A DNA stretch of 64,000 nt, taken from the IMG/VR virus record IMGVR_UViG_3300031772_000003, positions 99,717 through 163,716 of that record; one strand, given 5' to 3'. The DNA comes from a virus. Below the pieces are notes generated by a model that saw only the letters and a list, made by a program, of their open reading frames with translations, was not told the DNA's origin and did not search any database. Positions 1-64,000 of the stretch are shown here, one piece after another (within the stretch, counting starts at the first letter, position 1; every line of letters begins with the position of its first letter). The position numbers and the translations under genes were made by a program.

Positions 1-127
1 GAAATCCGCGGCCTCCTGGGCCTGAGCCGGGGTGAGCGTGGCGAACCTGCCGTAGCAGTCGGCGGCGTAGAACATCACAGCACCGGCCATCATGGGGTCC
101 ATCTGAGCCATCTTGGGGTCTCCTCTC

Positions 128-526
128 TCAGTACTCACTCGGCAGCATGACGACCCAAAGCCTGCCGCTCGGGCGGTCCTGGGCCGCGACGTAGAATGTC
201 CACTCCCCCTCCTCGAAGTCGACGTAGTTGAAGTCCTGTTGGGCCAGGACCGCGGTTCCCGTATCGAGTCTGCACGCGAGCCGCGCTGTCTTGTCGGGAC
301 GGACCGTCAGGGTCCAGACCTGGAACACCGCGCCAGGGCCGCCCTTGCGGATCACGTCGGGGAGGTGGGATGCGATTGCCTGCATCAGCCAGAACGCCCC
401 ACTCTCGCCCCCGTGCTCGGCCACGTAGAGCGCCCCATCGGTCAGCACGACGTTGCGGAACGGGAAGCCGAGGCGGGTATACCCCTCCGATCCCGTGAAC
501 TGGCTCAACTCGGTCTGGTCGATCAT
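128..526 (-). CDS. DUF6876-like small phage protein
   Basis: L..FTGSE.Y...LTDGA.YVAE...AFWL..AIAS ... MLPSEY pattern; AGGAGG RBS upstream. Confidence 0.7.
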   Translation of the reverse strand: MIDQTELSQFTGSEGYTRLGFPFRNVVLTDGALYVAEHGGESGAFWLMQAIASHLPDVIRKGGPGAVFQVWTLTVRPDKTARLACRLDTGTAVLAQQDFNYVDFEEGEWTFYVAAQDRPSGRLWVVMLPSEY

Positions 527-563
527 CGGTAGCTCCTCCTACAGACAGGCATTCTCCTCCCCC

Positions 564-581
564 CACCCCTAGAATCAAGTG
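564..581 (-). promoter_or_regulatory. Conserved 18-nt motif copy 1 (CACTTGATTCTAGGGGTG)
   Basis: Exact copy upstream of 128..526. Confidence 0.65.
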
Positions 582-1258
582 GGCCTAACTAGCCGGCCAA
601 GAGTAGCCACAAGGTTGCGGCAGCCGCCGACCACCCCAACGACGAGCAGGGCGGCCTTGGAGATGAACCATCGCCGCCATTGGTGAGACAGGGGCGGTGG
701 GACCGCGGGCAGTGGTGGGGGCAGAATGGCTGGCCCTGTGGCCGGCAGCAGAATGTCCGACTGAACGATCACGGCGGGGTGGAGGGCGTCGCTCACGGTA
801 CGGATGACGGGGACAACGGGCTCGATTGGCTTCGCCCGCTCCAGGGGCTTGGCTCTCGCCGTCGGCCGGCGTTCCCACTTCACCCGCTGCACATTCTCCT
901 CTACCGTCCTAGAAGGGAGGAACGTGATTGTGCGGGGTGGCCGCTCGGCCCAAGGAGCCTCAAAAAGGATAACGCTCTTCATCTCGTCCACCTCGGCGGG
1001 AAAGGCCCAATGGCCTCTCCGTTCCCCTGTGGGTAGCCCCTCATCCCACAGATTGACCGAGATGGCTCCACCCCGCATCTTGAACCCATTGGGGTGGTGG
1101 GCCATTGTGCAGAGCCCATCAGGCTCCATCGTCAGCGACCACCGCTGGCCATCCCCCGCATGGCTTATCTCGACCGTCACCCGCAGTTCGAGGTACGGAC
1201 CCCTCGCGGTTCCCAGCCTGCTTCTGAATGTGCCAGCAGGGTAGTACAGTCCTGTCAC
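575..1258 (-). CDS. Hypothetical protein
   Basis: 227-aa ORF with AAGGAG RBS; Pro-rich segment and hydrophobic C-terminus. Confidence 0.4.
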   Translation of the reverse strand: MTGLYYPAGTFRSRLGTARGPYLELRVTVEISHAGDGQRWSLTMEPDGLCTMAHHPNGFKMRGGAISVNLWDEGLPTGERRGHWAFPAEVDEMKSVILFEAPWAERPPRTITFLPSRTVEENVQRVKWERRPTARAKPLERAKPIEPVVPVIRTVSDALHPAVIVQSDILLPATGPAILPPPLPAVPPPLSHQWRRWFISKAALLVVGVVGGCRNLVATLGRLVRPT

Positions 1259-1381
1259 CCGCGCGCTCCTTAGACAAGCCCAAGAAGCTCAAAATAGTGC
1301 CTTCTCCCTCCACTGGGTGTACCTGAATAACGGTCAACCCAGCTTGTAGGCGTGCGCTGACGCCTCGTTAGTCGGAGAAGC

Positions 1382-1547
1382 AGGGGGTGGGGGGACTCGA
1401 ACCCCATCCTCGCAGCCCCACACCCATGGTGGCGAAACCGGTAGCTAGTCGGCCCCACCACAACAGGATGAAGGTGACAGGCAGGTAGCTAATCCTCCTG
1501 TGCCTCTACAAGGGGCTGCGCGCTCTAACCCTATGAGCTACACCCCC
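1382..1547 (-). ncRNA. tRNA-like RNA with 92-nt insert replacing the anticodon loop
   Basis: Acceptor GGGGGTG/CACCCCC; D arm GCTC-ATAGGGTTA-GAGC; 9-bp stem CGCAGCCCC/GGGGCTGCG; T arm GGGG-TTCGAGT-CCCC; insert 1420-1511 with two hairpins; no encoded CCA. Confidence 0.75.
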
Positions 1548-1580
1548 GCGGGATTCCAAAGAGCCTTCGATCTTCCCTCT

Positions 1581-1598
1581 CACCCCTAGAATCAAGTG
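1581..1598 (-). promoter_or_regulatory. Conserved 18-nt motif copy 2
   Basis: Exact copy ~33 nt upstream of the tRNA-like RNA. Confidence 0.65.
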
Positions 1599-1767
1599 GG
1601 CTCAGGAAACCTTGCAGGCAGCACCCGACGGTTCTCTGGGAAGCCTCTCCAGAGGCCCTGGCAGCCCCGTGGCTGCGTCCGGGGGAGGCTGGTGGGCTTC
1701 TGATACCTCCGGGCGGGTATGGGCCCTGAAAGTGGCTCCTGGGAGGGGTGTTTCGCCGCCACTGTCC

Positions 1768-2085
1768 TCAATTCAAGGTGAAGCTGAGGTCAGGCTGGAA
1801 CGCCTGCCGCACGGCGGCACTGTCCTCCTTGATCTCCGCCGCCATGGCCTCGTCGTTCCGGCAGGACTGACAAAGGACATAGAACGGCACCAGGACGTGC
1901 CCGTTGGGCAGGATGGCCCCCGCGAGACCCCCTGGCAGGTAGCTGACCACACCGACAATGGGCTTGGCACCACATCGCCCACAGCCGCAGCCCCGGCCCT
2001 GGAGGACAGCGAACGCTGTGGCGGCGGCGAGGCTCAGTGCCTCATCGGCCAGGGGCAGCGGAAGCTCAATGCAGGCTGAGGTCAA
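1768..2085 (-). CDS. Small Cys-rich hypothetical protein (CxxC pairs)
   Basis: CGRC and CQSC motifs; GAGGAG RBS; downstream of motif copy 3. Confidence 0.5.
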   Translation of the reverse strand: MTSACIELPLPLADEALSLAAATAFAVLQGRGCGCGRCGAKPIVGVVSYLPGGLAGAILPNGHVLVPFYVLCQSCRNDEAMAAEIKEDSAAVRQAFQPDLSFTLN

Positions 2086-2113
2086 TGGCTCGCTCCTCGG
2101 GTTACCCTCCCCT

Positions 2114-2131
2114 CACCCCTAGAATCAGGTG
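2114..2131 (-). promoter_or_regulatory. Conserved 18-nt motif copy 3 (1 mismatch)
   Basis: CACCTGATTCTAGGGGTG followed by purine-rich RBS. Confidence 0.6.
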
Positions 2132-2279
2132 AGCTTGCCCAGGAAGCAGCGGGACCAGTCCCAGCCAAGACAGCCGAGGTCCACCACGGGGCCTTTGTGC
2201 TCCCATATCCTGGGGTGAAACCTGTAGTAGGGCAGGGTACCGGAGCCCTGCTGCAACTTGGCTAGAATGTCCTGAGCCG

Positions 2280-3044
2280 TCATCGCTCTCCCCCTACTCG
2301 CTGCCGCTGGAAGTAGTCACGGTCAGCGGACAGCACGGGGTGGAAAACCTTGTAACCCTCGTTCTCTGCCCCTCGTGGGCTACGCCTTGGCTTGCACGTA
2401 GACCAGATGGGCTTACCGAGGCACACCATACTCAACCCCAGAGACTTACACACCAAAGGCAGCAAGTGGTCGTCGGGCAAACCAGTCCACCGTCTCGCCT
2501 GTCTACCCGATTGCAACAAACCACTCTCACTCAGTCGTTCCAAGAGTGATACGGTGAGTAGGGTACAGCTACCATGCAGCCCCTCACCAGGTACGTAGGT
2601 CGGAGGGGTAGGCCCAAGAACCCTGCTCAACCTCGCCCTATCCTGACCGAACAGGCGAGCCCAGTTCGCATTCACCCTATACTTGCCAACCAGCCCAATG
2701 CCATCCGAGGTGACATGTCCGAGCAGAGCGGCGTCTGCGCCCCGCCCTATGGCGAGCGTGTCATAATCAACGGAGAGCGTGTGGACCCAGCCGTAGTGTT
2801 GGTGCAGCCACGCAACGGACTCCATCTGTAGCTCAAATAGCCCCGTACCCCAACCATGCTGCCGCGGTGAGCAGTATGTTGGGATGCCATTCTGGATTAA
2901 CTTAGCAGCAAGAGCGGGGTTGCCGTCTACGGCACAAAAGACAAGGGTACCCTTCGACTCGGTGGACCACAACCATGACTCGCAGGCATCACGAACCAGA
3001 GCCACGTCGCGGTGGCAGCGGATGCACACGGCAAGATCAAGCAA
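2280..3044 (-). CDS. Putative GT-A fold glycosyltransferase
   Basis: N-terminal beta strand, VDG and DYD (DxD) motifs; last gene of the glyco cluster. Confidence 0.5.
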   Translation of the reverse strand: MLDLAVCIRCHRDVALVRDACESWLWSTESKGTLVFCAVDGNPALAAKLIQNGIPTYCSPRQHGWGTGLFELQMESVAWLHQHYGWVHTLSVDYDTLAIGRGADAALLGHVTSDGIGLVGKYRVNANWARLFGQDRARLSRVLGPTPPTYVPGEGLHGSCTLLTVSLLERLSESGLLQSGRQARRWTGLPDDHLLPLVCKSLGLSMVCLGKPIWSTCKPRRSPRGAENEGYKVFHPVLSADRDYFQRQRVGGER

Positions 3045-3079
3045 AAAGCCACTCCATGAGAGCTACACCACCCACGGGG

Positions 3080-3913
3080 TCAATCATGGTAGCTCTCCAC
3101 CAGCGCCCGGGCGTTGCCACCCATGATGCGCTCAAGTATCCTGGGGGGAAGCCCCAATGAGTTGATATGACTAATCTGCGGAACGTCCTGGTCATCCCTC
3201 ACGAGGTCGGACCCAAAGAGAAGCCGGTCACTCCATGCTTCCAAGAAGGCACGCCCCCCATCCTGCAAACGCCGTAACGCACCATAGCCCGACATGGCAG
3301 ACAGGTCGCCGTAGGCATTGGGGTAGCCACCCAAGACAGACTCAAGTGCCCCTGGACGTATGGCAGGTCGGTCGATCTTGTTACTGTTGAGATCGTCCTC
3401 AGTAATATCCTGGCTAATTTCTGCCCACCAATGCGTGGCATGCAGGATGAATGCAGTCTCCTTGCACTGAGCAAGGACTCTCCTAAGCCCAGGGAGTCCT
3501 ACTGTATCAACCCCTCTATTCCCCGCCAAGTGGATCAATACAGGGAGCTTGAACTCTGCACAGATGTGATAAACCTCAATCAGCCTGGGGTCATCCACAC
3601 CTAAGTCCATCATGACCTCACCAAAGCCCTTGGCACCCTGCTCTACCCACTGCTCAATCAGGCTTCGCCACAAACCACGATCCACTACCCTAGTGTCCAA
3701 GCAGCAAAAAGGTATGAGCCTGGACTCCCCCGCCGTCGCAGCAAGAACTTCAGCCGACGTAACGGGGTAGAGAGCATCGAGGCTATCGTAAGACATCACG
3801 CACGCGGTACCAATACCATGCCCATCCATCCATCGCAGGAGCGAAGTAGAGGTGAAGTAACCCCATCTCTCTCGTATACGCCCTATGTGGGTGTGGATGT
3901 CTAACACAATCAT
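3080..3913 (-). CDS. Metal-dependent amidohydrolase (Amidohydro_2-like TIM barrel)
   Basis: DIHTH, KGFGE, PVLIH, FILH, LLFGSD, IMGGNA motifs. Confidence 0.85.
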   Translation of the reverse strand: MIVLDIHTHIGRIRERWGYFTSTSLLRWMDGHGIGTACVMSYDSLDALYPVTSAEVLAATAGESRLIPFCCLDTRVVDRGLWRSLIEQWVEQGAKGFGEVMMDLGVDDPRLIEVYHICAEFKLPVLIHLAGNRGVDTVGLPGLRRVLAQCKETAFILHATHWWAEISQDITEDDLNSNKIDRPAIRPGALESVLGGYPNAYGDLSAMSGYGALRRLQDGGRAFLEAWSDRLLFGSDLVRDDQDVPQISHINSLGLPPRILERIMGGNARALVESYHD

Positions 3914-4557
3914 CGCCTCAGCACCATGCCAATGAGTTGACCTTCTACTGCGTCACACCGTACTGGGAAGACTAGGCGACGGCCTACGTACCAACCATCC
4001 TCCCAAGCCCTCCAATAAGTGAGGTCGATCATGGAGTCGAAAAGGGTAGACCACCTCTGCACATCCTCTGCGCAGATAGTTCGGCAGCCGGGGGTCGCTG
4101 CTTCCACGCTCTGCCGAACGTAGCCACTCCCTGTCTTCGTCCTGTGATCATGACTATAGCCACAGGTTATGACAATCACGGCTCCTGGCTTGGCAACCCG
4201 AGCGATGTGACCAAGAGCGGCGTCTTTATCGTACACATGTGGAAGGGCACTGACGCAAAACACTGCGTCATAGGCTGCACCAGGCAACTTACTTTTACAG
4301 ATGTCATCCTGGGTCACCACCCCCGTCGACGGAGAAAAGTCAGTAACCGTAACGTCGTAGTTGATGCACATAAGCATTTGAGAGAGAACGCAGTATGGCC
4401 CGCAACCCACATCGAGAACTCGTCTTCCCCTAGCCTCCTTTAGCCAAGACAGGGCGTAGGGGTACTCGACAACGCGCTCGAATACTTCAGGAGCCCTCCA
4501 AGTACGCCAGCCGCCCTCTTTTGAGCCATACGCTGCTGCTCTTATTTGCACATTCAC
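3910..4557 (-). CDS. Class I SAM-dependent methyltransferase
   Basis: VLDVGCG motif I, YDAVFC, KPG. Confidence 0.8.
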   Translation of the reverse strand: MNVQIRAAAYGSKEGGWRTWRAPEVFERVVEYPYALSWLKEARGRRVLDVGCGPYCVLSQMLMCINYDVTVTDFSPSTGVVTQDDICKSKLPGAAYDAVFCVSALPHVYDKDAALGHIARVAKPGAVIVITCGYSHDHRTKTGSGYVRQSVEAATPGCRTICAEDVQRWSTLFDSMIDLTYWRAWEDGWYVGRRLVFPVRCDAVEGQLIGMVLRR

Positions 4558-6104
4558 TTCGGTCTCCTTACTACAATCCCAAGCCAGTGTTTAGACTTGC
4601 CAGACACCAAGCGAATGCTCGTAACAAGCTCAAACTGATGCCTGCAGCACAGAGCCAAAATCGAGCCTCGGTCATAGACCCTCAAGTGATCGGCACTCAT
4701 CACACCACCTTCCGGCACTGTGACCACAACTACACCACCGGGTCGGAGTACTCTCTTTGCCTCAGCCAGGGCTTTACCATCATCCATCACATGTTCCAAA
4801 ACCTCGCCCATTAGAACTGTATCAAAGCTGTGGTCATCGAGTGGCAAAGACTCCGCCAAGGCAGGAAGAAGTTTGGCGTGGACACCCACGCTCATCAAAT
4901 TGAGCTTGGCTTGTACGAGAGCCTCCCGACACACATCTACTCCTACAAGCTGTTCCACGCCGGTAACACGAGACGCCACAGCTAGCCCCACCCCATTAGA
5001 GCAACCCACATCCAATACGGCGGGTCCGTGGATGTACTTCGACATCCAATCGAACCGTGCGCGCAAGTGGGGATAGTGCTTATCGCCCGGAGACGACCAC
5101 CGCTGCCACACTGTGTCAAGACGGGTCGTGCCGTTATTTCGGTCCCTTACGAATGCAGCCTCGTCAGCAGTCAACACAGTAGTAATGTCAGGGAAGATTT
5201 CTCTATACCTCACTCTATGTGTATGGTTAGCCATTGCCGGGAGTGCCTTATCCCAATAGGTCTCGAATGGGTGGGAGAGGAGAGATTCGAGGTCAGTTAG
5301 GCTATCGTAGTGGATAACATACGGGTCGAGGTCGCTCAAGCCATTACCAATAAGGTTACAGTTCGTGATAACAGCCGCGCCACTGGCAAGATACTCCATC
5401 AGCTTCGCCGGAATGAAATCACCATAACCACTCTCCGTAGGGCACACCAGTGCAGCAGCTTTGTACAAGGCATCCCAATAGGAATCTTGGTCAAGCACGT
5501 CATTTATCGGTGGTGTAAACCCAATAACATGCCCCATCTTGCGGTAGAGGTCAAGGCGCTTCTCATAAGCCCCTGTTCTGCTCCTATAGCCACCAACAAA
5601 CCAAACGCCCGACCTGCCTGGGTAGCCGTTGACAATACGCTGCTCTGACACTGACCATCGAAGGCACGGCACCCCCTCCCATGATGCTGCATTCTCAAGA
5701 CGTTGATAGTATTTCTGCTCCGTACCCATCTTAGGACAATACTCCGCAGACCTACGATTCCATACAGGCTGCCTACAATAGAGCTTATCAAACTGCCGAT
5801 ACCATTTGTCATCCTTCCTATAGTTCCATGAGTCACACTCCACGAAAACTTTGACAGTTCCTCTAACTTGCCGAAGGTCTGGCAACCATTTTGCATAACG
5901 ACGGCGCACCGTCCCGTAGAGGTAGTGGGGCTGGAAGGTGTCAATAGCGCGGTAGAGAGCCGACAGCGAGAGGTCGTGAACAAAGCCGGGTCCCCATAGA
6001 CCAACCTCGACATCGGGTCCAACCTCATACATCCAATCGCTGTGGGAGGCGGCATTGAAGTTGGCTAGAGATGCTTTAGGGTACAGGAAAAGAACACGTA
6101 CCAT
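4554..6104 (-). CDS. GT-B-like glycosyltransferase fused to SAM methyltransferase
   Basis: KLMEYLASGAAVITN GT-B motif; C-terminal VLDVGCSNG, FDTVLMGEVLEHV, RVLRPGG. Confidence 0.8.
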   Translation of the reverse strand: MVRVLFLYPKASLANFNAASHSDWMYEVGPDVEVGLWGPGFVHDLSLSALYRAIDTFQPHYLYGTVRRRYAKWLPDLRQVRGTVKVFVECDSWNYRKDDKWYRQFDKLYCRQPVWNRRSAEYCPKMGTEQKYYQRLENAASWEGVPCLRWSVSEQRIVNGYPGRSGVWFVGGYRSRTGAYEKRLDLYRKMGHVIGFTPPINDVLDQDSYWDALYKAAALVCPTESGYGDFIPAKLMEYLASGAAVITNCNLIGNGLSDLDPYVIHYDSLTDLESLLSHPFETYWDKALPAMANHTHRVRYREIFPDITTVLTADEAAFVRDRNNGTTRLDTVWQRWSSPGDKHYPHLRARFDWMSKYIHGPAVLDVGCSNGVGLAVASRVTGVEQLVGVDVCREALVQAKLNLMSVGVHAKLLPALAESLPLDDHSFDTVLMGEVLEHVMDDGKALAEAKRVLRPGGVVVVTVPEGGVMSADHLRVYDRGSILALCCRHQFELVTSIRLVSGKSKHWLGIVVRRPK

Positions 6105-6733
6105 TACTGCCCCCTCCGAAACACAGCACCAATAAAGTCAGGCGAGGTCGGCACCATCCTCTCCAAAGTGAAGCTCTCACTAATCTTGTCTATGACAACC
6201 GAGGGACTAGCCCATATCATCGACTCGAAGTTCCCCAGTTCGACGTGGCTTCTCCCCCTCTTATCCTTCCACCGTGTGGTCAATTTCATACTCGTGGATA
6301 GCTCCAAGAGGAAATAGCCGCCAGGCATTAGAACTCTAACAACCTGCCCAATCACCTTATCTAGGTCGAATGAGTGGTCCAAGCAATTGGTGTAGACAAT
6401 ACACAAGGAAGAGTCAGCCGCAGGTATTGAATGGAAATCCCCCACAGTCACGTAGGGGTTACTCTCGCCAGGATACAAATCAATGCCCTTAGCGCCCACG
6501 AACCCAAGCTGCCTCAACGCAACGACTTCTTCCCCCAGCCTAGCCCCCAAGCACAACACCCCAGGGCTTCTAGGTAAGCCCCCAGTAAGTATCCCAAGCC
6601 TGTCCACAATCCGAGATAACCTCTGGTTGAATGCAGCCTTGAACTCTGCTATTCCTGTCTGGAGTTTCGCGGCTTGGTGCTTGATGTATGACTCGTAGTC
6701 AGGGTAATTTCGGTAGACAATGGGATTAGCCAC
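6104..6733 (-). CDS. SAM-dependent methyltransferase
   Basis: VLCLGARLGEE, GDFH, RVLMPGG. Confidence 0.75.
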   Translation of the reverse strand: MANPIVYRNYPDYESYIKHQAAKLQTGIAEFKAAFNQRLSRIVDRLGILTGGLPRSPGVLCLGARLGEEVVALRQLGFVGAKGIDLYPGESNPYVTVGDFHSIPAADSSLCIVYTNCLDHSFDLDKVIGQVVRVLMPGGYFLLELSTSMKLTTRWKDKRGRSHVELGNFESMIWASPSVVIDKISESFTLERMVPTSPDFIGAVFRRGQ

Positions 6734-7547
6734 GCCGGGACTCCTTGAACAGCCGTTGGGCAGTTGCTACCATAGACGGAATCTCCAAGAGAGGGAACCG
6801 AGTACAAACACTTTGGTAGTCAGTCGTGTGACTACAAGACAAGAAATAGTCAAAGTAGCCCATGTAGTAAGCGTAGAAGAAGCTATCCATCGGGTCAGGA
6901 TTGGGGCGTCTGACTCGCCACAATCCGGTATGAACACCGTGGTGTGGACCAGACCCCTCCCAGTCTATTCGGTTTTCTTCTTTAGGTAGTCCAATCCCGG
7001 ACTCTACCATAAGGTGGTAGAGAACCTCCTCGTTTCGCTGCTTCCCAAAAGCACCTGCGAGGAGCCTTCGCCTATAATCCTTGAGCAAGCCGCCCACAGC
7101 TTCATAGTAAGGACGCCTTCTAATGAAGTGCAGGCCAGACAACCGCTCCTGCCTTGGTCGCAAGCAGTTACTATAGGGTAACCCGTTAGCTTCACAGTGG
7201 CTTATATGGACAGCCTCAATACCCCGCTCCTCTGGGCAGAGCAAAATGTCTACGTCACCGATGTAAGCATTCTCATACGGCTCAAACACCAACTCATCCA
7301 GGAGCCAACGCAGTGTCTTGAGTGGCTGCCCTTTCAAAGGCAACTCTGATATGGGGTCTACGACAAAGCGATAGTCATGATCTACAGGTACAGATGCTCG
7401 TATCTCCGCTGATACTCTATCCCGAGGGGTTGTCACCACCCGCAACCCGTAATCTGGATAGACCCGTGACAGGAACCACATGAAGTGCGGGAGGTATCGC
7501 TCATAGCCGCCACCAACTACCAAACCCACACAAGTACTCATGCCCAC
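6726..7547 (-). CDS. Putative glycosyltransferase-like protein
   Basis: YIGDVDIL DxD motif; coupled within the cluster. Confidence 0.5.
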   Translation of the reverse strand: MGMSTCVGLVVGGGYERYLPHFMWFLSRVYPDYGLRVVTTPRDRVSAEIRASVPVDHDYRFVVDPISELPLKGQPLKTLRWLLDELVFEPYENAYIGDVDILLCPEERGIEAVHISHCEANGLPYSNCLRPRQERLSGLHFIRRRPYYEAVGGLLKDYRRRLLAGAFGKQRNEEVLYHLMVESGIGLPKEENRIDWEGSGPHHGVHTGLWRVRRPNPDPMDSFFYAYYMGYFDYFLSCSHTTDYQSVCTRFPLLEIPSMVATAQRLFKESRRG

Positions 7548-8503
7548 ACCATATTACTTTCGATGTAGTCCACGGTCTGCTTGTATCCCAAACGCTGACC
7601 CCACAGGTGGCTTGCGTCAGCCACATCCCTATAATACGCAGGATCATCCCTCAATCGCTGGAGAGCTACGTACAACTCCTGTTCAGTGCAGGCTTTGACC
7701 ACAGGGCAGCCCCCATAGTAACCAACGAACTGGCACTTGCCCCCACCGTAAACCGTGGGCAGACCCAGCCTCATTGCCTCCAACCCGCTCTTGCCCACAC
7801 CACCAAGCGGCATAATCTGGTCCACAAAGACATGGCACCTCGACTTGGTTTCGATAGCCTGGACATAGGGGACACCCCGTAGTATCTCAATCGGGGTATG
7901 CAGTTGCTTGCAGACACTCTCAATAAGGTCAGTCCCTTTATCCTGCCCCACAACATGATACTTGGCTCCTGGGGTGTGGCAGACCGTAAACTTCCTGAAG
8001 GGTGTGGAAGTATTGACAAGCTCAAAGGGCTGCATCAACGGCACCGCATCGGGGTCGCACCACAGAAGGTCGCACATGGCGAACCTGCGAAGGCATGGCA
8101 GCCCGCCAACGTAACTATTGATCTTGTCGTGCCCAGCCCTGTACCTCGTACCTGACCAGAAAAAGATCAGGCTCTTACCGGCGAGCCACTTCGCTACAAC
8201 GCTATTGCCTGCATCAGGAGCATGCGATAGCCTCATGCCCGTCTTCTTACTGAGGTACGCCGCAACAGTGATCAGCCCATGATAGTCACAGATAAACAGC
8301 TTCTTCACTCTGGACATTAGCCGGTCCACTGCCGCAAAGTCCTTGCCAACCATGAGACCGTCGCCAAACTGGTAGGGGGATGGTATCGCCGTAATGAGGT
8401 GCGTCTTGTACCGAGCCGAGTAATTGCTGAACGCCTGGTTCAGGTTGACTGCACCGCCAAACCCGCCGTGGTGGGATACAAAGAGCATCTCTTCTTCACG
8501 CAT
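7538..8503 (-). CDS. GT-B fold glycosyltransferase
   Basis: VFVDQ...G.GKSGLEAMRLGLPTV GT4-like motif; start chosen at MREEEM. Confidence 0.7.
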   Translation of the reverse strand: MREEEMLFVSHHGGFGGAVNLNQAFSNYSARYKTHLITAIPSPYQFGDGLMVGKDFAAVDRLMSRVKKLFICDYHGLITVAAYLSKKTGMRLSHAPDAGNSVVAKWLAGKSLIFFWSGTRYRAGHDKINSYVGGLPCLRRFAMCDLLWCDPDAVPLMQPFELVNTSTPFRKFTVCHTPGAKYHVVGQDKGTDLIESVCKQLHTPIEILRGVPYVQAIETKSRCHVFVDQIMPLGGVGKSGLEAMRLGLPTVYGGGKCQFVGYYGGCPVVKACTEQELYVALQRLRDDPAYYRDVADASHLWGQRLGYKQTVDYIESNMVWA

Positions 8504-9269
8504 CCCAATACTCCGTTGTGAGCCAAGACTCACCCACGTTGATATAGTCGAAGACCGCCCGTGCCATCTCGTGGTCTACCTGCCCCACCCGCTTACTCTC
8601 AACCTGTATAGCAGTAAGAATGTCATCCAGTCCCCCCCACGGGATCGCGCTCGGCTGTCCTCCATTGTAAATCGACCTACGACCCATAAGCCCCAACTCC
8701 ACCACGCTATTGGCGATCCCATCATGGGGCGTCAAGCGTATCCCCAAGAAGCACCGCTCGTAGATACCTCGAAGGGCAACGCGGTCAAACTGGTACGGAC
8801 TCTCCACGACGTTGACGCCGAAGCCACACCGCTCCACAACGCGGTCAAGAAGGTCTTGGCGATAAAACTTGGGCTTGGTCTTAGGTGCGTAGGCGTAGAT
8901 TTCTGAACCTAGCGGGGTCGGTGAGAAACCATTCATGTCCGACCCCACAATCGGAACGACCTTGCAGGGGACGTTAGCCTTTGCGAGATCGTCCTGTATA
9001 AATGAGGATATGGCAAGGTGCCTCACGTTAGGCTTGGTCATGACTTTCAATGCCGTGGGTGGGAACTTCATGATGTCGGAACCCCGCCATAGCACTATGG
9101 CTAGCCCTTTGTGCCTAGATAAGGCTTGGGCATCGTCAGGTGTGTACAGCCCATAGAAAACAACGGGGGCGGAGGGATCGGTGTAAGGACTCAAGCCATG
9201 CCGATCCACGAAGGGTCCAAATGACTTCTTCACGATCGCACTCATCCTACACTGACCGATCCTACTCAC
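8496..9269 (-). CDS. GT-B-like glycosyltransferase
   Basis: WRGSD and RLTPHDG.ANSVVELGLMGR resembling the GT4 E-x7-E region. Confidence 0.55.
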   Translation of the reverse strand: MSRIGQCRMSAIVKKSFGPFVDRHGLSPYTDPSAPVVFYGLYTPDDAQALSRHKGLAIVLWRGSDIMKFPPTALKVMTKPNVRHLAISSFIQDDLAKANVPCKVVPIVGSDMNGFSPTPLGSEIYAYAPKTKPKFYRQDLLDRVVERCGFGVNVVESPYQFDRVALRGIYERCFLGIRLTPHDGIANSVVELGLMGRRSIYNGGQPSAIPWGGLDDILTAIQVESKRVGQVDHEMARAVFDYINVGESWLTTEYWDA

Positions 9270-9970
9270 GCCTTGCCCCTCATGTATTCTAGCGACCTCT
9301 GCCGAATCAGCTTATCACACGCCTTTTGCTTCGCCCTACCCGACGTTGACATGCTACCAGGTCGTGGGTGCCGATACACGTAGGTCACCACGGGTACATG
9401 CTTAGTCGCACAGCCCGTCTCCCCAAGTAGGACGGCTATCTGATAGTCTACCGCTGAGGAAATCGAGGTATCGAGACCCCGGCTTTTGCGGTAAAAATCC
9501 AGGGACCAGAACTGCTGACACCCCGCTCCCCACCACCCACAGTTACAAATCGCGCTCCATAGGGTAGTACCAGGAGGGAGGGGTTTGCTCCACCCGTGCC
9601 TATCGGTTCCCATAAACTTCCAGGCCGTCCATACATAACCGACAGACGTATCTTGAAAGGGGGGTACACCCACGGACAAGCTATTAGACATCAGGGTATC
9701 ATCACTGCCCAAGAACGTCACCACGTCGCCTGTGGCAGCGTCCAGGGCAGCTTTGAGGGCGGCGGCACAACCGCCGTGGGGGAGCTTGAGCAGGGTAACA
9801 GGCTGGCCCGCTATGAGGCTTTCCACAACGTCGGCAGTATCATCCGTCGAGCCGTCATCGGCGATGATCAACTCCCACTGCTTATGGGTCTGGGCGAACA
9901 CAGAGCGGATCGCCTCAGCTATATAGGGGGCAGTGTTGTAACATGGAACCAACACGCTTACCACTTTCAT
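9266..9970 (-). CDS. GT2 family glycosyltransferase
   Basis: VSVLVPCYN, ELIIADDGSTD, FLGSDD; ATGA overlap with the stop of the giant ORF. Confidence 0.9.
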   Translation of the reverse strand: MKVVSVLVPCYNTAPYIAEAIRSVFAQTHKQWELIIADDGSTDDTADVVESLIAGQPVTLLKLPHGGCAAALKAALDAATGDVVTFLGSDDTLMSNSLSVGVPPFQDTSVGYVWTAWKFMGTDRHGWSKPLPPGTTLWSAICNCGWWGAGCQQFWSLDFYRKSRGLDTSISSAVDYQIAVLLGETGCATKHVPVVTYVYRHPRPGSMSTSGRAKQKACDKLIRQRSLEYMRGKA

Positions 9971-12900
9971 GCTCTCGCTCTGATATTCACAGGCTGCCAT
10001 TCCCCTGATGGAAGCTGAATGCCGGTGACATGGACGGAACGGCCTTTGAGCAATCGAATCTCCTGCTCCTCCTCACCCAAGGATGGTTGGCAGCGGGCGA
10101 ACAGCGTCCCCTTCCAGTCAACACTCTTTGATGGAACCGACGCCCGGAGGACGACGCAGGGGCCCCCATGCCCCCAATGGCACTCCGCTTTGTCCTCCTC
10201 GTCAGCCCAGTAGACTCCAATCCCCCGTGTCCGGATGTGCTGCCACACCGTAGCGGGATCAACCGGGTCAACGTCGATGGCCCGGTACAGCACCAGGGGG
10301 TCGGACATCCCAGCAATGCCCTCAAGAGCATCGTCCAGAGCCCGCTCGATCTCTTCCCGAACCATCTTCTCCGCACGAGCATCCACCTCCACATCCGTCG
10401 CGTCGTCCCCAAGATCCTCCCGGGCGAGGTCAGCATAATTGTTTATCTCGTCCACGGAGTCGTGCAGCACCGCTGCAACCATCTCCTCCCGCTCCTCGTC
10501 GGTCAGTTCAGGGGCGAGGCTATAGGTGCTGGGCTGGAATGACTCCGCGACCTGCTGCCCCTGGTCAACCACCCGTTTCACAACGCCAGCCCGACGTACA
10601 GTAGGGGGTCGTCGCTTACTTGCTTGCCTTGCCATATCATCATTCACCCATGCAGGAGCTACGTCATAATCCTGCTCTCGCCAAATATCCGCACGGTGGT
10701 TCCCATCATTGATCACGACACTACCATCCACCTCACGAGTAACTACGATAGGAGGGAAGCCCCTACCAAAACTCCGCTGAAGCTCATCCTCTGGGTAGGA
10801 CTCAACCTCAGAGCGAGCCTGCAGCTCACGGGCGAGTAGTTCCACGTCGCTGTCATCATACCCATCATCGGGGTCCCACGGCAAGAAATCGCGCCAGTTA
10901 TCAAACCCAGAGCGATGATATTGCGTCTCCCCCGCGGTCCACCTCTCCAGCATCTCCTCAGCCTGCTCCATAAAAACAGGGTCAAGCTCTCCCTCGCCCT
11001 TACGTAGGGCTTCTGCACCCTGCTTCTCCACACGCTGCGGCTTCAGGTCAGCTAGGTCAACCATAGCGGTATAGACAAAACGGTCTGGCTTAACACCCAC
11101 GAATTGAGCCACCGTCTGCTGCGTCCACTTACCGTAATTGTCCGTAGCATCCCAATCATGCTCCGGCGCTTTTCCCTCGTAGTCATCCACGGGCTGACCA
11201 AGAGGGGGCACCGCAGCTTCAAGCAGGCTCTCGGTTACTTGCTCCCCCTGCTCGACCAACTTCTGGATCTGGTCATACCCGTTCTCGACCACAACCTCAG
11301 CGACCGGGTGCTGGTCAATGTACCTTCGGGCATTCACCAGCTTGCCCGTGTGCTTCAACGCCCGCAACGGCTCACGCGACGTGATCGCTCCCAACTGAAT
11401 CATCTGTGTGGTTACGTCCGCGAGCTTCCCCTTGTCCTTACCTACCAACACCCTCCTTCGAACTTCCTCTCCTTCCACGTCCACCTCATCCCCAACAAGG
11501 AAACCACTACGTTCCTGGGGGTTCTTGAGGATCACACGAAAGGTCTTGCCGTCTGGGGTCTTGGCAGTAACTTGCTCGAACGGGAAGGGAGCTAGATCAG
11601 GATGATCTATGCCTACTTGTTCCTGTATCCCGGACTCGTCCCGCTCGACCAGCTTCTGAATCTGCTCATGTGCGTTCTTCAACAGTGCGGCAAGTCCGAA
11701 GTGTTGGGGCTTGACCCGGTACATCTCCTCCCACGTCACCCACCTATGGCCCTCCGTCTCCCAACCATGTCCAGGCTCGAACTCCTCCGGGACGATGCCG
11801 AGGAAATTGGAGTACTGGAACCCCTCAGTAGTATAGACATAACTCGGCACTAGCTCCATCGAGCCCGTGTACCCCGTCTCCTCAATGAACTCGCGTCGAG
11901 CCGCGGTCTCCGGTGCCTCGTCCTCGATGCGACCCCCCCAGATGCCCCAAGTGTGGGGCTCGTTGACCTCGGAGCTACGGTAGGCCAGCAGGAACCGGCC
12001 CGTGGAGGTGCAGAGGGGGAGGATGCCTGCACCTTGATCGCCCCAGAAATGGCGGCCAGCAGTATTCGCGTAGTAGGTGCCGTGGGGGGTAAGAGCTTCG
12101 ATAAGGGCACCGGCATTGACACAGCGGTCCAGATAATCCACCGCGTCCTCCTGGGACAGGTAGCGATGGTGGTGGGTTATGTTAGAGTCCCACCACTCAA
12201 ACTCCACCTCTGGGCAGTCATCAGGAGATTGGCCAGCCACAAGCTCCCGGAGGGTCTGGAGAGCGGCCACGGCAAATGGTGCTTTGCTGCTGCCTATCTG
12301 TACCTTGAACCCTGAACCATCGTCTCCGGGACGGATACGGATGCTCCCCGCATCCAGGGCAGCCTGGAAGCCATCCTTGCCATACTTACGCTCAGCCCTA
12401 GCGACATGGTGTAGCCCACCACCCCAGGCATTGGTGCCGTGGTCAAACGAACCATCAGACCATACCCATGCACCATAGGGACCAATCTCGTAGGGGCTGA
12501 GGCGGGCTTCCTGCACACTCTCCTCCTGCACCTGCCCCGCGATCTGAATCCACTGCCGCACCAGGTTCTTCATCTCCCACACAGTCATCGTCTCACCGGG
12601 AACCTCGGACTCAACACCGACCTCTGTAGTTAGCTCCACCGTAAAATGTGCGGAGGTGTGGGCAAGAAGGTTCAAGAGGGTGAGGTATGCAGCATTGGAC
12701 GTAAGCCCCGCCATTGGGGGGGCACAACGCACGAACAAAGTAAGGTCCTCTAAATTGACAAGGATGCCCCCATGCTCAATACCCAAGCGGATGCCGGCGG
12801 CGTCATCCCGATCATCATCCGGGACAGCGGGCGCATACTTGTCATAAGCCGCCTTTGCATGGAAATAGCCGGTCTCAATCTCCCCATCACCCCATATCCA

Positions 12901-15900
12901 CGTCCCATTCTCAGCCACGTCCTCAATGCTCGCGTAGGCTTCGGAGAGAGATTCCACCACACTACTAGCCTTTATCCGTAGCTCACGGAGCCTGTCCTCA
13001 AGGGGGGTCCAATCTACCGCCTGACCAGCGATCACCCGTATATCCACGTCAGACTCCCCATATGGCCTCTCAAACTGGCCTGTCTCCTGATTTAGCTTTG
13101 CACCACCACCGGCAGGTTGGCGATGATTAGATAGTCTAATCTCTAGCCCATCCTCTCCATCAAACAACTCAAATTGTAGATACCATGAGTCTGCGAAATC
13201 ATGACAGTTATCTTGCCCGCCTAAGTGAATCAAACCCACAGACTCACACCGCTGAATCACCTCATCTGCTGCCAGAAGCAGGGCATCTCTATATGCAAGA
13301 GCCGCTTGGTAAGTCTCCTCCGCCTCCTGCTTCTTTGCAGCATCCTCTTCGTCTTGCTCGCTATCACGTAATGCAGCATCATAGAGACTTGCCTCCCACG
13401 CCTCGTCCGAATCGTAGTCTCGCCTTGGGAAGGCATCCAGGAGATCGGGTAAGTACTGCCTTAGCTCATCCGGCCAGTCATCCCCTATAACCTCACACAC
13501 CACCCTGTCCAACTGCCCCACGTCATCCACGACTTTGCTCTGCTTGAACCAGGCACGGAACTCCGGGGTGTCCGTGGCGAGCCTGGGGTCGGTAGCCTCC
13601 GTCAGGGCTTCTGCCGTCCAACCGGGTTGAAATGGGATACCAGCCGCGGGCGCTATGCGGGGGAAGTCCATGTAGAAGTCATCGGGCAACCCCGCCCGCT
13701 TCGCATGCCTCTTGGCCAGCGCCAGGAGCTTAGCGGCCTTGCGCTCACACTCCTCAGCATCCTTTGGGTAGCCCAGCCGCTTCCACTCCTCCACCTCATC
13801 CTGTTCCTTGATCGCCATCAAGTAGTAGTGCGTCGCAAGAGAGTAGGACGGAATCCTGTAAGCCCCCTCACTCAGCGCCATGTCCAGCGAGCCCACGGTG
13901 CGGGCATCCACCACGAACCGCCCTTTGCCCATCAAGAACTGCACCGCCAGTTCATACTGAGCCTTCCAGTCAGCCCGCTGCCGATCCTGCCAATGGGTGA
14001 GAAAGTCCCGGTCAGTCCGCTCGATTGCGGAGTAACCCGGCATGCTCCTGCCCTGGAAGTAGGAGAGGTCCTGCCACTGCTCCCCCAATTTGATCTCAGT
14101 CTTCTTGCCATCTTTCCCACTGAACGTCACGGTGCCAATGGTGAACTCTTTGCCTGTCAAGGAGCCGTCACCCACGTATCGTGTGATAGCTTCTGGCTTC
14201 AGGTAGGCAACCGTTGCGTGGGCGTGGTACTCGGGGTGCGTGTCGGTACACTTGAGGTTATCCGAGACGAGCTTGTTGAGCCGGTCCAAGCCGGCACTCT
14301 CGATGTCGTACTTCAACACAGCGGCGTTATCCGAGGATTCGCTAGGAGGGAAGGATGAAAGCTTGCCAAACTTGATCGTGACCCGCTCCTCGCCCTTGAG
14401 GGGCTTCTTCACTTCCTCCGGGTCGGAGGTGTGCAGCCCGTACTTTATCGTAATGTGGGCCTCTGTCTCCCGACCATCCCCCATCAAGTCTTCGTCCTTG
14501 ACCCGCATACCCTGCGCGAGTATGCCCTCCTTAGCCCCACCAATGAGGTCGGCTTGCAGGCAACCATAATCGTGGGTCTCCTCATTTAGAGCCGCGTCCA
14601 ACGCACCGATGGTGCGAGCCTCAAACGTAACGATCTTCTTGGGATTAAATGCGTCCTTTAAGTCGCGCAGCAACGCCTCGGGAATGGGCCGATAGCGCTG
14701 TGCCTCCGGGGGCACTACAGAGACCCAACCAGTCCGCGCATCGTACCTGCCTTTGTAGAGTTTACCTGCTACTCCTGGACCAAACTCTATGTCGTGTGAT
14801 CCAGGAAGGTTGATCCCCTCGTGATCCCTAACATTGATTACCAAACCCCCCGGCCCAGTCCACATCCAGATGGTATGGATAAGACTTTCTTCATCTTCGT
14901 CCTCTCCCCCCTGATCGTGCCCGATCTGAAAATAGAGTTCAGCGGCTTGATCCGCAGGGTCCTGATCCTCATAGGGATCAAAATTGGGGTAAATAGTAGA
15001 TCCCCGCTCGGTGGCTTTTGCAACTTCCCGCTTCCACGATACCGGCCTCTTGGCCTCACTCAGCATGCGGTCTAGCCCCCCTACTGTGGCCTCAGCGGGC
15101 ACCCCTCGGGGCTCGGGCCTGGCCCGACTTGGGTCATAAGCGGCGGGTCCCGCTGTAGACAAGCGCTGGAACTCCTGCTTCGCCAGTTCCATGATCTGGT
15201 CTACCAGAGCCTTCGCCTCCGGATCGCCCTCCACGGACTGGTACAGGACCCGGTACTTCCGGGTATCCTCCCACCGGGCCTCCGGCCCCTTCTCCCGCAC
15301 CAGTTCCCAGTACTCAGCCGCCAGTTCCGTGGCATACGCCCGCTGCTCCCCCGGCCATGAGAAGTAGTAGCCGGCATTCCTGGAGCCGGCGTAGGTCGTG
15401 GGCCAGTCCCCTAAGTCCGTCCGTGCCTTGTCTTCGATGGCGTGGTAGGTCTCGTGCGTCATGATGCCAGCAAACTCTTCCACGAATCTCCTATCGGACA
15501 CCCAAAGATAAATTGCGCCCTCACCGGGCGAGTACATGCCCCCACTTCCAGCCCCGGAATCAGCCCCCGGCGTATACGTGAGTCCGCCCCCATGCGTCTT
15601 GATGTGGACCCGCATCCCAAACAGGTCCCAGCGAAACTTGTCCAGCACCTTCGGGTCTTTGGGCGTAGGAAGCCCCGATGCTTCCAAGTCCTGGATTATG
15701 ATGTCGATGGTCCGCTGGCCGATGACCTCACGTAGAGTAACGGTATAGTCCACACCTACCGGAATCTTCCCATTGAGTTCCTGCGCCCATCTGCGGGCCT
15801 TCTGATAGATCAATGCTGGGACCAAAGATTCGACCAGCAAGTCCAGTTCGCCCACGGTGTGGGCATCAGCGGACATCGCATCCTCAATCACAGGGGCCTC

Positions 15901-18900
15901 GCCTGCCGGGGTGACGGAGTCCAGGGCGATCTCCTGAATGCCGGCCCTACCGGGCTGCTTGTCTGGGTGCCACGAGCCTGTCCGCCTAACGCGCCACACC
16001 CGCGTCGGCGTCGCAGAGGCCAAACTCGCCAAGGGCTTGCCCTTGAGGACCCGGAGGAGCTCTGCCCTGTCATAACGGGTGAGGGCCCGGAGGATTTGCT
16101 TGCCGGCCATCGGCACCGCGGGGTAATCCCCACCAAGTGCGAGGCGGAGAACCCTGGGGGTAACGTGCCGCTTAGCAAAGTCGAGGAGCCAATCAAGGCT
16201 CTTGAGAGTCTCGGCAGGGGTGTAGCCCATGTCGGGATGTACCCGCACGAGCTCGGCATAATGCTCCGGCCTCTCTTGAACCATCTCGATCCACAGGAGA
16301 AGGCCCCCCACATCATCCTCATCAGGGTCCACGTCGGTCAAGGCGGACCCTGGCACCTCGAAGACATAACCCCATGGCTCCTCCTCCACAGGTATGCCGG
16401 GGTGGTTAGCGTAGGAAACGGCCTCCCCAAAAGACGGAGTCAGGTAGACCGCTTCCCGCCGAGCCTGTTGCCATCCCCGTTCCCTGCTCCCCCCTAACGG
16501 CTTGAGGCCCTCCCGGACAATGGCATCCGCTGCGGCTTGAGTGGGGCACCCGTGGTAGTAGGCCGTGGCCCGCATCGGCTCATCGGGGGTTGGGGCCTCC
16601 ATGAGGGATTCAACGAGGTGGGCCAAGCTGCCGATGGACTCCTCAACACCCACGTCATATTCCTCATCATTCAGCTTTGCCCCATAGTAGCCAGGCTTCT
16701 CGTAATACTGGTGGGTCCAGTAGTCCAGCATGTCCTCTGGTACTGTGTCGGCCCGTTGCCACCGACCGCCGATGAGAATATCGTACTGGCTGGGCTCAAG
16801 CACTCGTTCCTCATAGTCGCCAGTGTCCACATATCTATCATTTGGGAATGCCCCACACTGTTGCAGCCTATCGTCCAAGAAATGAGCGGGGATACGGACG
16901 GCGACCCTACTCCGCGCGAGGGACGCATCATCGAGCCAATTAGCCTCGGTAGTAACATAGAACCTGTAGGTTCCCTCCTCATCGGGGTCCTGATCCGCCC
17001 ACCTGTTCTCCTCCCGGGGGATGTCCACAAAAGAGCCGGGCATATCACCGGGATGGGCGGTGTAGAGGCCCTGCCGCAACAACGCTCGCATATCACCTTT
17101 GGGATGATAGCGGTAGTAATAGCTTCCCCTGTGCTGCTGATGTGCAACCGTGTCCTCGGCCAAGGACTCCTCAGCCCTACCCACGAGCAAGGAGGACATG
17201 GGGACTCGTTCCCAGCCGTCTTGTGGGTAAAGGTTCTGCTCCGGGCCCTGGATCAGGTCCTTCCGCCACATCCTATCCGGCCTCAACACCCCGTGGTGAG
17301 CAATGACAATAGGGCTCAGGGCAATAAGCTCCTGCTTCTGCTCCGGTGTCATCAGGGTAAGCAGACACTTCGTGTTCGCTGCCAAGGGGTTCTCCGGGTT
17401 ATCCTGCTCAGCCATCTGCCACAACCAGTCAGGGCATGTCTGCCCGTACTGCCCATCCCACGAAAGAATATAGGACACCTCGGAGTCATCAGGCTCAACA
17501 TCCATGAGAGCGGAGCCGGACACCCCAAACACGTATCCATACCGCTCGTCACTATTCGAGGCATAGTCCGCGGCGACCCCAAAATCAGGTGTCAAGTACA
17601 CCCTACCACGAGTTGGGCAGGCTGCGGGTCCACCCATCTTATCCCACGGTTGACTATACGATCTATCGGGTTGAATCCCAGACCTCGCAATCGCCCGTGC
17701 CTTCCGGGTCGTGGGGCAGCCGTGGTAGTACATCTTCTCGGCCTGCTCCTGTGACGGAGGAGGGGATTCCTGAAGAGCCTCTGAGAGCAGGGAGGACAAG
17801 GGGTACGCTTTCCAACCAGACTGATCCCAATAGTGCCCCTCACCAGGATGACGCAAGCGCCAGACCCGTGTAGGCACCACAGGCCCCAGATGGGCCACGG
17901 TCAATGGCCTCTCCCGCATCACCTCCTGCTTTTGCTCCGGGGTCATTCGCCGGAGGATTTCACGGGGATCGGCCATGTGGGGGCTACCAGGATCGACCGC
18001 AGCAGCTATATCATGGAGCCAATCGGGGGTATCATCACCCCACAGGAGGCTGCCCACCCTATCCTCATCGGGCTCCACGTCCTGCAGGGCCGAACCGGGC
18101 ACCTCGAAGATGTAGCCATCAGGCGGGTAGTCATCGGGGATTCGCGGGTCATGCCCGGACGTAAGAGCATATTCCACAGCAACCCCAAAATCAGGTGTGA
18201 GGTACACGCGCCCCTGCATCGGCTCCACCCGCGGAGACCAATGACGACTCGGTAACTGATCCGGTCTGATCCCAAATCGAGCGATCTCATTGGCCCTTCT
18301 TGCGCTGGAACAACCATGGTAATAGGTCTGCTGGGTCTGTGTCTCAGAAGGGGGCGGGGCCTCGATGAGCATGGCCCGGTCAAGGGACCCAATAGATTCG
18401 CCTACCAACTCAAACAATAACTCCCCACCCGTTCCTCTTACAGGTGCCCCCTGCATCTCAGGGAACCGCTGCTCGATTGCCTCTACAGCATGATGCACCT
18501 TCAGTTTCGCCCCACGATCCCACCTCTCCCACATACCATAGAACTCAATTCCCCACTCCGCCTCCACAGCATCAGGTGGGTAGAAGCAACCCCGCTGAGA
18601 TATGATTTCCTGCTGATCCACATCACACAGCAGCCCACCTCCCTCAGTGTAGCCCAAGACATCCCCACGCTTGTGTCCCGCCCTCCGAAGCAACCAATCC
18701 AGGAGTATTGGCACATGATCTTCCACTGTGGTCATCGTGACCCTGTAGGTGTCCTCATCGCTACCCTCCTCATCATACTCCTCATCATCTTCTATCCCCC
18801 ACTCCCGCGGCTCCCCTTTGACAGACACCCGCAACAATGTTAGCAGGGCTTTACTGCCGTCCATTGTCAAGAGCCCAGTCTCGCGTGACCATACAAAGTA

Positions 18901-19239
18901 GACCTCGCCCAGCTTGCGGGAGAGCAGGGCTTCCATGGTCGGTCGCTGCCGGTAGCGCCGCTCCACCTCCGTAGCCGCAGCGTGCGCCCGCTCGTAGTCC
19001 CATCCCTGAAGCATCAGAGATCGCTCATAAGTTTCGTGGACCAGCACAGCGGGCATCTCAACGGGCTGGACGCCGTTGTCGATCCAGATTTCGTCTTGGG
19101 GGATGAAGGCGTAGCGGCAGCCATTCCCGCCCTGAGAGAAATCCAAGTCGTAGGTATCGCGGACGGCCCTGCCGTCCACGATCCAGACTTTGAGGCCCTG
19201 TGTCGTGCCCCAGTAATGGATGTAGGGGGAGGGCAGCAT
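9967..19239 (-). CDS. Giant modular polyvalent protein 1 (~3,090 aa): zincin-like, ART-like x~5, 2H phosphoesterase, Nudix, ParB-like, unnamed repeated domains
   Basis: Single ORF, start moved to MLPSPY after GAGGG RBS; motifs YYHG..VYLTP..DVEPDED x3, HETYH, HITI/HATV, GGRIEDEAPETAARREFIEETG, PPIVV..DGNHR, LYRAI..EQEIRL; 7 copies of the linker motif. Confidence 0.85.
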   Translation of the reverse strand: MLPSPYIHYWGTTQGLKVWIVDGRAVRDTYDLDFSQGGNGCRYAFIPQDEIWIDNGVQPVEMPAVLVHETYERSLMLQGWDYERAHAAATEVERRYRQRPTMEALLSRKLGEVYFVWSRETGLLTMDGSKALLTLLRVSVKGEPREWGIEDDEEYDEEGSDEDTYRVTMTTVEDHVPILLDWLLRRAGHKRGDVLGYTEGGGLLCDVDQQEIISQRGCFYPPDAVEAEWGIEFYGMWERWDRGAKLKVHHAVEAIEQRFPEMQGAPVRGTGGELLFELVGESIGSLDRAMLIEAPPPSETQTQQTYYHGCSSARRANEIARFGIRPDQLPSRHWSPRVEPMQGRVYLTPDFGVAVEYALTSGHDPRIPDDYPPDGYIFEVPGSALQDVEPDEDRVGSLLWGDDTPDWLHDIAAAVDPGSPHMADPREILRRMTPEQKQEVMRERPLTVAHLGPVVPTRVWRLRHPGEGHYWDQSGWKAYPLSSLLSEALQESPPPSQEQAEKMYYHGCPTTRKARAIARSGIQPDRSYSQPWDKMGGPAACPTRGRVYLTPDFGVAADYASNSDERYGYVFGVSGSALMDVEPDDSEVSYILSWDGQYGQTCPDWLWQMAEQDNPENPLAANTKCLLTLMTPEQKQELIALSPIVIAHHGVLRPDRMWRKDLIQGPEQNLYPQDGWERVPMSSLLVGRAEESLAEDTVAHQQHRGSYYYRYHPKGDMRALLRQGLYTAHPGDMPGSFVDIPREENRWADQDPDEEGTYRFYVTTEANWLDDASLARSRVAVRIPAHFLDDRLQQCGAFPNDRYVDTGDYEERVLEPSQYDILIGGRWQRADTVPEDMLDYWTHQYYEKPGYYGAKLNDEEYDVGVEESIGSLAHLVESLMEAPTPDEPMRATAYYHGCPTQAAADAIVREGLKPLGGSRERGWQQARREAVYLTPSFGEAVSYANHPGIPVEEEPWGYVFEVPGSALTDVDPDEDDVGGLLLWIEMVQERPEHYAELVRVHPDMGYTPAETLKSLDWLLDFAKRHVTPRVLRLALGGDYPAVPMAGKQILRALTRYDRAELLRVLKGKPLASLASATPTRVWRVRRTGSWHPDKQPGRAGIQEIALDSVTPAGEAPVIEDAMSADAHTVGELDLLVESLVPALIYQKARRWAQELNGKIPVGVDYTVTLREVIGQRTIDIIIQDLEASGLPTPKDPKVLDKFRWDLFGMRVHIKTHGGGLTYTPGADSGAGSGGMYSPGEGAIYLWVSDRRFVEEFAGIMTHETYHAIEDKARTDLGDWPTTYAGSRNAGYYFSWPGEQRAYATELAAEYWELVREKGPEARWEDTRKYRVLYQSVEGDPEAKALVDQIMELAKQEFQRLSTAGPAAYDPSRARPEPRGVPAEATVGGLDRMLSEAKRPVSWKREVAKATERGSTIYPNFDPYEDQDPADQAAELYFQIGHDQGGEDEDEESLIHTIWMWTGPGGLVINVRDHEGINLPGSHDIEFGPGVAGKLYKGRYDARTGWVSVVPPEAQRYRPIPEALLRDLKDAFNPKKIVTFEARTIGALDAALNEETHDYGCLQADLIGGAKEGILAQGMRVKDEDLMGDGRETEAHITIKYGLHTSDPEEVKKPLKGEERVTIKFGKLSSFPPSESSDNAAVLKYDIESAGLDRLNKLVSDNLKCTDTHPEYHAHATVAYLKPEAITRYVGDGSLTGKEFTIGTVTFSGKDGKKTEIKLGEQWQDLSYFQGRSMPGYSAIERTDRDFLTHWQDRQRADWKAQYELAVQFLMGKGRFVVDARTVGSLDMALSEGAYRIPSYSLATHYYLMAIKEQDEVEEWKRLGYPKDAEECERKAAKLLALAKRHAKRAGLPDDFYMDFPRIAPAAGIPFQPGWTAEALTEATDPRLATDTPEFRAWFKQSKVVDDVGQLDRVVCEVIGDDWPDELRQYLPDLLDAFPRRDYDSDEAWEASLYDAALRDSEQDEEDAAKKQEAEETYQAALAYRDALLLAADEVIQRCESVGLIHLGGQDNCHDFADSWYLQFELFDGEDGLEIRLSNHRQPAGGGAKLNQETGQFERPYGESDVDIRVIAGQAVDWTPLEDRLRELRIKASSVVESLSEAYASIEDVAENGTWIWGDGEIETGYFHAKAAYDKYAPAVPDDDRDDAAGIRLGIEHGGILVNLEDLTLFVRCAPPMAGLTSNAAYLTLLNLLAHTSAHFTVELTTEVGVESEVPGETMTVWEMKNLVRQWIQIAGQVQEESVQEARLSPYEIGPYGAWVWSDGSFDHGTNAWGGGLHHVARAERKYGKDGFQAALDAGSIRIRPGDDGSGFKVQIGSSKAPFAVAALQTLRELVAGQSPDDCPEVEFEWWDSNITHHHRYLSQEDAVDYLDRCVNAGALIEALTPHGTYYANTAGRHFWGDQGAGILPLCTSTGRFLLAYRSSEVNEPHTWGIWGGRIEDEAPETAARREFIEETGYTGSMELVPSYVYTTEGFQYSNFLGIVPEEFEPGHGWETEGHRWVTWEEMYRVKPQHFGLAALLKNAHEQIQKLVERDESGIQEQVGIDHPDLAPFPFEQVTAKTPDGKTFRVILKNPQERSGFLVGDEVDVEGEEVRRRVLVGKDKGKLADVTTQMIQLGAITSREPLRALKHTGKLVNARRYIDQHPVAEVVVENGYDQIQKLVEQGEQVTESLLEAAVPPLGQPVDDYEGKAPEHDWDATDNYGKWTQQTVAQFVGVKPDRFVYTAMVDLADLKPQRVEKQGAEALRKGEGELDPVFMEQAEEMLERWTAGETQYHRSGFDNWRDFLPWDPDDGYDDSDVELLARELQARSEVESYPEDELQRSFGRGFPPIVVTREVDGSVVINDGNHRADIWREQDYDVAPAWVNDDMARQASKRRPPTVRRAGVVKRVVDQGQQVAESFQPSTYSLAPELTDEEREEMVAAVLHDSVDEINNYADLAREDLGDDATDVEVDARAEKMVREEIERALDDALEGIAGMSDPLVLYRAIDVDPVDPATVWQHIRTRGIGVYWADEEDKAECHWGHGGPCVVLRASVPSKSVDWKGTLFARCQPSLGEEEQEIRLLKGRSVHVTGIQLPSGEWQPVNIRARA

Positions 19240-19249
19240 GTCGTTGCCC

Positions 19250-19579
19250 TCAATTAGGTGGGCCACTACGCATCTGCGTAGCAATGAGCAACCGAAGTGA
19301 TTCTATTTCCTTTGTCTGACTCTTGATCGCGTCCTTAATCTCTTTGAGGCTTTCATGAACCACCGTAGCTATGACCTCTGCTGCGACGGCCTTATGTTCT
19401 GCTACGGTCAAGCGCGCACTCACTTGTGACGACACGGCCCATGTAAAGGCGTAGGCCCCGCAAGGAAGAACGATGAGGAAGCCGAGCGCGGTGAGGAACG
19501 CCCATAAAGGCGTCCTACCCTTGACGCAAGCGGTGCGGTGCTGCTCACAAGTCTCGGTTGTCACAGGCGTAGGCATCAT
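19250..19579 (-). CDS. Small single-pass membrane protein with coiled coil (holin/XhlA-like)
   Basis: Hydrophobic LWAFLTALGFLIVLPCGAYAF then heptad segment. Confidence 0.5.
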   Translation of the reverse strand: MMPTPVTTETCEQHRTACVKGRTPLWAFLTALGFLIVLPCGAYAFTWAVSSQVSARLTVAEHKAVAAEVIATVVHESLKEIKDAIKSQTKEIESLRLLIATQMRSGPPN

Positions 19580-19709
19580 GGCCCCCCCCCCTTCTCTAAT
19601 GTAGCCCGCTCGTGCTGGCTGTGGCAAGGATATACTCCTTAGCTGTTAGATCACAGGGGACTGTGACACTCCACAACCAACCTTGAACAAGGTGCATTTT
19701 CCTAGCACG

Positions 19710-20060
19710 TCAAATGACCGGAGACTGCCACACATGTCCTGAATCAGCCTCGGGGTCGAGCAACGCTACCATGAGGTCGCGCGCCGCCGCCCCACCCGAT
19801 CCAATGATGCGGAGGACCTTGGCCGAGGTGACCTTCTCCACGCGCAGATCGGTCCCACCCCCATAGGCACCGAGGTTAAACGTGGTCACGAGATCGGTCC
19901 ACGTTGAGCCATCCACGGAGCCCTGAATCTTGAGTGCGAGGGTGCCGGTGGTGAGGTTCCACAGGACGAGACAACGCGACGAGGGGTTGGCGGAGTGGAT
20001 ATTCAAGACGGTGCCGGAGGCCGCGGGCACGGGGAGGATGTCGAAGCTGACGCCGATCAT
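19710..20060 (-). CDS. Small beta-rich putative virion protein
   Basis: KIQGSVDGSTW motif similar to 53313..53768. Confidence 0.45.
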   Translation of the reverse strand: MIGVSFDILPVPAASGTVLNIHSANPSSRCLVLWNLTTGTLALKIQGSVDGSTWTDLVTTFNLGAYGGGTDLRVEKVTSAKVLRIIGSGGAAARDLMVALLDPEADSGHVWQSPVI

Positions 20061-22354
20061 CGGGGTCTCCTCTCCAGACGCTCCATGAGAACGCCCTCAC
20101 GCCACCGCTGGGAGGATTCCAGGATGAGACGAACCGCCGCAGCGGGGTTACGGAGGACCGTGCTGTTGAGGTAATTTCGAGCCCGAGCCAAGCGCTCAGG
20201 AGTCAAGTTCCAGAGACGTTGGGCTTTGGCATCCCACTCACAGGACCCGGGCGCGTCGTCCTCAAGTCCCGCGGGGCCAAGTCGCATTATGTTCTCCGGC
20301 ACAGCCACGGGACCAATACGGTCGATGCCGACCCACTGGGCCTCACCGGTCTCAAGCTCCACGAGGCACTTCAGCCTACGGGCGTCCACAACGACGCCTT
20401 CGAGAGGGCTGCCGTCCTCCATGATGACGAGGACGGGCATGCGGGGGGTGAGACCCTCGCGCGGTAAATCATCCACGAAATGCTCGGCGTCGCCCTTCGA
20501 GACGCCCTGCCCACCCTGGCCCCCCTCCAAGGGGTCACAGGGGGCCGCGAGGTCGTGGCCGGGGGCCTTGATGTCGAGCACCTGAAGCACGGTCTGGATC
20601 GCCCCGGGGGCGTAGTGAATCGTGACCGTGGGCCTGCCAGGATCATTGTCGCACCTGATTCCGTGGCCCTCAAGCTCCGCGATCAGGGCGGCACGGGCCG
20701 CCAGAGGGACGGTAACGGCATGTGACTTGCTGCCTCCCTCGGGATCGTTAGTAGCAGGCACGGGCTTGGGAGGAGGAACGGACATCGGGTCCACGGCCTC
20801 CTTAACAGCCTCGCCCCGTGAACCACGCGCCCAATTTCGCTGCCCACACCGCAAGCATGTACGCGGCGTGAACATTCCCTCTCCCTCTGGGTCCCACAAA
20901 AATGCTCGTCTGCACTTCTCACACTGAAGCCGCATGAGCCCACGCGCTTCGGCACCGGGCCATATTGTCCCCCGCTCCCCCTGCGCTACGACCTTTTCAC
21001 TTACCCTCTCCTCAGCCAGCAACTTGTCCACATCCGCGAGCAGGCCCTCTCCGCCCTCCCATCCCATCACGTCCCGTCCCGTAAAGTAGCCTCTGGGATT
21101 CGATGGAATAGGCTCCTCGGGTTCCTCCTCATCATCTTCGTCTTGAAGTTCACCCTCGGGTTCCTCACCCCCCACACCCGGCGGCTCGGCAACGCTCAGG
21201 TACTCATCGGGCAGGCTCGTGATGTCCTCCAAGTGGCCCCACCAATCCTCCGGGAGCGTCGAGGGCCTGCCGTCCCAGTCATCTGGAGCCTCTACCACAC
21301 CAGCAGCGACAGCCAGCGCCGCTTGGTCCCAGACAGAATCGACATAGAGCGTCGATCCATCCTCAAAGTAGACCTCAATGGCCCCACCCGTCCCCGGTAG
21401 GGTCCAGACCTCGCAGGGGACGTGGCCGGGAGGCAGATCACTGGCCTCCTCCTCGTCCCTGCCTACAGTGAGAGACGCGAAATGGGGGTCACCCGCGGCG
21501 ACCTCGGCCAAATAGCGGTCCACCTCCTCCTCAACAGGAATCTCGCCCTTCAACTCCACATCCTTGCCACCACGCTTGGGCCAGCCACCCTTCCCCTTGG
21601 GCTTCTTACCCTTCTTGCCCTTGCCACGGAGCCACGGCGGCAGGCCCTTGCCTCTTTTCTTCGGGGTGGGCTCCTCCTCATCATCCTCACCGCGGTCCAT
21701 GGGACCCTTGCCCTTGAGCAGCTTGGCAATCGCGTCGGAGTCCTTGCCCTTGGGCTTATCCTTGGGGCGAACGTCTTTACCCCCTGGCTTCGGCTTCAGC
21801 GGAGGTTTACCCCCCATACCACCAGACCCCTGCAACTTGTCTTTGGGCAGTTCCGTCCCATCCTCTTCGTCCTCTGGCTCCTCCTTGCCCTTGGCCCACT
21901 TAGTCTTGAGAGCGGCGGGCATGGGCGGGCCGGGCCGTTTCTTACGACGTTCCTCGATGGACTCTATGATGGGAGCCGCTGCAAGTTGGTCCTCCACGGT
22001 CGTATCCTCAATAGACGAAGCAGGGTCAGCAGGGGGCTCGTCCCCCCGCAGATCAATCTCCGTGAGAGCATCGGCAGGGTCCGCATCCCCATCCACGGCG
22101 GCGGGAGGGGACGGAGCAAATGCCTCCACGATCTTGGGAAAGGGACGGGGCGCGGGAACAGGAGCAGGAATCCCGCCCAGCATCCCAAGCGTGCCTTCAT
22201 CCAGGCCAAGTTCCCCAACGGGAGCAACGGACTCCACGATGGATTCACCGCCACTTGGGCCCATCATCTCCAAGAGGCCCGCCTGGTCATCGGGAGCAGG
22301 CTCGGGCGGGGTCGGTCCTGGCATAGGGGGGAGGGGTGGCATATCAACCATCAA
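20057..22354 (-). CDS. Low-complexity acidic/Pro/Lys-rich protein with Zn ribbon; putative head-core protein
   Basis: Acidic and K/G-rich tracts; CEKC..CLRC; YLAE and LLAE motifs. Confidence 0.55.
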   Translation of the reverse strand: MMVDMPPLPPMPGPTPPEPAPDDQAGLLEMMGPSGGESIVESVAPVGELGLDEGTLGMLGGIPAPVPAPRPFPKIVEAFAPSPPAAVDGDADPADALTEIDLRGDEPPADPASSIEDTTVEDQLAAAPIIESIEERRKKRPGPPMPAALKTKWAKGKEEPEDEEDGTELPKDKLQGSGGMGGKPPLKPKPGGKDVRPKDKPKGKDSDAIAKLLKGKGPMDRGEDDEEEPTPKKRGKGLPPWLRGKGKKGKKPKGKGGWPKRGGKDVELKGEIPVEEEVDRYLAEVAAGDPHFASLTVGRDEEEASDLPPGHVPCEVWTLPGTGGAIEVYFEDGSTLYVDSVWDQAALAVAAGVVEAPDDWDGRPSTLPEDWWGHLEDITSLPDEYLSVAEPPGVGGEEPEGELQDEDDEEEPEEPIPSNPRGYFTGRDVMGWEGGEGLLADVDKLLAEERVSEKVVAQGERGTIWPGAEARGLMRLQCEKCRRAFLWDPEGEGMFTPRTCLRCGQRNWARGSRGEAVKEAVDPMSVPPPKPVPATNDPEGGSKSHAVTVPLAARAALIAELEGHGIRCDNDPGRPTVTIHYAPGAIQTVLQVLDIKAPGHDLAAPCDPLEGGQGGQGVSKGDAEHFVDDLPREGLTPRMPVLVIMEDGSPLEGVVVDARRLKCLVELETGEAQWVGIDRIGPVAVPENIMRLGPAGLEDDAPGSCEWDAKAQRLWNLTPERLARARNYLNSTVLRNPAAAVRLILESSQRWREGVLMERLERRPR

Positions 22355-22435
22355 ATAAACTCCTGCACGTATTGGCAGAGCACGACGACAGCTACAAGGT
22401 ATTCTACGGGGCAGGGGCAGGCCGCGTTTCCCCTA

Positions 22436-23707
22436 CTACGGCTCGGGAGCGGCGACAAGGGATGCCCACCGGATGATGTAGTCAGCGATGCCGTTGAGGA
22501 TGCTCACCGTCCCATCGTTCCTAATGAAGTGATAGACCCCCTCCGCCAGCACCCCCATGGAGACCCTGGGGAGGTTGCAGTGGGCACGGAAGCTCGGGGG
22601 CAGATCGACCTCGACCAGGCATAGCTCATCCAGAGGGAGTTGCAGGCTATAGCGGCGGACCCCCATCGCTATCCCCGGGCCCCCCTTGCGCCGGTTGGGG
22701 AGCAATACGTAGGTGGGTTCCTCCTCCAAGTCCCCCTCCACCAAAGCGGGCAGCGTAGCCCCAAAGCGCACATCTATCGGGGCGACACCCGCCGTGATTG
22801 CGAAGCCGCGCCGCTTGGTCTTCGAGCGCGAGGGGATCATGCCGCCCACGACTTGGCTGGGGTCCATGAATACATGAAACCGCTTCCAATCCGGCTTTTC
22901 GATAGGCTCACCACTACCCGTCGCGTACACCATCCCGGACCCCTCACCATCGGTCCAGGTGAAGCTCTTTTGGAAATACTGCGCCGCGATCTCCAGGGCG
23001 TCCGCAAACCCGATCCCGATCACGGTGAACCCCGGCTGCTCGTAGACTTTCGGGGGCGTTGCGTCTGTGTCCGTGTAGGTGCCGCGGGTAGGAACGAAGC
23101 TGAAGCCCCTGTTCCACAGCACCCAGGCTAACTGGGCGTTCCGGGGATCATTCTGGGCATTGGTATCCTCATCAATATAGGCAGTGAGCACCGCCATCGG
23201 GGTGTGCTTGAAGTGCTGGAGGAATCGGTACAGGCTCGCCTCAAAAACAGAGGCTTTCCCCATTATGCGGCCCACAGCCCGTTCGACTAACGGGTCCACA
23301 GCACTCTCCTTCGATTCCCTCGTGGATTCATTCATTGCGTCCCGATTCTTCCACCTCGTGTTGAGGTCCAGGACCGCCGCTGCTGTCACCGCATCGATGC
23401 GGCGGGTATCCGTGGGCCATGTCTTGGGTGTATAACGAACCGTGGCCCCACCAATCAACGAGGTGACATCGGCCCTGCCACCCTGCGTCATCTTACCGGC
23501 CCGGCCCAATTCGCTGCGTGGTGGCGGGAAGTAGAGATAGTCACCGACCCGGACATCCGCAAGTGCGACACGGGGCAGGGCCTGTAGGGCCGCCCGCATC
23601 TGCTTCGCCTCAGCCCGGAGATCGAGGTGTTGGGTCTCGGAGCGCAGACGCTCGACATTGAGCCCATGCCCCTCTGGAGGATGCAGCGACGGTCTCCACG
23701 TCTTCAC
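22436..23707 (-). CDS. Multi-domain protein with DUF3293-like central domain
   Basis: LTAY..N..RN..L..G..E.PGF.V..A.EIA..YFQ pattern. Confidence 0.5.
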   Translation of the reverse strand: MKTWRPSLHPPEGHGLNVERLRSETQHLDLRAEAKQMRAALQALPRVALADVRVGDYLYFPPPRSELGRAGKMTQGGRADVTSLIGGATVRYTPKTWPTDTRRIDAVTAAAVLDLNTRWKNRDAMNESTRESKESAVDPLVERAVGRIMGKASVFEASLYRFLQHFKHTPMAVLTAYIDEDTNAQNDPRNAQLAWVLWNRGFSFVPTRGTYTDTDATPPKVYEQPGFTVIGIGFADALEIAAQYFQKSFTWTDGEGSGMVYATGSGEPIEKPDWKRFHVFMDPSQVVGGMIPSRSKTKRRGFAITAGVAPIDVRFGATLPALVEGDLEEEPTYVLLPNRRKGGPGIAMGVRRYSLQLPLDELCLVEVDLPPSFRAHCNLPRVSMGVLAEGVYHFIRNDGTVSILNGIADYIIRWASLVAAPEP

Positions 23708-24396
23708 TCAACGCCCCCCTCCAGATCAACGTGCTTGTCACAGACCTCCTCCCCGCCGTCGAGGCACATCCAGCCCGATTCCAACTCGTCCCCACAAATC
23801 GAACACTCCCCAGGCTCCTGCTCCGCAAAAGCGTCAACCTCGAACTGTACCCATTTGTTGCCATCATCATCGGTGCCGCTCTTGCGGGCCATGCCTTCGA
23901 TGTCATGGAGGATGATCTTCTCATCCCCATCCTCGTCAGGTTGGGCTAAGGCCCGCTCTGTTTCGTCAACATCGTCAGCCACTTGGGCCGCGAGACCATC
24001 CTCCTCCGCGGTGTTGGTGGCGCACTCGTCACAGATCCCGTCGTTGTTCTCAAGCTCGTCCGCATCGATCTCGCCGTGGCACCGCCGGCAGTGGTCGAGG
24101 TCATGGAGGACGGCTTGGTTGTAGTCGACATGCCCCTCCTCATCCCCGATGTCACCGGGGAGGGGAAGATCGAGGGGGCCGAGATCATCATCACCGGGGT
24201 CCACGTCCTCAACCCGTGGCCGCCGCCTCTTAAGGGAGAAGTCGGTGGCGCAGTGGCGGCATCGGCAGTGGACGAGGTTGCCCAGGGTGCCCATGACACA
24301 CTCCGCCGCCCTCTGCTCGGAGCCGCAGGCGGGGCAGGTCATCACCCACTCATCCTCAACGGCCCCGATACTGCGACGAACATCTGCTTCACTCAT
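23704..24396 (-). CDS. Acidic Zn-ribbon protein
   Basis: Multiple CxxC pairs; start chosen at MSEADV after GGAG. Confidence 0.55.
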   Translation of the reverse strand: MSEADVRRSIGAVEDEWVMTCPACGSEQRAAECVMGTLGNLVHCRCRHCATDFSLKRRRPRVEDVDPGDDDLGPLDLPLPGDIGDEEGHVDYNQAVLHDLDHCRRCHGEIDADELENNDGICDECATNTAEEDGLAAQVADDVDETERALAQPDEDGDEKIILHDIEGMARKSGTDDDGNKWVQFEVDAFAEQEPGECSICGDELESGWMCLDGGEEVCDKHVDLEGGVE

Positions 24397-24709
24397 TGGA
24401 TTTCTCCACGACAGTTGCGGCTCGCTTGAGGAGCGCCAGTGCCCTGCCCTGATTCCGGCCCAAGAGGCACAGGAACTCAGCGTAAAGCTCCACGTCAATG
24501 CCAAAGTAAGTATACGCTCGGGCCCCAATCCGCACCACGGCCTCTTGGGCATCGGCCCTGTAGCGGATCGGAGTGAGCCATCGCTGCCGAGGCGGGACTC
24601 GGACCCGCGCCGCGGACGATTCCGCGGTTCCACCCCCGGCTGCCTCTCGGCAGGTGGAGGATTCGGCAACTAGCCCCACTTTAGATGGGGCGGGATGCAT
24701 CTCACACAC
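24389..24709 (-). CDS. Hypothetical protein
   Basis: ORF downstream of motif copy 4; start uncertain. Confidence 0.3.
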   Translation of the reverse strand: MCEMHPAPSKVGLVAESSTCREAAGGGTAESSAARVRVPPRQRWLTPIRYRADAQEAVVRIGARAYTYFGIDVELYAEFLCLLGRNQGRALALLKRAATVVEKSNE

Positions 24710-24751
24710 CCCCTTTCCTTAGACCACTCAGAATGATGTGCTATATCCTTC

Positions 24752-24769
24752 CACCCCTAGAATCAAGTG
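24752..24769 (-). promoter_or_regulatory. Conserved 18-nt motif copy 4
   Basis: Exact intergenic copy. Confidence 0.65.
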
Positions 24770-24792
24770 AGGTAGGGCCAAGTAGTGGAAGT

Positions 24793-25512
24793 TTAACAGC
24801 ATGGCATCCAACGGGCCCTGCGCCGACGCGCGATGCCACGAGCCACGAAGGCCAACTCGTCGCAAATCGTCACGAGCCTAGTGGTCCTGTCGAGGCCGTT
24901 AGGCGTTGTGGCCCTATCCGCCTCCTCGCAAGGGTCCCACAAGGCGCAGCGCCTGATAAAAAAGCTCGTAGACTGGCTACACATGAAGCGGCGGTACGTT
25001 CGCTCCAACTGCTCGTCGGTCATCGCATCAATATCGGCGGGGTCAATCGTAGGAGCACCGAAGATGGCATATTCAGCATTGGCCAGCAGGTAACGGTAGG
25101 AATAACCCCACAAGCCGCAGACCCTGGCAGCGAGGTCGCCCAAACGGTCCCGCCAGCCCTCGGGGAGATGCACTGGCTCGCCCGCATAGACATCGGGGAT
25201 ACGGCGGACCCTGATCTTGTAGCCAGCGGCCACCCACTCCTCCAGAGGGGAGGCCCACAGCCCATCCGCGTCGGCGCTGGCACACCATATCCGCTCCGGG
25301 TCCGGTGCCTCGTTCAGGATCGGCTCGTGCTCGCGCCTCACCACGAGCCAGCCCGCATCGTATGCCTCGCGGATGTGCCGCTCCTCCACAGCAGTCATCG
25401 CGTGGGACCTGTCGCCTCCGGTGAAAAATGTGATGATGTCCCCCAGGATGCCGCTGCGGCGTACTCCCAGAGCATCGCCTGTCAGGATAGTGGTGTTGAA
25501 TGGGCTAGGCAC
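24793..25512 (-). CDS. Permuted papain-like (NlpC/P60, YaeF/YiiX-type) amidase
   Basis: N-terminal GD...SHA (His) preceding C-terminal FMCSQ (Cys). Confidence 0.65.
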   Translation of the reverse strand: MPSPFNTTILTGDALGVRRSGILGDIITFFTGGDRSHAMTAVEERHIREAYDAGWLVVRREHEPILNEAPDPERIWCASADADGLWASPLEEWVAAGYKIRVRRIPDVYAGEPVHLPEGWRDRLGDLAARVCGLWGYSYRYLLANAEYAIFGAPTIDPADIDAMTDEQLERTYRRFMCSQSTSFFIRRCALWDPCEEADRATTPNGLDRTTRLVTICDELAFVARGIARRRRARWMPCC

Positions 25513-25513
25513 G

Positions 25514-26389
25514 TCAAATCCCCAGGAGGGTGCGGCAGGTCTGGTCGATCTTGCCTCCCTCGGCCTGTGGCTCCTGGGCATAGTGCGCGGCACGTAGGGC
25601 CACGCGAGCCGCCGCGACGACATCACAAAACCGCTTGCCAAGGCCAAGGGACAGTTGTTCGAGGAAGTAGTGGGTCATTGCCCCACAGGGCCGCCCGTTC
25701 ACCTCCGTATCCGCCGCGGTCTGATCGGACTTACAGCCTGACACGTAGGCTAGTGGGGCAGTGGTCAGATTCGGAGTGGCACCACTGGCGGGCTTCTTGG
25801 GTCCGAACAGGACGTTCCAGAAGTCAGTGAGGATCGAGAGGATGCCCCTCGGTGCGAAGCCGAGCTTGCGGGCAGCGGCAAGGCTCCACGCAATGTCAGG
25901 AGGCACGGGATACGACCTCGGAACAATGATGAGGGGGTTGGCGAGGGGCATATTCCGCATGAGATCACTGCTTGAGCAGGAATCCGACATCACGAATACG
26001 TTGACCCCAGGAGGGACCCGCGAGAAGTAGTCCGCGAACTCCTTGTCCCTGACCGCTGTGCCATCGATGTCATTCCAAGCGAACGGCCTAAGCGCGTACA
26101 CCTCATCCATTCCGTCCAACTCTTGCCTCGGATTACGGGTCACTACCTGTGCCCCATGACCCGACTGCGCGTAGAAGATGCTATCCCCCGGTTCGACATC
26201 CACGAGCCACGCCATACGCTTGGCCCACTCCTCCTTAACTGCTCTATCATCCAGCAGGAGACGGAGATCAGCCTCCCTCCATCCCACGGACACGAGAGCA
26301 TGAGCGTCATCGAGCACATCATTGACGCACCCACGAAGTGGGGCCGTCGGGTACGTATTGATCCCACACAAGAAGCCCTTGCGAGCCAT
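25514..26389 (-). CDS. Caspase-like peptidase (C14, metacaspase-like)
   Basis: GINTYP..PLRGCVND, SGHG (His), DSCSS (Cys), SGC..DQT.AD, GAMT. Confidence 0.9.
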   Translation of the reverse strand: MARKGFLCGINTYPTAPLRGCVNDVLDDAHALVSVGWREADLRLLLDDRAVKEEWAKRMAWLVDVEPGDSIFYAQSGHGAQVVTRNPRQELDGMDEVYALRPFAWNDIDGTAVRDKEFADYFSRVPPGVNVFVMSDSCSSSDLMRNMPLANPLIIVPRSYPVPPDIAWSLAAARKLGFAPRGILSILTDFWNVLFGPKKPASGATPNLTTAPLAYVSGCKSDQTAADTEVNGRPCGAMTHYFLEQLSLGLGKRFCDVVAAARVALRAAHYAQEPQAEGGKIDQTCRTLLGI

Positions 26390-26400
26390 CAGGGAAGCCC

Positions 26401-26631
26401 CTACCAGGGGAAACGGCCTATCAACAGCCGCCGCGTTTCCGCGTTCTCAGCAGTGACATGGCTAGCGACGAAGACCCCCTCCAGGATACCGCACAGCCCC
26501 GTAGCGAAGGTGAGCCCCGCTTTGAGGGCGGGGTGGGCATCGAAGTAGAAGGCGAAGCAGGTGCCCGCCAGCCCCAAGGTGGCCACGACGGCGGCCCAGA
26601 AAATCTTCTGCTTGTACCACGGCATCGGCAA
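26401..26631 (-). CDS. Holin-like two-TM protein
   Basis: PWYKQKIFW N-terminus and two hydrophobic helices. Confidence 0.55.
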   Translation of the reverse strand: MPMPWYKQKIFWAAVVATLGLAGTCFAFYFDAHPALKAGLTFATGLCGILEGVFVASHVTAENAETRRLLIGRFPW

Positions 26632-26638
26632 GCTCCTC

Positions 26639-26857
26639 TCATTCTACCTTGCTGTACTCATAGACCCCCCGTATATTCGCCCACATGAAGCGACCGGGTG
26701 AGGGCGCAGCGAGAAAGGCATCATAAACTTCTTGGGGGACGCCTGAGTACCTATAGAGGCTCGCGTTGTGGAAGCGGACCTCCAGAACCTGCTCATCAGG
26801 GTCATAGGCAATGGAGGCCACATTCGAGGACGTTAGCGGAACATGGTCACCCATCAT
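26639..26857 (-). CDS. KTSC domain protein
   Basis: SSNVASIAYD..LEVRF..YRYSGVP..AAPSPGRF..NIR. Confidence 0.9.
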   Translation of the reverse strand: MMGDHVPLTSSNVASIAYDPDEQVLEVRFHNASLYRYSGVPQEVYDAFLAAPSPGRFMWANIRGVYEYSKVE

Positions 26858-27132
26858 GCGCGTATCTCCTCTTCTATTCTACGGCTCTCCCCAAGCCAAG
26901 CATGCGACCAGAATGTGTAGTGCCACTCGGGACACCCCGCACGGCATCTAAATGTGGCCACACATCCATTGTGGCCAGCCAGTTCCCCAGGACACGAGCA
27001 ATCGGGGCAATAGGCAGCGGCCACACAATGAGCCAACCTGGATTCGCACGTGTCCCCCCGCGGTGCCTTCCTGATGAAGACGCCCACGCTCGTATGGGTA
27101 ACAGGTGTAGGCATCTCACCTCGATCCTCCAA
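26854..27132 (-). CDS. Small Cys/His-rich hypothetical protein
   Basis: Overlaps KTSC start; many Cys. Confidence 0.35.
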   Translation of the reverse strand: MEDRGEMPTPVTHTSVGVFIRKAPRGDTCESRLAHCVAAAYCPDCSCPGELAGHNGCVATFRCRAGCPEWHYTFWSHAWLGESRRIEEEIRA

Positions 27133-27361
27133 GGGCAGTGGCAGTGGGTTCGGGAGCCGCCATCATCGGTAGCGGCATGTTCCCGGCCGGTTTTTACGAC
27201 CTCTCCACCCCCACTGCCACGCCGGGGACAACGAGCCAAAGATCATCGGAATTATGCCTTTGGCAAAGCAGACGCTACCTATAGGGGCTTGACAAGCAAG
27301 CCACGAACCCTGTACCCTGTCGCCGGTTGGTATCACCCCGCCCCTCTTGAGGAGAGCGTAC

Positions 27362-27634
27362 ATGCTGCCTGAGATGGTTCCTGGTTGGGTTTTGTACGTC
27401 ATCCTTCCTGTCCTCGCCGTGTGTGTTGGCTACACCCTGCTCTCACATCAGGCGGTCGCGGAAAGCAAGGTAAGCCAAACGGCACTTGAGAAGGAAAATA
27501 CGAGCCTTCAGGCAAAGGTTCGTGAGCTTGAGTCGGTAGTAGCGAAGTACGGGGTCATAATGGACAAGTTTGACACAATTGGGTGTATCCATGATCCCGT
27601 CACCGGCAACGTCAGGTACATCTCCAGAAGGTAA
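27362..27634 (+). CDS. Membrane-anchored coiled-coil protein (only plausible plus-strand gene)
   Basis: GAGGAG RBS; N-terminal TM; heptad segment; lower GC. Confidence 0.5.
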   Translation: MLPEMVPGWVLYVILPVLAVCVGYTLLSHQAVAESKVSQTALEKENTSLQAKVRELESVVAKYGVIMDKFDTIGCIHDPVTGNVRYISRR

Positions 27635-28032
27635 ACGCCAGACCCGCATCATCCTCCTATGTAGGATGTAGCTGTACACAAGCATCACAGGGGTAGCAGA
27701 GAACAAGACTGCGACGACCCAAAGCTGACAGTCTGTCGCGTCTGCCCCAAGCCAGTCCATTGTAAGCAATCGCCACATCGCTCGACCTCCTTAGCTACTA
27801 CCTGTAGGGGTTGCTTTGTCAAAGGCGTAATTCCGAAGATCATTCGTCGTGGTGTGCTGTTACGCCAAAAGACTCAGGTAAATCCCGCCCTTACTCGCCA
27901 CTGTGTCGCGGCCGGTACGGGTCACGAGGACGTATCGCTTTCGGCGTCCCCCGAGTCTACTCCTTAGCCGATGGCTGCTTCTAAGCCTACGGTCCGCGGC
28001 GAATGAGTTGTCAAGGAGCCAATCCATCCTCC

Positions 28033-28050
28033 CACACCTAGAATCAAGTC
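28033..28050 (-). promoter_or_regulatory. Conserved 18-nt motif copy 5 (2 mismatches)
   Basis: GACTTGATTCTAGGTGTG followed by GGAGGATG. Confidence 0.55.
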
Positions 28051-28060
28051 GTCTCACCAC

Positions 28061-28339
28061 CTATACTCCTGCGGCGCTCCAAGGCAGGCCCATCAAGCGG
28101 CGGGCCCACGCCACGGGGACAAGGCTCTCCCCCGATCCATGCTTGATGTGCAGCCACTTGATCCGAGCCCGCTCCGCCCCACACCACTCGCACCTCTCGA
28201 TCAAGAGGACAGCCGTGGCTCCCTCCGGGACCACGGCCCCTCCCGTCAGAGGCAGCGGGGTTGGTTCCATTAGTTCAACCCTGGCACGGTGGCGAAGCTG
28301 ATAGTGGTGGAACCCGAAGATGCACCGGAGCGGCCTCAC
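28061..28339 (-). CDS. Small Zn-binding protein (DUF1660-like)
   Basis: RCIFGFHHY ... CEWCG. Confidence 0.45.
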   Translation of the reverse strand: MRPLRCIFGFHHYQLRHRARVELMEPTPLPLTGGAVVPEGATAVLLIERCEWCGAERARIKWLHIKHGSGESLVPVAWARRLMGLPWSAAGV

Positions 28340-28593
28340 CTTTTATCCCCCACACCAAGTTGCCACAGCGCCCACGCCGCTGAGACCGTGACCTTGCGGG
28401 TCCACTTGCCGTCCCGCCACGACGCCACGGCCCTCACGGCGGCGCAATGGGGGCAATGCTCGACCCTCACATCAATGTCGGTCCACGAGGGGAGAGCCGC
28501 ACGAGCCCCCGGTGGGTACATGTCGGCCCCTTTGATGGTCCCGACCACCCCAGGGGTCCAATCATGTAGGTGAAGTAGGCACCTAAACCTCAT
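28336..28593 (-). CDS. Small Zn-binding protein, paralog of 28061..28339
   Basis: RCLLHLHDW ... CPHC. Confidence 0.45.
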   Translation of the reverse strand: MRFRCLLHLHDWTPGVVGTIKGADMYPPGARAALPSWTDIDVRVEHCPHCAAVRAVASWRDGKWTRKVTVSAAWALWQLGVGDKR

Positions 28594-29071
28594 GGGCATC
28601 CTCGTGGGGCACGGATTCGATTGGAGGTTCGAGCACATCCACAACACGTTCCAGCGCCGCCAACTCGGACTGGAGTTTCCTGGTCCGTTGGGCCAAGTCG
28701 GCCCTGCGAAGAACATCGTGGGCTCGCCACGGCAACGGCCTGCCCGTCACTCCAAGGGCACCGGGCCGGCAGTCAAGCGGGCGATTCCACCGCTGCTGCT
28801 CCAAGCCATCGATCTGAGCCAGGAGTTGAACATCCCGTTCCACAGCATCCATCGAGCATCTCCTCAGAATCCGCAGAGGCCCCTGATGATACTGCGGGCT
28901 AACCCTATGCCCACACCCCAAAGGACTGCCGCCCCAGAGGGTATCGCGGGCACCTGAACATCATCCCCAGGATTTCCGGCCTGCTCGCAGGGCTGGGTTC
29001 CCTGAACAAGGGATGCGACCGGCGGGTTCTCTGGGGGCCAAATGCGGACATATCTCCTGTAACTCCTATAA

Positions 29072-29998
29072 CTACGCCCTCTTCCCCTTCCTCCACACCC
29101 CATCCGCCAAGCGGTACTCACGGCAGATAGGGGCGAAGCCCTTGGGTGCAGCCACGAGGCTGCTGAGGTCGAGGAAGCCCCCTACCTGGGGGGCGAAGCC
29201 CTTATGTACAGCCGTGAGGCTGCTGAGGTCGAGGTTGCCCCCTGCTTGGGGGGCGAAGCCCTCGGGTACAGTGGTGAGACTGCTGAGGTTGAGGTCGCCC
29301 CCTACTTTGGGGGCGAAGCCTTCGGGTGCAGCCACGAGGCTGCGGAGGTCGAGGTCGCCCCCTACTTGGGGGGCGAAGCCCTTATGTACAGCCGTGAGGC
29401 TGCTGAGGTCGAGGAAGCCCCCTGCTTTGGGGGCGAAGCCCTCGGGTGCAGCCACGAGGCTGCCGAGGTAGAGGAAGCCCCCTGCTTGGGGGGCGAAGCC
29501 CTCGGGTGCAGCCACGAGGCTGCCGAGGTAGAGGTAGCCCCCTGCTTGGGGGGCGAAGCCCTCGGGTGCAGCCACGAGGCTGCCGAGGTTGAGGTTGCCC
29601 CCTACTTTGGGGGCGAAGCCCTCGGGTACAGTGGTGAGGCTGCTGAGGTAGAGGTCGCCTTTCCATGCGAGGGTCTTGCGGGGCTTCCCCGCACGGGTCA
29701 AGAGGACGCTCTTGACCTCAGCGAGGCATTGCCTCGTCGCGCTCGCGGTGTGGGAGTCCGTCCACCAATCGGGCTCGCGATCACCGAATCGGAACTGGTA
29801 TTTGTCCCATTCGTAGAGTCCCCCGGTGGGGACGAACTCGACGGGGGTGTGGAAGCGGCTCAAGCCGCCTGTACCCCCATCCTCCCCAATCTTGTGAGTG
29901 GCACGGTTGGCGATGTGGGAGTCCTCCTGTTCGGAGAACAGGACCTTGACCTCCGAGTCATCCACCCTCACGGCTTCGCCGGAACGGAATTGGCACAT
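29072..29998 (-). CDS. LRR-like repeat protein, copy A
   Basis: Start MCQF after CAGGAG; ~9 repeats of 20 aa GGxLxLxSL..PxGFAPx. Confidence 0.8.
   Translation of the reverse strand: MCQFRSGEAVRVDDSEVKVLFSEQEDSHIANRATHKIGEDGGTGGLSRFHTPVEFVPTGGLYEWDKYQFRFGDREPDWWTDSHTASATRQCLAEVKSVLLTRAGKPRKTLAWKGDLYLSSLTTVPEGFAPKVGGNLNLGSLVAAPEGFAPQAGGYLYLGSLVAAPEGFAPQAGGFLYLGSLVAAPEGFAPKAGGFLDLSSLTAVHKGFAPQVGGDLDLRSLVAAPEGFAPKVGGDLNLSSLTTVPEGFAPQAGGNLDLSSLTAVHKGFAPQVGGFLDLSSLVAAPKGFAPICREYRLADGVWRKGKRA
29131..29660. repeat. 60-nt tandem repeat array A
   Basis: Consecutive 60-nt lines 29161-29640 align column by column. Confidence 0.95.
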
Positions 29999-30053
29999 CG
30001 TCAAAATCTCCTGTACCACTCCCACTACTTTACAGTCGTTCGGGCCAAATGGC

Positions 30054-30674
30054 TCACACATTCGCCGCAACGGAGACCGGGGGCGGGCCATCCCCCTGCT
30101 CATTCGGGCATCCCGGCAGATTGTCGTCCCGTTTGTCAACAGCATAGCCCTCATCGGTCTCCACGGAGACGACGGCGAAGAGGTCGCAGGGGTCGCCCTC
30201 GCAACTCTCGATGTACATCCCGTGCCCGTCCGCCACCTGGTCCAGGGCCTCGTACCACTCCTGGTCCAGGTATGCCTCGCGGGAGCCGAGGCCGCGGCAC
30301 CACGAGCACTCCACGGGGACCAGACCCCCCTCGCAGACGAAGCACGGGAACGTCATCGTCGCCTCGACATGCTCGCCGCGGGCCTTCGCCAACGCCGCGA
30401 CGCTGCGGTGGCCCGAGCCACCACACCATCCGCAGGCCACGGGGTTCCTGGCGTGGCCGGTGCCGCGGCACCTGGGGCAGGGATCAACGTTGCTGTTGGC
30501 GAACGGGGTGTAGTACTTGCCGCTGGGGGCCAGGGAGAACACGGTGCCGAGGTAGCTGCGGCCCACCCTCGTGCCGGGATTCTCCTCGTCGTCCTCAAGC
30601 CCGCTCAGGGCCTCGGCCTTTATCGCGCCCCAGTCCCATTTCCGCAGGGCAGCGAGGTAACGGTTCTTTGCCAT
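30054..30674 (-). CDS. Protein with DnaJ-type CxxCxGxG zinc-finger repeats
   Basis: CPRCRGTG, CGWCGGSG, CFVCEGG, CSWCRGLG. Confidence 0.7.
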   Translation of the reverse strand: MAKNRYLAALRKWDWGAIKAEALSGLEDDEENPGTRVGRSYLGTVFSLAPSGKYYTPFANSNVDPCPRCRGTGHARNPVACGWCGGSGHRSVAALAKARGEHVEATMTFPCFVCEGGLVPVECSWCRGLGSREAYLDQEWYEALDQVADGHGMYIESCEGDPCDLFAVVSVETDEGYAVDKRDDNLPGCPNEQGDGPPPVSVAANV

Positions 30675-30696
30675 CCTATTCCATCCTTTCTCTCCC

Positions 30697-30714
30697 CACC
30701 CCTAGAATCAAGTC
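30697..30714 (-). promoter_or_regulatory. Conserved 18-nt motif copy 6 (1 mismatch)
   Basis: GACTTGATTCTAGGGGTG upstream of 30054..30674. Confidence 0.6.
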
Positions 30715-31610
30715 AAGTCGTCCACAATCTCGTCCCACTGCTTCGAGACCCGCACGAGTTGGTCCTTCTGGGCTTCCTCCTCGGCTACAGCCTCCGCCCA
30801 CTTCTCAGGGTCGCGCAGAGCCTCGACCTCGCGGGTGATCAGGGCATCGAGATACTGCGGGGGCAGAGCGTCCAATTCCCAAGACTCATCCCCGTAGAGG
30901 TCGCGGTAGCCCGCGAATCTGGCGTCGGTCTCCTTCCCAGGGTTGGGAGGGGCAGCCACCTCCCGGACTTGGTCCATTGTCAGGGCAATGCGCCGGAGCA
31001 AACCCGTCTGGCCCGTAAACATCGCCAGCCGCTCCCCATTATCTCTACTCATGTCCAAGCCACTCGGATCGTGGTCGCCGAGATGCAGGACCACCACTCC
31101 CTGCCCATCCCGCAAGTGAGTCCTGATCCGCTTGCTCGACTCCCACATCTCACTCTGAGACAGGTAACCCCTGCACGAGAGGCAGGGCACGTCGAGGCGG
31201 ACGGCAGCCTGCTCCACGACGCCGATAAGTGCATCTTTCTCTATCCAGCATTCCACCCGCACAGGCTGGGCCGCCCACTTGTCAATACGGTACTGGCTCG
31301 CACAGGCGTCAATGATCTCCTGGGGCGAGCCCCAATGGGCCTTCTCGCGGATGTACCGTGTCCTGTCAACCATCATATTCCAATCCAACGAACCGGCGAG
31401 GCGGGCATCGTTGATGACGCTGCCGAGCCTCTTGTACGACTGTTGGGTATTGGGGAGGTAGCCGCCGGCAACGAAGCGGTAATACAATTGCCGCAACGTC
31501 AAATCATAGCCCTGGGCAGCGTAATCCTCCATGATCGCGCGGGCCCGGTCGATGATCTCGATGCTGCCGGCACTGAACCGCTTGGGGACGAAGCAGACGC
31601 AGGGCATCAC
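30708..31610 (-). CDS. Toprim-domain protein (Topo VI-A / JetD-like fold)
   Basis: TLRQLYY, VECWIEKDAL, LHLGDHDPSG, WELDAL. Confidence 0.8.
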   Translation of the reverse strand: MMPCVCFVPKRFSAGSIEIIDRARAIMEDYAAQGYDLTLRQLYYRFVAGGYLPNTQQSYKRLGSVINDARLAGSLDWNMMVDRTRYIREKAHWGSPQEIIDACASQYRIDKWAAQPVRVECWIEKDALIGVVEQAAVRLDVPCLSCRGYLSQSEMWESSKRIRTHLRDGQGVVVLHLGDHDPSGLDMSRDNGERLAMFTGQTGLLRRIALTMDQVREVAAPPNPGKETDARFAGYRDLYGDESWELDALPPQYLDALITREVEALRDPEKWAEAVAEEEAQKDQLVRVSKQWDEIVDDLT

Positions 31611-31972
31611 TGACCTCCTTGCTCACCACGCCAGCGCCGGAAGAGCCTGTTCTCGACACGTCGGAACACGGTCCGGGGACCATGCACGTCGCGCCGCACA
31701 CCCAAACGCCACTGCGGGGGGGACAGCAAGTGCGCGAGTTCATGGATGACAATGGCGACGGTGCGCATCCGGCGCTGTGGACCCAAGTAGATGCTATAGG
31801 TCGGAGCGTAGGCACATGCTCCCGAGCGGCACCGTGAGGGGCGGCGGGTGGTCACAACAGGGGGCCGCATTCCCTCAGCCTCACACAGCATGTCCACGAC
31901 AGCCTGGGCCTCGGCCAACGAGACCGCTTCGCCATGTTCGGGGCGCTGCCAGAAGTCGGCGGCGTAACTCAC
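31607..31972 (-). CDS. Small zincin (SprT-like)
   Basis: IHELAH...HG. Confidence 0.6.
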   Translation of the reverse strand: MSYAADFWQRPEHGEAVSLAEAQAVVDMLCEAEGMRPPVVTTRRPSRCRSGACAYAPTYSIYLGPQRRMRTVAIVIHELAHLLSPPQWRLGVRRDVHGPRTVFRRVENRLFRRWRGEQGGQ

Positions 31973-32772
31973 GGCTGAGCCTCCTCGTCCCCCAAACAGT
32001 CGCAGTCGGGCTCACACGGCTCCAAGCCCATCCCCATGTTGTTCAGGAGCCGCCGCATCGTATCCTCAACCAACTCATGGCACTTTGTAGCGGCCCAGCA
32101 AAAGCCTCTGGGAGCCTCGGCCCGGCAGTCATGATGTCGAGTGCCGTATTCTGTTATCTTCGCCCCCACCTGTCTTGCCAGCGTGCAGCAACGAGAAAAG
32201 CAGGAGCGCTTGGGATCTTGTGGGCCCCGTTGGGCAATCTTTGCGAGTTGGCCGTCCCGCTCCACTTCGAGGGTGATGGCCAGACCCAAGACCTCCTCGT
32301 AGGCTCTCTCTGAGCCTTTGCCCAGGAGAGCGGCATCCTCGCACGCCGCCATCGCCCGCTGCTCCTCGGGGCGGGTTGCCCATGCGGGCCTCCGCCCACC
32401 GGGCCCGCACCGAGACCAGTCCCGAGCCCCGTCCTGGAAGTCCTTGATATGCTTCCACTCGTGCTGGGCCGTGGCAAAGAAGCTCTCAGCGGACGTGAGG
32501 GGGTCAGTGGTCCAGTGAGGAAGGACGATGCTGAAGTAACCCCCGTCGGTACTGACCCACCGCAGTCCAACGTAATGGCTTGTACCCCGCTTGCGCCGCA
32601 GGAGCGGGCGAGTCGCCCTGCACCTATGAGCCAGACCACTGGCAGTGGTGCCTCTACCACGATTGGCAATCACGATGACCCCACCGGTCCTGGCCCCAAT
32701 GGAACGGCCCGCTCGGGCCAGCAGAGGCTCCAAAGCCTCATCAGGGATTGTGGTTCTGTTGTAAAGCTTCAT
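31969..32772 (-). CDS. Zincin-like hypothetical protein
   Basis: HEWKH...EEQRA. Confidence 0.5.
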   Translation of the reverse strand: MKLYNRTTIPDEALEPLLARAGRSIGARTGGVIVIANRGRGTTASGLAHRCRATRPLLRRKRGTSHYVGLRWVSTDGGYFSIVLPHWTTDPLTSAESFFATAQHEWKHIKDFQDGARDWSRCGPGGRRPAWATRPEEQRAMAACEDAALLGKGSERAYEEVLGLAITLEVERDGQLAKIAQRGPQDPKRSCFSRCCTLARQVGAKITEYGTRHHDCRAEAPRGFCWAATKCHELVEDTMRRLLNNMGMGLEPCEPDCDCLGDEEAQP

Positions 32773-33006
32773 GTCCCCCTTCCCCTCTCCATCCGCGCCC
32801 CCTCCACAAGCTTCACGCCAGCCTCTACCGCCACGGCTCGGAGGCCGTGACAGGTCCCGGTCCCGGCGTAGATGGTGAGCAGGTCCGCCCGGTAGGTGCC
32901 CACGAGTCGCCCTCTATGGCGTAGGCCGTAGTGCCGCGGCCCATCATGACGCAGCACGAACCCGAGCCGCTTCGCTACTCGGCGCAGGCAATCCCGCGCC
33001 CTGTCC

Positions 33007-33300
33007 TCAACTGACCTCTGCTTCCTCACCGCGCACCTCCAGGTTCTCCGCATGGACGAACAGGACAGAGAGGCCCATGCCGAGGTTGACGAAGCGGCGG
33101 CACTCCTGCTGCTTCTCCTGGGTCAGCCCCGCCAGCTTGTAGGCGTAGTCGTCCCGGTCCAGGAAGACGAGGTAGCCTGGCCACTTCACACCCGTGATGA
33201 GGTGGCGGTAGATGCGGTGGCTGACCACGGTGCCAGTCAAGGTAAGGGCTACACCAAGCACCCGAACCTTTGTGCCCAACGCGATCCGTTTCATTCTCAT
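33007..33300 (-). CDS. Hypothetical protein
   Basis: GAGGAG RBS downstream of motif copy 7. Confidence 0.45.
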   Translation of the reverse strand: MRMKRIALGTKVRVLGVALTLTGTVVSHRIYRHLITGVKWPGYLVFLDRDDYAYKLAGLTQEKQQECRRFVNLGMGLSVLFVHAENLEVRGEEAEVS

Positions 33301-33318
33301 CTCCTCATGCTCCCCTTC

Positions 33319-33336
33319 CACCCCTAGAATCAAGTG
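33319..33336 (-). promoter_or_regulatory. Conserved 18-nt motif copy 7
   Basis: Exact intergenic copy. Confidence 0.65.
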
Positions 33337-33460
33337 GGGCATGAAAAGAATTGGCGGCCATGGAGGCCGCCAGAGCGTTCCCGGTGCGTTAGAGGTAGTT
33401 GGGGCCTAGTGGATGGGGAAGGACGCAGCCACGACGCTGCCAGGTGGCTTCCTGGGGTTG

Positions 33461-33955
33461 CTAGACAGGCACATCGGCTGGATCGAGCATGCCACGGGCA
33501 CGAAGTCCGCGGGTACGGAGCAAACCACGGGCGATCTGCTTCTCATCGCCGGTAAAGCCATCCCAATACTGCTTGGCAACATCAAGGGCATGCTGTGCCC
33601 GTGGGTAGTTGTGGGATGCTCGTAGCCGTTGTGCGTCTCGCATGAGTTCAACGTATGCCTCGATGTCACCCATAGCCACATCGGACACATCCTCAATCAC
33701 AGCTTCGCCCACACCCTTTTTCTTCAAGATGTAGGCGACACGCACCGCGACATTATTGATGTCCACGGCGGGGCCACGGTACGTCGAGGTGAGCCACCGC
33801 GCGAGATCGGCCCTGTTGCTGGGGTCCGTACCGGCCTCCTGGCACGCCTTGAGGAACGCATGGGCCGCGGCCAACTCTTTAACCCCAGCAGCGAAGTCCG
33901 TGGCGGTGGTCTCGGACAGCACGTCCGCAACGACCTGCTCCAGAATGGTAGGCAT
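33461..33955 (-). CDS. Putative head-associated protein
   Basis: N-terminal ILEQVVADVLSE resembling the LxE motif family. Confidence 0.5.
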   Translation of the reverse strand: MPTILEQVVADVLSETTATDFAAGVKELAAAHAFLKACQEAGTDPSNRADLARWLTSTYRGPAVDINNVAVRVAYILKKKGVGEAVIEDVSDVAMGDIEAYVELMRDAQRLRASHNYPRAQHALDVAKQYWDGFTGDEKQIARGLLRTRGLRARGMLDPADVPV

Positions 33956-33958
33956 CGG

Positions 33959-35041
33959 TTAGTCTCTCATTCCCAACTCGGTTTCGATGACTGCCCTGCT
34001 ACGATTGGCACTTCGCAGGTAATTCCACGCTTGGCTGACCCAACGGACTAGCCAGCCCCAAAAGCCCTCGGTGAGGGTCGCTTGGTCCACTACGGCCTCC
34101 TGGGGAGGTGTGGCCACGTCGGGGGCAGCGGCCTCCGGCGGGCGCTCGAACCTGAGAATCGGGTCCCCAGGAGCCAGGGTACGGCCAGGCGTGGTATGCT
34201 TGGCCAGGAGATCATCGATCAACTTCTTGAGGTCCGCTGACATATTGGCAATCTCGTCCACGACCTTATTGTAATGCCTAACTGGAGCGCTGATCCTCGC
34301 CTTCTGCTGCTCCAAATAGATGCGTATATCATCTACCCACATCTCCTGATTCGTGAACCCCGCCAGCAGTGGCATAAGCGTCTTCACCTTGTCCCCGTAC
34401 TCATTGGTGAGGCGGGCAACCTCCATCTTAGCCTCCCGCAACTGCTCACCAAGACGCACGGCGAGACGGGCCACTTCAATCAAGGTGTCGCGGAGTTCGC
34501 CACGAATGCCTGGAATTATGGTTTTGCCAGCCTCAGCGACGGGCGCAGCAGGTGCAGCAGGCGCGGGTTTGGGGGAGGGACGTGGCGCAGGAGCGGGGGC
34601 ATTCGCGGGCTCGGGCTCCTCAGCCAGCACGTCACGCACCACGGCATCCACGATGGATGCACGGTCGAGGGACTCCATGCCCCTCACCGTGCTCTTGCAC
34701 GGAATGCGCATGTGGACATGCTTGCCGCTGGGCAGCGTCTTGGCTACAGTGCTGGGAGCGATCTCCTCACCGCAGACCGAGCAGGTCTCCTCGACCTCAA
34801 CAGACTCACCCCTCGGCTTCGTCGCCCCTTTGCCCTTCTTGAACCCCGTCTTGGCGCGCAGGGCAAAGAGCAACTCCCCCATCTTCTCTTTGTTGTCTGG
34901 CTTGCCCTTGAGGGCCGCGATCTCTTTACGGAGTTGGGCCACGGTTTTGCCCTCATGCTCGCCTGTTTTCTTGATTTCCACGTCCTTATCCCACTTCTCG
35001 TTCAAGACGGCATCAACGGCCCATGCCAGATCGGTCTTCAC
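33959..35041 (-). CDS. Putative head-core protein
   Basis: GTGA overlap start; AVDAVLNE, VVRDVLAE, TLTE motifs; coiled coil. Confidence 0.55.
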   Translation of the reverse strand: MKTDLAWAVDAVLNEKWDKDVEIKKTGEHEGKTVAQLRKEIAALKGKPDNKEKMGELLFALRAKTGFKKGKGATKPRGESVEVEETCSVCGEEIAPSTVAKTLPSGKHVHMRIPCKSTVRGMESLDRASIVDAVVRDVLAEEPEPANAPAPAPRPSPKPAPAAPAAPVAEAGKTIIPGIRGELRDTLIEVARLAVRLGEQLREAKMEVARLTNEYGDKVKTLMPLLAGFTNQEMWVDDIRIYLEQQKARISAPVRHYNKVVDEIANMSADLKKLIDDLLAKHTTPGRTLAPGDPILRFERPPEAAAPDVATPPQEAVVDQATLTEGFWGWLVRWVSQAWNYLRSANRSRAVIETELGMRD

Positions 35042-35751
35042 GTCGTCACTCCTTGAATGGTTCTGAGGTCTTCGCGGCTCAGCACGCGGGCCCGGACGAC
35101 CCGGCCCACCAACGGTCCTGAGAGGACCGGCCCGGCGACGATGCCATAGGTCCCGGTGGTACTCACTTTCATATCCACGATCTGGGGCTTGGCCCCGAGA
35201 GTTCTCGCTTTCACCCTCTGGCCTGGCTTCACGCCCCAGGATGATTCCTTCACAACGTCCCACACGTCACCCTCACCCCCAATATCAGGATTGGTAGCGT
35301 GTGGAGAAATGGGCAAAGTCGTGGTGAGGGGTCTTCCCTCCGGGCCGATGGTAAGGCGGTCGGCGATTCTTTTGACCTTCCCATAGGAGATCATGCGCCC
35401 CAACCGGGTCCGCCTCTCATCACTCTTCACTTCATTCTGAAGATGGCCCTCAATCCGCATTGGAGCAAACTTACCGAAGGGGATACCTCGTGCGGGGTCC
35501 CACAACTGAGCCGCTTTGATGAGGCCCCAGTACGCCGTGGAGATCGCTTCGTCTTCCCCCAGGAAGTGGTGGTAGCGCTTGGCGATGTGAAGGGCGAGCT
35601 TGATGTTGTCCAGAACGAGTTGCTGCTGCACCGGGGTCAGTGGGACCGGCGGAGCGAGATCGGTCCGCTCCCCTCGGGCCTCCGCGATCACGAATGCGAG
35701 AGCATGGGTCAGGACTTCATCCCACTGCGGGTCAGTTGCGGCCATCGTCAC
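35038..35751 (-). CDS. Sigma-70 region-2 domain protein lacking an obvious region 4
   Basis: LVLDNIKLALHIAKRY...GLIKAAQLWDPARGIPFGKFA..RI matches the region 2 pattern. Confidence 0.75.
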   Translation of the reverse strand: MTMAATDPQWDEVLTHALAFVIAEARGERTDLAPPVPLTPVQQQLVLDNIKLALHIAKRYHHFLGEDEAISTAYWGLIKAAQLWDPARGIPFGKFAPMRIEGHLQNEVKSDERRTRLGRMISYGKVKRIADRLTIGPEGRPLTTTLPISPHATNPDIGGEGDVWDVVKESSWGVKPGQRVKARTLGAKPQIVDMKVSTTGTYGIVAGPVLSGPLVGRVVRARVLSREDLRTIQGVTT

Positions 35752-36095
35752 GACTCCGAAGGGGGGGCCGCCCCTGTGAGGGTGATCGTCGGCCCCAGTC
35801 TAGTCAGGATGATCGCGGCGGATTGAGCCACACCTCCAATCGTCGCCGTCACGACGACAATATCAGGGGTCTGGGACGCTCGGAGCCACCCGCTCCACAA
35901 GCCCACTTGGGGCGACGCGATCATGCCCCCTCCTGGACCTTCCGGCACCAGTAGTCCATCGGTCCCAATGGCAAAAGCCCTGATCCACGGGCGAACCCCA
36001 CCATCGGGGTCCACGGCAGCCCCCGTTGCGCCGGTGAGGTTGGCGACGATCAAGACGAAGCCCTTGAATGGGGTAGATTGCAACTGAATCGGCAT
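35748..36095 (-). CDS. Hypothetical beta-rich protein
   Basis: Coupled ORF in the structural-like block. Confidence 0.45.
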   Translation of the reverse strand: MPIQLQSTPFKGFVLIVANLTGATGAAVDPDGGVRPWIRAFAIGTDGLLVPEGPGGGMIASPQVGLWSGWLRASQTPDIVVVTATIGGVAQSAAIILTRLGPTITLTGAAPPSES

Positions 36096-36107
36096 CGCTT
36101 ACACCTC

Positions 36108-37061
36108 TCACGGTAGCAAGGTACTGAGCCGGGCCGTGCCGCTCGCGGGTATACGCACCCGCCTATATACTACACCGCGGATCGGCTGCATGTCAAAGTC
36201 GTAGTCTTTGCCGGGAGCCAAGCACATCTCCCAGTACCCCGCGGTGTCCGTCGTCGCCTCTTTCTTCTGGGGGATGTAGCCGATCCCGCCTGCGGCCTGA
36301 AACTCCCCGGCCTTGGTGGTCCAAGCACATACCAAACCACCTACAACCGGCGTAACCCCACCGGCATCGTACTCCCAGTCATAGATCAGGACGGAGCCTG
36401 GCTCAATGTGGCCGGGGGCAAATGCCACACCTATGTACGTCACCGCCGTCGTCCCGGCTACGGTCAAGGTCTCAGGGGCAGTGAAGGTGTGGTGGGCCAA
36501 ATCGGAGAGATAAACGGGATAGGTCTTGGGGGCAAGCGCGGTGCCCGGGAGCATCATCCGGACCTGTCCGCTCGCATCGGTAAGCCCGACCCACAAGCGA
36601 ACCGTGCCCGTGCGGTCCATGATCTGCACCACGGCCCCTGGGATACGGGTGCCGCCTGTCTCCTGTACCGTGATCGTGACACGGGAGCCCGTTTCGAGGC
36701 CCGCTCCGGGGGACTCGGAGAGGAAGGTGTGAAGCTCCGCATCCTCCCCCTGGTACGTCCCAGCGTTACGGAATCCAAAGACATAACCCTCCTCTTTGCC
36801 GGCCTCATCCCACACGGCTCTAGAGAACGTGTAGGAGTACAGCCCGTTGAGAGCCGTGGCGTCCATCACAGCCCAGTTGGTGCCCCCCGCGGCGACGAAG
36901 CGGGACGTGGCGAAGTTCGCCACATAGTCGTCGCTCTCCCTCCGAATCGTCACCTCCGGGCTCTCGCCGGACACCCCCATCTGGTCCTTGTCTAGGATCT
37001 CTATCAAGACCGTCACGGGGTCTTCAAGGATAGTATGACGGACTGTGGCGGACTGAGCCAA
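36108..37061 (-). CDS. Putative virion protein with prealbumin/carboxypeptidase-regulatory-like repeats
   Basis: IPGAVV..TDASG and TTDTAGYW motifs. Confidence 0.55.
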   Translation of the reverse strand: MAQSATVRHTILEDPVTVLIEILDKDQMGVSGESPEVTIRRESDDYVANFATSRFVAAGGTNWAVMDATALNGLYSYTFSRAVWDEAGKEEGYVFGFRNAGTYQGEDAELHTFLSESPGAGLETGSRVTITVQETGGTRIPGAVVQIMDRTGTVRLWVGLTDASGQVRMMLPGTALAPKTYPVYLSDLAHHTFTAPETLTVAGTTAVTYIGVAFAPGHIEPGSVLIYDWEYDAGGVTPVVGGLVCAWTTKAGEFQAAGGIGYIPQKKEATTDTAGYWEMCLAPGKDYDFDMQPIRGVVYRRVRIPASGTARLSTLLP

Positions 37062-37092
37062 AAATAGACTCCCTTCTAGCTCTAGTTTACTG

Positions 37093-39126
37093 CTAGGGGG
37101 AGGGAGCCGTTCGTCTCAGGCAGCCAAGTCCGAACGTCTTGCCCACCTCCCCAAAGTCAGCCCAGCCCTGTGTAGCCAACGCATGTTCATACGTGGGTCG
37201 CACGTCCCCACCCGCATGAGGCGTCCCTGGGGAGCAGGAGCCCTCGGATTGCCGCTTCGTATCATGAAACGCCAAGAAGCCGCCTGGGGCGACGAACTGG
37301 CTGTAATTCTGCCAGTCCGCCTCCACGCATTCAACGCAGTGGCAACCGTCCACGACCACGAGGTCGAACTGGGGGCATAGCCCCCGCACCGACTCGACCA
37401 CATCAGTACTGGGCCCAGGCACGATGTAGATCGAGCCATAATGGTAGAGGTCGGGGTCAATATGGGGGGTCACGGCTTGCAGGGGGTCCACACCGACGTA
37501 CACGAACCGCTTGCCGTTGTGAGCGCACCGCCGCATCATCGTCATACCGGTGCCACAGTTGAGGATGCCGATCTCAAGGATGCGGACAGGCTCAGACGGA
37601 GCAGCATCGATCATCTCGAATATCTTGGTGATCTCATCATCATCCATCCGTGAGAGCTTGTCCTGTCCAGGAGCCTTAGCAGAGGGAATCACAGATGACT
37701 TCTTAGCCCGCAGCTTCTCTTTGTCGGCACCTGCATAGTGCAGAATACGGGCTTCTGGATCAGCAGGCTGCCGAGCCAAACCATAATCAGCAGATGCCGC
37801 CCAAACCACAGGGGTCTTACGTCTGTCCAGAATAACAGACAGTATCTCGTTATCGCCCTTGTAATCAAACTCCTTGGGGTCGAGGCAGTTGGTAGCCCAC
37901 TCCTCGACCATTGGGTTCCCATGCTCGGTACCAAAAATGCCGGTGCAGCAATGTGGGGCTTTGGTCATCCCAAACCACGTCGCGTCCCGTGTCTTGGCAT
38001 ACTCAGGTGGACTCATCAAGTCGGTACGAGCAGACACTACTTGACCATCATGAAGGTCAGCAAAGTGCTTGCCAATGGGTCCACGTACCTCCGTATCGAG
38101 GTCGAGCCATAGAACCTTGCGGAACGGGGCTTGCAGAATCGCAGAAGGCTTGCGGAACCAACCTTGTGCATTCTTGGGAGCAGCCACGTCATAAACAATA
38201 CCCCGTTTGCCACACCACTCCTTCCACTCCGCATCGACGCCGAAGCAAGCGAAGGCAACAGGGATTGTGGGGTTATGCTCGGAGTAACAACGGTACCACC
38301 AGTCCAAGAGGTCTGTCTGCTCCTTGCTCACCCCCACAACCACACCCCGCTCGTGCATGACGTTGTGACCCCACCGGCAATGCTCCGCGTCCCTACAATC
38401 CAGGGTTGGGGTCCAAGCTACCGGCACAACACGACTCGATGTGGCGTCGAGGGCTTCAGCCAGTGGGATATAGGGCAATACGTCATTGGCTTTCGAGCCT
38501 GGAGTACAGCTAATGATCTGGATGCCATTCGCTTCTCCTTCCTGACGAAGCAGACCGAGACGGCGAGCCTGCGCGTCGTAGAGCCGCTTGTTGAGTGCCC
38601 GCTGCTCCTCGGTCAGGACTATGCCATCATGGTAATCCCTACCACCACCAAAGTCACAACCGACGAGGTGAATACGCTGTGCCCCAATCCAAACGGCGAA
38701 GTGCAGGGCGGTCTCGAAGGAATTGAGCAGGGGGGCGGTGAACTTCACATCATGGCCCCTCCGTTCGAACATCTGGATCGGATGTGCCGTGGGGTCGATC
38801 TCGATGAAATGGGTGTTGGGGCAGAGGCAGACCTTACGCCCCAACACGAGTGACTCCGCGAAACTGTTGCGGAACAGCTTGACGAAGGGTTCCCATAGCA
38901 GGGTATGTGAGAAGGCAGAGGGGTGGTCCATGCCTATCCAATAGTTGGGCTTGACCTTCGGGTATGCCCGATTGACTGCAATCGTCACGACACCTGGGCG
39001 GTAGAGCAGGGTAGGATCAACATCTGCCAGTGAGGGACCGGGGCAGCATAGATAGACCTCAGCACCCAGAAGGCACTTAGCAAAACTCACGTGCTGCCAT
39101 GCACGGCCATCGTGGCTCCAAATCAT
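37093..39126 (-). CDS. Three-domain glyco-modification enzyme (MAF/DUF115-like + GT-A + methyltransferase)
   Basis: CPGPSL..IAVN..IHLVGCDF; WLDLD DxD; ILEIG..VVVDGCH..PGGFLAFHD. Confidence 0.7.
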   Translation of the reverse strand: MIWSHDGRAWQHVSFAKCLLGAEVYLCCPGPSLADVDPTLLYRPGVVTIAVNRAYPKVKPNYWIGMDHPSAFSHTLLWEPFVKLFRNSFAESLVLGRKVCLCPNTHFIEIDPTAHPIQMFERRGHDVKFTAPLLNSFETALHFAVWIGAQRIHLVGCDFGGGRDYHDGIVLTEEQRALNKRLYDAQARRLGLLRQEGEANGIQIISCTPGSKANDVLPYIPLAEALDATSSRVVPVAWTPTLDCRDAEHCRWGHNVMHERGVVVGVSKEQTDLLDWWYRCYSEHNPTIPVAFACFGVDAEWKEWCGKRGIVYDVAAPKNAQGWFRKPSAILQAPFRKVLWLDLDTEVRGPIGKHFADLHDGQVVSARTDLMSPPEYAKTRDATWFGMTKAPHCCTGIFGTEHGNPMVEEWATNCLDPKEFDYKGDNEILSVILDRRKTPVVWAASADYGLARQPADPEARILHYAGADKEKLRAKKSSVIPSAKAPGQDKLSRMDDDEITKIFEMIDAAPSEPVRILEIGILNCGTGMTMMRRCAHNGKRFVYVGVDPLQAVTPHIDPDLYHYGSIYIVPGPSTDVVESVRGLCPQFDLVVVDGCHCVECVEADWQNYSQFVAPGGFLAFHDTKRQSEGSCSPGTPHAGGDVRPTYEHALATQGWADFGEVGKTFGLGCLRRTAPSP

Positions 39127-39150
39127 CGGTCACTCCTCGTTTTGTTGGGA

Positions 39151-52747
<13,597 letters not shown>

Positions 52748-52751
52748 GATC

Positions 52752-53006
52752 TCAACCCTCCTTGTTGGCAAACTCCACCTTGGCAGGGAGGGCATCGAGA
52801 TCGGAGAGGATGTTGGCGAGGCGGGCCGCGGCCTCATTGAGATCAATGAGGGTATCGGCACGGCCAATAGGCTCAAGAAATGAGCGCATGATCGGGCTGT
52901 CCGCAGTGACCAGCGCGCGGCGCAGCGCATCCGCCGCGATTTGCAGGTCGGCCTCAAACTTGAACCGGACACCACCTGTGAGAACGGGGTGGGTACGTGC
53001 GGCCAT
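52752..53006 (-). CDS. Small helical hypothetical protein
   Basis: GAGGA RBS; contains DLNEA. Confidence 0.5.
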   Translation of the reverse strand: MAARTHPVLTGGVRFKFEADLQIAADALRRALVTADSPIMRSFLEPIGRADTLIDLNEAAARLANILSDLDALPAKVEFANKEG

Positions 53007-53270
53007 TGTTGCTTCCTCAAGCAGACAGGCACCGAGCCTCAAACTCTCGCTGGGCAATGGCTTCACGGAGCTTCGCGGGGTGCCAGAGGCGCACATGAGT
53101 ATGACATACGGGTCGCTTCACCAAACTCTGGGGGGTGTTTATAGCCCCTCCCACCCCTACTGAGCTTCCAGATCGTATTACCCCTCATGCGCTCGGAGCA
53201 AAGGCGCTTGATATGCTCGGGGCAGGGCTCACCTTTACGAGGCATTGCTGGTGTCCAGCTTAGGGGGGAG

Positions 53271-53303
53271 ACCCCCGGTTGGATGGTTAGTCCAACCGGG
53301 GGT
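53271..53303. terminator. Perfect 13-bp hairpin (terminator or processing site)
   Basis: ACCCCCGGTTGGA-tggttag-TCCAACCGGGGGT just after the stop of 53313..53768; no U tract. Confidence 0.5.
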
Positions 53304-53312
53304 ACAGAGGGA

Positions 53313-53768
53313 CTACGGTTGAGCAGGAGGCGTACCACCGGTCTCCGGCCCAATTTCGCATGAATGCTGGCACCACATGCGGCAAGCGAGGTCGTCGCGC
53401 TCGGCGGGCAGGAACTGTGGCAGCGTCTGGAGCTCAGGCACATGGGCTTGGCCCCGGATCGCGCCGGTGCCCCTGCTGTAAGCGAGGCAGCGAACGTAGG
53501 CACGAGTGTGGTAGACCGGGAACTCGATGCGCCCACCGGGGTTGGTGTCCGCGGCGTGGGTGTAGCCCCGGACCCATGTGAGACCGTCCGCCGAATAGTC
53601 CAGAACGATGCGGACCGGGGCGGTATTGGCGGTATCGGCGATGAACTCCAGGTTGAGGAAATGGCACTGGTACGAGGGGTCACCCTCATGGTCTTCGAGC
53701 CTGAACACTTGGACCCACTGATCGGGGGCGAGACCAGCGAACAGCGATACACGGCTTGCGGTAGCCAC
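53313..53768 (-). CDS. Small beta-rich putative virion protein
   Basis: AAGGAG RBS; LDYSADGLTW motif like 19710..20060. Confidence 0.5.
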   Translation of the reverse strand: MATASRVSLFAGLAPDQWVQVFRLEDHEGDPSYQCHFLNLEFIADTANTAPVRIVLDYSADGLTWVRGYTHAADTNPGGRIEFPVYHTRAYVRCLAYSRGTGAIRGQAHVPELQTLPQFLPAERDDLACRMWCQHSCEIGPETGGTPPAQP

Positions 53769-54151
53769 GGCGTAACTCCTTCACGTTTCGGGCAGGGATC
53801 AGCACTTACAGGGCCGCCCCGGAGGCGAAGCGGCAGGCATCTCGTTGGCTCTATCTAATCTCCTACAGGGAACCCAAACGGCCTCTACCCACCAATGGGG
53901 CCCTGCTGCCTTCCGTAAGTAATAATACTGCGAACGGCCAAGACGCGATGCCGCGGCTTTCACGGCCATGAGGGCGTCGGTACGAAGCTCTCCACCAAAT
54001 GCCTGGGAGTGGGACAGGGCCAGGAGACGAACCGGTGCCCCCGGAGCGGCCCTGTAGAGGAACCATCCCTCCCTGCCTCCTCGGGATTCCTTGAGGGGCT
54101 GAATCCCCTGGCGTACCAGTTCCTGGCAGATGGGGCAGGAGGGGTCGCGCC

Positions 54152-54367
54152 TTATTTCCGCTCCAGCGCCGAGATCATCTTGTCGAGCTTGTACCATAGG
54201 ATGCCCAGAATCACGCCGATCTTAGCCCAGTCCGAGGACGATAGTTCCTCACACAGATGGCACAGGTGGACCCGCTGCTTCGCATCCTGGCACAGGCGTA
54301 GGGCACGCCGGAGCCGGCGCAGAGCCTCGTCCCTATCAGCCGCGAGCAGCAGGCGATCCACATCCAT
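54152..54367 (-). CDS. Small hypothetical protein
   Basis: AGGAG RBS; CHLC. Confidence 0.4.
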   Translation of the reverse strand: MDVDRLLLAADRDEALRRLRRALRLCQDAKQRVHLCHLCEELSSSDWAKIGVILGILWYKLDKMISALERK

Positions 54368-55412
54368 CAGATGCTCCTAGCGCATTCCCACGGGCCGGCC
54401 CGACGCCGATCGGGGGTCCGCCATAGATGTCTGCGGGCCCTCCAAGCGTGCGGACTGGCCCGCCACGACGCTGTTCTGGTGCTCTACACCCGCCGAGGCT
54501 GCGCGCTGCTTGCACTCGGCCTCGACGGTGCAAGAGGCACAGACCCCAGGGGTGCCGTACCATCCATCAGCGTAACCCCACTGCCCCAGGCAATGGAGGT
54601 GTTCCATCATCCCCGTCGAATTAACCTCGCTCATCACCAACCTCCTCACAGGCGAACCCGTAAAGATCAAGGGCCACACGGGCCGCCGCCACCCCCTCCT
54701 CGGGAACCACCACATCCACGCGACTGAAGAGACTCCGGGTCGGGACGGGCCGGACCTTAGCCGTCACGCCCTCACTAGCCAAGCAGGCCCTAACCGCCCA
54801 CGCCTCGGCCCCCTGTACCCTAAGTGTCTTATTCACTGGACCCATCCACAACGTCACACCGGGCCAGGATGCCGGGCAAAAGGTCTTCCGAAATGATGCT
54901 GCGCCTCGGGTCATCGGCCCGGAGTACTTTACGCCCCATGACGACGCAGGTGTCGCAGCCCAACTGGGGCAAGCCCCCAGCCTCCACGGGGGGCAGGAGC
55001 CACAAGCGGCCCCTGTAGCCCGGGGAAATATGCCGGCATCCCACGGCGCACCTAACTCCACGGCCAGGGCCTTGTTGCGTCTCGATCTCGAAATGATCGA
55101 ATGTCCCATCCAAGCGGAACACCCAGATCATCGTCGGGGTCGAGCCCAAGGGCTCTACCCGCAGCCGCACCCAATCAATTCCATGCTCGATGCATAGTTC
55201 CCCCAAAGGGGAACTATAGCGGCCGGGGCGTGGCAGTTGGACCGGCATTGCTCACCCCAACAAGACGCGCCGGCCCCCTCGGGACTCGGTCTTGGGCCGT
55301 AGGGTCTTAGATTCGCCACAGATGGTACATATCACCAAGACCTCTCCACTGGGCTTCTCCGAGTTCTCGACCTGCTGCCACCGGTGCTTACAGTTCATCT
55401 CGCGCTTTCCTC

Positions 55413-57563
55413 TCAACTTGTACCCTCCACCACCGCTTCCATTAGACTCTGGGGCCGCTTCACCCCTCCTATGGGGGCGACACCGGCAGCGGCCTTAACG
55501 ATCCGGACGCAATCGGCTGAGGGGGCCCAAATGGTACGGCCCTCGGTCAGCACCGAGCCATCCCACTTATAGGCCGCAACGGGGGGCAGTCCAGCAGGAG
55601 AGAGGTGCCAACTCGACATGTAGCCTGGGAACAACACGTCCTCCAAGAGCTTCCTGCCGGTGCTGAGACGCACCGCCGCGGCCAGCAACTCCGCGGGCTT
55701 GATCCCCTGCCAGTCCAGGGCCAATGCTTCGGGGTTGAACCTGTTGAGGTCGGCGGCGAGCCCACTGACCTGCAAGACGTACTTGGCCCACTCGTCTTTG
55801 GGCAGGCCCAACCGATCACCAGCGTCCGTGAGGGCCTCCACGGCCTCGGCGCGCATCTTCGCCGTCTCCGCGCGCTGTTTCTCCTCAAGGAAACTGATCG
55901 GGACCATGTGGATCTCGAACTCGTTACCGGGCTTGTAGGGATTGATGCCGCGCCAGCACAGATCGATCTGGAAGGCTCGGACCAATCCGGTAATGACGGC
56001 GCGCTGAATCCGCTTACACGACCTAGAAAATTGGATGTCAATTTGGCAGTTGTGTACGAAAGCCCCACAAGCCAAGGCGAAGTTGTGATGGCCATCCACA
56101 GACAAGTCATACACATCGGCAACACCGCCGGGCGCGACGGAGACAATCTTATGGTTACACGCCACCTTACCTAGCGAGACCCAACGGCCCCGCTTGTAGA
56201 AAGGCATTACCGAATCCCCCTCGCAAAGTGTACCAGCAGGCTTGTAGCTGCCGTCCCGCAGCATGACAGGGTGATCGGAGGTGCAGCGGAAGCTCTCCCC
56301 GTTATCCAGCACCACACAAAGAACAGGAGCCCCCTGTTTCGTCAGCCTGGCGGAGTGAGCAACCCCAGGACGCAGGCGGTGGTTCATGGGGTCTACGGCA
56401 TACACCCAAAACTCATCACCGGCCGCCCCCGCGGCAAGCTGCTCCATTGACAACACACGCCCATCCGCCAATGGAACCAGAGTATCACCCGTCAAACAGA
56501 GAGGACTTTGTCCCAGCACCCCGCCCCTAGCCTCTGAGAACCCCACATACTCCGGGGGCACCCTCACGGTGCCAAGGAAGCGCTTGCGGGCGTATTCCAC
56601 GTCTAAGACACGGCCCAAATCGGTGTTGCCCTTCAGGACATCCACGTCGACCATCTCGTCGTCAACATAAATGTCATCATCCACAGTGAACGGATCGATC
56701 TCGGATCGAACCTCCCCGGTAGTGGGGTCAATGAGCCGCTTCTTCCGGATCTCATCCCGCATCTCCTGCATCAGGCTACGGCGCTCCTCCGGCGAGAACT
56801 CCGCCGAGTTCTTAATCTTGAACCGGAGACGGTCCGGGGCGATTTTGAGGCGGAGAAGTATAAGGCTATCCTCTACCATTCTGAGTCTGCGAAAAGGCCG
56901 CCTTGCGGGCTGGAACACCGATGTTCCACCCTTCCCGGTGCGATCACGGCCCGACACCATGTACTGGACCAGGGACCACGGGAGCTCCGCTGGCTTGTCC
57001 TTGGAAGCGCTGTCCCCCACCTCCAAGCCAATCCTGTATCCAATCAGCCTGTTCACCTCATCCCACACAGGGGTCACGATCTTGGGGTCCAGGGGAACGG
57101 AACCAAACATGGGGCCCTTGAGCCCTGTCTTCGCATCCTCCTCCTGGAGGGGGCAATCGTAAGCCACCCCATACTTCGCGGTGTCCCTGGCGAGCCCGAA
57201 GACGTTGTCCTCGATCCTGAGCACGTCCCGCAGGAACTCCTCACCGAGCTTGGCGATGATCTCATTCTTGGAGGTGAGCCACACCGATCTGCCCGTAGCG
57301 TGGTCAATCTGCGTCGCGTCCTCGGCGTAGAGGTCGAGGATCGAGGACGGCAAGTCGTCCTCATCCATGACCTCATATTCCGCGAACCTCTGAATGCGGT
57401 CGGCACCGAGGCGCATTTGCCTGCGGAAGAACTCAGACACGAGGTCGGAGACGCCGCCCCGGCTCACGGCACCGGCGGGGCTGACCGGAGTGCGCGCGAG
57501 AGCGCCGCGCCGGCCCATACCCGTAGCGCGTTTAAGCCAGGACAAACCGGGGACACGAAGCAT
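55413..57563 (-). CDS. Portal protein (T4 gp20-like) with intein
   Basis: EYEVMD..ILDLYAEDAT and LRMVEDSLILLRLKIAPDR match the gp20 family; adjacent to TerL. Confidence 0.85.
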   Translation of the reverse strand: MLRVPGLSWLKRATGMGRRGALARTPVSPAGAVSRGGVSDLVSEFFRRQMRLGADRIQRFAEYEVMDEDDLPSSILDLYAEDATQIDHATGRSVWLTSKNEIIAKLGEEFLRDVLRIEDNVFGLARDTAKYGVAYDCPLQEEDAKTGLKGPMFGSVPLDPKIVTPVWDEVNRLIGYRIGLEVGDSASKDKPAELPWSLVQYMVSGRDRTGKGGTSVFQPARRPFRRLRMVEDSLILLRLKIAPDRLRFKIKNSAEFSPEERRSLMQEMRDEIRKKRLIDPTTGEVRSEIDPFTVDDDIYVDDEMVDVDVLKGNTDLGRVLDVEYARKRFLGTVRVPPEYVGFSEARGGVLGQSPLCLTGDTLVPLADGRVLSMEQLAAGAAGDEFWVYAVDPMNHRLRPGVAHSARLTKQGAPVLCVVLDNGESFRCTSDHPVMLRDGSYKPAGTLCEGDSVMPFYKRGRWVSLGKVACNHKIVSVAPGGVADVYDLSVDGHHNFALACGAFVHNCQIDIQFSRSCKRIQRAVITGLVRAFQIDLCWRGINPYKPGNEFEIHMVPISFLEEKQRAETAKMRAEAVEALTDAGDRLGLPKDEWAKYVLQVSGLAADLNRFNPEALALDWQGIKPAELLAAAVRLSTGRKLLEDVLFPGYMSSWHLSPAGLPPVAAYKWDGSVLTEGRTIWAPSADCVRIVKAAAGVAPIGGVKRPQSLMEAVVEGTS
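56049..56498 (-). mobile_element. Mini-intein (150 aa) in portal
   Basis: CLTGDT block A, TSDHP block B, VYDLSV block F, VHN/C splice junction; no endonuclease. Confidence 0.9.
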
Positions 57564-59794
57564 CAGTGGGTTCCTATGCTAACGGCACCACGGTAGCGGT
57601 TCATGTAGGCCCTATGGCCAACCCGAACCGACAAATCAACTCCCTCCAGGACATGTGCGGCCACAGCCACGGCGGCGTCCAAAACATCCTTGGAGTTGTG
57701 TACAAACACCCCAGCAGACAAGGCAAAGTTACTGTAGTCATCAACCTCTAGATCATACGCAGGGACACTCGTACTCAGGGACCTAACTGAAATAACTTTG
57801 TGGTTCTGGCCTGCTCCATAATACCTGTAGAGGGGCATCAGTGAGACCCCACGCTGTAGCTCGCCCGCAGGGCAATAGCTCCCATCTCGTAGCATGAATG
57901 GATGATCTGCGGTACACACCACTGCATGGTCATTGTCCAAGACCACCTCAACCATCTGGGCAGTCTTGGTCAATCTAGCTGCCCTTGCCTTGCCAGGCAC
58001 TACCTCGCCACTAGGCTTACAGGAGTAGACCCAGAACTCCTCGCCCGCGGCTCCCTCAGCAAGCTCCTGCATAGTGAGTGTTGTACCGTTCAACAAGGGA
58101 ACCCTCGTATGCCCCGCCAGACAACCACCAGTCGAGTGGTCTATTACGCCGGCCGTGGTGTCCTTCAGTACCTGCTCGGCCTCGGCCAGAACAGGAGCGT
58201 ATCTATACCAGTTTACGCGCCGGTCCAGGACCGCCTTTCGGAACGTGAGGTAGGGATCGAGGCCGACGCTGAACTGTGAGGCGTTGATCCCGGCGACATT
58301 GAGCATCTGGATGTTCTGGCGCGATTGGAACTGATCGTAGGTCACGGCCCCGATGGGAAGGCCCTGCTCCCGGAGCCATTTGATGAACTGCACCACCGCG
58401 GTCAAGTCCACCTCCTCACCCAACGGAGCCTTGACACGCAGAAGCAGATCGTAGTAGACCCCAGCCCCCGTAACACCGTACATTCTGTGGCCCACAGCAA
58501 GGCCCAAGGCATCCCACTTCAAGCCGATATCGACGTGGATGTGGCGGGCCATCCCCGGGTTGACCAGCGGCACGGGGACGGAATGGGCAATGTGAAAGAG
58601 CCTGGCGGGGGCAACCACCTCCTCGATTCCGCGGTTGCGGCCCACGCCAAGATAGCGAACCTCATCCACCGTAGTAGGCGAGACGCGCAGGGGATCGACG
58701 CAATTCTCCAAACAGGCCGCGTCCGGAAAGAGACGCTGGACTGAAGCAACGCTGAACCCACCAAGGTCCATCAGGGCCTCACCGGGGTCCTGCACGAACT
58801 CATTGTATAGCTCAATGGGAACGGAGGCGATACGAACCCCTGTGGGTGGCACCTCACCGGGCTCTAGGATGACAGACCGATGGGTCTCGTCCCCGATAAC
58901 GACATCAAAAGTCTCGCCACTAAACCGTCCCGAACCACCGCGGGCGTCCCAGAGCGTCATTGACGTGACGTGGGTATGGGGATCGTCCTGGTGTTTCCGC
59001 TCGTGCTCATCCAAAAAACTGCTCGGGGTCTCCTGGGATGACATCAAGATCATAAGACAAGGCAGCCTGCCCCCCCACTGGATGAACCTACTAACCATAC
59101 GCCGGCGCGATGCCCTGTAGAGGTCGTGGGCCCTGGTTTGTTCCCCAGGTTTCCCGCTAAGTTTCCGCTTGTGCCGATAGAAGTTGGCCTCATCCAGTGT
59201 CACCCCAAAGAGGTTCTCACCCTGGACATGCCCGGCCAACGAGCCGCTATGGATGACAACCCGCTTCTGCGGCCACACAATCTTATCCCCAGACCTAGCC
59301 TGCCGGGGGTAGTGTTTTTGGAACCACGGCGATTCGTCAACCCATGTCTGGAGCGCATCGATCCCACTCTCTGCCCGCTCCAATGTGATGTTGAGGATTG
59401 CAAAGAATATCCATGAGCCACGCAGCAATCCATAGTACTCCGCTGGGCTGCCTTTGAGAAGCAATTGGCAGTAGGCTTTGTACAAGATTGCCGCAGAGGC
59501 CGTCGTTGTCTTAAATGTGCCGATTGCCCCCTTCATGATCCACTCCACAATGGGACTATCGGGGGCCAGGACGATCTCAAGTTCGCGCAGCCACGTCTCG
59601 CTACATGCCCCCATGAACTTGCCCAGATAGTGCTCGTCCTGAAGGAATTGGCGGATCGGGACCGGGGGCTCCTCATAGTCCCACGCCCATGCCGCCGCCA
59701 CTGCAGCGTCAACACGCCCGTCCGCCAAGTGCTCGGCGAGCCAAGCCCTAGCCTGGGGGGAGAGCGATTCGAGTTCCGGGACCAGTGTGTCCAT
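57563..59794 (-). CDS. terL: Terminase large subunit with intein
   Basis: GAIGTFKTT Walker A, VTLDE Walker B, HVDIG and SKDVLDA nuclease motifs; start moved to MDTLVP. Confidence 0.85.
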   Translation of the reverse strand: MDTLVPELESLSPQARAWLAEHLADGRVDAAVAAAWAWDYEEPPVPIRQFLQDEHYLGKFMGACSETWLRELEIVLAPDSPIVEWIMKGAIGTFKTTTASAAILYKAYCQLLLKGSPAEYYGLLRGSWIFFAILNITLERAESGIDALQTWVDESPWFQKHYPRQARSGDKIVWPQKRVVIHSGSLAGHVQGENLFGVTLDEANFYRHKRKLSGKPGEQTRAHDLYRASRRRMVSRFIQWGGRLPCLMILMSSQETPSSFLDEHERKHQDDPHTHVTSMTLWDARGGSGRFSGETFDVVIGDETHRSVILEPGEVPPTGVRIASVPIELYNEFVQDPGEALMDLGGFSVASVQRLFPDAACLENCVDPLRVSPTTVDEVRYLGVGRNRGIEEVVAPARLFHIAHSVPVPLVNPGMARHIHVDIGLKWDALGLAVGHRMYGVTGAGVYYDLLLRVKAPLGEEVDLTAVVQFIKWLREQGLPIGAVTYDQFQSRQNIQMLNVAGINASQFSVGLDPYLTFRKAVLDRRVNWYRYAPVLAEAEQVLKDTTAGVIDHSTGGCLAGHTRVPLLNGTTLTMQELAEGAAGEEFWVYSCKPSGEVVPGKARAARLTKTAQMVEVVLDNDHAVVCTADHPFMLRDGSYCPAGELQRGVSLMPLYRYYGAGQNHKVISVRSLSTSVPAYDLEVDDYSNFALSAGVFVHNSKDVLDAAVAVAAHVLEGVDLSVRVGHRAYMNRYRGAVSIGTH
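57695..58123 (-). mobile_element. Mini-intein (143 aa) in terminase nuclease domain
   Basis: CLAGHT, TADHP, AYDLEV, VHN/S. Confidence 0.9.
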
Positions 59795-60437
59795 CTTGCT
59801 GCATTCCCTGGAGACGGGCGAGGACACGCCGGATCGCCTCACGGTCTGATGGGGGCAATACCGCCTCCTCCCCACCCAACGGCTCTTGGTCGGCTCCAAG
59901 TTCCTTGAGAAGGGTTTCCAACCGTTGCGCCAGCGTCGCGGTCCCACGGCTATCCTTGTCCACCGCCGCGGTAATCATCGCCAAGTCTGCCGCAATCGAC
60001 TGCTCCAGCCGTGCCTGGAGAGTAGTGACCTCGACGGTCTTGAGCGTCCCCAGCCCCTTGAGGTCCTCAGCCCGGCGCTTCAACTCAGCATCCACGTCCA
60101 GCAGAGCGGAGTTGAGCCCGTTGATCCGGTCGATTCGCGTCAGCATCAAGAGGTGAAAGGCCAGCCTGATCTTGACATCCTGTTCCCGGAGCCTAGCTAG
60201 GGCGGCAGCCGGCAGGTCTCTGTTCTCGCTGCCGTCCTCCAGCCATTGAGCCACAGCGCCTAGCAACTCGATCAGGGTCTGGCGGCGCACCCTAATCGGT
60301 GGCACCCTCAGCGCCGTGTGGATGTGCAGATGCCCACCCAACGCCTTACGGCTCGTAAATATCTTGGGGCAGTGGGGGCAGGGGTGACACTCCACTAACG
60401 CTGTCGCCGCTGTTGTCGCCGCCCCTTCTTCAGGCAT
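59748..60437 (-). CDS. C2H2 zinc-finger coiled-coil protein; candidate small terminase
   Basis: CPHCPKIFTSRKALGGHLHIH; position directly upstream of terL. Confidence 0.55.
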   Translation of the reverse strand: MPEEGAATTAATALVECHPCPHCPKIFTSRKALGGHLHIHTALRVPPIRVRRQTLIELLGAVAQWLEDGSENRDLPAAALARLREQDVKIRLAFHLLMLTRIDRINGLNSALLDVDAELKRRAEDLKGLGTLKTVEVTTLQARLEQSIAADLAMITAAVDKDSRGTATLAQRLETLLKELGADQEPLGGEEAVLPPSDREAIRRVLARLQGMQQDGHTGPGTRIALPPG

Positions 60438-60475
60438 GGCCCAACCTCATTCCGAACCTACCCTCCCCCCGTATA

Positions 60476-61123
60476 TTATACCCCGCGTTCGCCAATAAGC
60501 AACCGACCATATCTGCACAGAGCCAGAGCATCGGCTCTACCATCCGCGTTCCCCACCGCTGCGTCGGGGAACCAGTCTCGCACCTTCGATTTCACCTCAG
60601 CCTTCACTCCCCGCTTCCGCTCCGCCAGCAGTCGCCGATGCTCCTTTAATGCCGCTGCGTCCTCATCTTTTGCCTTCTCCTCCTCATCCTCAGTAAGCGC
60701 CAGCCCGTCCATAGAGACACGAGCCTGAGCCTTCGGCCTCTTTGGGGCAAGGGGCATGACGATGCCCAGGGCCTTCTGCCACTTTCTGCCCCCCACCTCC
60801 ACGAGTTGCAGCGGGGGCAGGCCAGGAGCGCGGTGCCGCTGCATCGACCTGATACGGTCCCTGAGAGCCCCATAGTTCACGGCAAATGTCCAACCACTCA
60901 CCGAGCCCTGGCCCGGGAATGCGTGCTGCTCCTCCAAGATAACACAGTCAATCGCATGCCCTGTTTCGGCCTCCCACCCCAGCAGTGTCGTCTCGACCAC
61001 ATCCGTATCCACGTCGTTACCCCGACCCCTAGCGGGCATGTCGAGGAAATGTACCTGCCCCGTCTCTACACACAAACCCGCAACGGCCCCCGCCTTTCCA
61101 GGATCGATCCCCGCGATCAACAC
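60476..61123 (-). CDS. RuvC-like Holliday junction resolvase
   Basis: IAGIDPG, ILEEQ, FPGQG, DGRADALAL; AAGGAG RBS. Confidence 0.8.
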   Translation of the reverse strand: MLIAGIDPGKAGAVAGLCVETGQVHFLDMPARGRGNDVDTDVVETTLLGWEAETGHAIDCVILEEQHAFPGQGSVSGWTFAVNYGALRDRIRSMQRHRAPGLPPLQLVEVGGRKWQKALGIVMPLAPKRPKAQARVSMDGLALTEDEEEKAKDEDAAALKEHRRLLAERKRGVKAEVKSKVRDWFPDAAVGNADGRADALALCRYGRLLIGERGV

Positions 61124-61137
61124 GGTATTTCTCCTTC

Positions 61138-62952
61138 TCAAAATACATCATTCCACAAGTCCTGCCACGTCCCCTCATCGGCAAGCAAGCCGCGAGCCTT
61201 GCGTTCAAGGCTGCCGTAGGCAGCCACCACCACGGGCCTCTCCAGACCAGTAGCGTCCACAAGGGTGGCGACCTTGTTGCCTACGCCAAGGCCACCCTGC
61301 TCGCCCAGGAGGCACTGCAGCAGGAGCGCCTCGGCCTCATTGAGCATGCCCTCTAGCTCCCCGAGCAGAACAGCGGGATCGACGGGGACGGCAGAGGGGG
61401 CCGCGTAGTCCTCGGAGACCCCACCCGGAGCGCGCCTGTCCCGCTCCCTATAACGAGCCCGCAACTTGTCGAGGAAGCGATACCCAAGCATCGCATGGAG
61501 AAAACCGACCTTGTTAGTGGTCCCTTGCCACTTCGGTTGGCCCATCCACTGGAGCGTAAGTTGCCACCCATCCTGGTACAGGTCGTCGTAGGACTCGATG
61601 TAGGCATAATGAGCGGCAACGCCGCGGATCAGGTGGTCCACCGTCTCGAATGAGATGCCACCGATCTGTAGTGGTGTCTCGTCTACCCTGGTTTGCGGCG
61701 CATGGAGCCCCGAAGGCAGACCTTCCTCTGCCTCAACCCCCCATGGCGGGGGGCACAGCCGACCAGTTATAGGCTGCTCGCCTGCAGGAATCCCACCTGC
61801 ATCGTGCCTCTCGGCGGGGTTGGCCACCGCTGCTGGACACAGCCCTGCAAGGGCGGCTTGGGGCCGGAGCACGCGCTTCAGCCCCGGCCACCGCTTGCGG
61901 CTCAGAGCAATGGACACACCTCTTCCTTCAAGGTTCAGTATGCCCTTCTCCATGCCGCAAGTGGCCTTGAAATCCATCCGTTCCTTGAACCATAGGCCGC
62001 GGCGCGCAATGATCATCGCCGCAGCCCCCTGGTCCGACAGGGAGTACATGCGTCGGTACTTGAGGCTGCCCAACTCCACCATGAACGCCGTATCCACCTC
62101 CATGGCCTCGACGCCACGCCGCATCGCTCGTGACAACAGCGCCTCCACGGCCTCTCGATGCCGGGTCTGATCCCTATGGGGTCCCGCGATCCTGCCTCGG
62201 GTCTCCACGACGAGCTTACGTCCCCGCTTCTCCGCTTCCCGTAATATGTCCGCCGCGCCGGCTCGCACGTCACTGAGCCGCTTGCCGGGCCCCGCACCCC
62301 ACCTCACCGCTGCACCTACATGGTGCCCCACCACATTCCCGTCCGGCCCCACCTCCAGCACAGCCACGCCTAGTGGCCCAATCGTGACCCCCAGAGCCCC
62401 ATGGTTGATCCGCACCGGAGGCTTGGACGCATCCCACTCGATCCGAAACACGAAGGAGCCGTCGCGGCGGAGCAAGCGGACGGCATAGCAGGTGGGATCG
62501 GGCTGGAACTTGGTGGGCACGTAGGCCCGCCCCTCAATCCAGCGGCCCCGTGGATCGCGCACCCGCAAGACGCTGCCGCGGAGTTGGATGTGGGGATTGC
62601 CACCACGGCCCCGGTCGCCACGTGAGTACAACTGAGAGTTCCGGCGAGCCTGCCAGTCCTCACGGCTAATCCGTCCCGCTTGGAGGTCATCCCAAGCGCT
62701 GCGGCCCCCAAAGACAAAATTGGGGTAGCGCACTACCTGCACCATCGAACATGCGTCGTTGATGTAGCCCTGGTTCAGTGGCTCCATGTAGCGGCGCTTG
62801 ACGTATCGCCTGACCTTGTTACCACGGAGGCCGTGTTTCTGGTACGCTTGGCAGGCACTGCGGACAGCAGAGCATTGGAGCCGCATTAACTCCAATACCC
62901 GCTCCGCATCGGGCGGGGAGAACCAGACGGAACCGTGCGCGACGCACCTCAA
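61138..62952 (-). CDS. Degenerate TnpB-related (IS200/IS605 accessory) domain fused to ECF-type sigma domain
   Basis: LMR..SAVR, LYSRGD..GGNP, GVTIGP, LVVE, KY...SLS..AAAMIIARRG; C-terminal DDLYQDGW..FLDKLR (region 2) and LNEAE..TGLE (region 4). Confidence 0.65.
   Translation of the reverse strand: MRCVAHGSVWFSPPDAERVLELMRLQCSAVRSACQAYQKHGLRGNKVRRYVKRRYMEPLNQGYINDACSMVQVVRYPNFVFGGRSAWDDLQAGRISREDWQARRNSQLYSRGDRGRGGNPHIQLRGSVLRVRDPRGRWIEGRAYVPTKFQPDPTCYAVRLLRRDGSFVFRIEWDASKPPVRINHGALGVTIGPLGVAVLEVGPDGNVVGHHVGAAVRWGAGPGKRLSDVRAGAADILREAEKRGRKLVVETRGRIAGPHRDQTRHREAVEALLSRAMRRGVEAMEVDTAFMVELGSLKYRRMYSLSDQGAAAMIIARRGLWFKERMDFKATCGMEKGILNLEGRGVSIALSRKRWPGLKRVLRPQAALAGLCPAAVANPAERHDAGGIPAGEQPITGRLCPPPWGVEAEEGLPSGLHAPQTRVDETPLQIGGISFETVDHLIRGVAAHYAYIESYDDLYQDGWQLTLQWMGQPKWQGTTNKVGFLHAMLGYRFLDKLRARYRERDRRAPGGVSEDYAAPSAVPVDPAVLLGELEGMLNEAEALLLQCLLGEQGGLGVGNKVATLVDATGLERPVVVAAYGSLERKARGLLADEGTWQDLWNDVF
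61690..61860 (-). ncRNA. Hairpin-dense segment; candidate omega-RNA scaffold overlapping the ORF linker
   Basis: GCAGG/CCTGC, CAGCC/GGCTG, CCCCCC/GGGGGG, AGGCAGA/TCTGCCT stems right after the TnpB-like coding region. Confidence 0.45.
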
Positions 62953-62987
62953 CAGGCCACTCCTCAAGCCCTGCTGATCGCGGGCAG

Positions 62988-63461
62988 TTACCGCATTATA
63001 TCACCATCGGGACCGAATGTCAAGCCCCCACGCTTCCGTTCCACCAAATTGCTGCGTCGCTTCCGGCCCGCGACAAGCGTTACCCCAAGCAGTTCCACGG
63101 GGTCACTCACAACGAGCAGATCGGCACCGGTGACCTCCACTGATGTCCGGGTGCGAAGAGCGTTGATCCTCGCGGTGCCGTAGGTCCCTGGGGTGCCGGC
63201 ATCCTCCGCGAACCGTTGGATCACCATCATCGCATCCTCGCGGGGGGCATCGAACTCAAAGACGGTATAGGAGTCCGCGTACCGCACCCTGATCCAACCA
63301 TTCTTCAGCACCCGACGCAGAATCTCCTCCCGCGTTCCAATACTATCCCCCCGGGCCAAACCAAAGCGGGAGGGGGTCACCAGCACAGCGGCCAAGTGCT
63401 CCTCGACCGGGAACGCCCGGCCATCACGGATTCTCAGCCACCAACCCTCACCAATGGGCAC
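62988..63461 (-). CDS. Stand-alone GW..DG..H..GWIR domain protein
   Basis: GEGWWL..DG..EEH..KNGWIRV; GGAGG RBS; same pattern repeated in both giant proteins. Confidence 0.6.
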   Translation of the reverse strand: MPIGEGWWLRIRDGRAFPVEEHLAAVLVTPSRFGLARGDSIGTREEILRRVLKNGWIRVRYADSYTVFEFDAPREDAMMVIQRFAEDAGTPGTYGTARINALRTRTSVEVTGADLLVVSDPVELLGVTLVAGRKRRSNLVERKRGGLTFGPDGDIMR

Positions 63462-63501
63462 CGGTAACCTCCATGTCCTACAGAATCAAAGTGGGCACCA
63501 A

Positions 63502-64000
63502 CTACGCCCTCTTCCCCCCACGCCACACCCCATCCGCCAAGCGGTACCCACGGCAGATAGGGGCGAAGCCCTTGGGTGCAGCCACGAGGCTGCTGAGGTT
63601 GAGGTAGCCCCCTGCTTTGGGGGCAAAGCCCTCGGGTGCAGCCACGAGGCTGCCGAGGTAAAGGTTGCCCCCTACTTTGGGGGCGAAGCCTTCGGGTGCA
63701 GCCACGAGGCTGCGGAGGTCGAGGCTGCCCCCTGCTTTGGGGGCGAAGCCCTCGGGTGCAGCCACGAGGCTGCTGAGGTCGAGGTCGCCCCCTGCTTGGG
63801 GGGCGAAGCCCTCGGGTACAGTGGTGAGGCTGCTGAGGTAGAGGTAGCCCCCTGCTTTGGGGGCGAAGCCCTCGGGTGCAGCCACGAGGCTGCTGAGGTT
63901 GAGGTAGCCCCCTGCTTTGGGGGCAAAGCCCTCGGGTGCAGCCACGAGGCTGCCGAGGTAAAGGTTGCCCCCTACTTTGGGGGCGAAGCCTTCGGGTGCA
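63502..64000 (-). CDS. LRR-like repeat protein, copy B (5' end beyond window)
   Basis: Frame open to window edge; same 20-aa repeat and near-identical C-terminus as copy A. Confidence 0.8.
   Translation of the reverse strand, partial: APEGFAPKVGGNLYLGSLVAAPEGFAPKAGGYLNLSSLVAAPEGFAPKAGGYLYLSSLTTVPEGFAPQAGGDLDLSSLVAAPEGFAPKAGGSLDLRSLVAAPEGFAPKVGGNLYLGSLVAAPEGFAPKAGGYLNLSSLVAAPKGFAPICRGYRLADGVWRGGKRA
63561..64000. repeat. 60-nt tandem repeat array B
   Basis: 60-nt period; 63581-63700 repeated exactly at 63881-64000 (300-nt higher-order period). Confidence 0.95.

What the first reader, a model, noticed from the sequence alone, without database searches (positions are those of the whole stretch)
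1382..1547. tRNA scaffold whose anticodon loop is replaced by two hairpins with palindromic TAGCTA loops
Seen: intact acceptor, D and T arms. The anticodon stem is extended to 9 bp and opens into 92 nt with two hairpins, ACAGG-AGG-ATTAGCTA-CCT-G-CCTGT and TGGTGGGGCCG-ACTAGCTAC-CGGTTTCGCCA. The loops share GAYTAGCTACC, and the core TAGCTA is self-complementary. The RNA has its own copy of the 18-nt upstream motif. Known: palindromic hexamer loops mediate kissing interactions (e.g. retroviral DIS), and phi29 pRNA oligomerises through loop-loop pairing. Inference: a stable tRNA-mimic ncRNA that may self-assemble, present two protein-binding loops, or decoy anticodon nucleases. It is too short for a group I intron and does not fit tmRNA.
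Basis: partly seen in the sequence, partly recalled or inferred. Interest (0 to 1): 0.78.

Follow-up and report, generated by a model that had tools for sequence, protein, structure and literature searches.

The report
Phage tRNA look-alike with twin hairpins
An uncultured 164-kb sediment phage carries one gene for an RNA with the full body of a tRNA, but two hairpins with identical self-pairing loops sit where the anticodon loop should be, so it probably cannot read codons; its job is unknown and no relative was found.

Summary
Window 1382-1547 (minus strand) encodes a 166-nt RNA with tRNA acceptor, D and T arms (Rfam tRNA 38.7 bits, cut-off 29, once a 99-nt insert is allowed). A 9-bp stem opens into a three-way junction with two hairpins whose loops share GAYUAGCUACC (palindromic core UAGCUA). 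One of 18 same-strand copies of a gene-start motif ends 33 nt upstream.

No single excision restores a canonical anticodon arm. The His(GUG) reading leaves a 6-7 bp stem and lacks G-1/C73; the Thr(UGU) reading leaves an 8-bp stem. I found no bulge-helix-bulge motif, ribozyme, group I, tmRNA, YrlA or preQ1 match.

Best reading (0.45): an unspliced, non-decoding tRNA look-alike that displays two identical loops. Main rival (0.2): a protein-spliced tRNA. The phage has three ATP-dependent RNA ligases and a second odd, permuted tRNA-like locus.

No homolog turned up in viral, metagenome or genome collections, and no RNA data, so conservation, covariation and expression are untested.

This scan has noted anticodon-less phage tRNA look-alikes and hairpin-interrupted phage tRNAs on other DNA before. 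This one is a new variant with a forked arm and twin palindromic loops. Interest is moderate.

The parts
1382..1547 (-). Whole tRNA-shaped gene, 166 nt from G1 (1547) to discriminator U (1382); CCA is not encoded
   Evidence: Rfam RF00005 scores 38.7 bits over model positions 1-71 with a 99-nt insert. MFE cloverleaf.
1581..1596 (-). Copy of the dispersed gene-start motif CTTGATTCTAGGGGTG (candidate phage promoter or 5' leader signal); it ends 33 nt upstream of G1
   Evidence: 18 copies, all on the minus strand. Most are followed by a purine-rich tract and a start codon.
1522..1547 (-). Acceptor 5' strand GGGGGUG, U8 A9, and D arm GCUC-AUAGGGUUA-GAGC
   Evidence: Rfam alignment; fold.
1512..1520 (-). 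5' strand of the 9-bp stem: anticodon stem CGCAG plus the CCCC extension
1507..1511 (-). Single-stranded junction UUGUA. With its flanking C and G it reads CUUGUAG, the anticodon-loop-like heptamer behind ARAGORN's Thr(UGU) reading
1471..1506 (-). Hairpin 1: 12 bp in three segments with bulges; 8-nt loop AUUAGCUA at 1493-1486
   Evidence: -12.5 kcal/mol, z -2.0.
1421..1470 (-). Hairpin 2 arm: outer helix CAUCC/GGGUG and a 12-bp hairpin (1461-1429) with 9-nt loop ACUAGCUAC at 1449-1441. The 3' strand runs into ...GCC-ACCA
   Evidence: -19.6 kcal/mol, z -2.1; fold.
1411..1419 (-). 3' strand of the 9-bp stem: GGGG plus CUGCG
1382..1410 (-). Short variable loop AGGA, T arm (U)GGGG-UUCGAGU-CCCC(C), acceptor 3' strand CACCCCC, discriminator U
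   Evidence: Rfam alignment; the U49.C65 pair is flagged as non-standard.
575..1258 (-). Next gene downstream (227 aa, no homolog). No motif copy or terminator lies between it and the RNA, so it is possibly co-transcribed

Best explanation
The element is a non-decoding tRNA look-alike. It is transcribed from its own copy of the phage's gene-start motif. It folds into a normal tRNA elbow (acceptor, D and T arms), so the host's tRNA enzymes (RNase P, 3' trimming, CCA addition) should treat it as a tRNA and make it stable.

In place of the anticodon loop, the anticodon stem continues for four more pairs into a three-way junction. That junction holds up two hairpins of about 12 bp each. The hairpins are capped by near-identical loops (A-Y-UAGCUA-C), and the six-base core pairs with itself.

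The tRNA body acts as carrier and entry ticket to tRNA-handling proteins. The twin loops are the working end. They either pair with each other, within one molecule or between molecules, or bind two copies of one protein. There is no single-stranded anticodon loop to read codons or to be cut.

Shown: the anatomy, the tRNA score, the fold statistics, the motif, and the lack of a canonical spliced product. Inferred: expression, processing, stability and what the loops do.
For: - The tRNA body is intact. RF00005 scores 38.7 bits against a cut-off of 29, and the elbow nucleotides are present (U8, A14, G18G19, G53-U54U55C56-A58-C61).
- With the natural stem CGCAG/CUGCG, none of the eight ways of making a 7-nt loop from the flanks has U33 (read).
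- ARAGORN's two solutions are both non-canonical. His(GUG) needs a 6-bp stem plus a possible C32-G38 pair, and it has C at -1 and U73 instead of G-1/C73. Thr(UGU) needs an 8-bp stem, a mismatched D stem and an 8-nt variable loop.
- No convincing bulge-helix-bulge motif at the junctions. No splicing endonuclease gene. No ribozyme, group I, tmRNA, YrlA or preQ1 hit at E up to 10.
- The insert is an ordered module. Fold z is -3.9 with 0 of 200 shuffles as stable. The two hairpins have different stems but the same 11-nt loop block (3.3% of shuffles before any positional requirement). The loop-loop duplex is -5.9 to -6.5 kcal/mol.
- It is not a repeated or mobile sequence in this genome.
- It has its own copy of the 18-copy gene-start motif, 33 nt upstream, and lies in an ORF-free gap.
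- It is the only tRNA-like gene ARAGORN finds in 164 kb even with introns allowed, which is unlike a codon-supply tRNA set.
Against: - No homolog was found, so there is no evidence that the loops or stems are conserved, and no covariation.
- There is no direct evidence of a transcript.
- ARAGORN does return intron-containing readings, and the His reading has a proper C-U-GUG-G-G loop.
- The phage encodes three ATP-dependent RNA ligases, one only 1.8 kb downstream on the same strand. Short unexplained introns have been reported in phage tRNAs (PMC6784885).
- The T stem has one mismatch.
- A six-pair A/U-rich kiss is weak on its own.
Confidence: 0.45

Rival explanations
1. It is an intron-containing tRNA spliced by proteins. 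Host or phage nucleases cut out the roughly 87-93-nt twin-hairpin insert, and one of the phage's ATP-dependent RNA ligases reseals the anticodon loop. The product is most plausibly a tRNA-His(GUG)-like molecule.
For: - ARAGORN with introns allowed gives His(GUG) with a 91-nt intron and a proper loop C-U-GUG-G-G.
- There are three RNA ligases, including a T4 Rnl1-like one (PF09511, 31.9 bits). T4 Rnl1's known role is sealing broken anticodon loops (established knowledge). A second ligase sits 1.8 kb downstream.
- No PNK or RtcB was found. The ligases would therefore need 3'-OH/5'-P ends, the ends that RNase P, Z, III and E leave.
- Short unexplained introns are reported in phage tRNAs (PMC6784885; PMC13037316).
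- A second, permuted tRNA-like locus in the same genome would also need ligation.
Against: - Every excision leaves a non-canonical anticodon arm: 6-8 bp stems or no U33.
- His identity is missing (C-1 and U73, not G-1/C73).
- No bulge-helix-bulge motif and no EndA gene.
- The insert is not tRNA-shaped by covariance model, unlike the Lak-type inserts, so no known enzyme is predicted to cut at the required sites.
- Homologs of the nearby ligase occur in other phages without any such RNA within 10 kb.
Confidence: 0.2
2. It is a processing or regulatory signal in the leader of the downstream mRNA. The tRNA shape recruits RNase P and 3' processing to cut the transcript and set the 5' end or stability of the mRNA for the 227-aa gene. 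The hairpins add a binding site for a regulator.
For: - No motif copy and no predicted terminator lie between the RNA (ends at 1382) and the next start codon at 1258. The next motif copy comes only after that gene.
- tRNAs co-transcribed with mRNAs are well known (established knowledge, e.g. the tufB operon).
Against: - A plain tRNA would suffice as a processing signal. This does not explain the twin identical loops.
- The other 17 motif-led units have no such element.
- The downstream protein has no homolog or recognisable function to tie it to the RNA.
Confidence: 0.12
3. It is a dead tRNA gene: a former tRNA whose anticodon loop was disrupted by an inserted sequence and which no longer has a function.
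For: - It is a singleton with no homolog found anywhere.
- There is one T-stem mismatch and no usable anticodon.
Against: - The tRNA body still scores well above the Rfam cut-off.
- The insert is highly ordered, prolongs the anticodon stem by four perfect pairs, and is not a repeat or mobile element in the genome.
- The locus keeps a gene-start motif at the right distance.
- The phage genome is tightly packed.
Confidence: 0.13
4. The repeated GGTAGCTA(R)TC blocks act at the DNA level, for example as twin binding sites for a DNA-binding protein or a nuclease target within a tRNA gene. The RNA hairpins would then be incidental.
For: The core TAGCTA is a DNA palindrome, and the two blocks are 44 bp apart in direct orientation.
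Against: - Each block sits exactly at the tip of a hairpin whose stems differ in sequence yet both pair. That points to selection on RNA structure.
- TAGCTA is not otherwise unusual in the genome: 14 observed, about 22 expected.
Confidence: 0.05

Closest known systems
Canonical bacterial/phage tRNA (Rfam RF00005)
   Same: Acceptor, D and T arms, the elbow nucleotides, a 5-bp anticodon stem and no encoded CCA. It scores above the family cut-off once the insert is allowed.
   Different: There is no 7-nt anticodon loop. A 100-nt stretch (4 extra pairs plus a 92-nt forked module) sits in its place. Default tRNA finders reject it.
'Enigmatic' introns in phage tRNA genes (Lak megaphages, Devoto et al. 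2019, PMC6784885; noted again for jumbo phages in PMC13037316)
   Same: A phage tRNA gene interrupted in the anticodon region by a short sequence too small to be a group I intron; mechanism unknown.
   Different: In those cases removing the insert gives a normal tRNA, and at least one Lak insert was itself predicted to encode a tRNA. Here no excision gives a canonical tRNA, and the insert is a twin hairpin that gets no tRNA hit of its own. The hosts and phages are unrelated (26% GC gut megaphages versus a 61% GC sediment myovirus).
Phage T4 stable RNAs species 1 and 2 (rnaC, rnaD), function unknown
   Same: Small stable phage RNAs with a partial tRNA-like acceptor/T-arm domain, and no decoding role known (my knowledge). 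The rnaC/rnaD annotations are. rnaC shows a T arm and acceptor-like helix.
   Different: No sequence or model similarity: R1 finds nothing in the T4 region. T4 rnaC reaches only 17.5 bits on a tRNA-type model, whereas this RNA is a full tRNA body. T4 has no twin palindromic loops.
YrlA / bacterial Y RNAs with a tRNA-like domain
   Same: A non-coding RNA that mimics a tRNA body and is handled by tRNA enzymes (established knowledge).
   Different: In YrlA the RNA ends lie in the Ro-binding stem, not at the acceptor end (my recollection). There is no Rfam YrlA hit. Presence of a Ro/Rsr gene was not examined.
Archaeal/eukaryal tRNA introns (bulge-helix-bulge, position 37/38)
   Same: An insert in the anticodon arm. 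ARAGORN's fixed 37/38 reading gives CUUGUA|G.
   Different: No bulge-helix-bulge motif at the junctions, no EndA gene, and the spliced product would have an 8-bp stem. The virus looks like a tailed phage of bacteria (T4-like portal, DnaB-type helicase). The bacterial host is inferred, not shown.
Kissing-loop RNAs: HIV-1 dimerisation initiation site, phi29 pRNA
   Same: A six-base self-complementary core in a 9-nt hairpin loop with two unpaired bases before it and one after. Loop 2, AC-UAGCUA-C, has the same 2+6+1 layout as the HIV-1 DIS loop (my knowledge). Two loops per molecule could give dimers, chains or rings.
   Different: This is resemblance only. The core is A/U-rich, the duplex is only about -6 kcal/mol, and there is no experimental or comparative support. 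This T4-like phage has no known need for a packaging RNA.
Engineered 'tRNA scaffold' for RNA expression (Ponchon and Dardel)
   Same: The same design: the anticodon stem is kept and extended, and the cargo RNA replaces the anticodon loop, so cells process and stabilise it like a tRNA (my knowledge).
   Different: That is a laboratory construct. This would be a natural counterpart.

Membership tests
tRNA (RF00005) | Cloverleaf with acceptor, D and T arms scoring above the curated cut-off | tested here: met
   38.7 bits against a cut-off of 29, model positions 1-71, when a 271-nt region is searched. It is not reported in the whole-window gathering search.
tRNA (RF00005) | 7-nt anticodon loop with U33 on a 5-bp stem | tested here: not met
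   100 nt lie between the stem strands. No prefix/suffix combination of the flanks gives U33. Default ARAGORN finds nothing.
Spliced tRNA, bulge-helix-bulge type | Two 3-nt bulges separated by a 4-bp helix at the exon-intron junctions | tested here: not met
   A lenient scripted search gave only G.U-rich matches that break the tRNA stems, and none at the junctions.
Spliced tRNA, bulge-helix-bulge type | Splicing endonuclease (EndA, PF01974) available | tested here: not met
   No match in the phage, while the controls ring in 4 archaea. The host genome is unknown.
Spliced tRNA (any mechanism) | Excision restores a canonical tRNA with matching identity elements | tested here: not met
   His reading: 6-7 bp stem, C-1/U73. 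Thr reading: 8-bp stem, D-stem mismatch, 8-nt variable loop.
Spliced tRNA (any mechanism) | Junction-spanning RNA reads | not testable with these tools
   Only two DNA sediment runs hold the sequence; no RNA holder is listed.
Group I intron in a tRNA anticodon loop | Catalytic core (P3-P8), usually more than 200 nt | tested here: not met
   The insert is 87-100 nt. No Intron_gpI hit at E up to 10.
tmRNA | tRNA-like domain with G3:U70, a tag reading frame and pseudoknots | tested here: not met
   ARAGORN's tmRNA search finds none. No Rfam hit. The acceptor stem has G3:C70.
YrlA / Y RNA | Match to the family model; Ro-binding stem formed by the RNA ends | tested here: not met
   No Rfam hit. The RNA ends are at the acceptor stem.
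preQ1-I riboswitch (considered because of the UAGCUAC loop) | P1 hairpin plus an A-rich tail forming a pseudoknot; match to the family model | tested here: not met
   No hit at E up to 10 in 271 nt. No A-rich tail follows either hairpin.
tRNA-shaped phage introns (Lak type) | The insert itself folds as a tRNA or mini-tRNA running from a 5' end to a CCA 3' end | tested here: inconclusive
   No second tRNA hit inside the insert. Hairpin 2 is nonetheless a 10-12-bp helix followed by ACCA. Cutting there would not restore a tRNA.
Kissing-loop dimer RNAs | Self-complementary hexamer exposed in an apical loop | tested here: met
   UAGCUA lies in both predicted loops; the duplex is -5.9 to -6.5 kcal/mol.
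Kissing-loop dimer RNAs | Loop-dependent dimer or multimer formation | not testable with these tools
   This needs native gels with loop mutants.

The most novel reading that the evidence does not exclude
This phage runs its own cut-and-ligate tRNA biology. The interrupted tRNA (this element) and the permuted tRNA-like locus at genome 27477-27556 would both be substrates of the phage's three ATP-dependent RNA ligases: one Rnl1-like, one with homologs named 'RNA circularization protein', and one with a PHA02142 OB domain. Functional tRNA-type molecules would then be made, or remodelled, only during infection. That would be protein-dependent tRNA splicing and rearrangement in a virus of bacteria, a route not shown experimentally.
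Probability: 0.1. Interest if true: 0.9.

Novelty: new variant of a known kind. Interest (0 to 1): 0.55.

Why it matters
Phages are known to carry tRNAs and a few tRNA-like stable RNAs whose roles are still unknown (T4 rnaC and rnaD, to my knowledge for about 50 years). This scan keeps finding anticodon-less tRNA look-alikes in unrelated phages.

This example is the clearest 'carrier plus cargo' design so far. It has a complete tRNA body with a forked arm that shows two identical self-pairing loops, which makes it a natural version of the laboratory tRNA scaffold.

If it is expressed, it offers a simple test system: loop mutants, native gels and pull-downs could show what such RNAs do. Possible roles are a decoy for tRNA-targeting defences, a protein sponge or a self-assembling RNA.

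If it is instead spliced, it would be evidence for enzyme-driven tRNA splicing in bacterial viruses. That would link it to the three RNA ligases of this genome.

Tried and rejected
**Homolog searches (all empty or at chance level)**
- blastn of 261 nt against 50,697 phage records: no match.
- Twin-loop pattern in IMG/VR: 10 stretches, about the number expected by chance; none is tRNA-like.
- Twin loops plus T loop in IMG/VR: none.
- Same pattern in metagenome contigs: 2 hits, both AT-rich coding sequence.
- Looser version in 185,579 species genomes: 2 hits, both coding sequence.
- Exact D-arm 20-mer in IMG/VR and in genomes: none.
- Loop plus T-arm pattern in IMG/VR: one unrelated AT-rich tRNA-like sequence.

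**Relatives found through proteins**
- The upstream 254-aa gene has no relative.
- The DUF6876 neighbour has one relative at 35% identity, with no tRNA.
- Tail-sheath relatives are at most 50% identical. Five whole records have no hit to insert model R1 and one ordinary tRNA-Thr, which does not align to this element.
- The downstream 227-aa protein matches only itself among 5.8 billion clusters.
- A ligase homolog at 71% identity sits in a groundwater phage with no such RNA within 10 kb.

**Expression**
- No RNA holder is listed. Two DNA sediment runs hold the sequence: one is the probable source, and the other covers only 1585-1964.

**Ideas rejected**
- preQ1 riboswitch (the loop resembles that of the B. 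subtilis aptamer): no model hit and no A-rich tail.
- Other hairpins with the same loop as operator sites elsewhere in the genome: none.
- The insert as a repeated mobile element: only one copy.
- Archaeal-type splicing: no bulge-helix-bulge motif and no EndA.
- RtcB, AAA_33-type kinase and CCA-adding enzyme in the phage: none found.
- The PF09511 genome search was blank, and so were its controls. The direct Pfam scan did find the domain.
- Neighbouring proteins gave no functional lead in Pfam or the ESM Atlas.

Full report
**Where it lies.** The window is bases 99717-163716 of a 163,716-bp IMG/VR virus record that is about 92% complete and 61% GC. The only sequencing runs that hold it are sediment metagenomes. 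The virus is a tailed phage with a tail sheath, a DnaB-type helicase, a PurZ-like enzyme and a T4-like portal carrying an intein. Genes are tightly packed, mostly on the minus strand. A bacterial host is likely but inferred.

**The observation.** On the minus strand, window 1547 to 1382 reads as a tRNA:
- acceptor stem GGGGGUG/CACCCCC;
- U8 and A9;
- D arm GCUC-AUAGGGUUA-GAGC;
- G26;
- anticodon stem CGCAG/CUGCG;
- a four-base variable loop;
- T arm GGGG-UUCGAGU-CCCC, with one irregular U.C pair at its base;
- discriminator U, and no encoded CCA.

Between the anticodon-stem strands lie 100 nt. CCCC and GGGG prolong the stem to 9 bp. The remaining 92 nt form a three-way junction: a single-stranded UUGUA, hairpin 1 (12 bp in three segments, loop AUUAGCUA), and directly after it a longer arm ending in a 12-bp hairpin 2 (loop ACUAGCUAC). 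The loop regions share GAYUAGCUACC, and the core UAGCUA is its own complement.

**Statistics.**
- Rfam's tRNA model scores 38.7 bits (cut-off 29), E 5.5e-7, once the small region is searched with permissive filters. Default ARAGORN and the gathering-threshold scan of the whole window report nothing.
- The stem plus insert folds at -55.3 kcal/mol, z -3.9; none of 200 shuffles is as stable.
- A repeated 11-mer with at most one mismatch appears in 3.3% of shuffles. Requiring both copies to cap hairpins and the core to be palindromic makes chance much less likely.
- The 11-mer occurs nowhere else in the genome. A covariance model of the insert (R1) finds only itself in the whole phage.

**Expression signals.** CTTGATTCTAGGGGTG occurs 18 times, always on the minus (coding) strand. 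Most copies are followed by a purine-rich tract and a start codon. One copy lies at 1596-1581, ending 33 nt before G1. It does not fit the sigma-70 consensus, so I call it a candidate phage promoter or leader signal.

No motif copy or predicted terminator separates the RNA from the next gene (575-1258). The two may therefore share a transcript. No RNA run holds the sequence, so expression is inferred only.

**Is it a spliced tRNA?**
- With introns allowed, ARAGORN offers tRNA-His(GUG) with a 91-nt intron after C32. With the intron fixed at 37/38, it offers tRNA-Thr(UGU) with an 87-nt intron. Neither is canonical.
  - The His reading shifts the stem by one, leaving a 6-bp stem and a possible seventh C32-G38 pair. 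The gene has C at -1 and U73, not the G-1/C73 of bacterial tRNA-His.
  - The Thr reading leaves an 8-bp stem, a mismatched D stem and an 8-nt variable loop.
- With the stem that the Rfam model aligns, no combination of flanking bases gives a 7-nt loop with U33.
- A scripted search found no bulge-helix-bulge motif at the junctions.
- The phage has no EndA, RtcB, AAA_33 kinase or CCA-adding enzyme.
- Rfam gives no group I, ribozyme, tmRNA, YrlA or preQ1 hit at E up to 10.
- The insert is not tRNA-shaped. Hairpin 2 is, however, a 10-12-bp helix followed by ACCA; cutting there would not restore a tRNA.

**What keeps splicing alive.**
- The genome has three ATP-dependent RNA ligases:
  - a T4 Rnl1-like enzyme (PF09511);
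  - one with a PHA02142 OB domain;
  - a minimal one only 1.8 kb downstream on the same strand, whose homologs some sources name 'ATP-dependent RNA circularization protein'.
- With no kinase-phosphatase recognised, these enzymes would need 3'-OH/5'-P ends, as left by RNase P, Z, III or E.
- The same genome also holds a permuted tRNA-like locus at genome 27477-27556. Its T arm, 3' acceptor strand and CCA come first, then a 13-nt linker, then the matching 5' acceptor strand and D arm. The anticodon-stem strands GUGGG/CUCAC also pair.
- Short unexplained introns in phage tRNAs are on record (PMC6784885; PMC13037316).

These are circumstantial. A homolog of the nearby ligase sits in a groundwater phage with no such RNA within 10 kb.

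**Relatives.** None was found, by DNA similarity, by loop and arm patterns in viral, metagenome and genome collections, or through neighbouring and hallmark proteins. The pattern hits were at chance level and fell in coding or unrelated sequence.

The only internal hint is that the two hairpins have different stems that both pair, under the same loop block.

**Verdict.**
- Most likely (0.45): an unspliced, non-decoding tRNA look-alike. The tRNA body would give processing, stability and access to tRNA-handling proteins. The forked arm would display two identical self-pairing loops (duplex about -6 kcal/mol) for a kiss or for a dimeric partner.
- Rivals:
  - a protein-spliced tRNA (0.2);
  - a dead tRNA gene (0.13);
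  - a processing or regulatory signal for the downstream mRNA (0.12);
  - DNA-level sites (0.05).

**Comparison with what is known.**
- It passes the tRNA body test but fails the anticodon-loop test, so it is not a working member of the tRNA family.
- It fails the tests for bulge-helix-bulge introns, group I introns, tmRNA, YrlA and preQ1.
- By design, the closest things are the laboratory tRNA scaffold, T4's unexplained stable RNAs and the Lak-type phage tRNA inserts.
- Unchecked notes of this scan describe anticodon-less phage tRNA look-alikes, some with self-complementary loops, and hairpin-interrupted phage tRNAs on other DNA. This is therefore a new variant of a recurring but undescribed kind, not a first.

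Noticed in passing
Genome 27477-27556 minus strand (L014:7477-7556), outside the window: Permuted tRNA-like locus. T arm GCAGG-UUCGACU-CCUGC, 3' acceptor strand UGCCCGC, U and CCA come first. After a 13-nt linker come the matching 5' acceptor strand GCGGGCG and a D arm. GUGGG after the D arm pairs with CUCAC before the T arm. The anticodon is unclear. ARAGORN accepts many artificially rejoined versions, so this is weak evidence on its own.
   Followed up: partly
Genome 64855-66156, 88242-89300 and 98542-99267, all minus strand (L037, L035, L036): Three ATP-dependent RNA ligases in one phage: Rnl1-like (PF09511, 31.9 bits), PF09414 plus a PHA02142 OB domain (93.5 bits), and a minimal PF09414 enzyme (58.9 bits). 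Some homologs of the last are named 'ATP-dependent RNA circularization protein'. No RtcB or AAA_33 kinase was found.
   Followed up: partly
Window 564-33336 and the rest of the genome, minus strand: Motif CTTGATTCTAGGGGTG has 18 copies, all on the coding strand. Most are followed by GGAGG-like tracts and start codons. It does not fit the sigma-70 consensus. It is a candidate phage-specific promoter or leader.
   Followed up: partly
Genome 13044-14336 minus strand (L013): Strong match to the PurZ-type family phrog_1211 (E 6e-74). The phage DNA may therefore carry 2-aminoadenine instead of adenine.
   Followed up: no
Window 55413-57563 and 57563-59947, minus strand: A T4-like portal protein interrupted by an intein splicing domain. 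The neighbouring 794-aa gene, which has no other Pfam match, also has an intein domain.
   Followed up: no
Window 1506-1559 minus strand: A 17-codon frame starts at UUG (1559-1557), about 6 nt after a GAAGG tract. It runs through the 5' half of the tRNA-like RNA and stops at the UAG of the junction UUGUAG. Probably coincidence.
   Followed up: no
L041:925-1010 (IMGVR_UViG_3300023049_000574, 145.5 kb): An unrelated AT-rich phage has, just before an array of three tRNA-Ser genes, an ~85-nt sequence with a tRNA acceptor stem and T arm but no standard D or anticodon arm. ARAGORN does not call it. It is another tRNA look-alike.
   Followed up: no
L042:11825-18910 (groundwater contig Hain_H43, ENA ERZ1292629): The phage that carries the closest homolog of the minimal ligase (71% identity) also has a 2361-aa ART-PolyVal giant protein. 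This recalls the two giant polyproteins of this window (9967-19284 and 40823-53032).
   Followed up: no

Follow-up and report, generated by a model that had tools for sequence, protein, structure and literature searches.

A phage gene joining a nuclease-dead TnpB-like protein, an omega-RNA-like scaffold and an ECF-sigma-like domain: a possible RNA-guided sigma factor

Can a single phage protein be directed by an RNA to a DNA site and start transcription there, or is such a protein the trace of a mobile element that came to rest against a sigma gene? The question is raised by one long reading frame in a phage genome, in which a TnpB-like protein that has lost its nuclease centre runs on, through a segment encoding a structured RNA, into a domain resembling ECF sigma factors. 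To our knowledge, a single lineage is known to activate transcription by RNA guidance: in Bacteroidota, nuclease-dead Cas12f (dCas12f) works with a separate sigmaE. The window analysed here is the whole stretch of 64,000 nucleotides, positions 99,717 to 163,716 of IMG/VR virus record IMGVR_UViG_3300031772_000003, and positions refer to this window unless the genome is named (Table 1). The source phage is large and comes from sediment.

Table 1. Coordinates of the features of the fusion locus and its surroundings
Feature	Position in window	Strand	Details and basis
RuvC-type Holliday-junction resolvase, next gene	60476..61123	-	PHROG 1770; likely start GTG 61123, RBS GAAGGAG
Fusion ORF	61138..62952	-	604 codons + TGA; database form P0002, 604 aa
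ECF-sigma-like domain, aa ~436-609	61141..61662	-	Weak matches by fold, profile and language model
Candidate guide, first 20 nt past the scaffold, GTAGACGAGACACCACTACA	61667..61686	-	Similarity among relatives ends exactly here
Omega-RNA-like scaffold	61687..61859	-	Covariation and covariance model; inside the coding sequence
CAA (Gln425) at the family's stop TAA position, in TAAACCAGG	61693..61695	-	Alignment with relatives
RuvC-like domain without catalytic residues, aa 191-372	61852..62397	-	Alignments with relatives
Q313	62031-62029	-	Replaces the catalytic His
M296/V297	62082-62077	-	Replace T-S of relatives
E255, retained	62205-62203	-	Catalytic Glu
T195	codon 62385-62383	-	GVTIGP; replaces the RuvC-I Asp
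N-terminal WED/REC-like half, aa 6-190	62398..62952	-	AF2 pLDDT >90; conserved
Ribosome-binding site GAGGAG	62960..62965	-	7 nt 5' of TTG 62952; from sequence
Sigma-70-type promoter, TTGACA-17 nt-TATAAT, TG before the -10	62995..63023	-	12/12 consensus matches

On the minus strand, a single frame is open from 62967 to 61138. Its start codon is likely to be TTG 62952, because relatives begin MRxVAHG at the equivalent position; residue numbers follow a 609-aa numbering, for which TTG 62967 is taken as the start instead. The stop of the neighbouring upstream ORF lies at 62988-62990, some 35 nt from the fusion frame. The single frame, its own ribosome-binding site and the nearby upstream stop are all as the initial annotation of this DNA had described them. 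Approximately 43-71 nt 5' of the start codon lies a sigma-70 consensus promoter, which is the sole perfect one in the 163,716-bp phage genome. Allowing up to one mismatch per hexamer adds just two further sites genome-wide, and by our own estimate a genome of 61% GC would contain one perfect site by chance with a probability of about 0.007. Separate translation of the sigma part from an internal start, which the annotation had named as grounds for rejecting a fusion, receives no support, as no in-frame start with a ribosome-binding site was found ahead of that part.

The stretch 60900-63100 is identical in a Logan contig of the sample at a depth of about 26, produced by an independent assembler from what is probably the same sample. 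A search of sequencing runs listed one DNA run with this stretch, probably the source sample, and no RNA run. The fusion protein and the RNA scaffold each occur once in the 164-kb genome, and no Y1_Tnp or Resolvase (TnpA) match was found in it, in agreement with the earlier remark that a transposase is missing. Of the resolvase, terS-like, terL and portal genes that had been placed downstream, the resolvase (PHROG 1770) and a T4-like portal were recovered; between them lie genes for a C2H2 zinc-finger protein and an intein-bearing 794-aa protein, the latter with a database match to its intein only. The locus is a real, single-copy phage gene for one polypeptide, composed of a TnpB-type module, a linker in which the scaffold is embedded, and a small ECF-like sigma with sigma-2 and sigma-4 parts.

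The first of these modules had been recognised as TnpB-related, and homologues, a family profile and the AlphaFold model that the annotation proposed all agree. Residues 1 to about 372 adopt a TnpB/Cas12f fold in the AF2 model, with pLDDT >90 over aa 1-370. Its best Foldseek matches are Cas12f, dCas12f, Cas12k and TnpB (E 8e-9 to 1e-5, prob 1.00, about 380-440 aligned columns), and the family profile matches Cas12f/TnpB PDB chains at E 1.5e-6. Structure and profile together give the WED-REC-RuvC architecture of the TnpB/Cas12f superfamily. A single-sequence phmmer search against the PDB returned nothing meaningful, and whether scanned whole or as its three parts, the protein had no match in the local Pfam, NCBIfam and PHROGs libraries. 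Homologues of the TnpB half are about 435-460 aa long and fall under PF27229 ('SSO2105_N') and the JGI name 'IS605 OrfB'. These relatives are viral, have a catalytic Asp-Glu-His and are devoid of a zinc finger; beyond the TS motif, neither the fusion protein nor any relative has a Cys motif that could form a C4 zinc finger (TNB domain). Two other large phage contigs carry relatives in duplicate (two copies). When 13 homologue loci were searched by tblastn and HMM for the sigma domain, the resolvase, the large intein gene and the portal, no matches were found, and there is consequently no conserved synteny.

The nuclease centre of the TnpB half has been dismantled. The motif residues read D-N-E-L-T-S-H in about 150 relatives, versus T-G-E-R-M-V-Q in the fusion protein alone, in which G197 and R257 accompany the replacements listed in Table 1 and about 10 aa are deleted after E255. 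Neither the D-E-D triad of RuvC nor the D-E-H form of clade RIIIr-4 is present, the three positions being T195, E255 and Q313. The exchange of the RuvC-I Asp for Thr had been noticed from the sequence; in an aligned set of relatives, Asp and Glu are each kept in 48/48 and His in 47/48. More broadly, the Asp is retained in the roughly 150 family matches that cover the position, bar one fragment with Glu, and six further RNA-bearing loci with a gene complete enough to score have the active signature too. That these are RuvC motifs is supported by the family profile, in which the E..PxYTSQ region aligns with the RuvC motifs of Cas12f, as does a second stretch, GxD, that is non-significant on its own. 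On these alignments, nuclease loss is specific to the fusion protein among the family.

The losses are confined to one part of the protein. Among 32 columns that are at least 90% conserved in relatives, 24 are kept, and all 8 losses fall in the RuvC centre; the WED/REC half has lost none. Identity to the family, relative to active sisters, is 0.93 for WED/REC and 0.66 for RuvC, and in a tree the fusion protein is nested in the active clade on a branch about 3-fold longer. Such domain-specific conservation argues for, without proving, a TnpB half that may still function. A point on the other side is that much of the conservation could precede a recent inactivation.

The linker that follows had been described as dense in hairpins (61690-61860), and this segment corresponds to a conserved structured RNA at 61859-61687 that also encodes a disordered linker (aa ~370-427). 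The RNA has at least six covarying helices and closes at its 3' end with the family-invariant AAACCAGG, after which unrelated sequence follows. In RNAalifold alignments and pair counts, 92.7% of cells are paired, versus 38-51% when the partners are slid; compensatory changes occur in 33/41 pairs, and the observed values were reached by 0/500 shuffles. Covariance model R2, built without the query, finds it over its full length at 61859-61687 (84.6 bits, E 1.7e-22). Taken as covariation across sequences, this establishes the RNA structure. An Rfam scan of 60400-63600 at E<=10 returned chance matches only. An extra covarying hairpin lies just upstream (61861-61881), and the helix that flanks it in relatives lacks its 3' partner in the fusion locus. 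Nearly all scaffold helices still pair in the fusion locus. Nucleotides that are invariant in relatives have drifted, with the CTCACAG loop changed to CTTGCAG and GAAAGG to GGAAGG, and the last hairpin is shortened; this drift and shortening would count against a guide RNA in present use.

In all family genes the structured RNA overlaps the 3' end of the gene, and DNA conservation in homologues extends beyond their stop codons. Six of the eight RNA-bearing loci examined stop at the same TAA, and in three others the stop lies 51 or 194 nt before that point or 43 nt past it. In the fusion locus this TAA has become CAA, and as a consequence translation runs on into the ECF-sigma-like domain of about 170 aa. 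As the alignments show it, the right end of a TnpB element came to abut a putative phage sigma gene, and the stop was then lost. The alternative offered by the initial annotation, an insertion sequence reading through into a sigma gene, was therefore correct as history.

The boundary between scaffold and guide, expected near 61687, lies where similarity among relatives stops. The locus thus has the features of an omega-type RNA, namely a structured RNA over the 3' end of the gene and a sharp boundary to a variable guide, with binding by the protein being predicted. The candidate guide begins GTAGACGAGACACC, from 61686 downward, and the same nucleotides encode VDETPLQ, the start of the sigma part. 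The segment taken as a guide stems from the sequence next to the element, where the sigma gene begins, and it is now under coding constraint, which counts against an RNA-guided role. A search of the phage genome for the target, as had been proposed, yielded nothing significant: the 20-nt guide matches only the gene itself perfectly, and the search gave no target beside a promoter. The best non-self match is 12 nt long, at genome position 17212 inside a small ORF, and was dropped as a target, given that 5-8% of the 12-mers in the genome occur more than once. Two 11/12 matches close to gene starts do not exceed chance expectation, and one of them looks like a ribosome-binding site. A search for a TAM relied on two copies in one contig, whose left boundary was too fuzzy to yield one.

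The C-terminal domain is identified by matches that are weak but concordant, and formally non-significant. Sigma-2-like helices (aa ~440-512) lead through a linker modelled with low confidence to a sigma-4 part that resembles a helix-turn-helix (aa ~531-595). Over the whole length, the top 8 and 10 of the 11 best Foldseek matches are ECF sigma factors (E 0.07-0.7), and VIA gives Z 6-7.9 with best matches that are mostly sigma-2 domains. Atlas features give 0.96 to sigma-24/ECF clusters, and the first match of the atlas fold search is an ECF sigma cluster (TM 0.44). A profile of the domain reaches SigE at E 0.03, and hhalign aligns the domain colinearly with a Pfam-positive sigma of the same phage (E 0.1). 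The Pfam and NCBIfam sigma models (PF04542, PF08281/PF04545) do detect other sigma genes of the phage and match neither aa 440-609 (E<=10) nor the domain's homologue P0093 (E<=1). What had been called a complete ECF-like sigma is, in short, supported by concordant sub-threshold matches; it has no Pfam match, and its sigma-4 half is modelled at pLDDT <60.

The sole homologue of the domain, P0093 (E 7e-14, aligned over the full length and unbroken), is a stand-alone protein of 171 aa, which is itself a point against an RNA-guided sigma. Two contigs carry P0093, among them one of 2,620 bp from ENA sample ERZ24794679 (Logan ERR13325278). Its gene has a partial gene upstream and is followed by one of 200 aa, and the sigma part here by the 221-aa resolvase. 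Fragments P0101 and P0154 were traced to contigs too short to be informative. A word-indexed search with aa 430-609 found no homologues, a two-sequence profile found P0093 only, and scans of viral and metagenome contigs for the domain found none.

Homologues with the same fusion, which the initial annotation called for, did not appear in any collection searched. No other fused or dead member was found in protein sets of 5.8 billion and 1.8 billion sequences, or in scans of viral, metagenome and genome contigs. The viral pattern scan for the RNA returned 114 stretches; most of the ones fetched were without a TnpB-like gene, leaving few new true members; the metagenome scan returned 26 stretches, with 8 confirmed by the covariance model. 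All new RNA-bearing members with a complete gene have the active signature and none is fused; the genome-contig scan gave three short MAG contigs, likewise with no fusion. By these searches, the TnpB-sigma fusion appears to be a singleton of this phage, a further point against RNA guidance.

The reading favoured here, tentatively and short of probable, is that the fusion is an RNA-guided sigma factor. Its consensus sigma-70 promoter would lead to early transcription by the host RNA polymerase. Trimming of part of the transcript would leave the scaffold and its 3' guide, to which the WED/REC half would bind, and the resulting ribonucleoprotein would form an R-loop where the DNA matches, leaving it uncut. 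The tethered sigma domain would then recruit core RNA polymerase, with transcription starting nearby. The gene may in this way function as an RNA-guided transcription activator, and would overall be a covalent, independently evolved counterpart of dCas12f-sigmaE. Held with rather more reserve is the fuller proposal that this is a single-polypeptide RNA-guided sigma by which a phage reinvented RNA-guided initiation independently, with a guide of about 12-20 nt, not -35 and -10 elements, setting the choice of promoter. The guide might steer polymerase to the phage packaging-gene cluster or to host genes. Against the favoured reading, an mRNA processed to yield a guide RNA would no longer serve as message for the sigma part. 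The search of the phage genome also gave no significant target beyond the gene itself.

The main rival, a serious one if on the doubtful side, keeps the sigma factor, as one that the phage needs, and treats the rest as baggage. A TnpB element would have landed on the start of the sigma gene, and the stop-loss would have rescued the sigma as a fusion, with the strong promoter upstream driving its expression; the RNA and the TnpB half would be tolerated relics, the nuclease loss would have removed a hazard, and there would be no RNA-guided step. The stop-loss origin fits this account, as do a sigma part with no independent start and the stand-alone P0093 with its own following gene. The same can be said of the singleton status, the lack of a significant guide target, the drifted RNA with its shortened hairpin, and the long terminal branch. 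However, relics should decay evenly, yet WED/REC is conserved as in active sisters and only the nuclease centre has suffered losses. The frame has stayed open over more than 1,270 nt and nearly all RNA helices pair. Moreover, several catalytic positions differ by two-step codon changes, which implies that there was enough time for decay elsewhere.

An RNA-guided sigma factor is also preferred over a regulator of the TldR type, in which the dead TnpB and its RNA would block a promoter or mark a site, and the C-terminal domain, instead of working as a sigma, would be a helical appendage that binds DNA or protein, such as a decoy for RNA polymerase or an anti-sigma-like module. Dead TnpBs that repress by RNA-guided binding do exist, also in phages, and the sub-threshold sigma identity with its poorly modelled sigma-4 half would suit such a protein. 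It is nevertheless unlikely, since all the independent weak lines favour a sigma-2/ECF sigma over other folds and no promoter-adjacent target was found. Least likely is a non-functional remnant, either a decaying ORF open by chance or an assembly artefact, as the singleton status, the long branch and the greater length of chance ORFs at high GC might suggest, yet this sits poorly with a perfect promoter and ribosome-binding site, domain-specific conservation, an intact RNA, a sigma part that aligns unbroken along P0093, and an identical second assembly at about 26x, even if probably of the same sample.

Whatever the TnpB half does now, the locus documents a one-base stop-loss that welded a mobile-element nuclease to a host gene. 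Even if the TnpB half is only a passenger, a large viral TnpB clade that had been uncharacterised now has a defined guide-RNA scaffold. If the fusion is an RNA-guided sigma factor, phages would gain a reprogrammable means of steering the host RNA polymerase, in the form of a very compact natural 'CRISPRa' module of about 600 aa and an RNA of about 190 nt.

Comparison with known systems places each part of the fusion. Unlike IS200/IS605-type mobile elements, the locus is without TnpA and single-copy. Clade RIIIr-4 has His in place of the RuvC-III Asp, no C4 zinc finger and an enrichment in viruses (Altae-Tran et al. 2023, PMC10691335). Relatives of the fusion share these three traits, a clade assignment made from the published description and not from tree placement, and have at the 3' end a scaffold that is sharply delimited from the guide. 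In contrast to RIIIr-4 and PF27229 members, the fusion has lost the RuvC-I Asp, the RuvC-III His and neighbouring motif residues, and has gained a sigma-like domain. This domain resembles small phage and ECF sigmas (for example the Sigma70_r2 protein that this phage encodes at genome 19693-20175, SigE/SigH/SigL of M. tuberculosis, and T4 gp55) in its size of about 170 aa, two predicted helical domains, DDLYQxGW-type region-2 helix and putative C-terminal helix-turn-helix. Unlike them, it falls below all Pfam sigma models, has one detectable homologue and lacks a start codon of its own.

TldR proteins are nuclease-dead, TnpB-like RNA-guided repressors (Wiegand et al., 10.1101/2023.11.30.569447; 10.64898/2026.09.22.753285). 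Like the fusion, they are non-mobile TnpB derivatives that have lost RuvC residues and kept a guide RNA of the omega-RNA type, and some are phage-borne. Unlike the fusion, they act alone, by sterically excluding RNA polymerase, and have no sigma domain; they also derive from other TnpB clades, and their guides match promoter regions of defined genes, which is not seen here.

The closest functional parallel would be dCas12f-sigmaE of Bacteroidota (Hoffmann et al., PMC12259090; structure preprint 10.1101/2025.06.10.658880; PDB 9n9q, 9n9c). In that system, dCas12f and an ECF sigmaE carry out promoter-independent RNA-guided transcription, for which guides of >10 nt suffice, with the start site 46 bp from the TAM (PMC12259090). 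Its assays needed co-expression of the host's RNA polymerase core. Unlike that system, the fusion locus has no guide arrays, HTH partner or identified targets, and its function is predicted. Further differences are that dCas12f-sigmaE consists of separate proteins on a Bacteroidota chromosome, whereas the fusion is one polypeptide, with the RNA inside its coding sequence, from a lytic-type large phage, and that its effector stems not from the dCas12f clade but from a viral, zinc-finger-less Asp-Glu-His TnpB clade, nested among active relatives. Both combine a dead miniature effector of TnpB/Cas12f fold, an ECF-type sigma and a single guide RNA with a multi-stem scaffold and 3' guide; the coupling of effector to sigma is covalent here, with a sigma identity that is sub-threshold. 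The likeness extends to structure, as the N-terminal model matches 9n9c_A at E 4e-7 and the C-terminal part matches the 9n9q sigma chain at Z 6.9. If the favoured reading holds, the fusion would be a second, independent and covalent version, viral and from another TnpB clade, and the coupling of RNA-guided binding to a sigma factor would be one that recurs in evolution.

The fusion gene is a real fused ORF that arose by loss of a stop codon. Most relatives end at the family stop codon TAA within TAAACCAGG. At this in-frame position the query reads CAA (Gln425, 61695-61693), and translation therefore continues through the former flank. The stretch that follows Gln425 (VDETPLQIGGISFETVDHL...) corresponds in alignment to the N-terminus of P0093. 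This stand-alone protein of 171 aa is related to query residues 435-592 (E 7e-14, 34% identity), for which no other homologue could be detected. P0093 is followed by a 200-aa gene, much as the query's sigma part is by a 221-aa resolvase. The initial annotation had allowed for an internal start; the frame ahead of the sigma part offers no start codon preceded by an RBS. Because of the lost stop, the P0093 alignment and this missing start, its alternative of read-through from an insertion sequence into a sigma gene is correct as history.

Translation probably starts at TTG 62952, as placed by the relatives' initial MRxVAHG, and the database form has 604 residues (numbering here counts from TTG 62967). 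The gene has its own RBS, as described earlier, and the preceding ORF indeed stops 35 nt before it. Its strong promoter is the sole perfect TTGACA-17-TATAAT in the genome (163,716 bp, 61% GC), with a chance probability of ~0.007 by our own estimate. The promoter overlaps the final codons of the upstream 157-aa ORF (62988-63461). The window makes up the final 64 kb of a virus record in IMG/VR whose completeness is rated 92%. A Logan assembly from the one public run that contains the stretch shows no difference over 60900-63100, at a depth of ~26; this excludes assembler error but adds no independent biology, since the run is probably the source sample.

Features of the fusion gene and of its phage genome (window coordinates unless stated; residue counts from 48 aligned relatives, down to ~24% identity)
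Feature	Position	Strand	Detail
Open frame of fusion gene	62967 to TGA 61140-61138	-	single uninterrupted frame
RBS GAGGAG	7 nt 5' of fusion-gene start	-	from sequence
Promoter TTGACA-17-TATAAT, TG ahead of -10	63023-62995	-	43-71 nt upstream of start
Scaffold match	61859-61687	-	full length, 84.6 bits, E 1.7e-22
Nuclease-centre residue	195		relatives Asp 48/48, query Thr
Nuclease-centre residue	197		relatives Asn 48/48, query Gly
Nuclease-centre residue	255		relatives Glu 48/48, query Glu
Nuclease-centre residue	257		relatives Leu 47/48, query Arg
Nuclease-centre residue	296		relatives Thr 45/48, query Met
Nuclease-centre residue	297		relatives Ser 47/48, query Val
Nuclease-centre residue	313		relatives His 47/48, query Gln
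Second sigma-like gene	L133:7694-8176 = genome 19693-20175	-	160 aa, clear Sigma70_r2 match, E 7e-12
Further sigma-like gene (237 aa)	35038-35751	-	sub-threshold sigma region-2 match
Further sigma-like gene, Sigma70_r4_2 match	genome ~40024-40122	-	within 967-aa open frame
Intein splicing domains	55413-57563; 57563-59947	-	T4-like portal gene and adjacent 794-aa gene
Intein splicing domain	L133:5673-7634	-	AAA ATPase gene
Giant ORF	9967-19284	-	3,105 codons
Giant ORF	40823-53032	-	4,069 codons

Local Pfam, NCBIfam and PHROGs scans of the N-terminal part returned no match. Sequence searches lead to proteins of ~435-460 aa spanning query residues 1-~420, which carry Pfam PF27229 ('SSO2105_N') and the JGI name 'IS605 OrfB'. 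A 49-sequence profile matches Cas12f and TnpB chains from RuvC-II to the PxYTSQ motif (E 1.5e-6); a second stretch, not significant alone, sets a GxD opposite the Cas12f RuvC-I motif. The fold is conserved: the AF2 model (pLDDT >90 over residues 1-370) matches Cas12f, dCas12f, Cas12k, ISDra2 TnpB and others (Foldseek E 8e-9 to 1e-5). Homologues, profile and fold together bear out the proposed TnpB relationship. The family is mostly viral, lacks a zinc finger and has His at the RuvC-III position, in line with how TnpB major clade RIIIr-4 is described in PMC10691335; the RIIIr-4-like label follows that description, not a tree placement.

The TnpB is dead. Replacement of the RuvC-I catalytic Asp by Thr holds against all aligned relatives, and a ~10-residue deletion follows Glu255. 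The signature D-N-E-L-T-S-H is nearly universal among ~150 family matches and recurs in six further RNA-bearing loci with a gene complete enough to score; the query's signature was found in no other. Among columns at least 90% conserved, the query retains 24 of 32, and all eight losses fall within RuvC motifs. Against a common outgroup set, the query's WED/REC half is 48% identical (active sister proteins, 52%) and its RuvC half 37% (sisters, 56%). A quick ML tree places it within the active clade, sister to P0003-P0005 (aLRT 93), on a branch ~3-fold longer than theirs. This pattern would be expected for a binder retained after cutting was lost, rather than for even decay, and does not date the inactivation.

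When the homologues' 3' ends are aligned, nucleotide conservation extends past the stop codons and stops sharply at AAACCAGG, beyond which no relationship remains between them. From 13 sequences RNAalifold predicts 41 pairs, 33 of which have compensatory double changes; 92.7% of cells are paired, against 38-51% with partners slid 1-3 columns, and 0 of 500 shuffles reach the observed values. A covariance model of 11 homologues, with the query left out, has one match in the window. Covariation and this match confirm the hairpin-dense linker as omega-RNA-like, and a conserved structured RNA of this kind is the signature of a putative omega-RNA scaffold with a 3' guide. The family RNA is intact in the query, with some nucleotides invariant elsewhere changed and the last hairpin shortened; its DNA also codes for the linker (AF2 pLDDT <50 over ~374-464). 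No further scaffold copies were found in the phage genome.

In that genome, the first 20 nt 3' of the scaffold perfectly match the gene itself only. The candidate guide's first 12 nt (GTAGACGAGACA) have an exact copy at genome 17201-17212 (-) (L133:5202-5213), 27 nt into a 106-aa ORF and 2.5 kb downstream of the other sigma gene, coding in frame for VDET as in the fusion gene. Since 5-8% of 12-mers recur in the phage genome, the copy is within chance and is a lead, not evidence. The target search otherwise gave only two 11/12 matches, directly upstream of gene starts, one an RBS look-alike.

The phage genome has neither a Y1 nor a serine transposase, in agreement with the initial annotation; homologues with the same fusion, which it had proposed to look for, were absent from every collection searched. 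Active TnpB-like members occur twice each in two other large phage contigs, IMGVR_UViG_3300023257_000008 (188 kb; L010/L044, L023) and IMGVR_UViG_3300037067_027602 (156 kb; L007, L014), and the two copies of one pair share 77% identity over 1.4 kb but differ in sequence 3' of AAACCAGG. Such paired copies with different flanks suggest TnpA-free movement or homing of family elements within phage genomes. In one viral contig, L011, the TnpB-like gene is truncated (4476-5588) and the scaffold (6530-6714) lies ~1 kb downstream, as if something had inserted between. In some relatives (L009, L023), a TTGAC(A/T)-17-TACTCT promoter-like element ends ~7 nt before the family gene's ATG and would give leaderless or very short-leader mRNA.

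No curated model reaches the C-terminal domain. A two-sequence profile matches M. tuberculosis SigE region 2 (E 0.03). Foldseek with the AF2 domain model returns ECF sigma factors as the best 8 matches and 10 of the best 11 (full-length alignments, E 0.07-0.7). VIA-align against 48,161 chains (Z 6-7.9) has sigma region-2 domains as the majority of top rows, which include 9n9q_C, the sigma chain of the dCas12f complex, and 7d7d_F, from the T4 gp45-dependent transcription activation complex. Language-model features (0.96) adjoin sigma-24/ECF clusters, an atlas fold search has an ECF sigma cluster as best match (TM 0.44), and hhalign with the phage's own 160-aa sigma, which Pfam does recognise, gives a colinear alignment of 137 columns (E 0.1). 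These six individually weak lines concur, and the domain is probably sigma-like; the complete ECF-like sigma originally described stands to that extent, its sigma-4 half being less certain.

The fusion protein would bind the scaffold/guide RNA, the guide would lead it to DNA, and the sigma domain would recruit RNA polymerase. That it is such an RNA-guided sigma factor is the favoured but tentative reading, somewhat short of an even chance. A sigma factor carrying a vestigial TnpB passenger is somewhat less likely; losses confined to RuvC motifs speak against it, the shortened last hairpin for it. A repressor-type or other regulator, for which TldR offers a precedent in a dead TnpB, is improbable given the probable sigma domain. 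A non-functional remnant or artefact is very improbable, with assembler error excluded. A small share of the probability falls to none of these four readings.

In the literature that could be searched, TldR repressors are described, as is dCas12f with its sigmaE as a separate protein, but no natural TnpB-sigma fusion. For an RNA-guided sigma factor the precedent is dCas12f-sigmaE, in which guides of more than 10 nt are enough and promoter motifs are dispensable (PMC12259090). In some active members of the family, the gene start is overlapped by a 54-aa HTH_17/MerR-like (excisionase-type) gene (L003:505-669; the 37.9-kb contig of P0018), which recalls the HTH partner of dCas12f loci.
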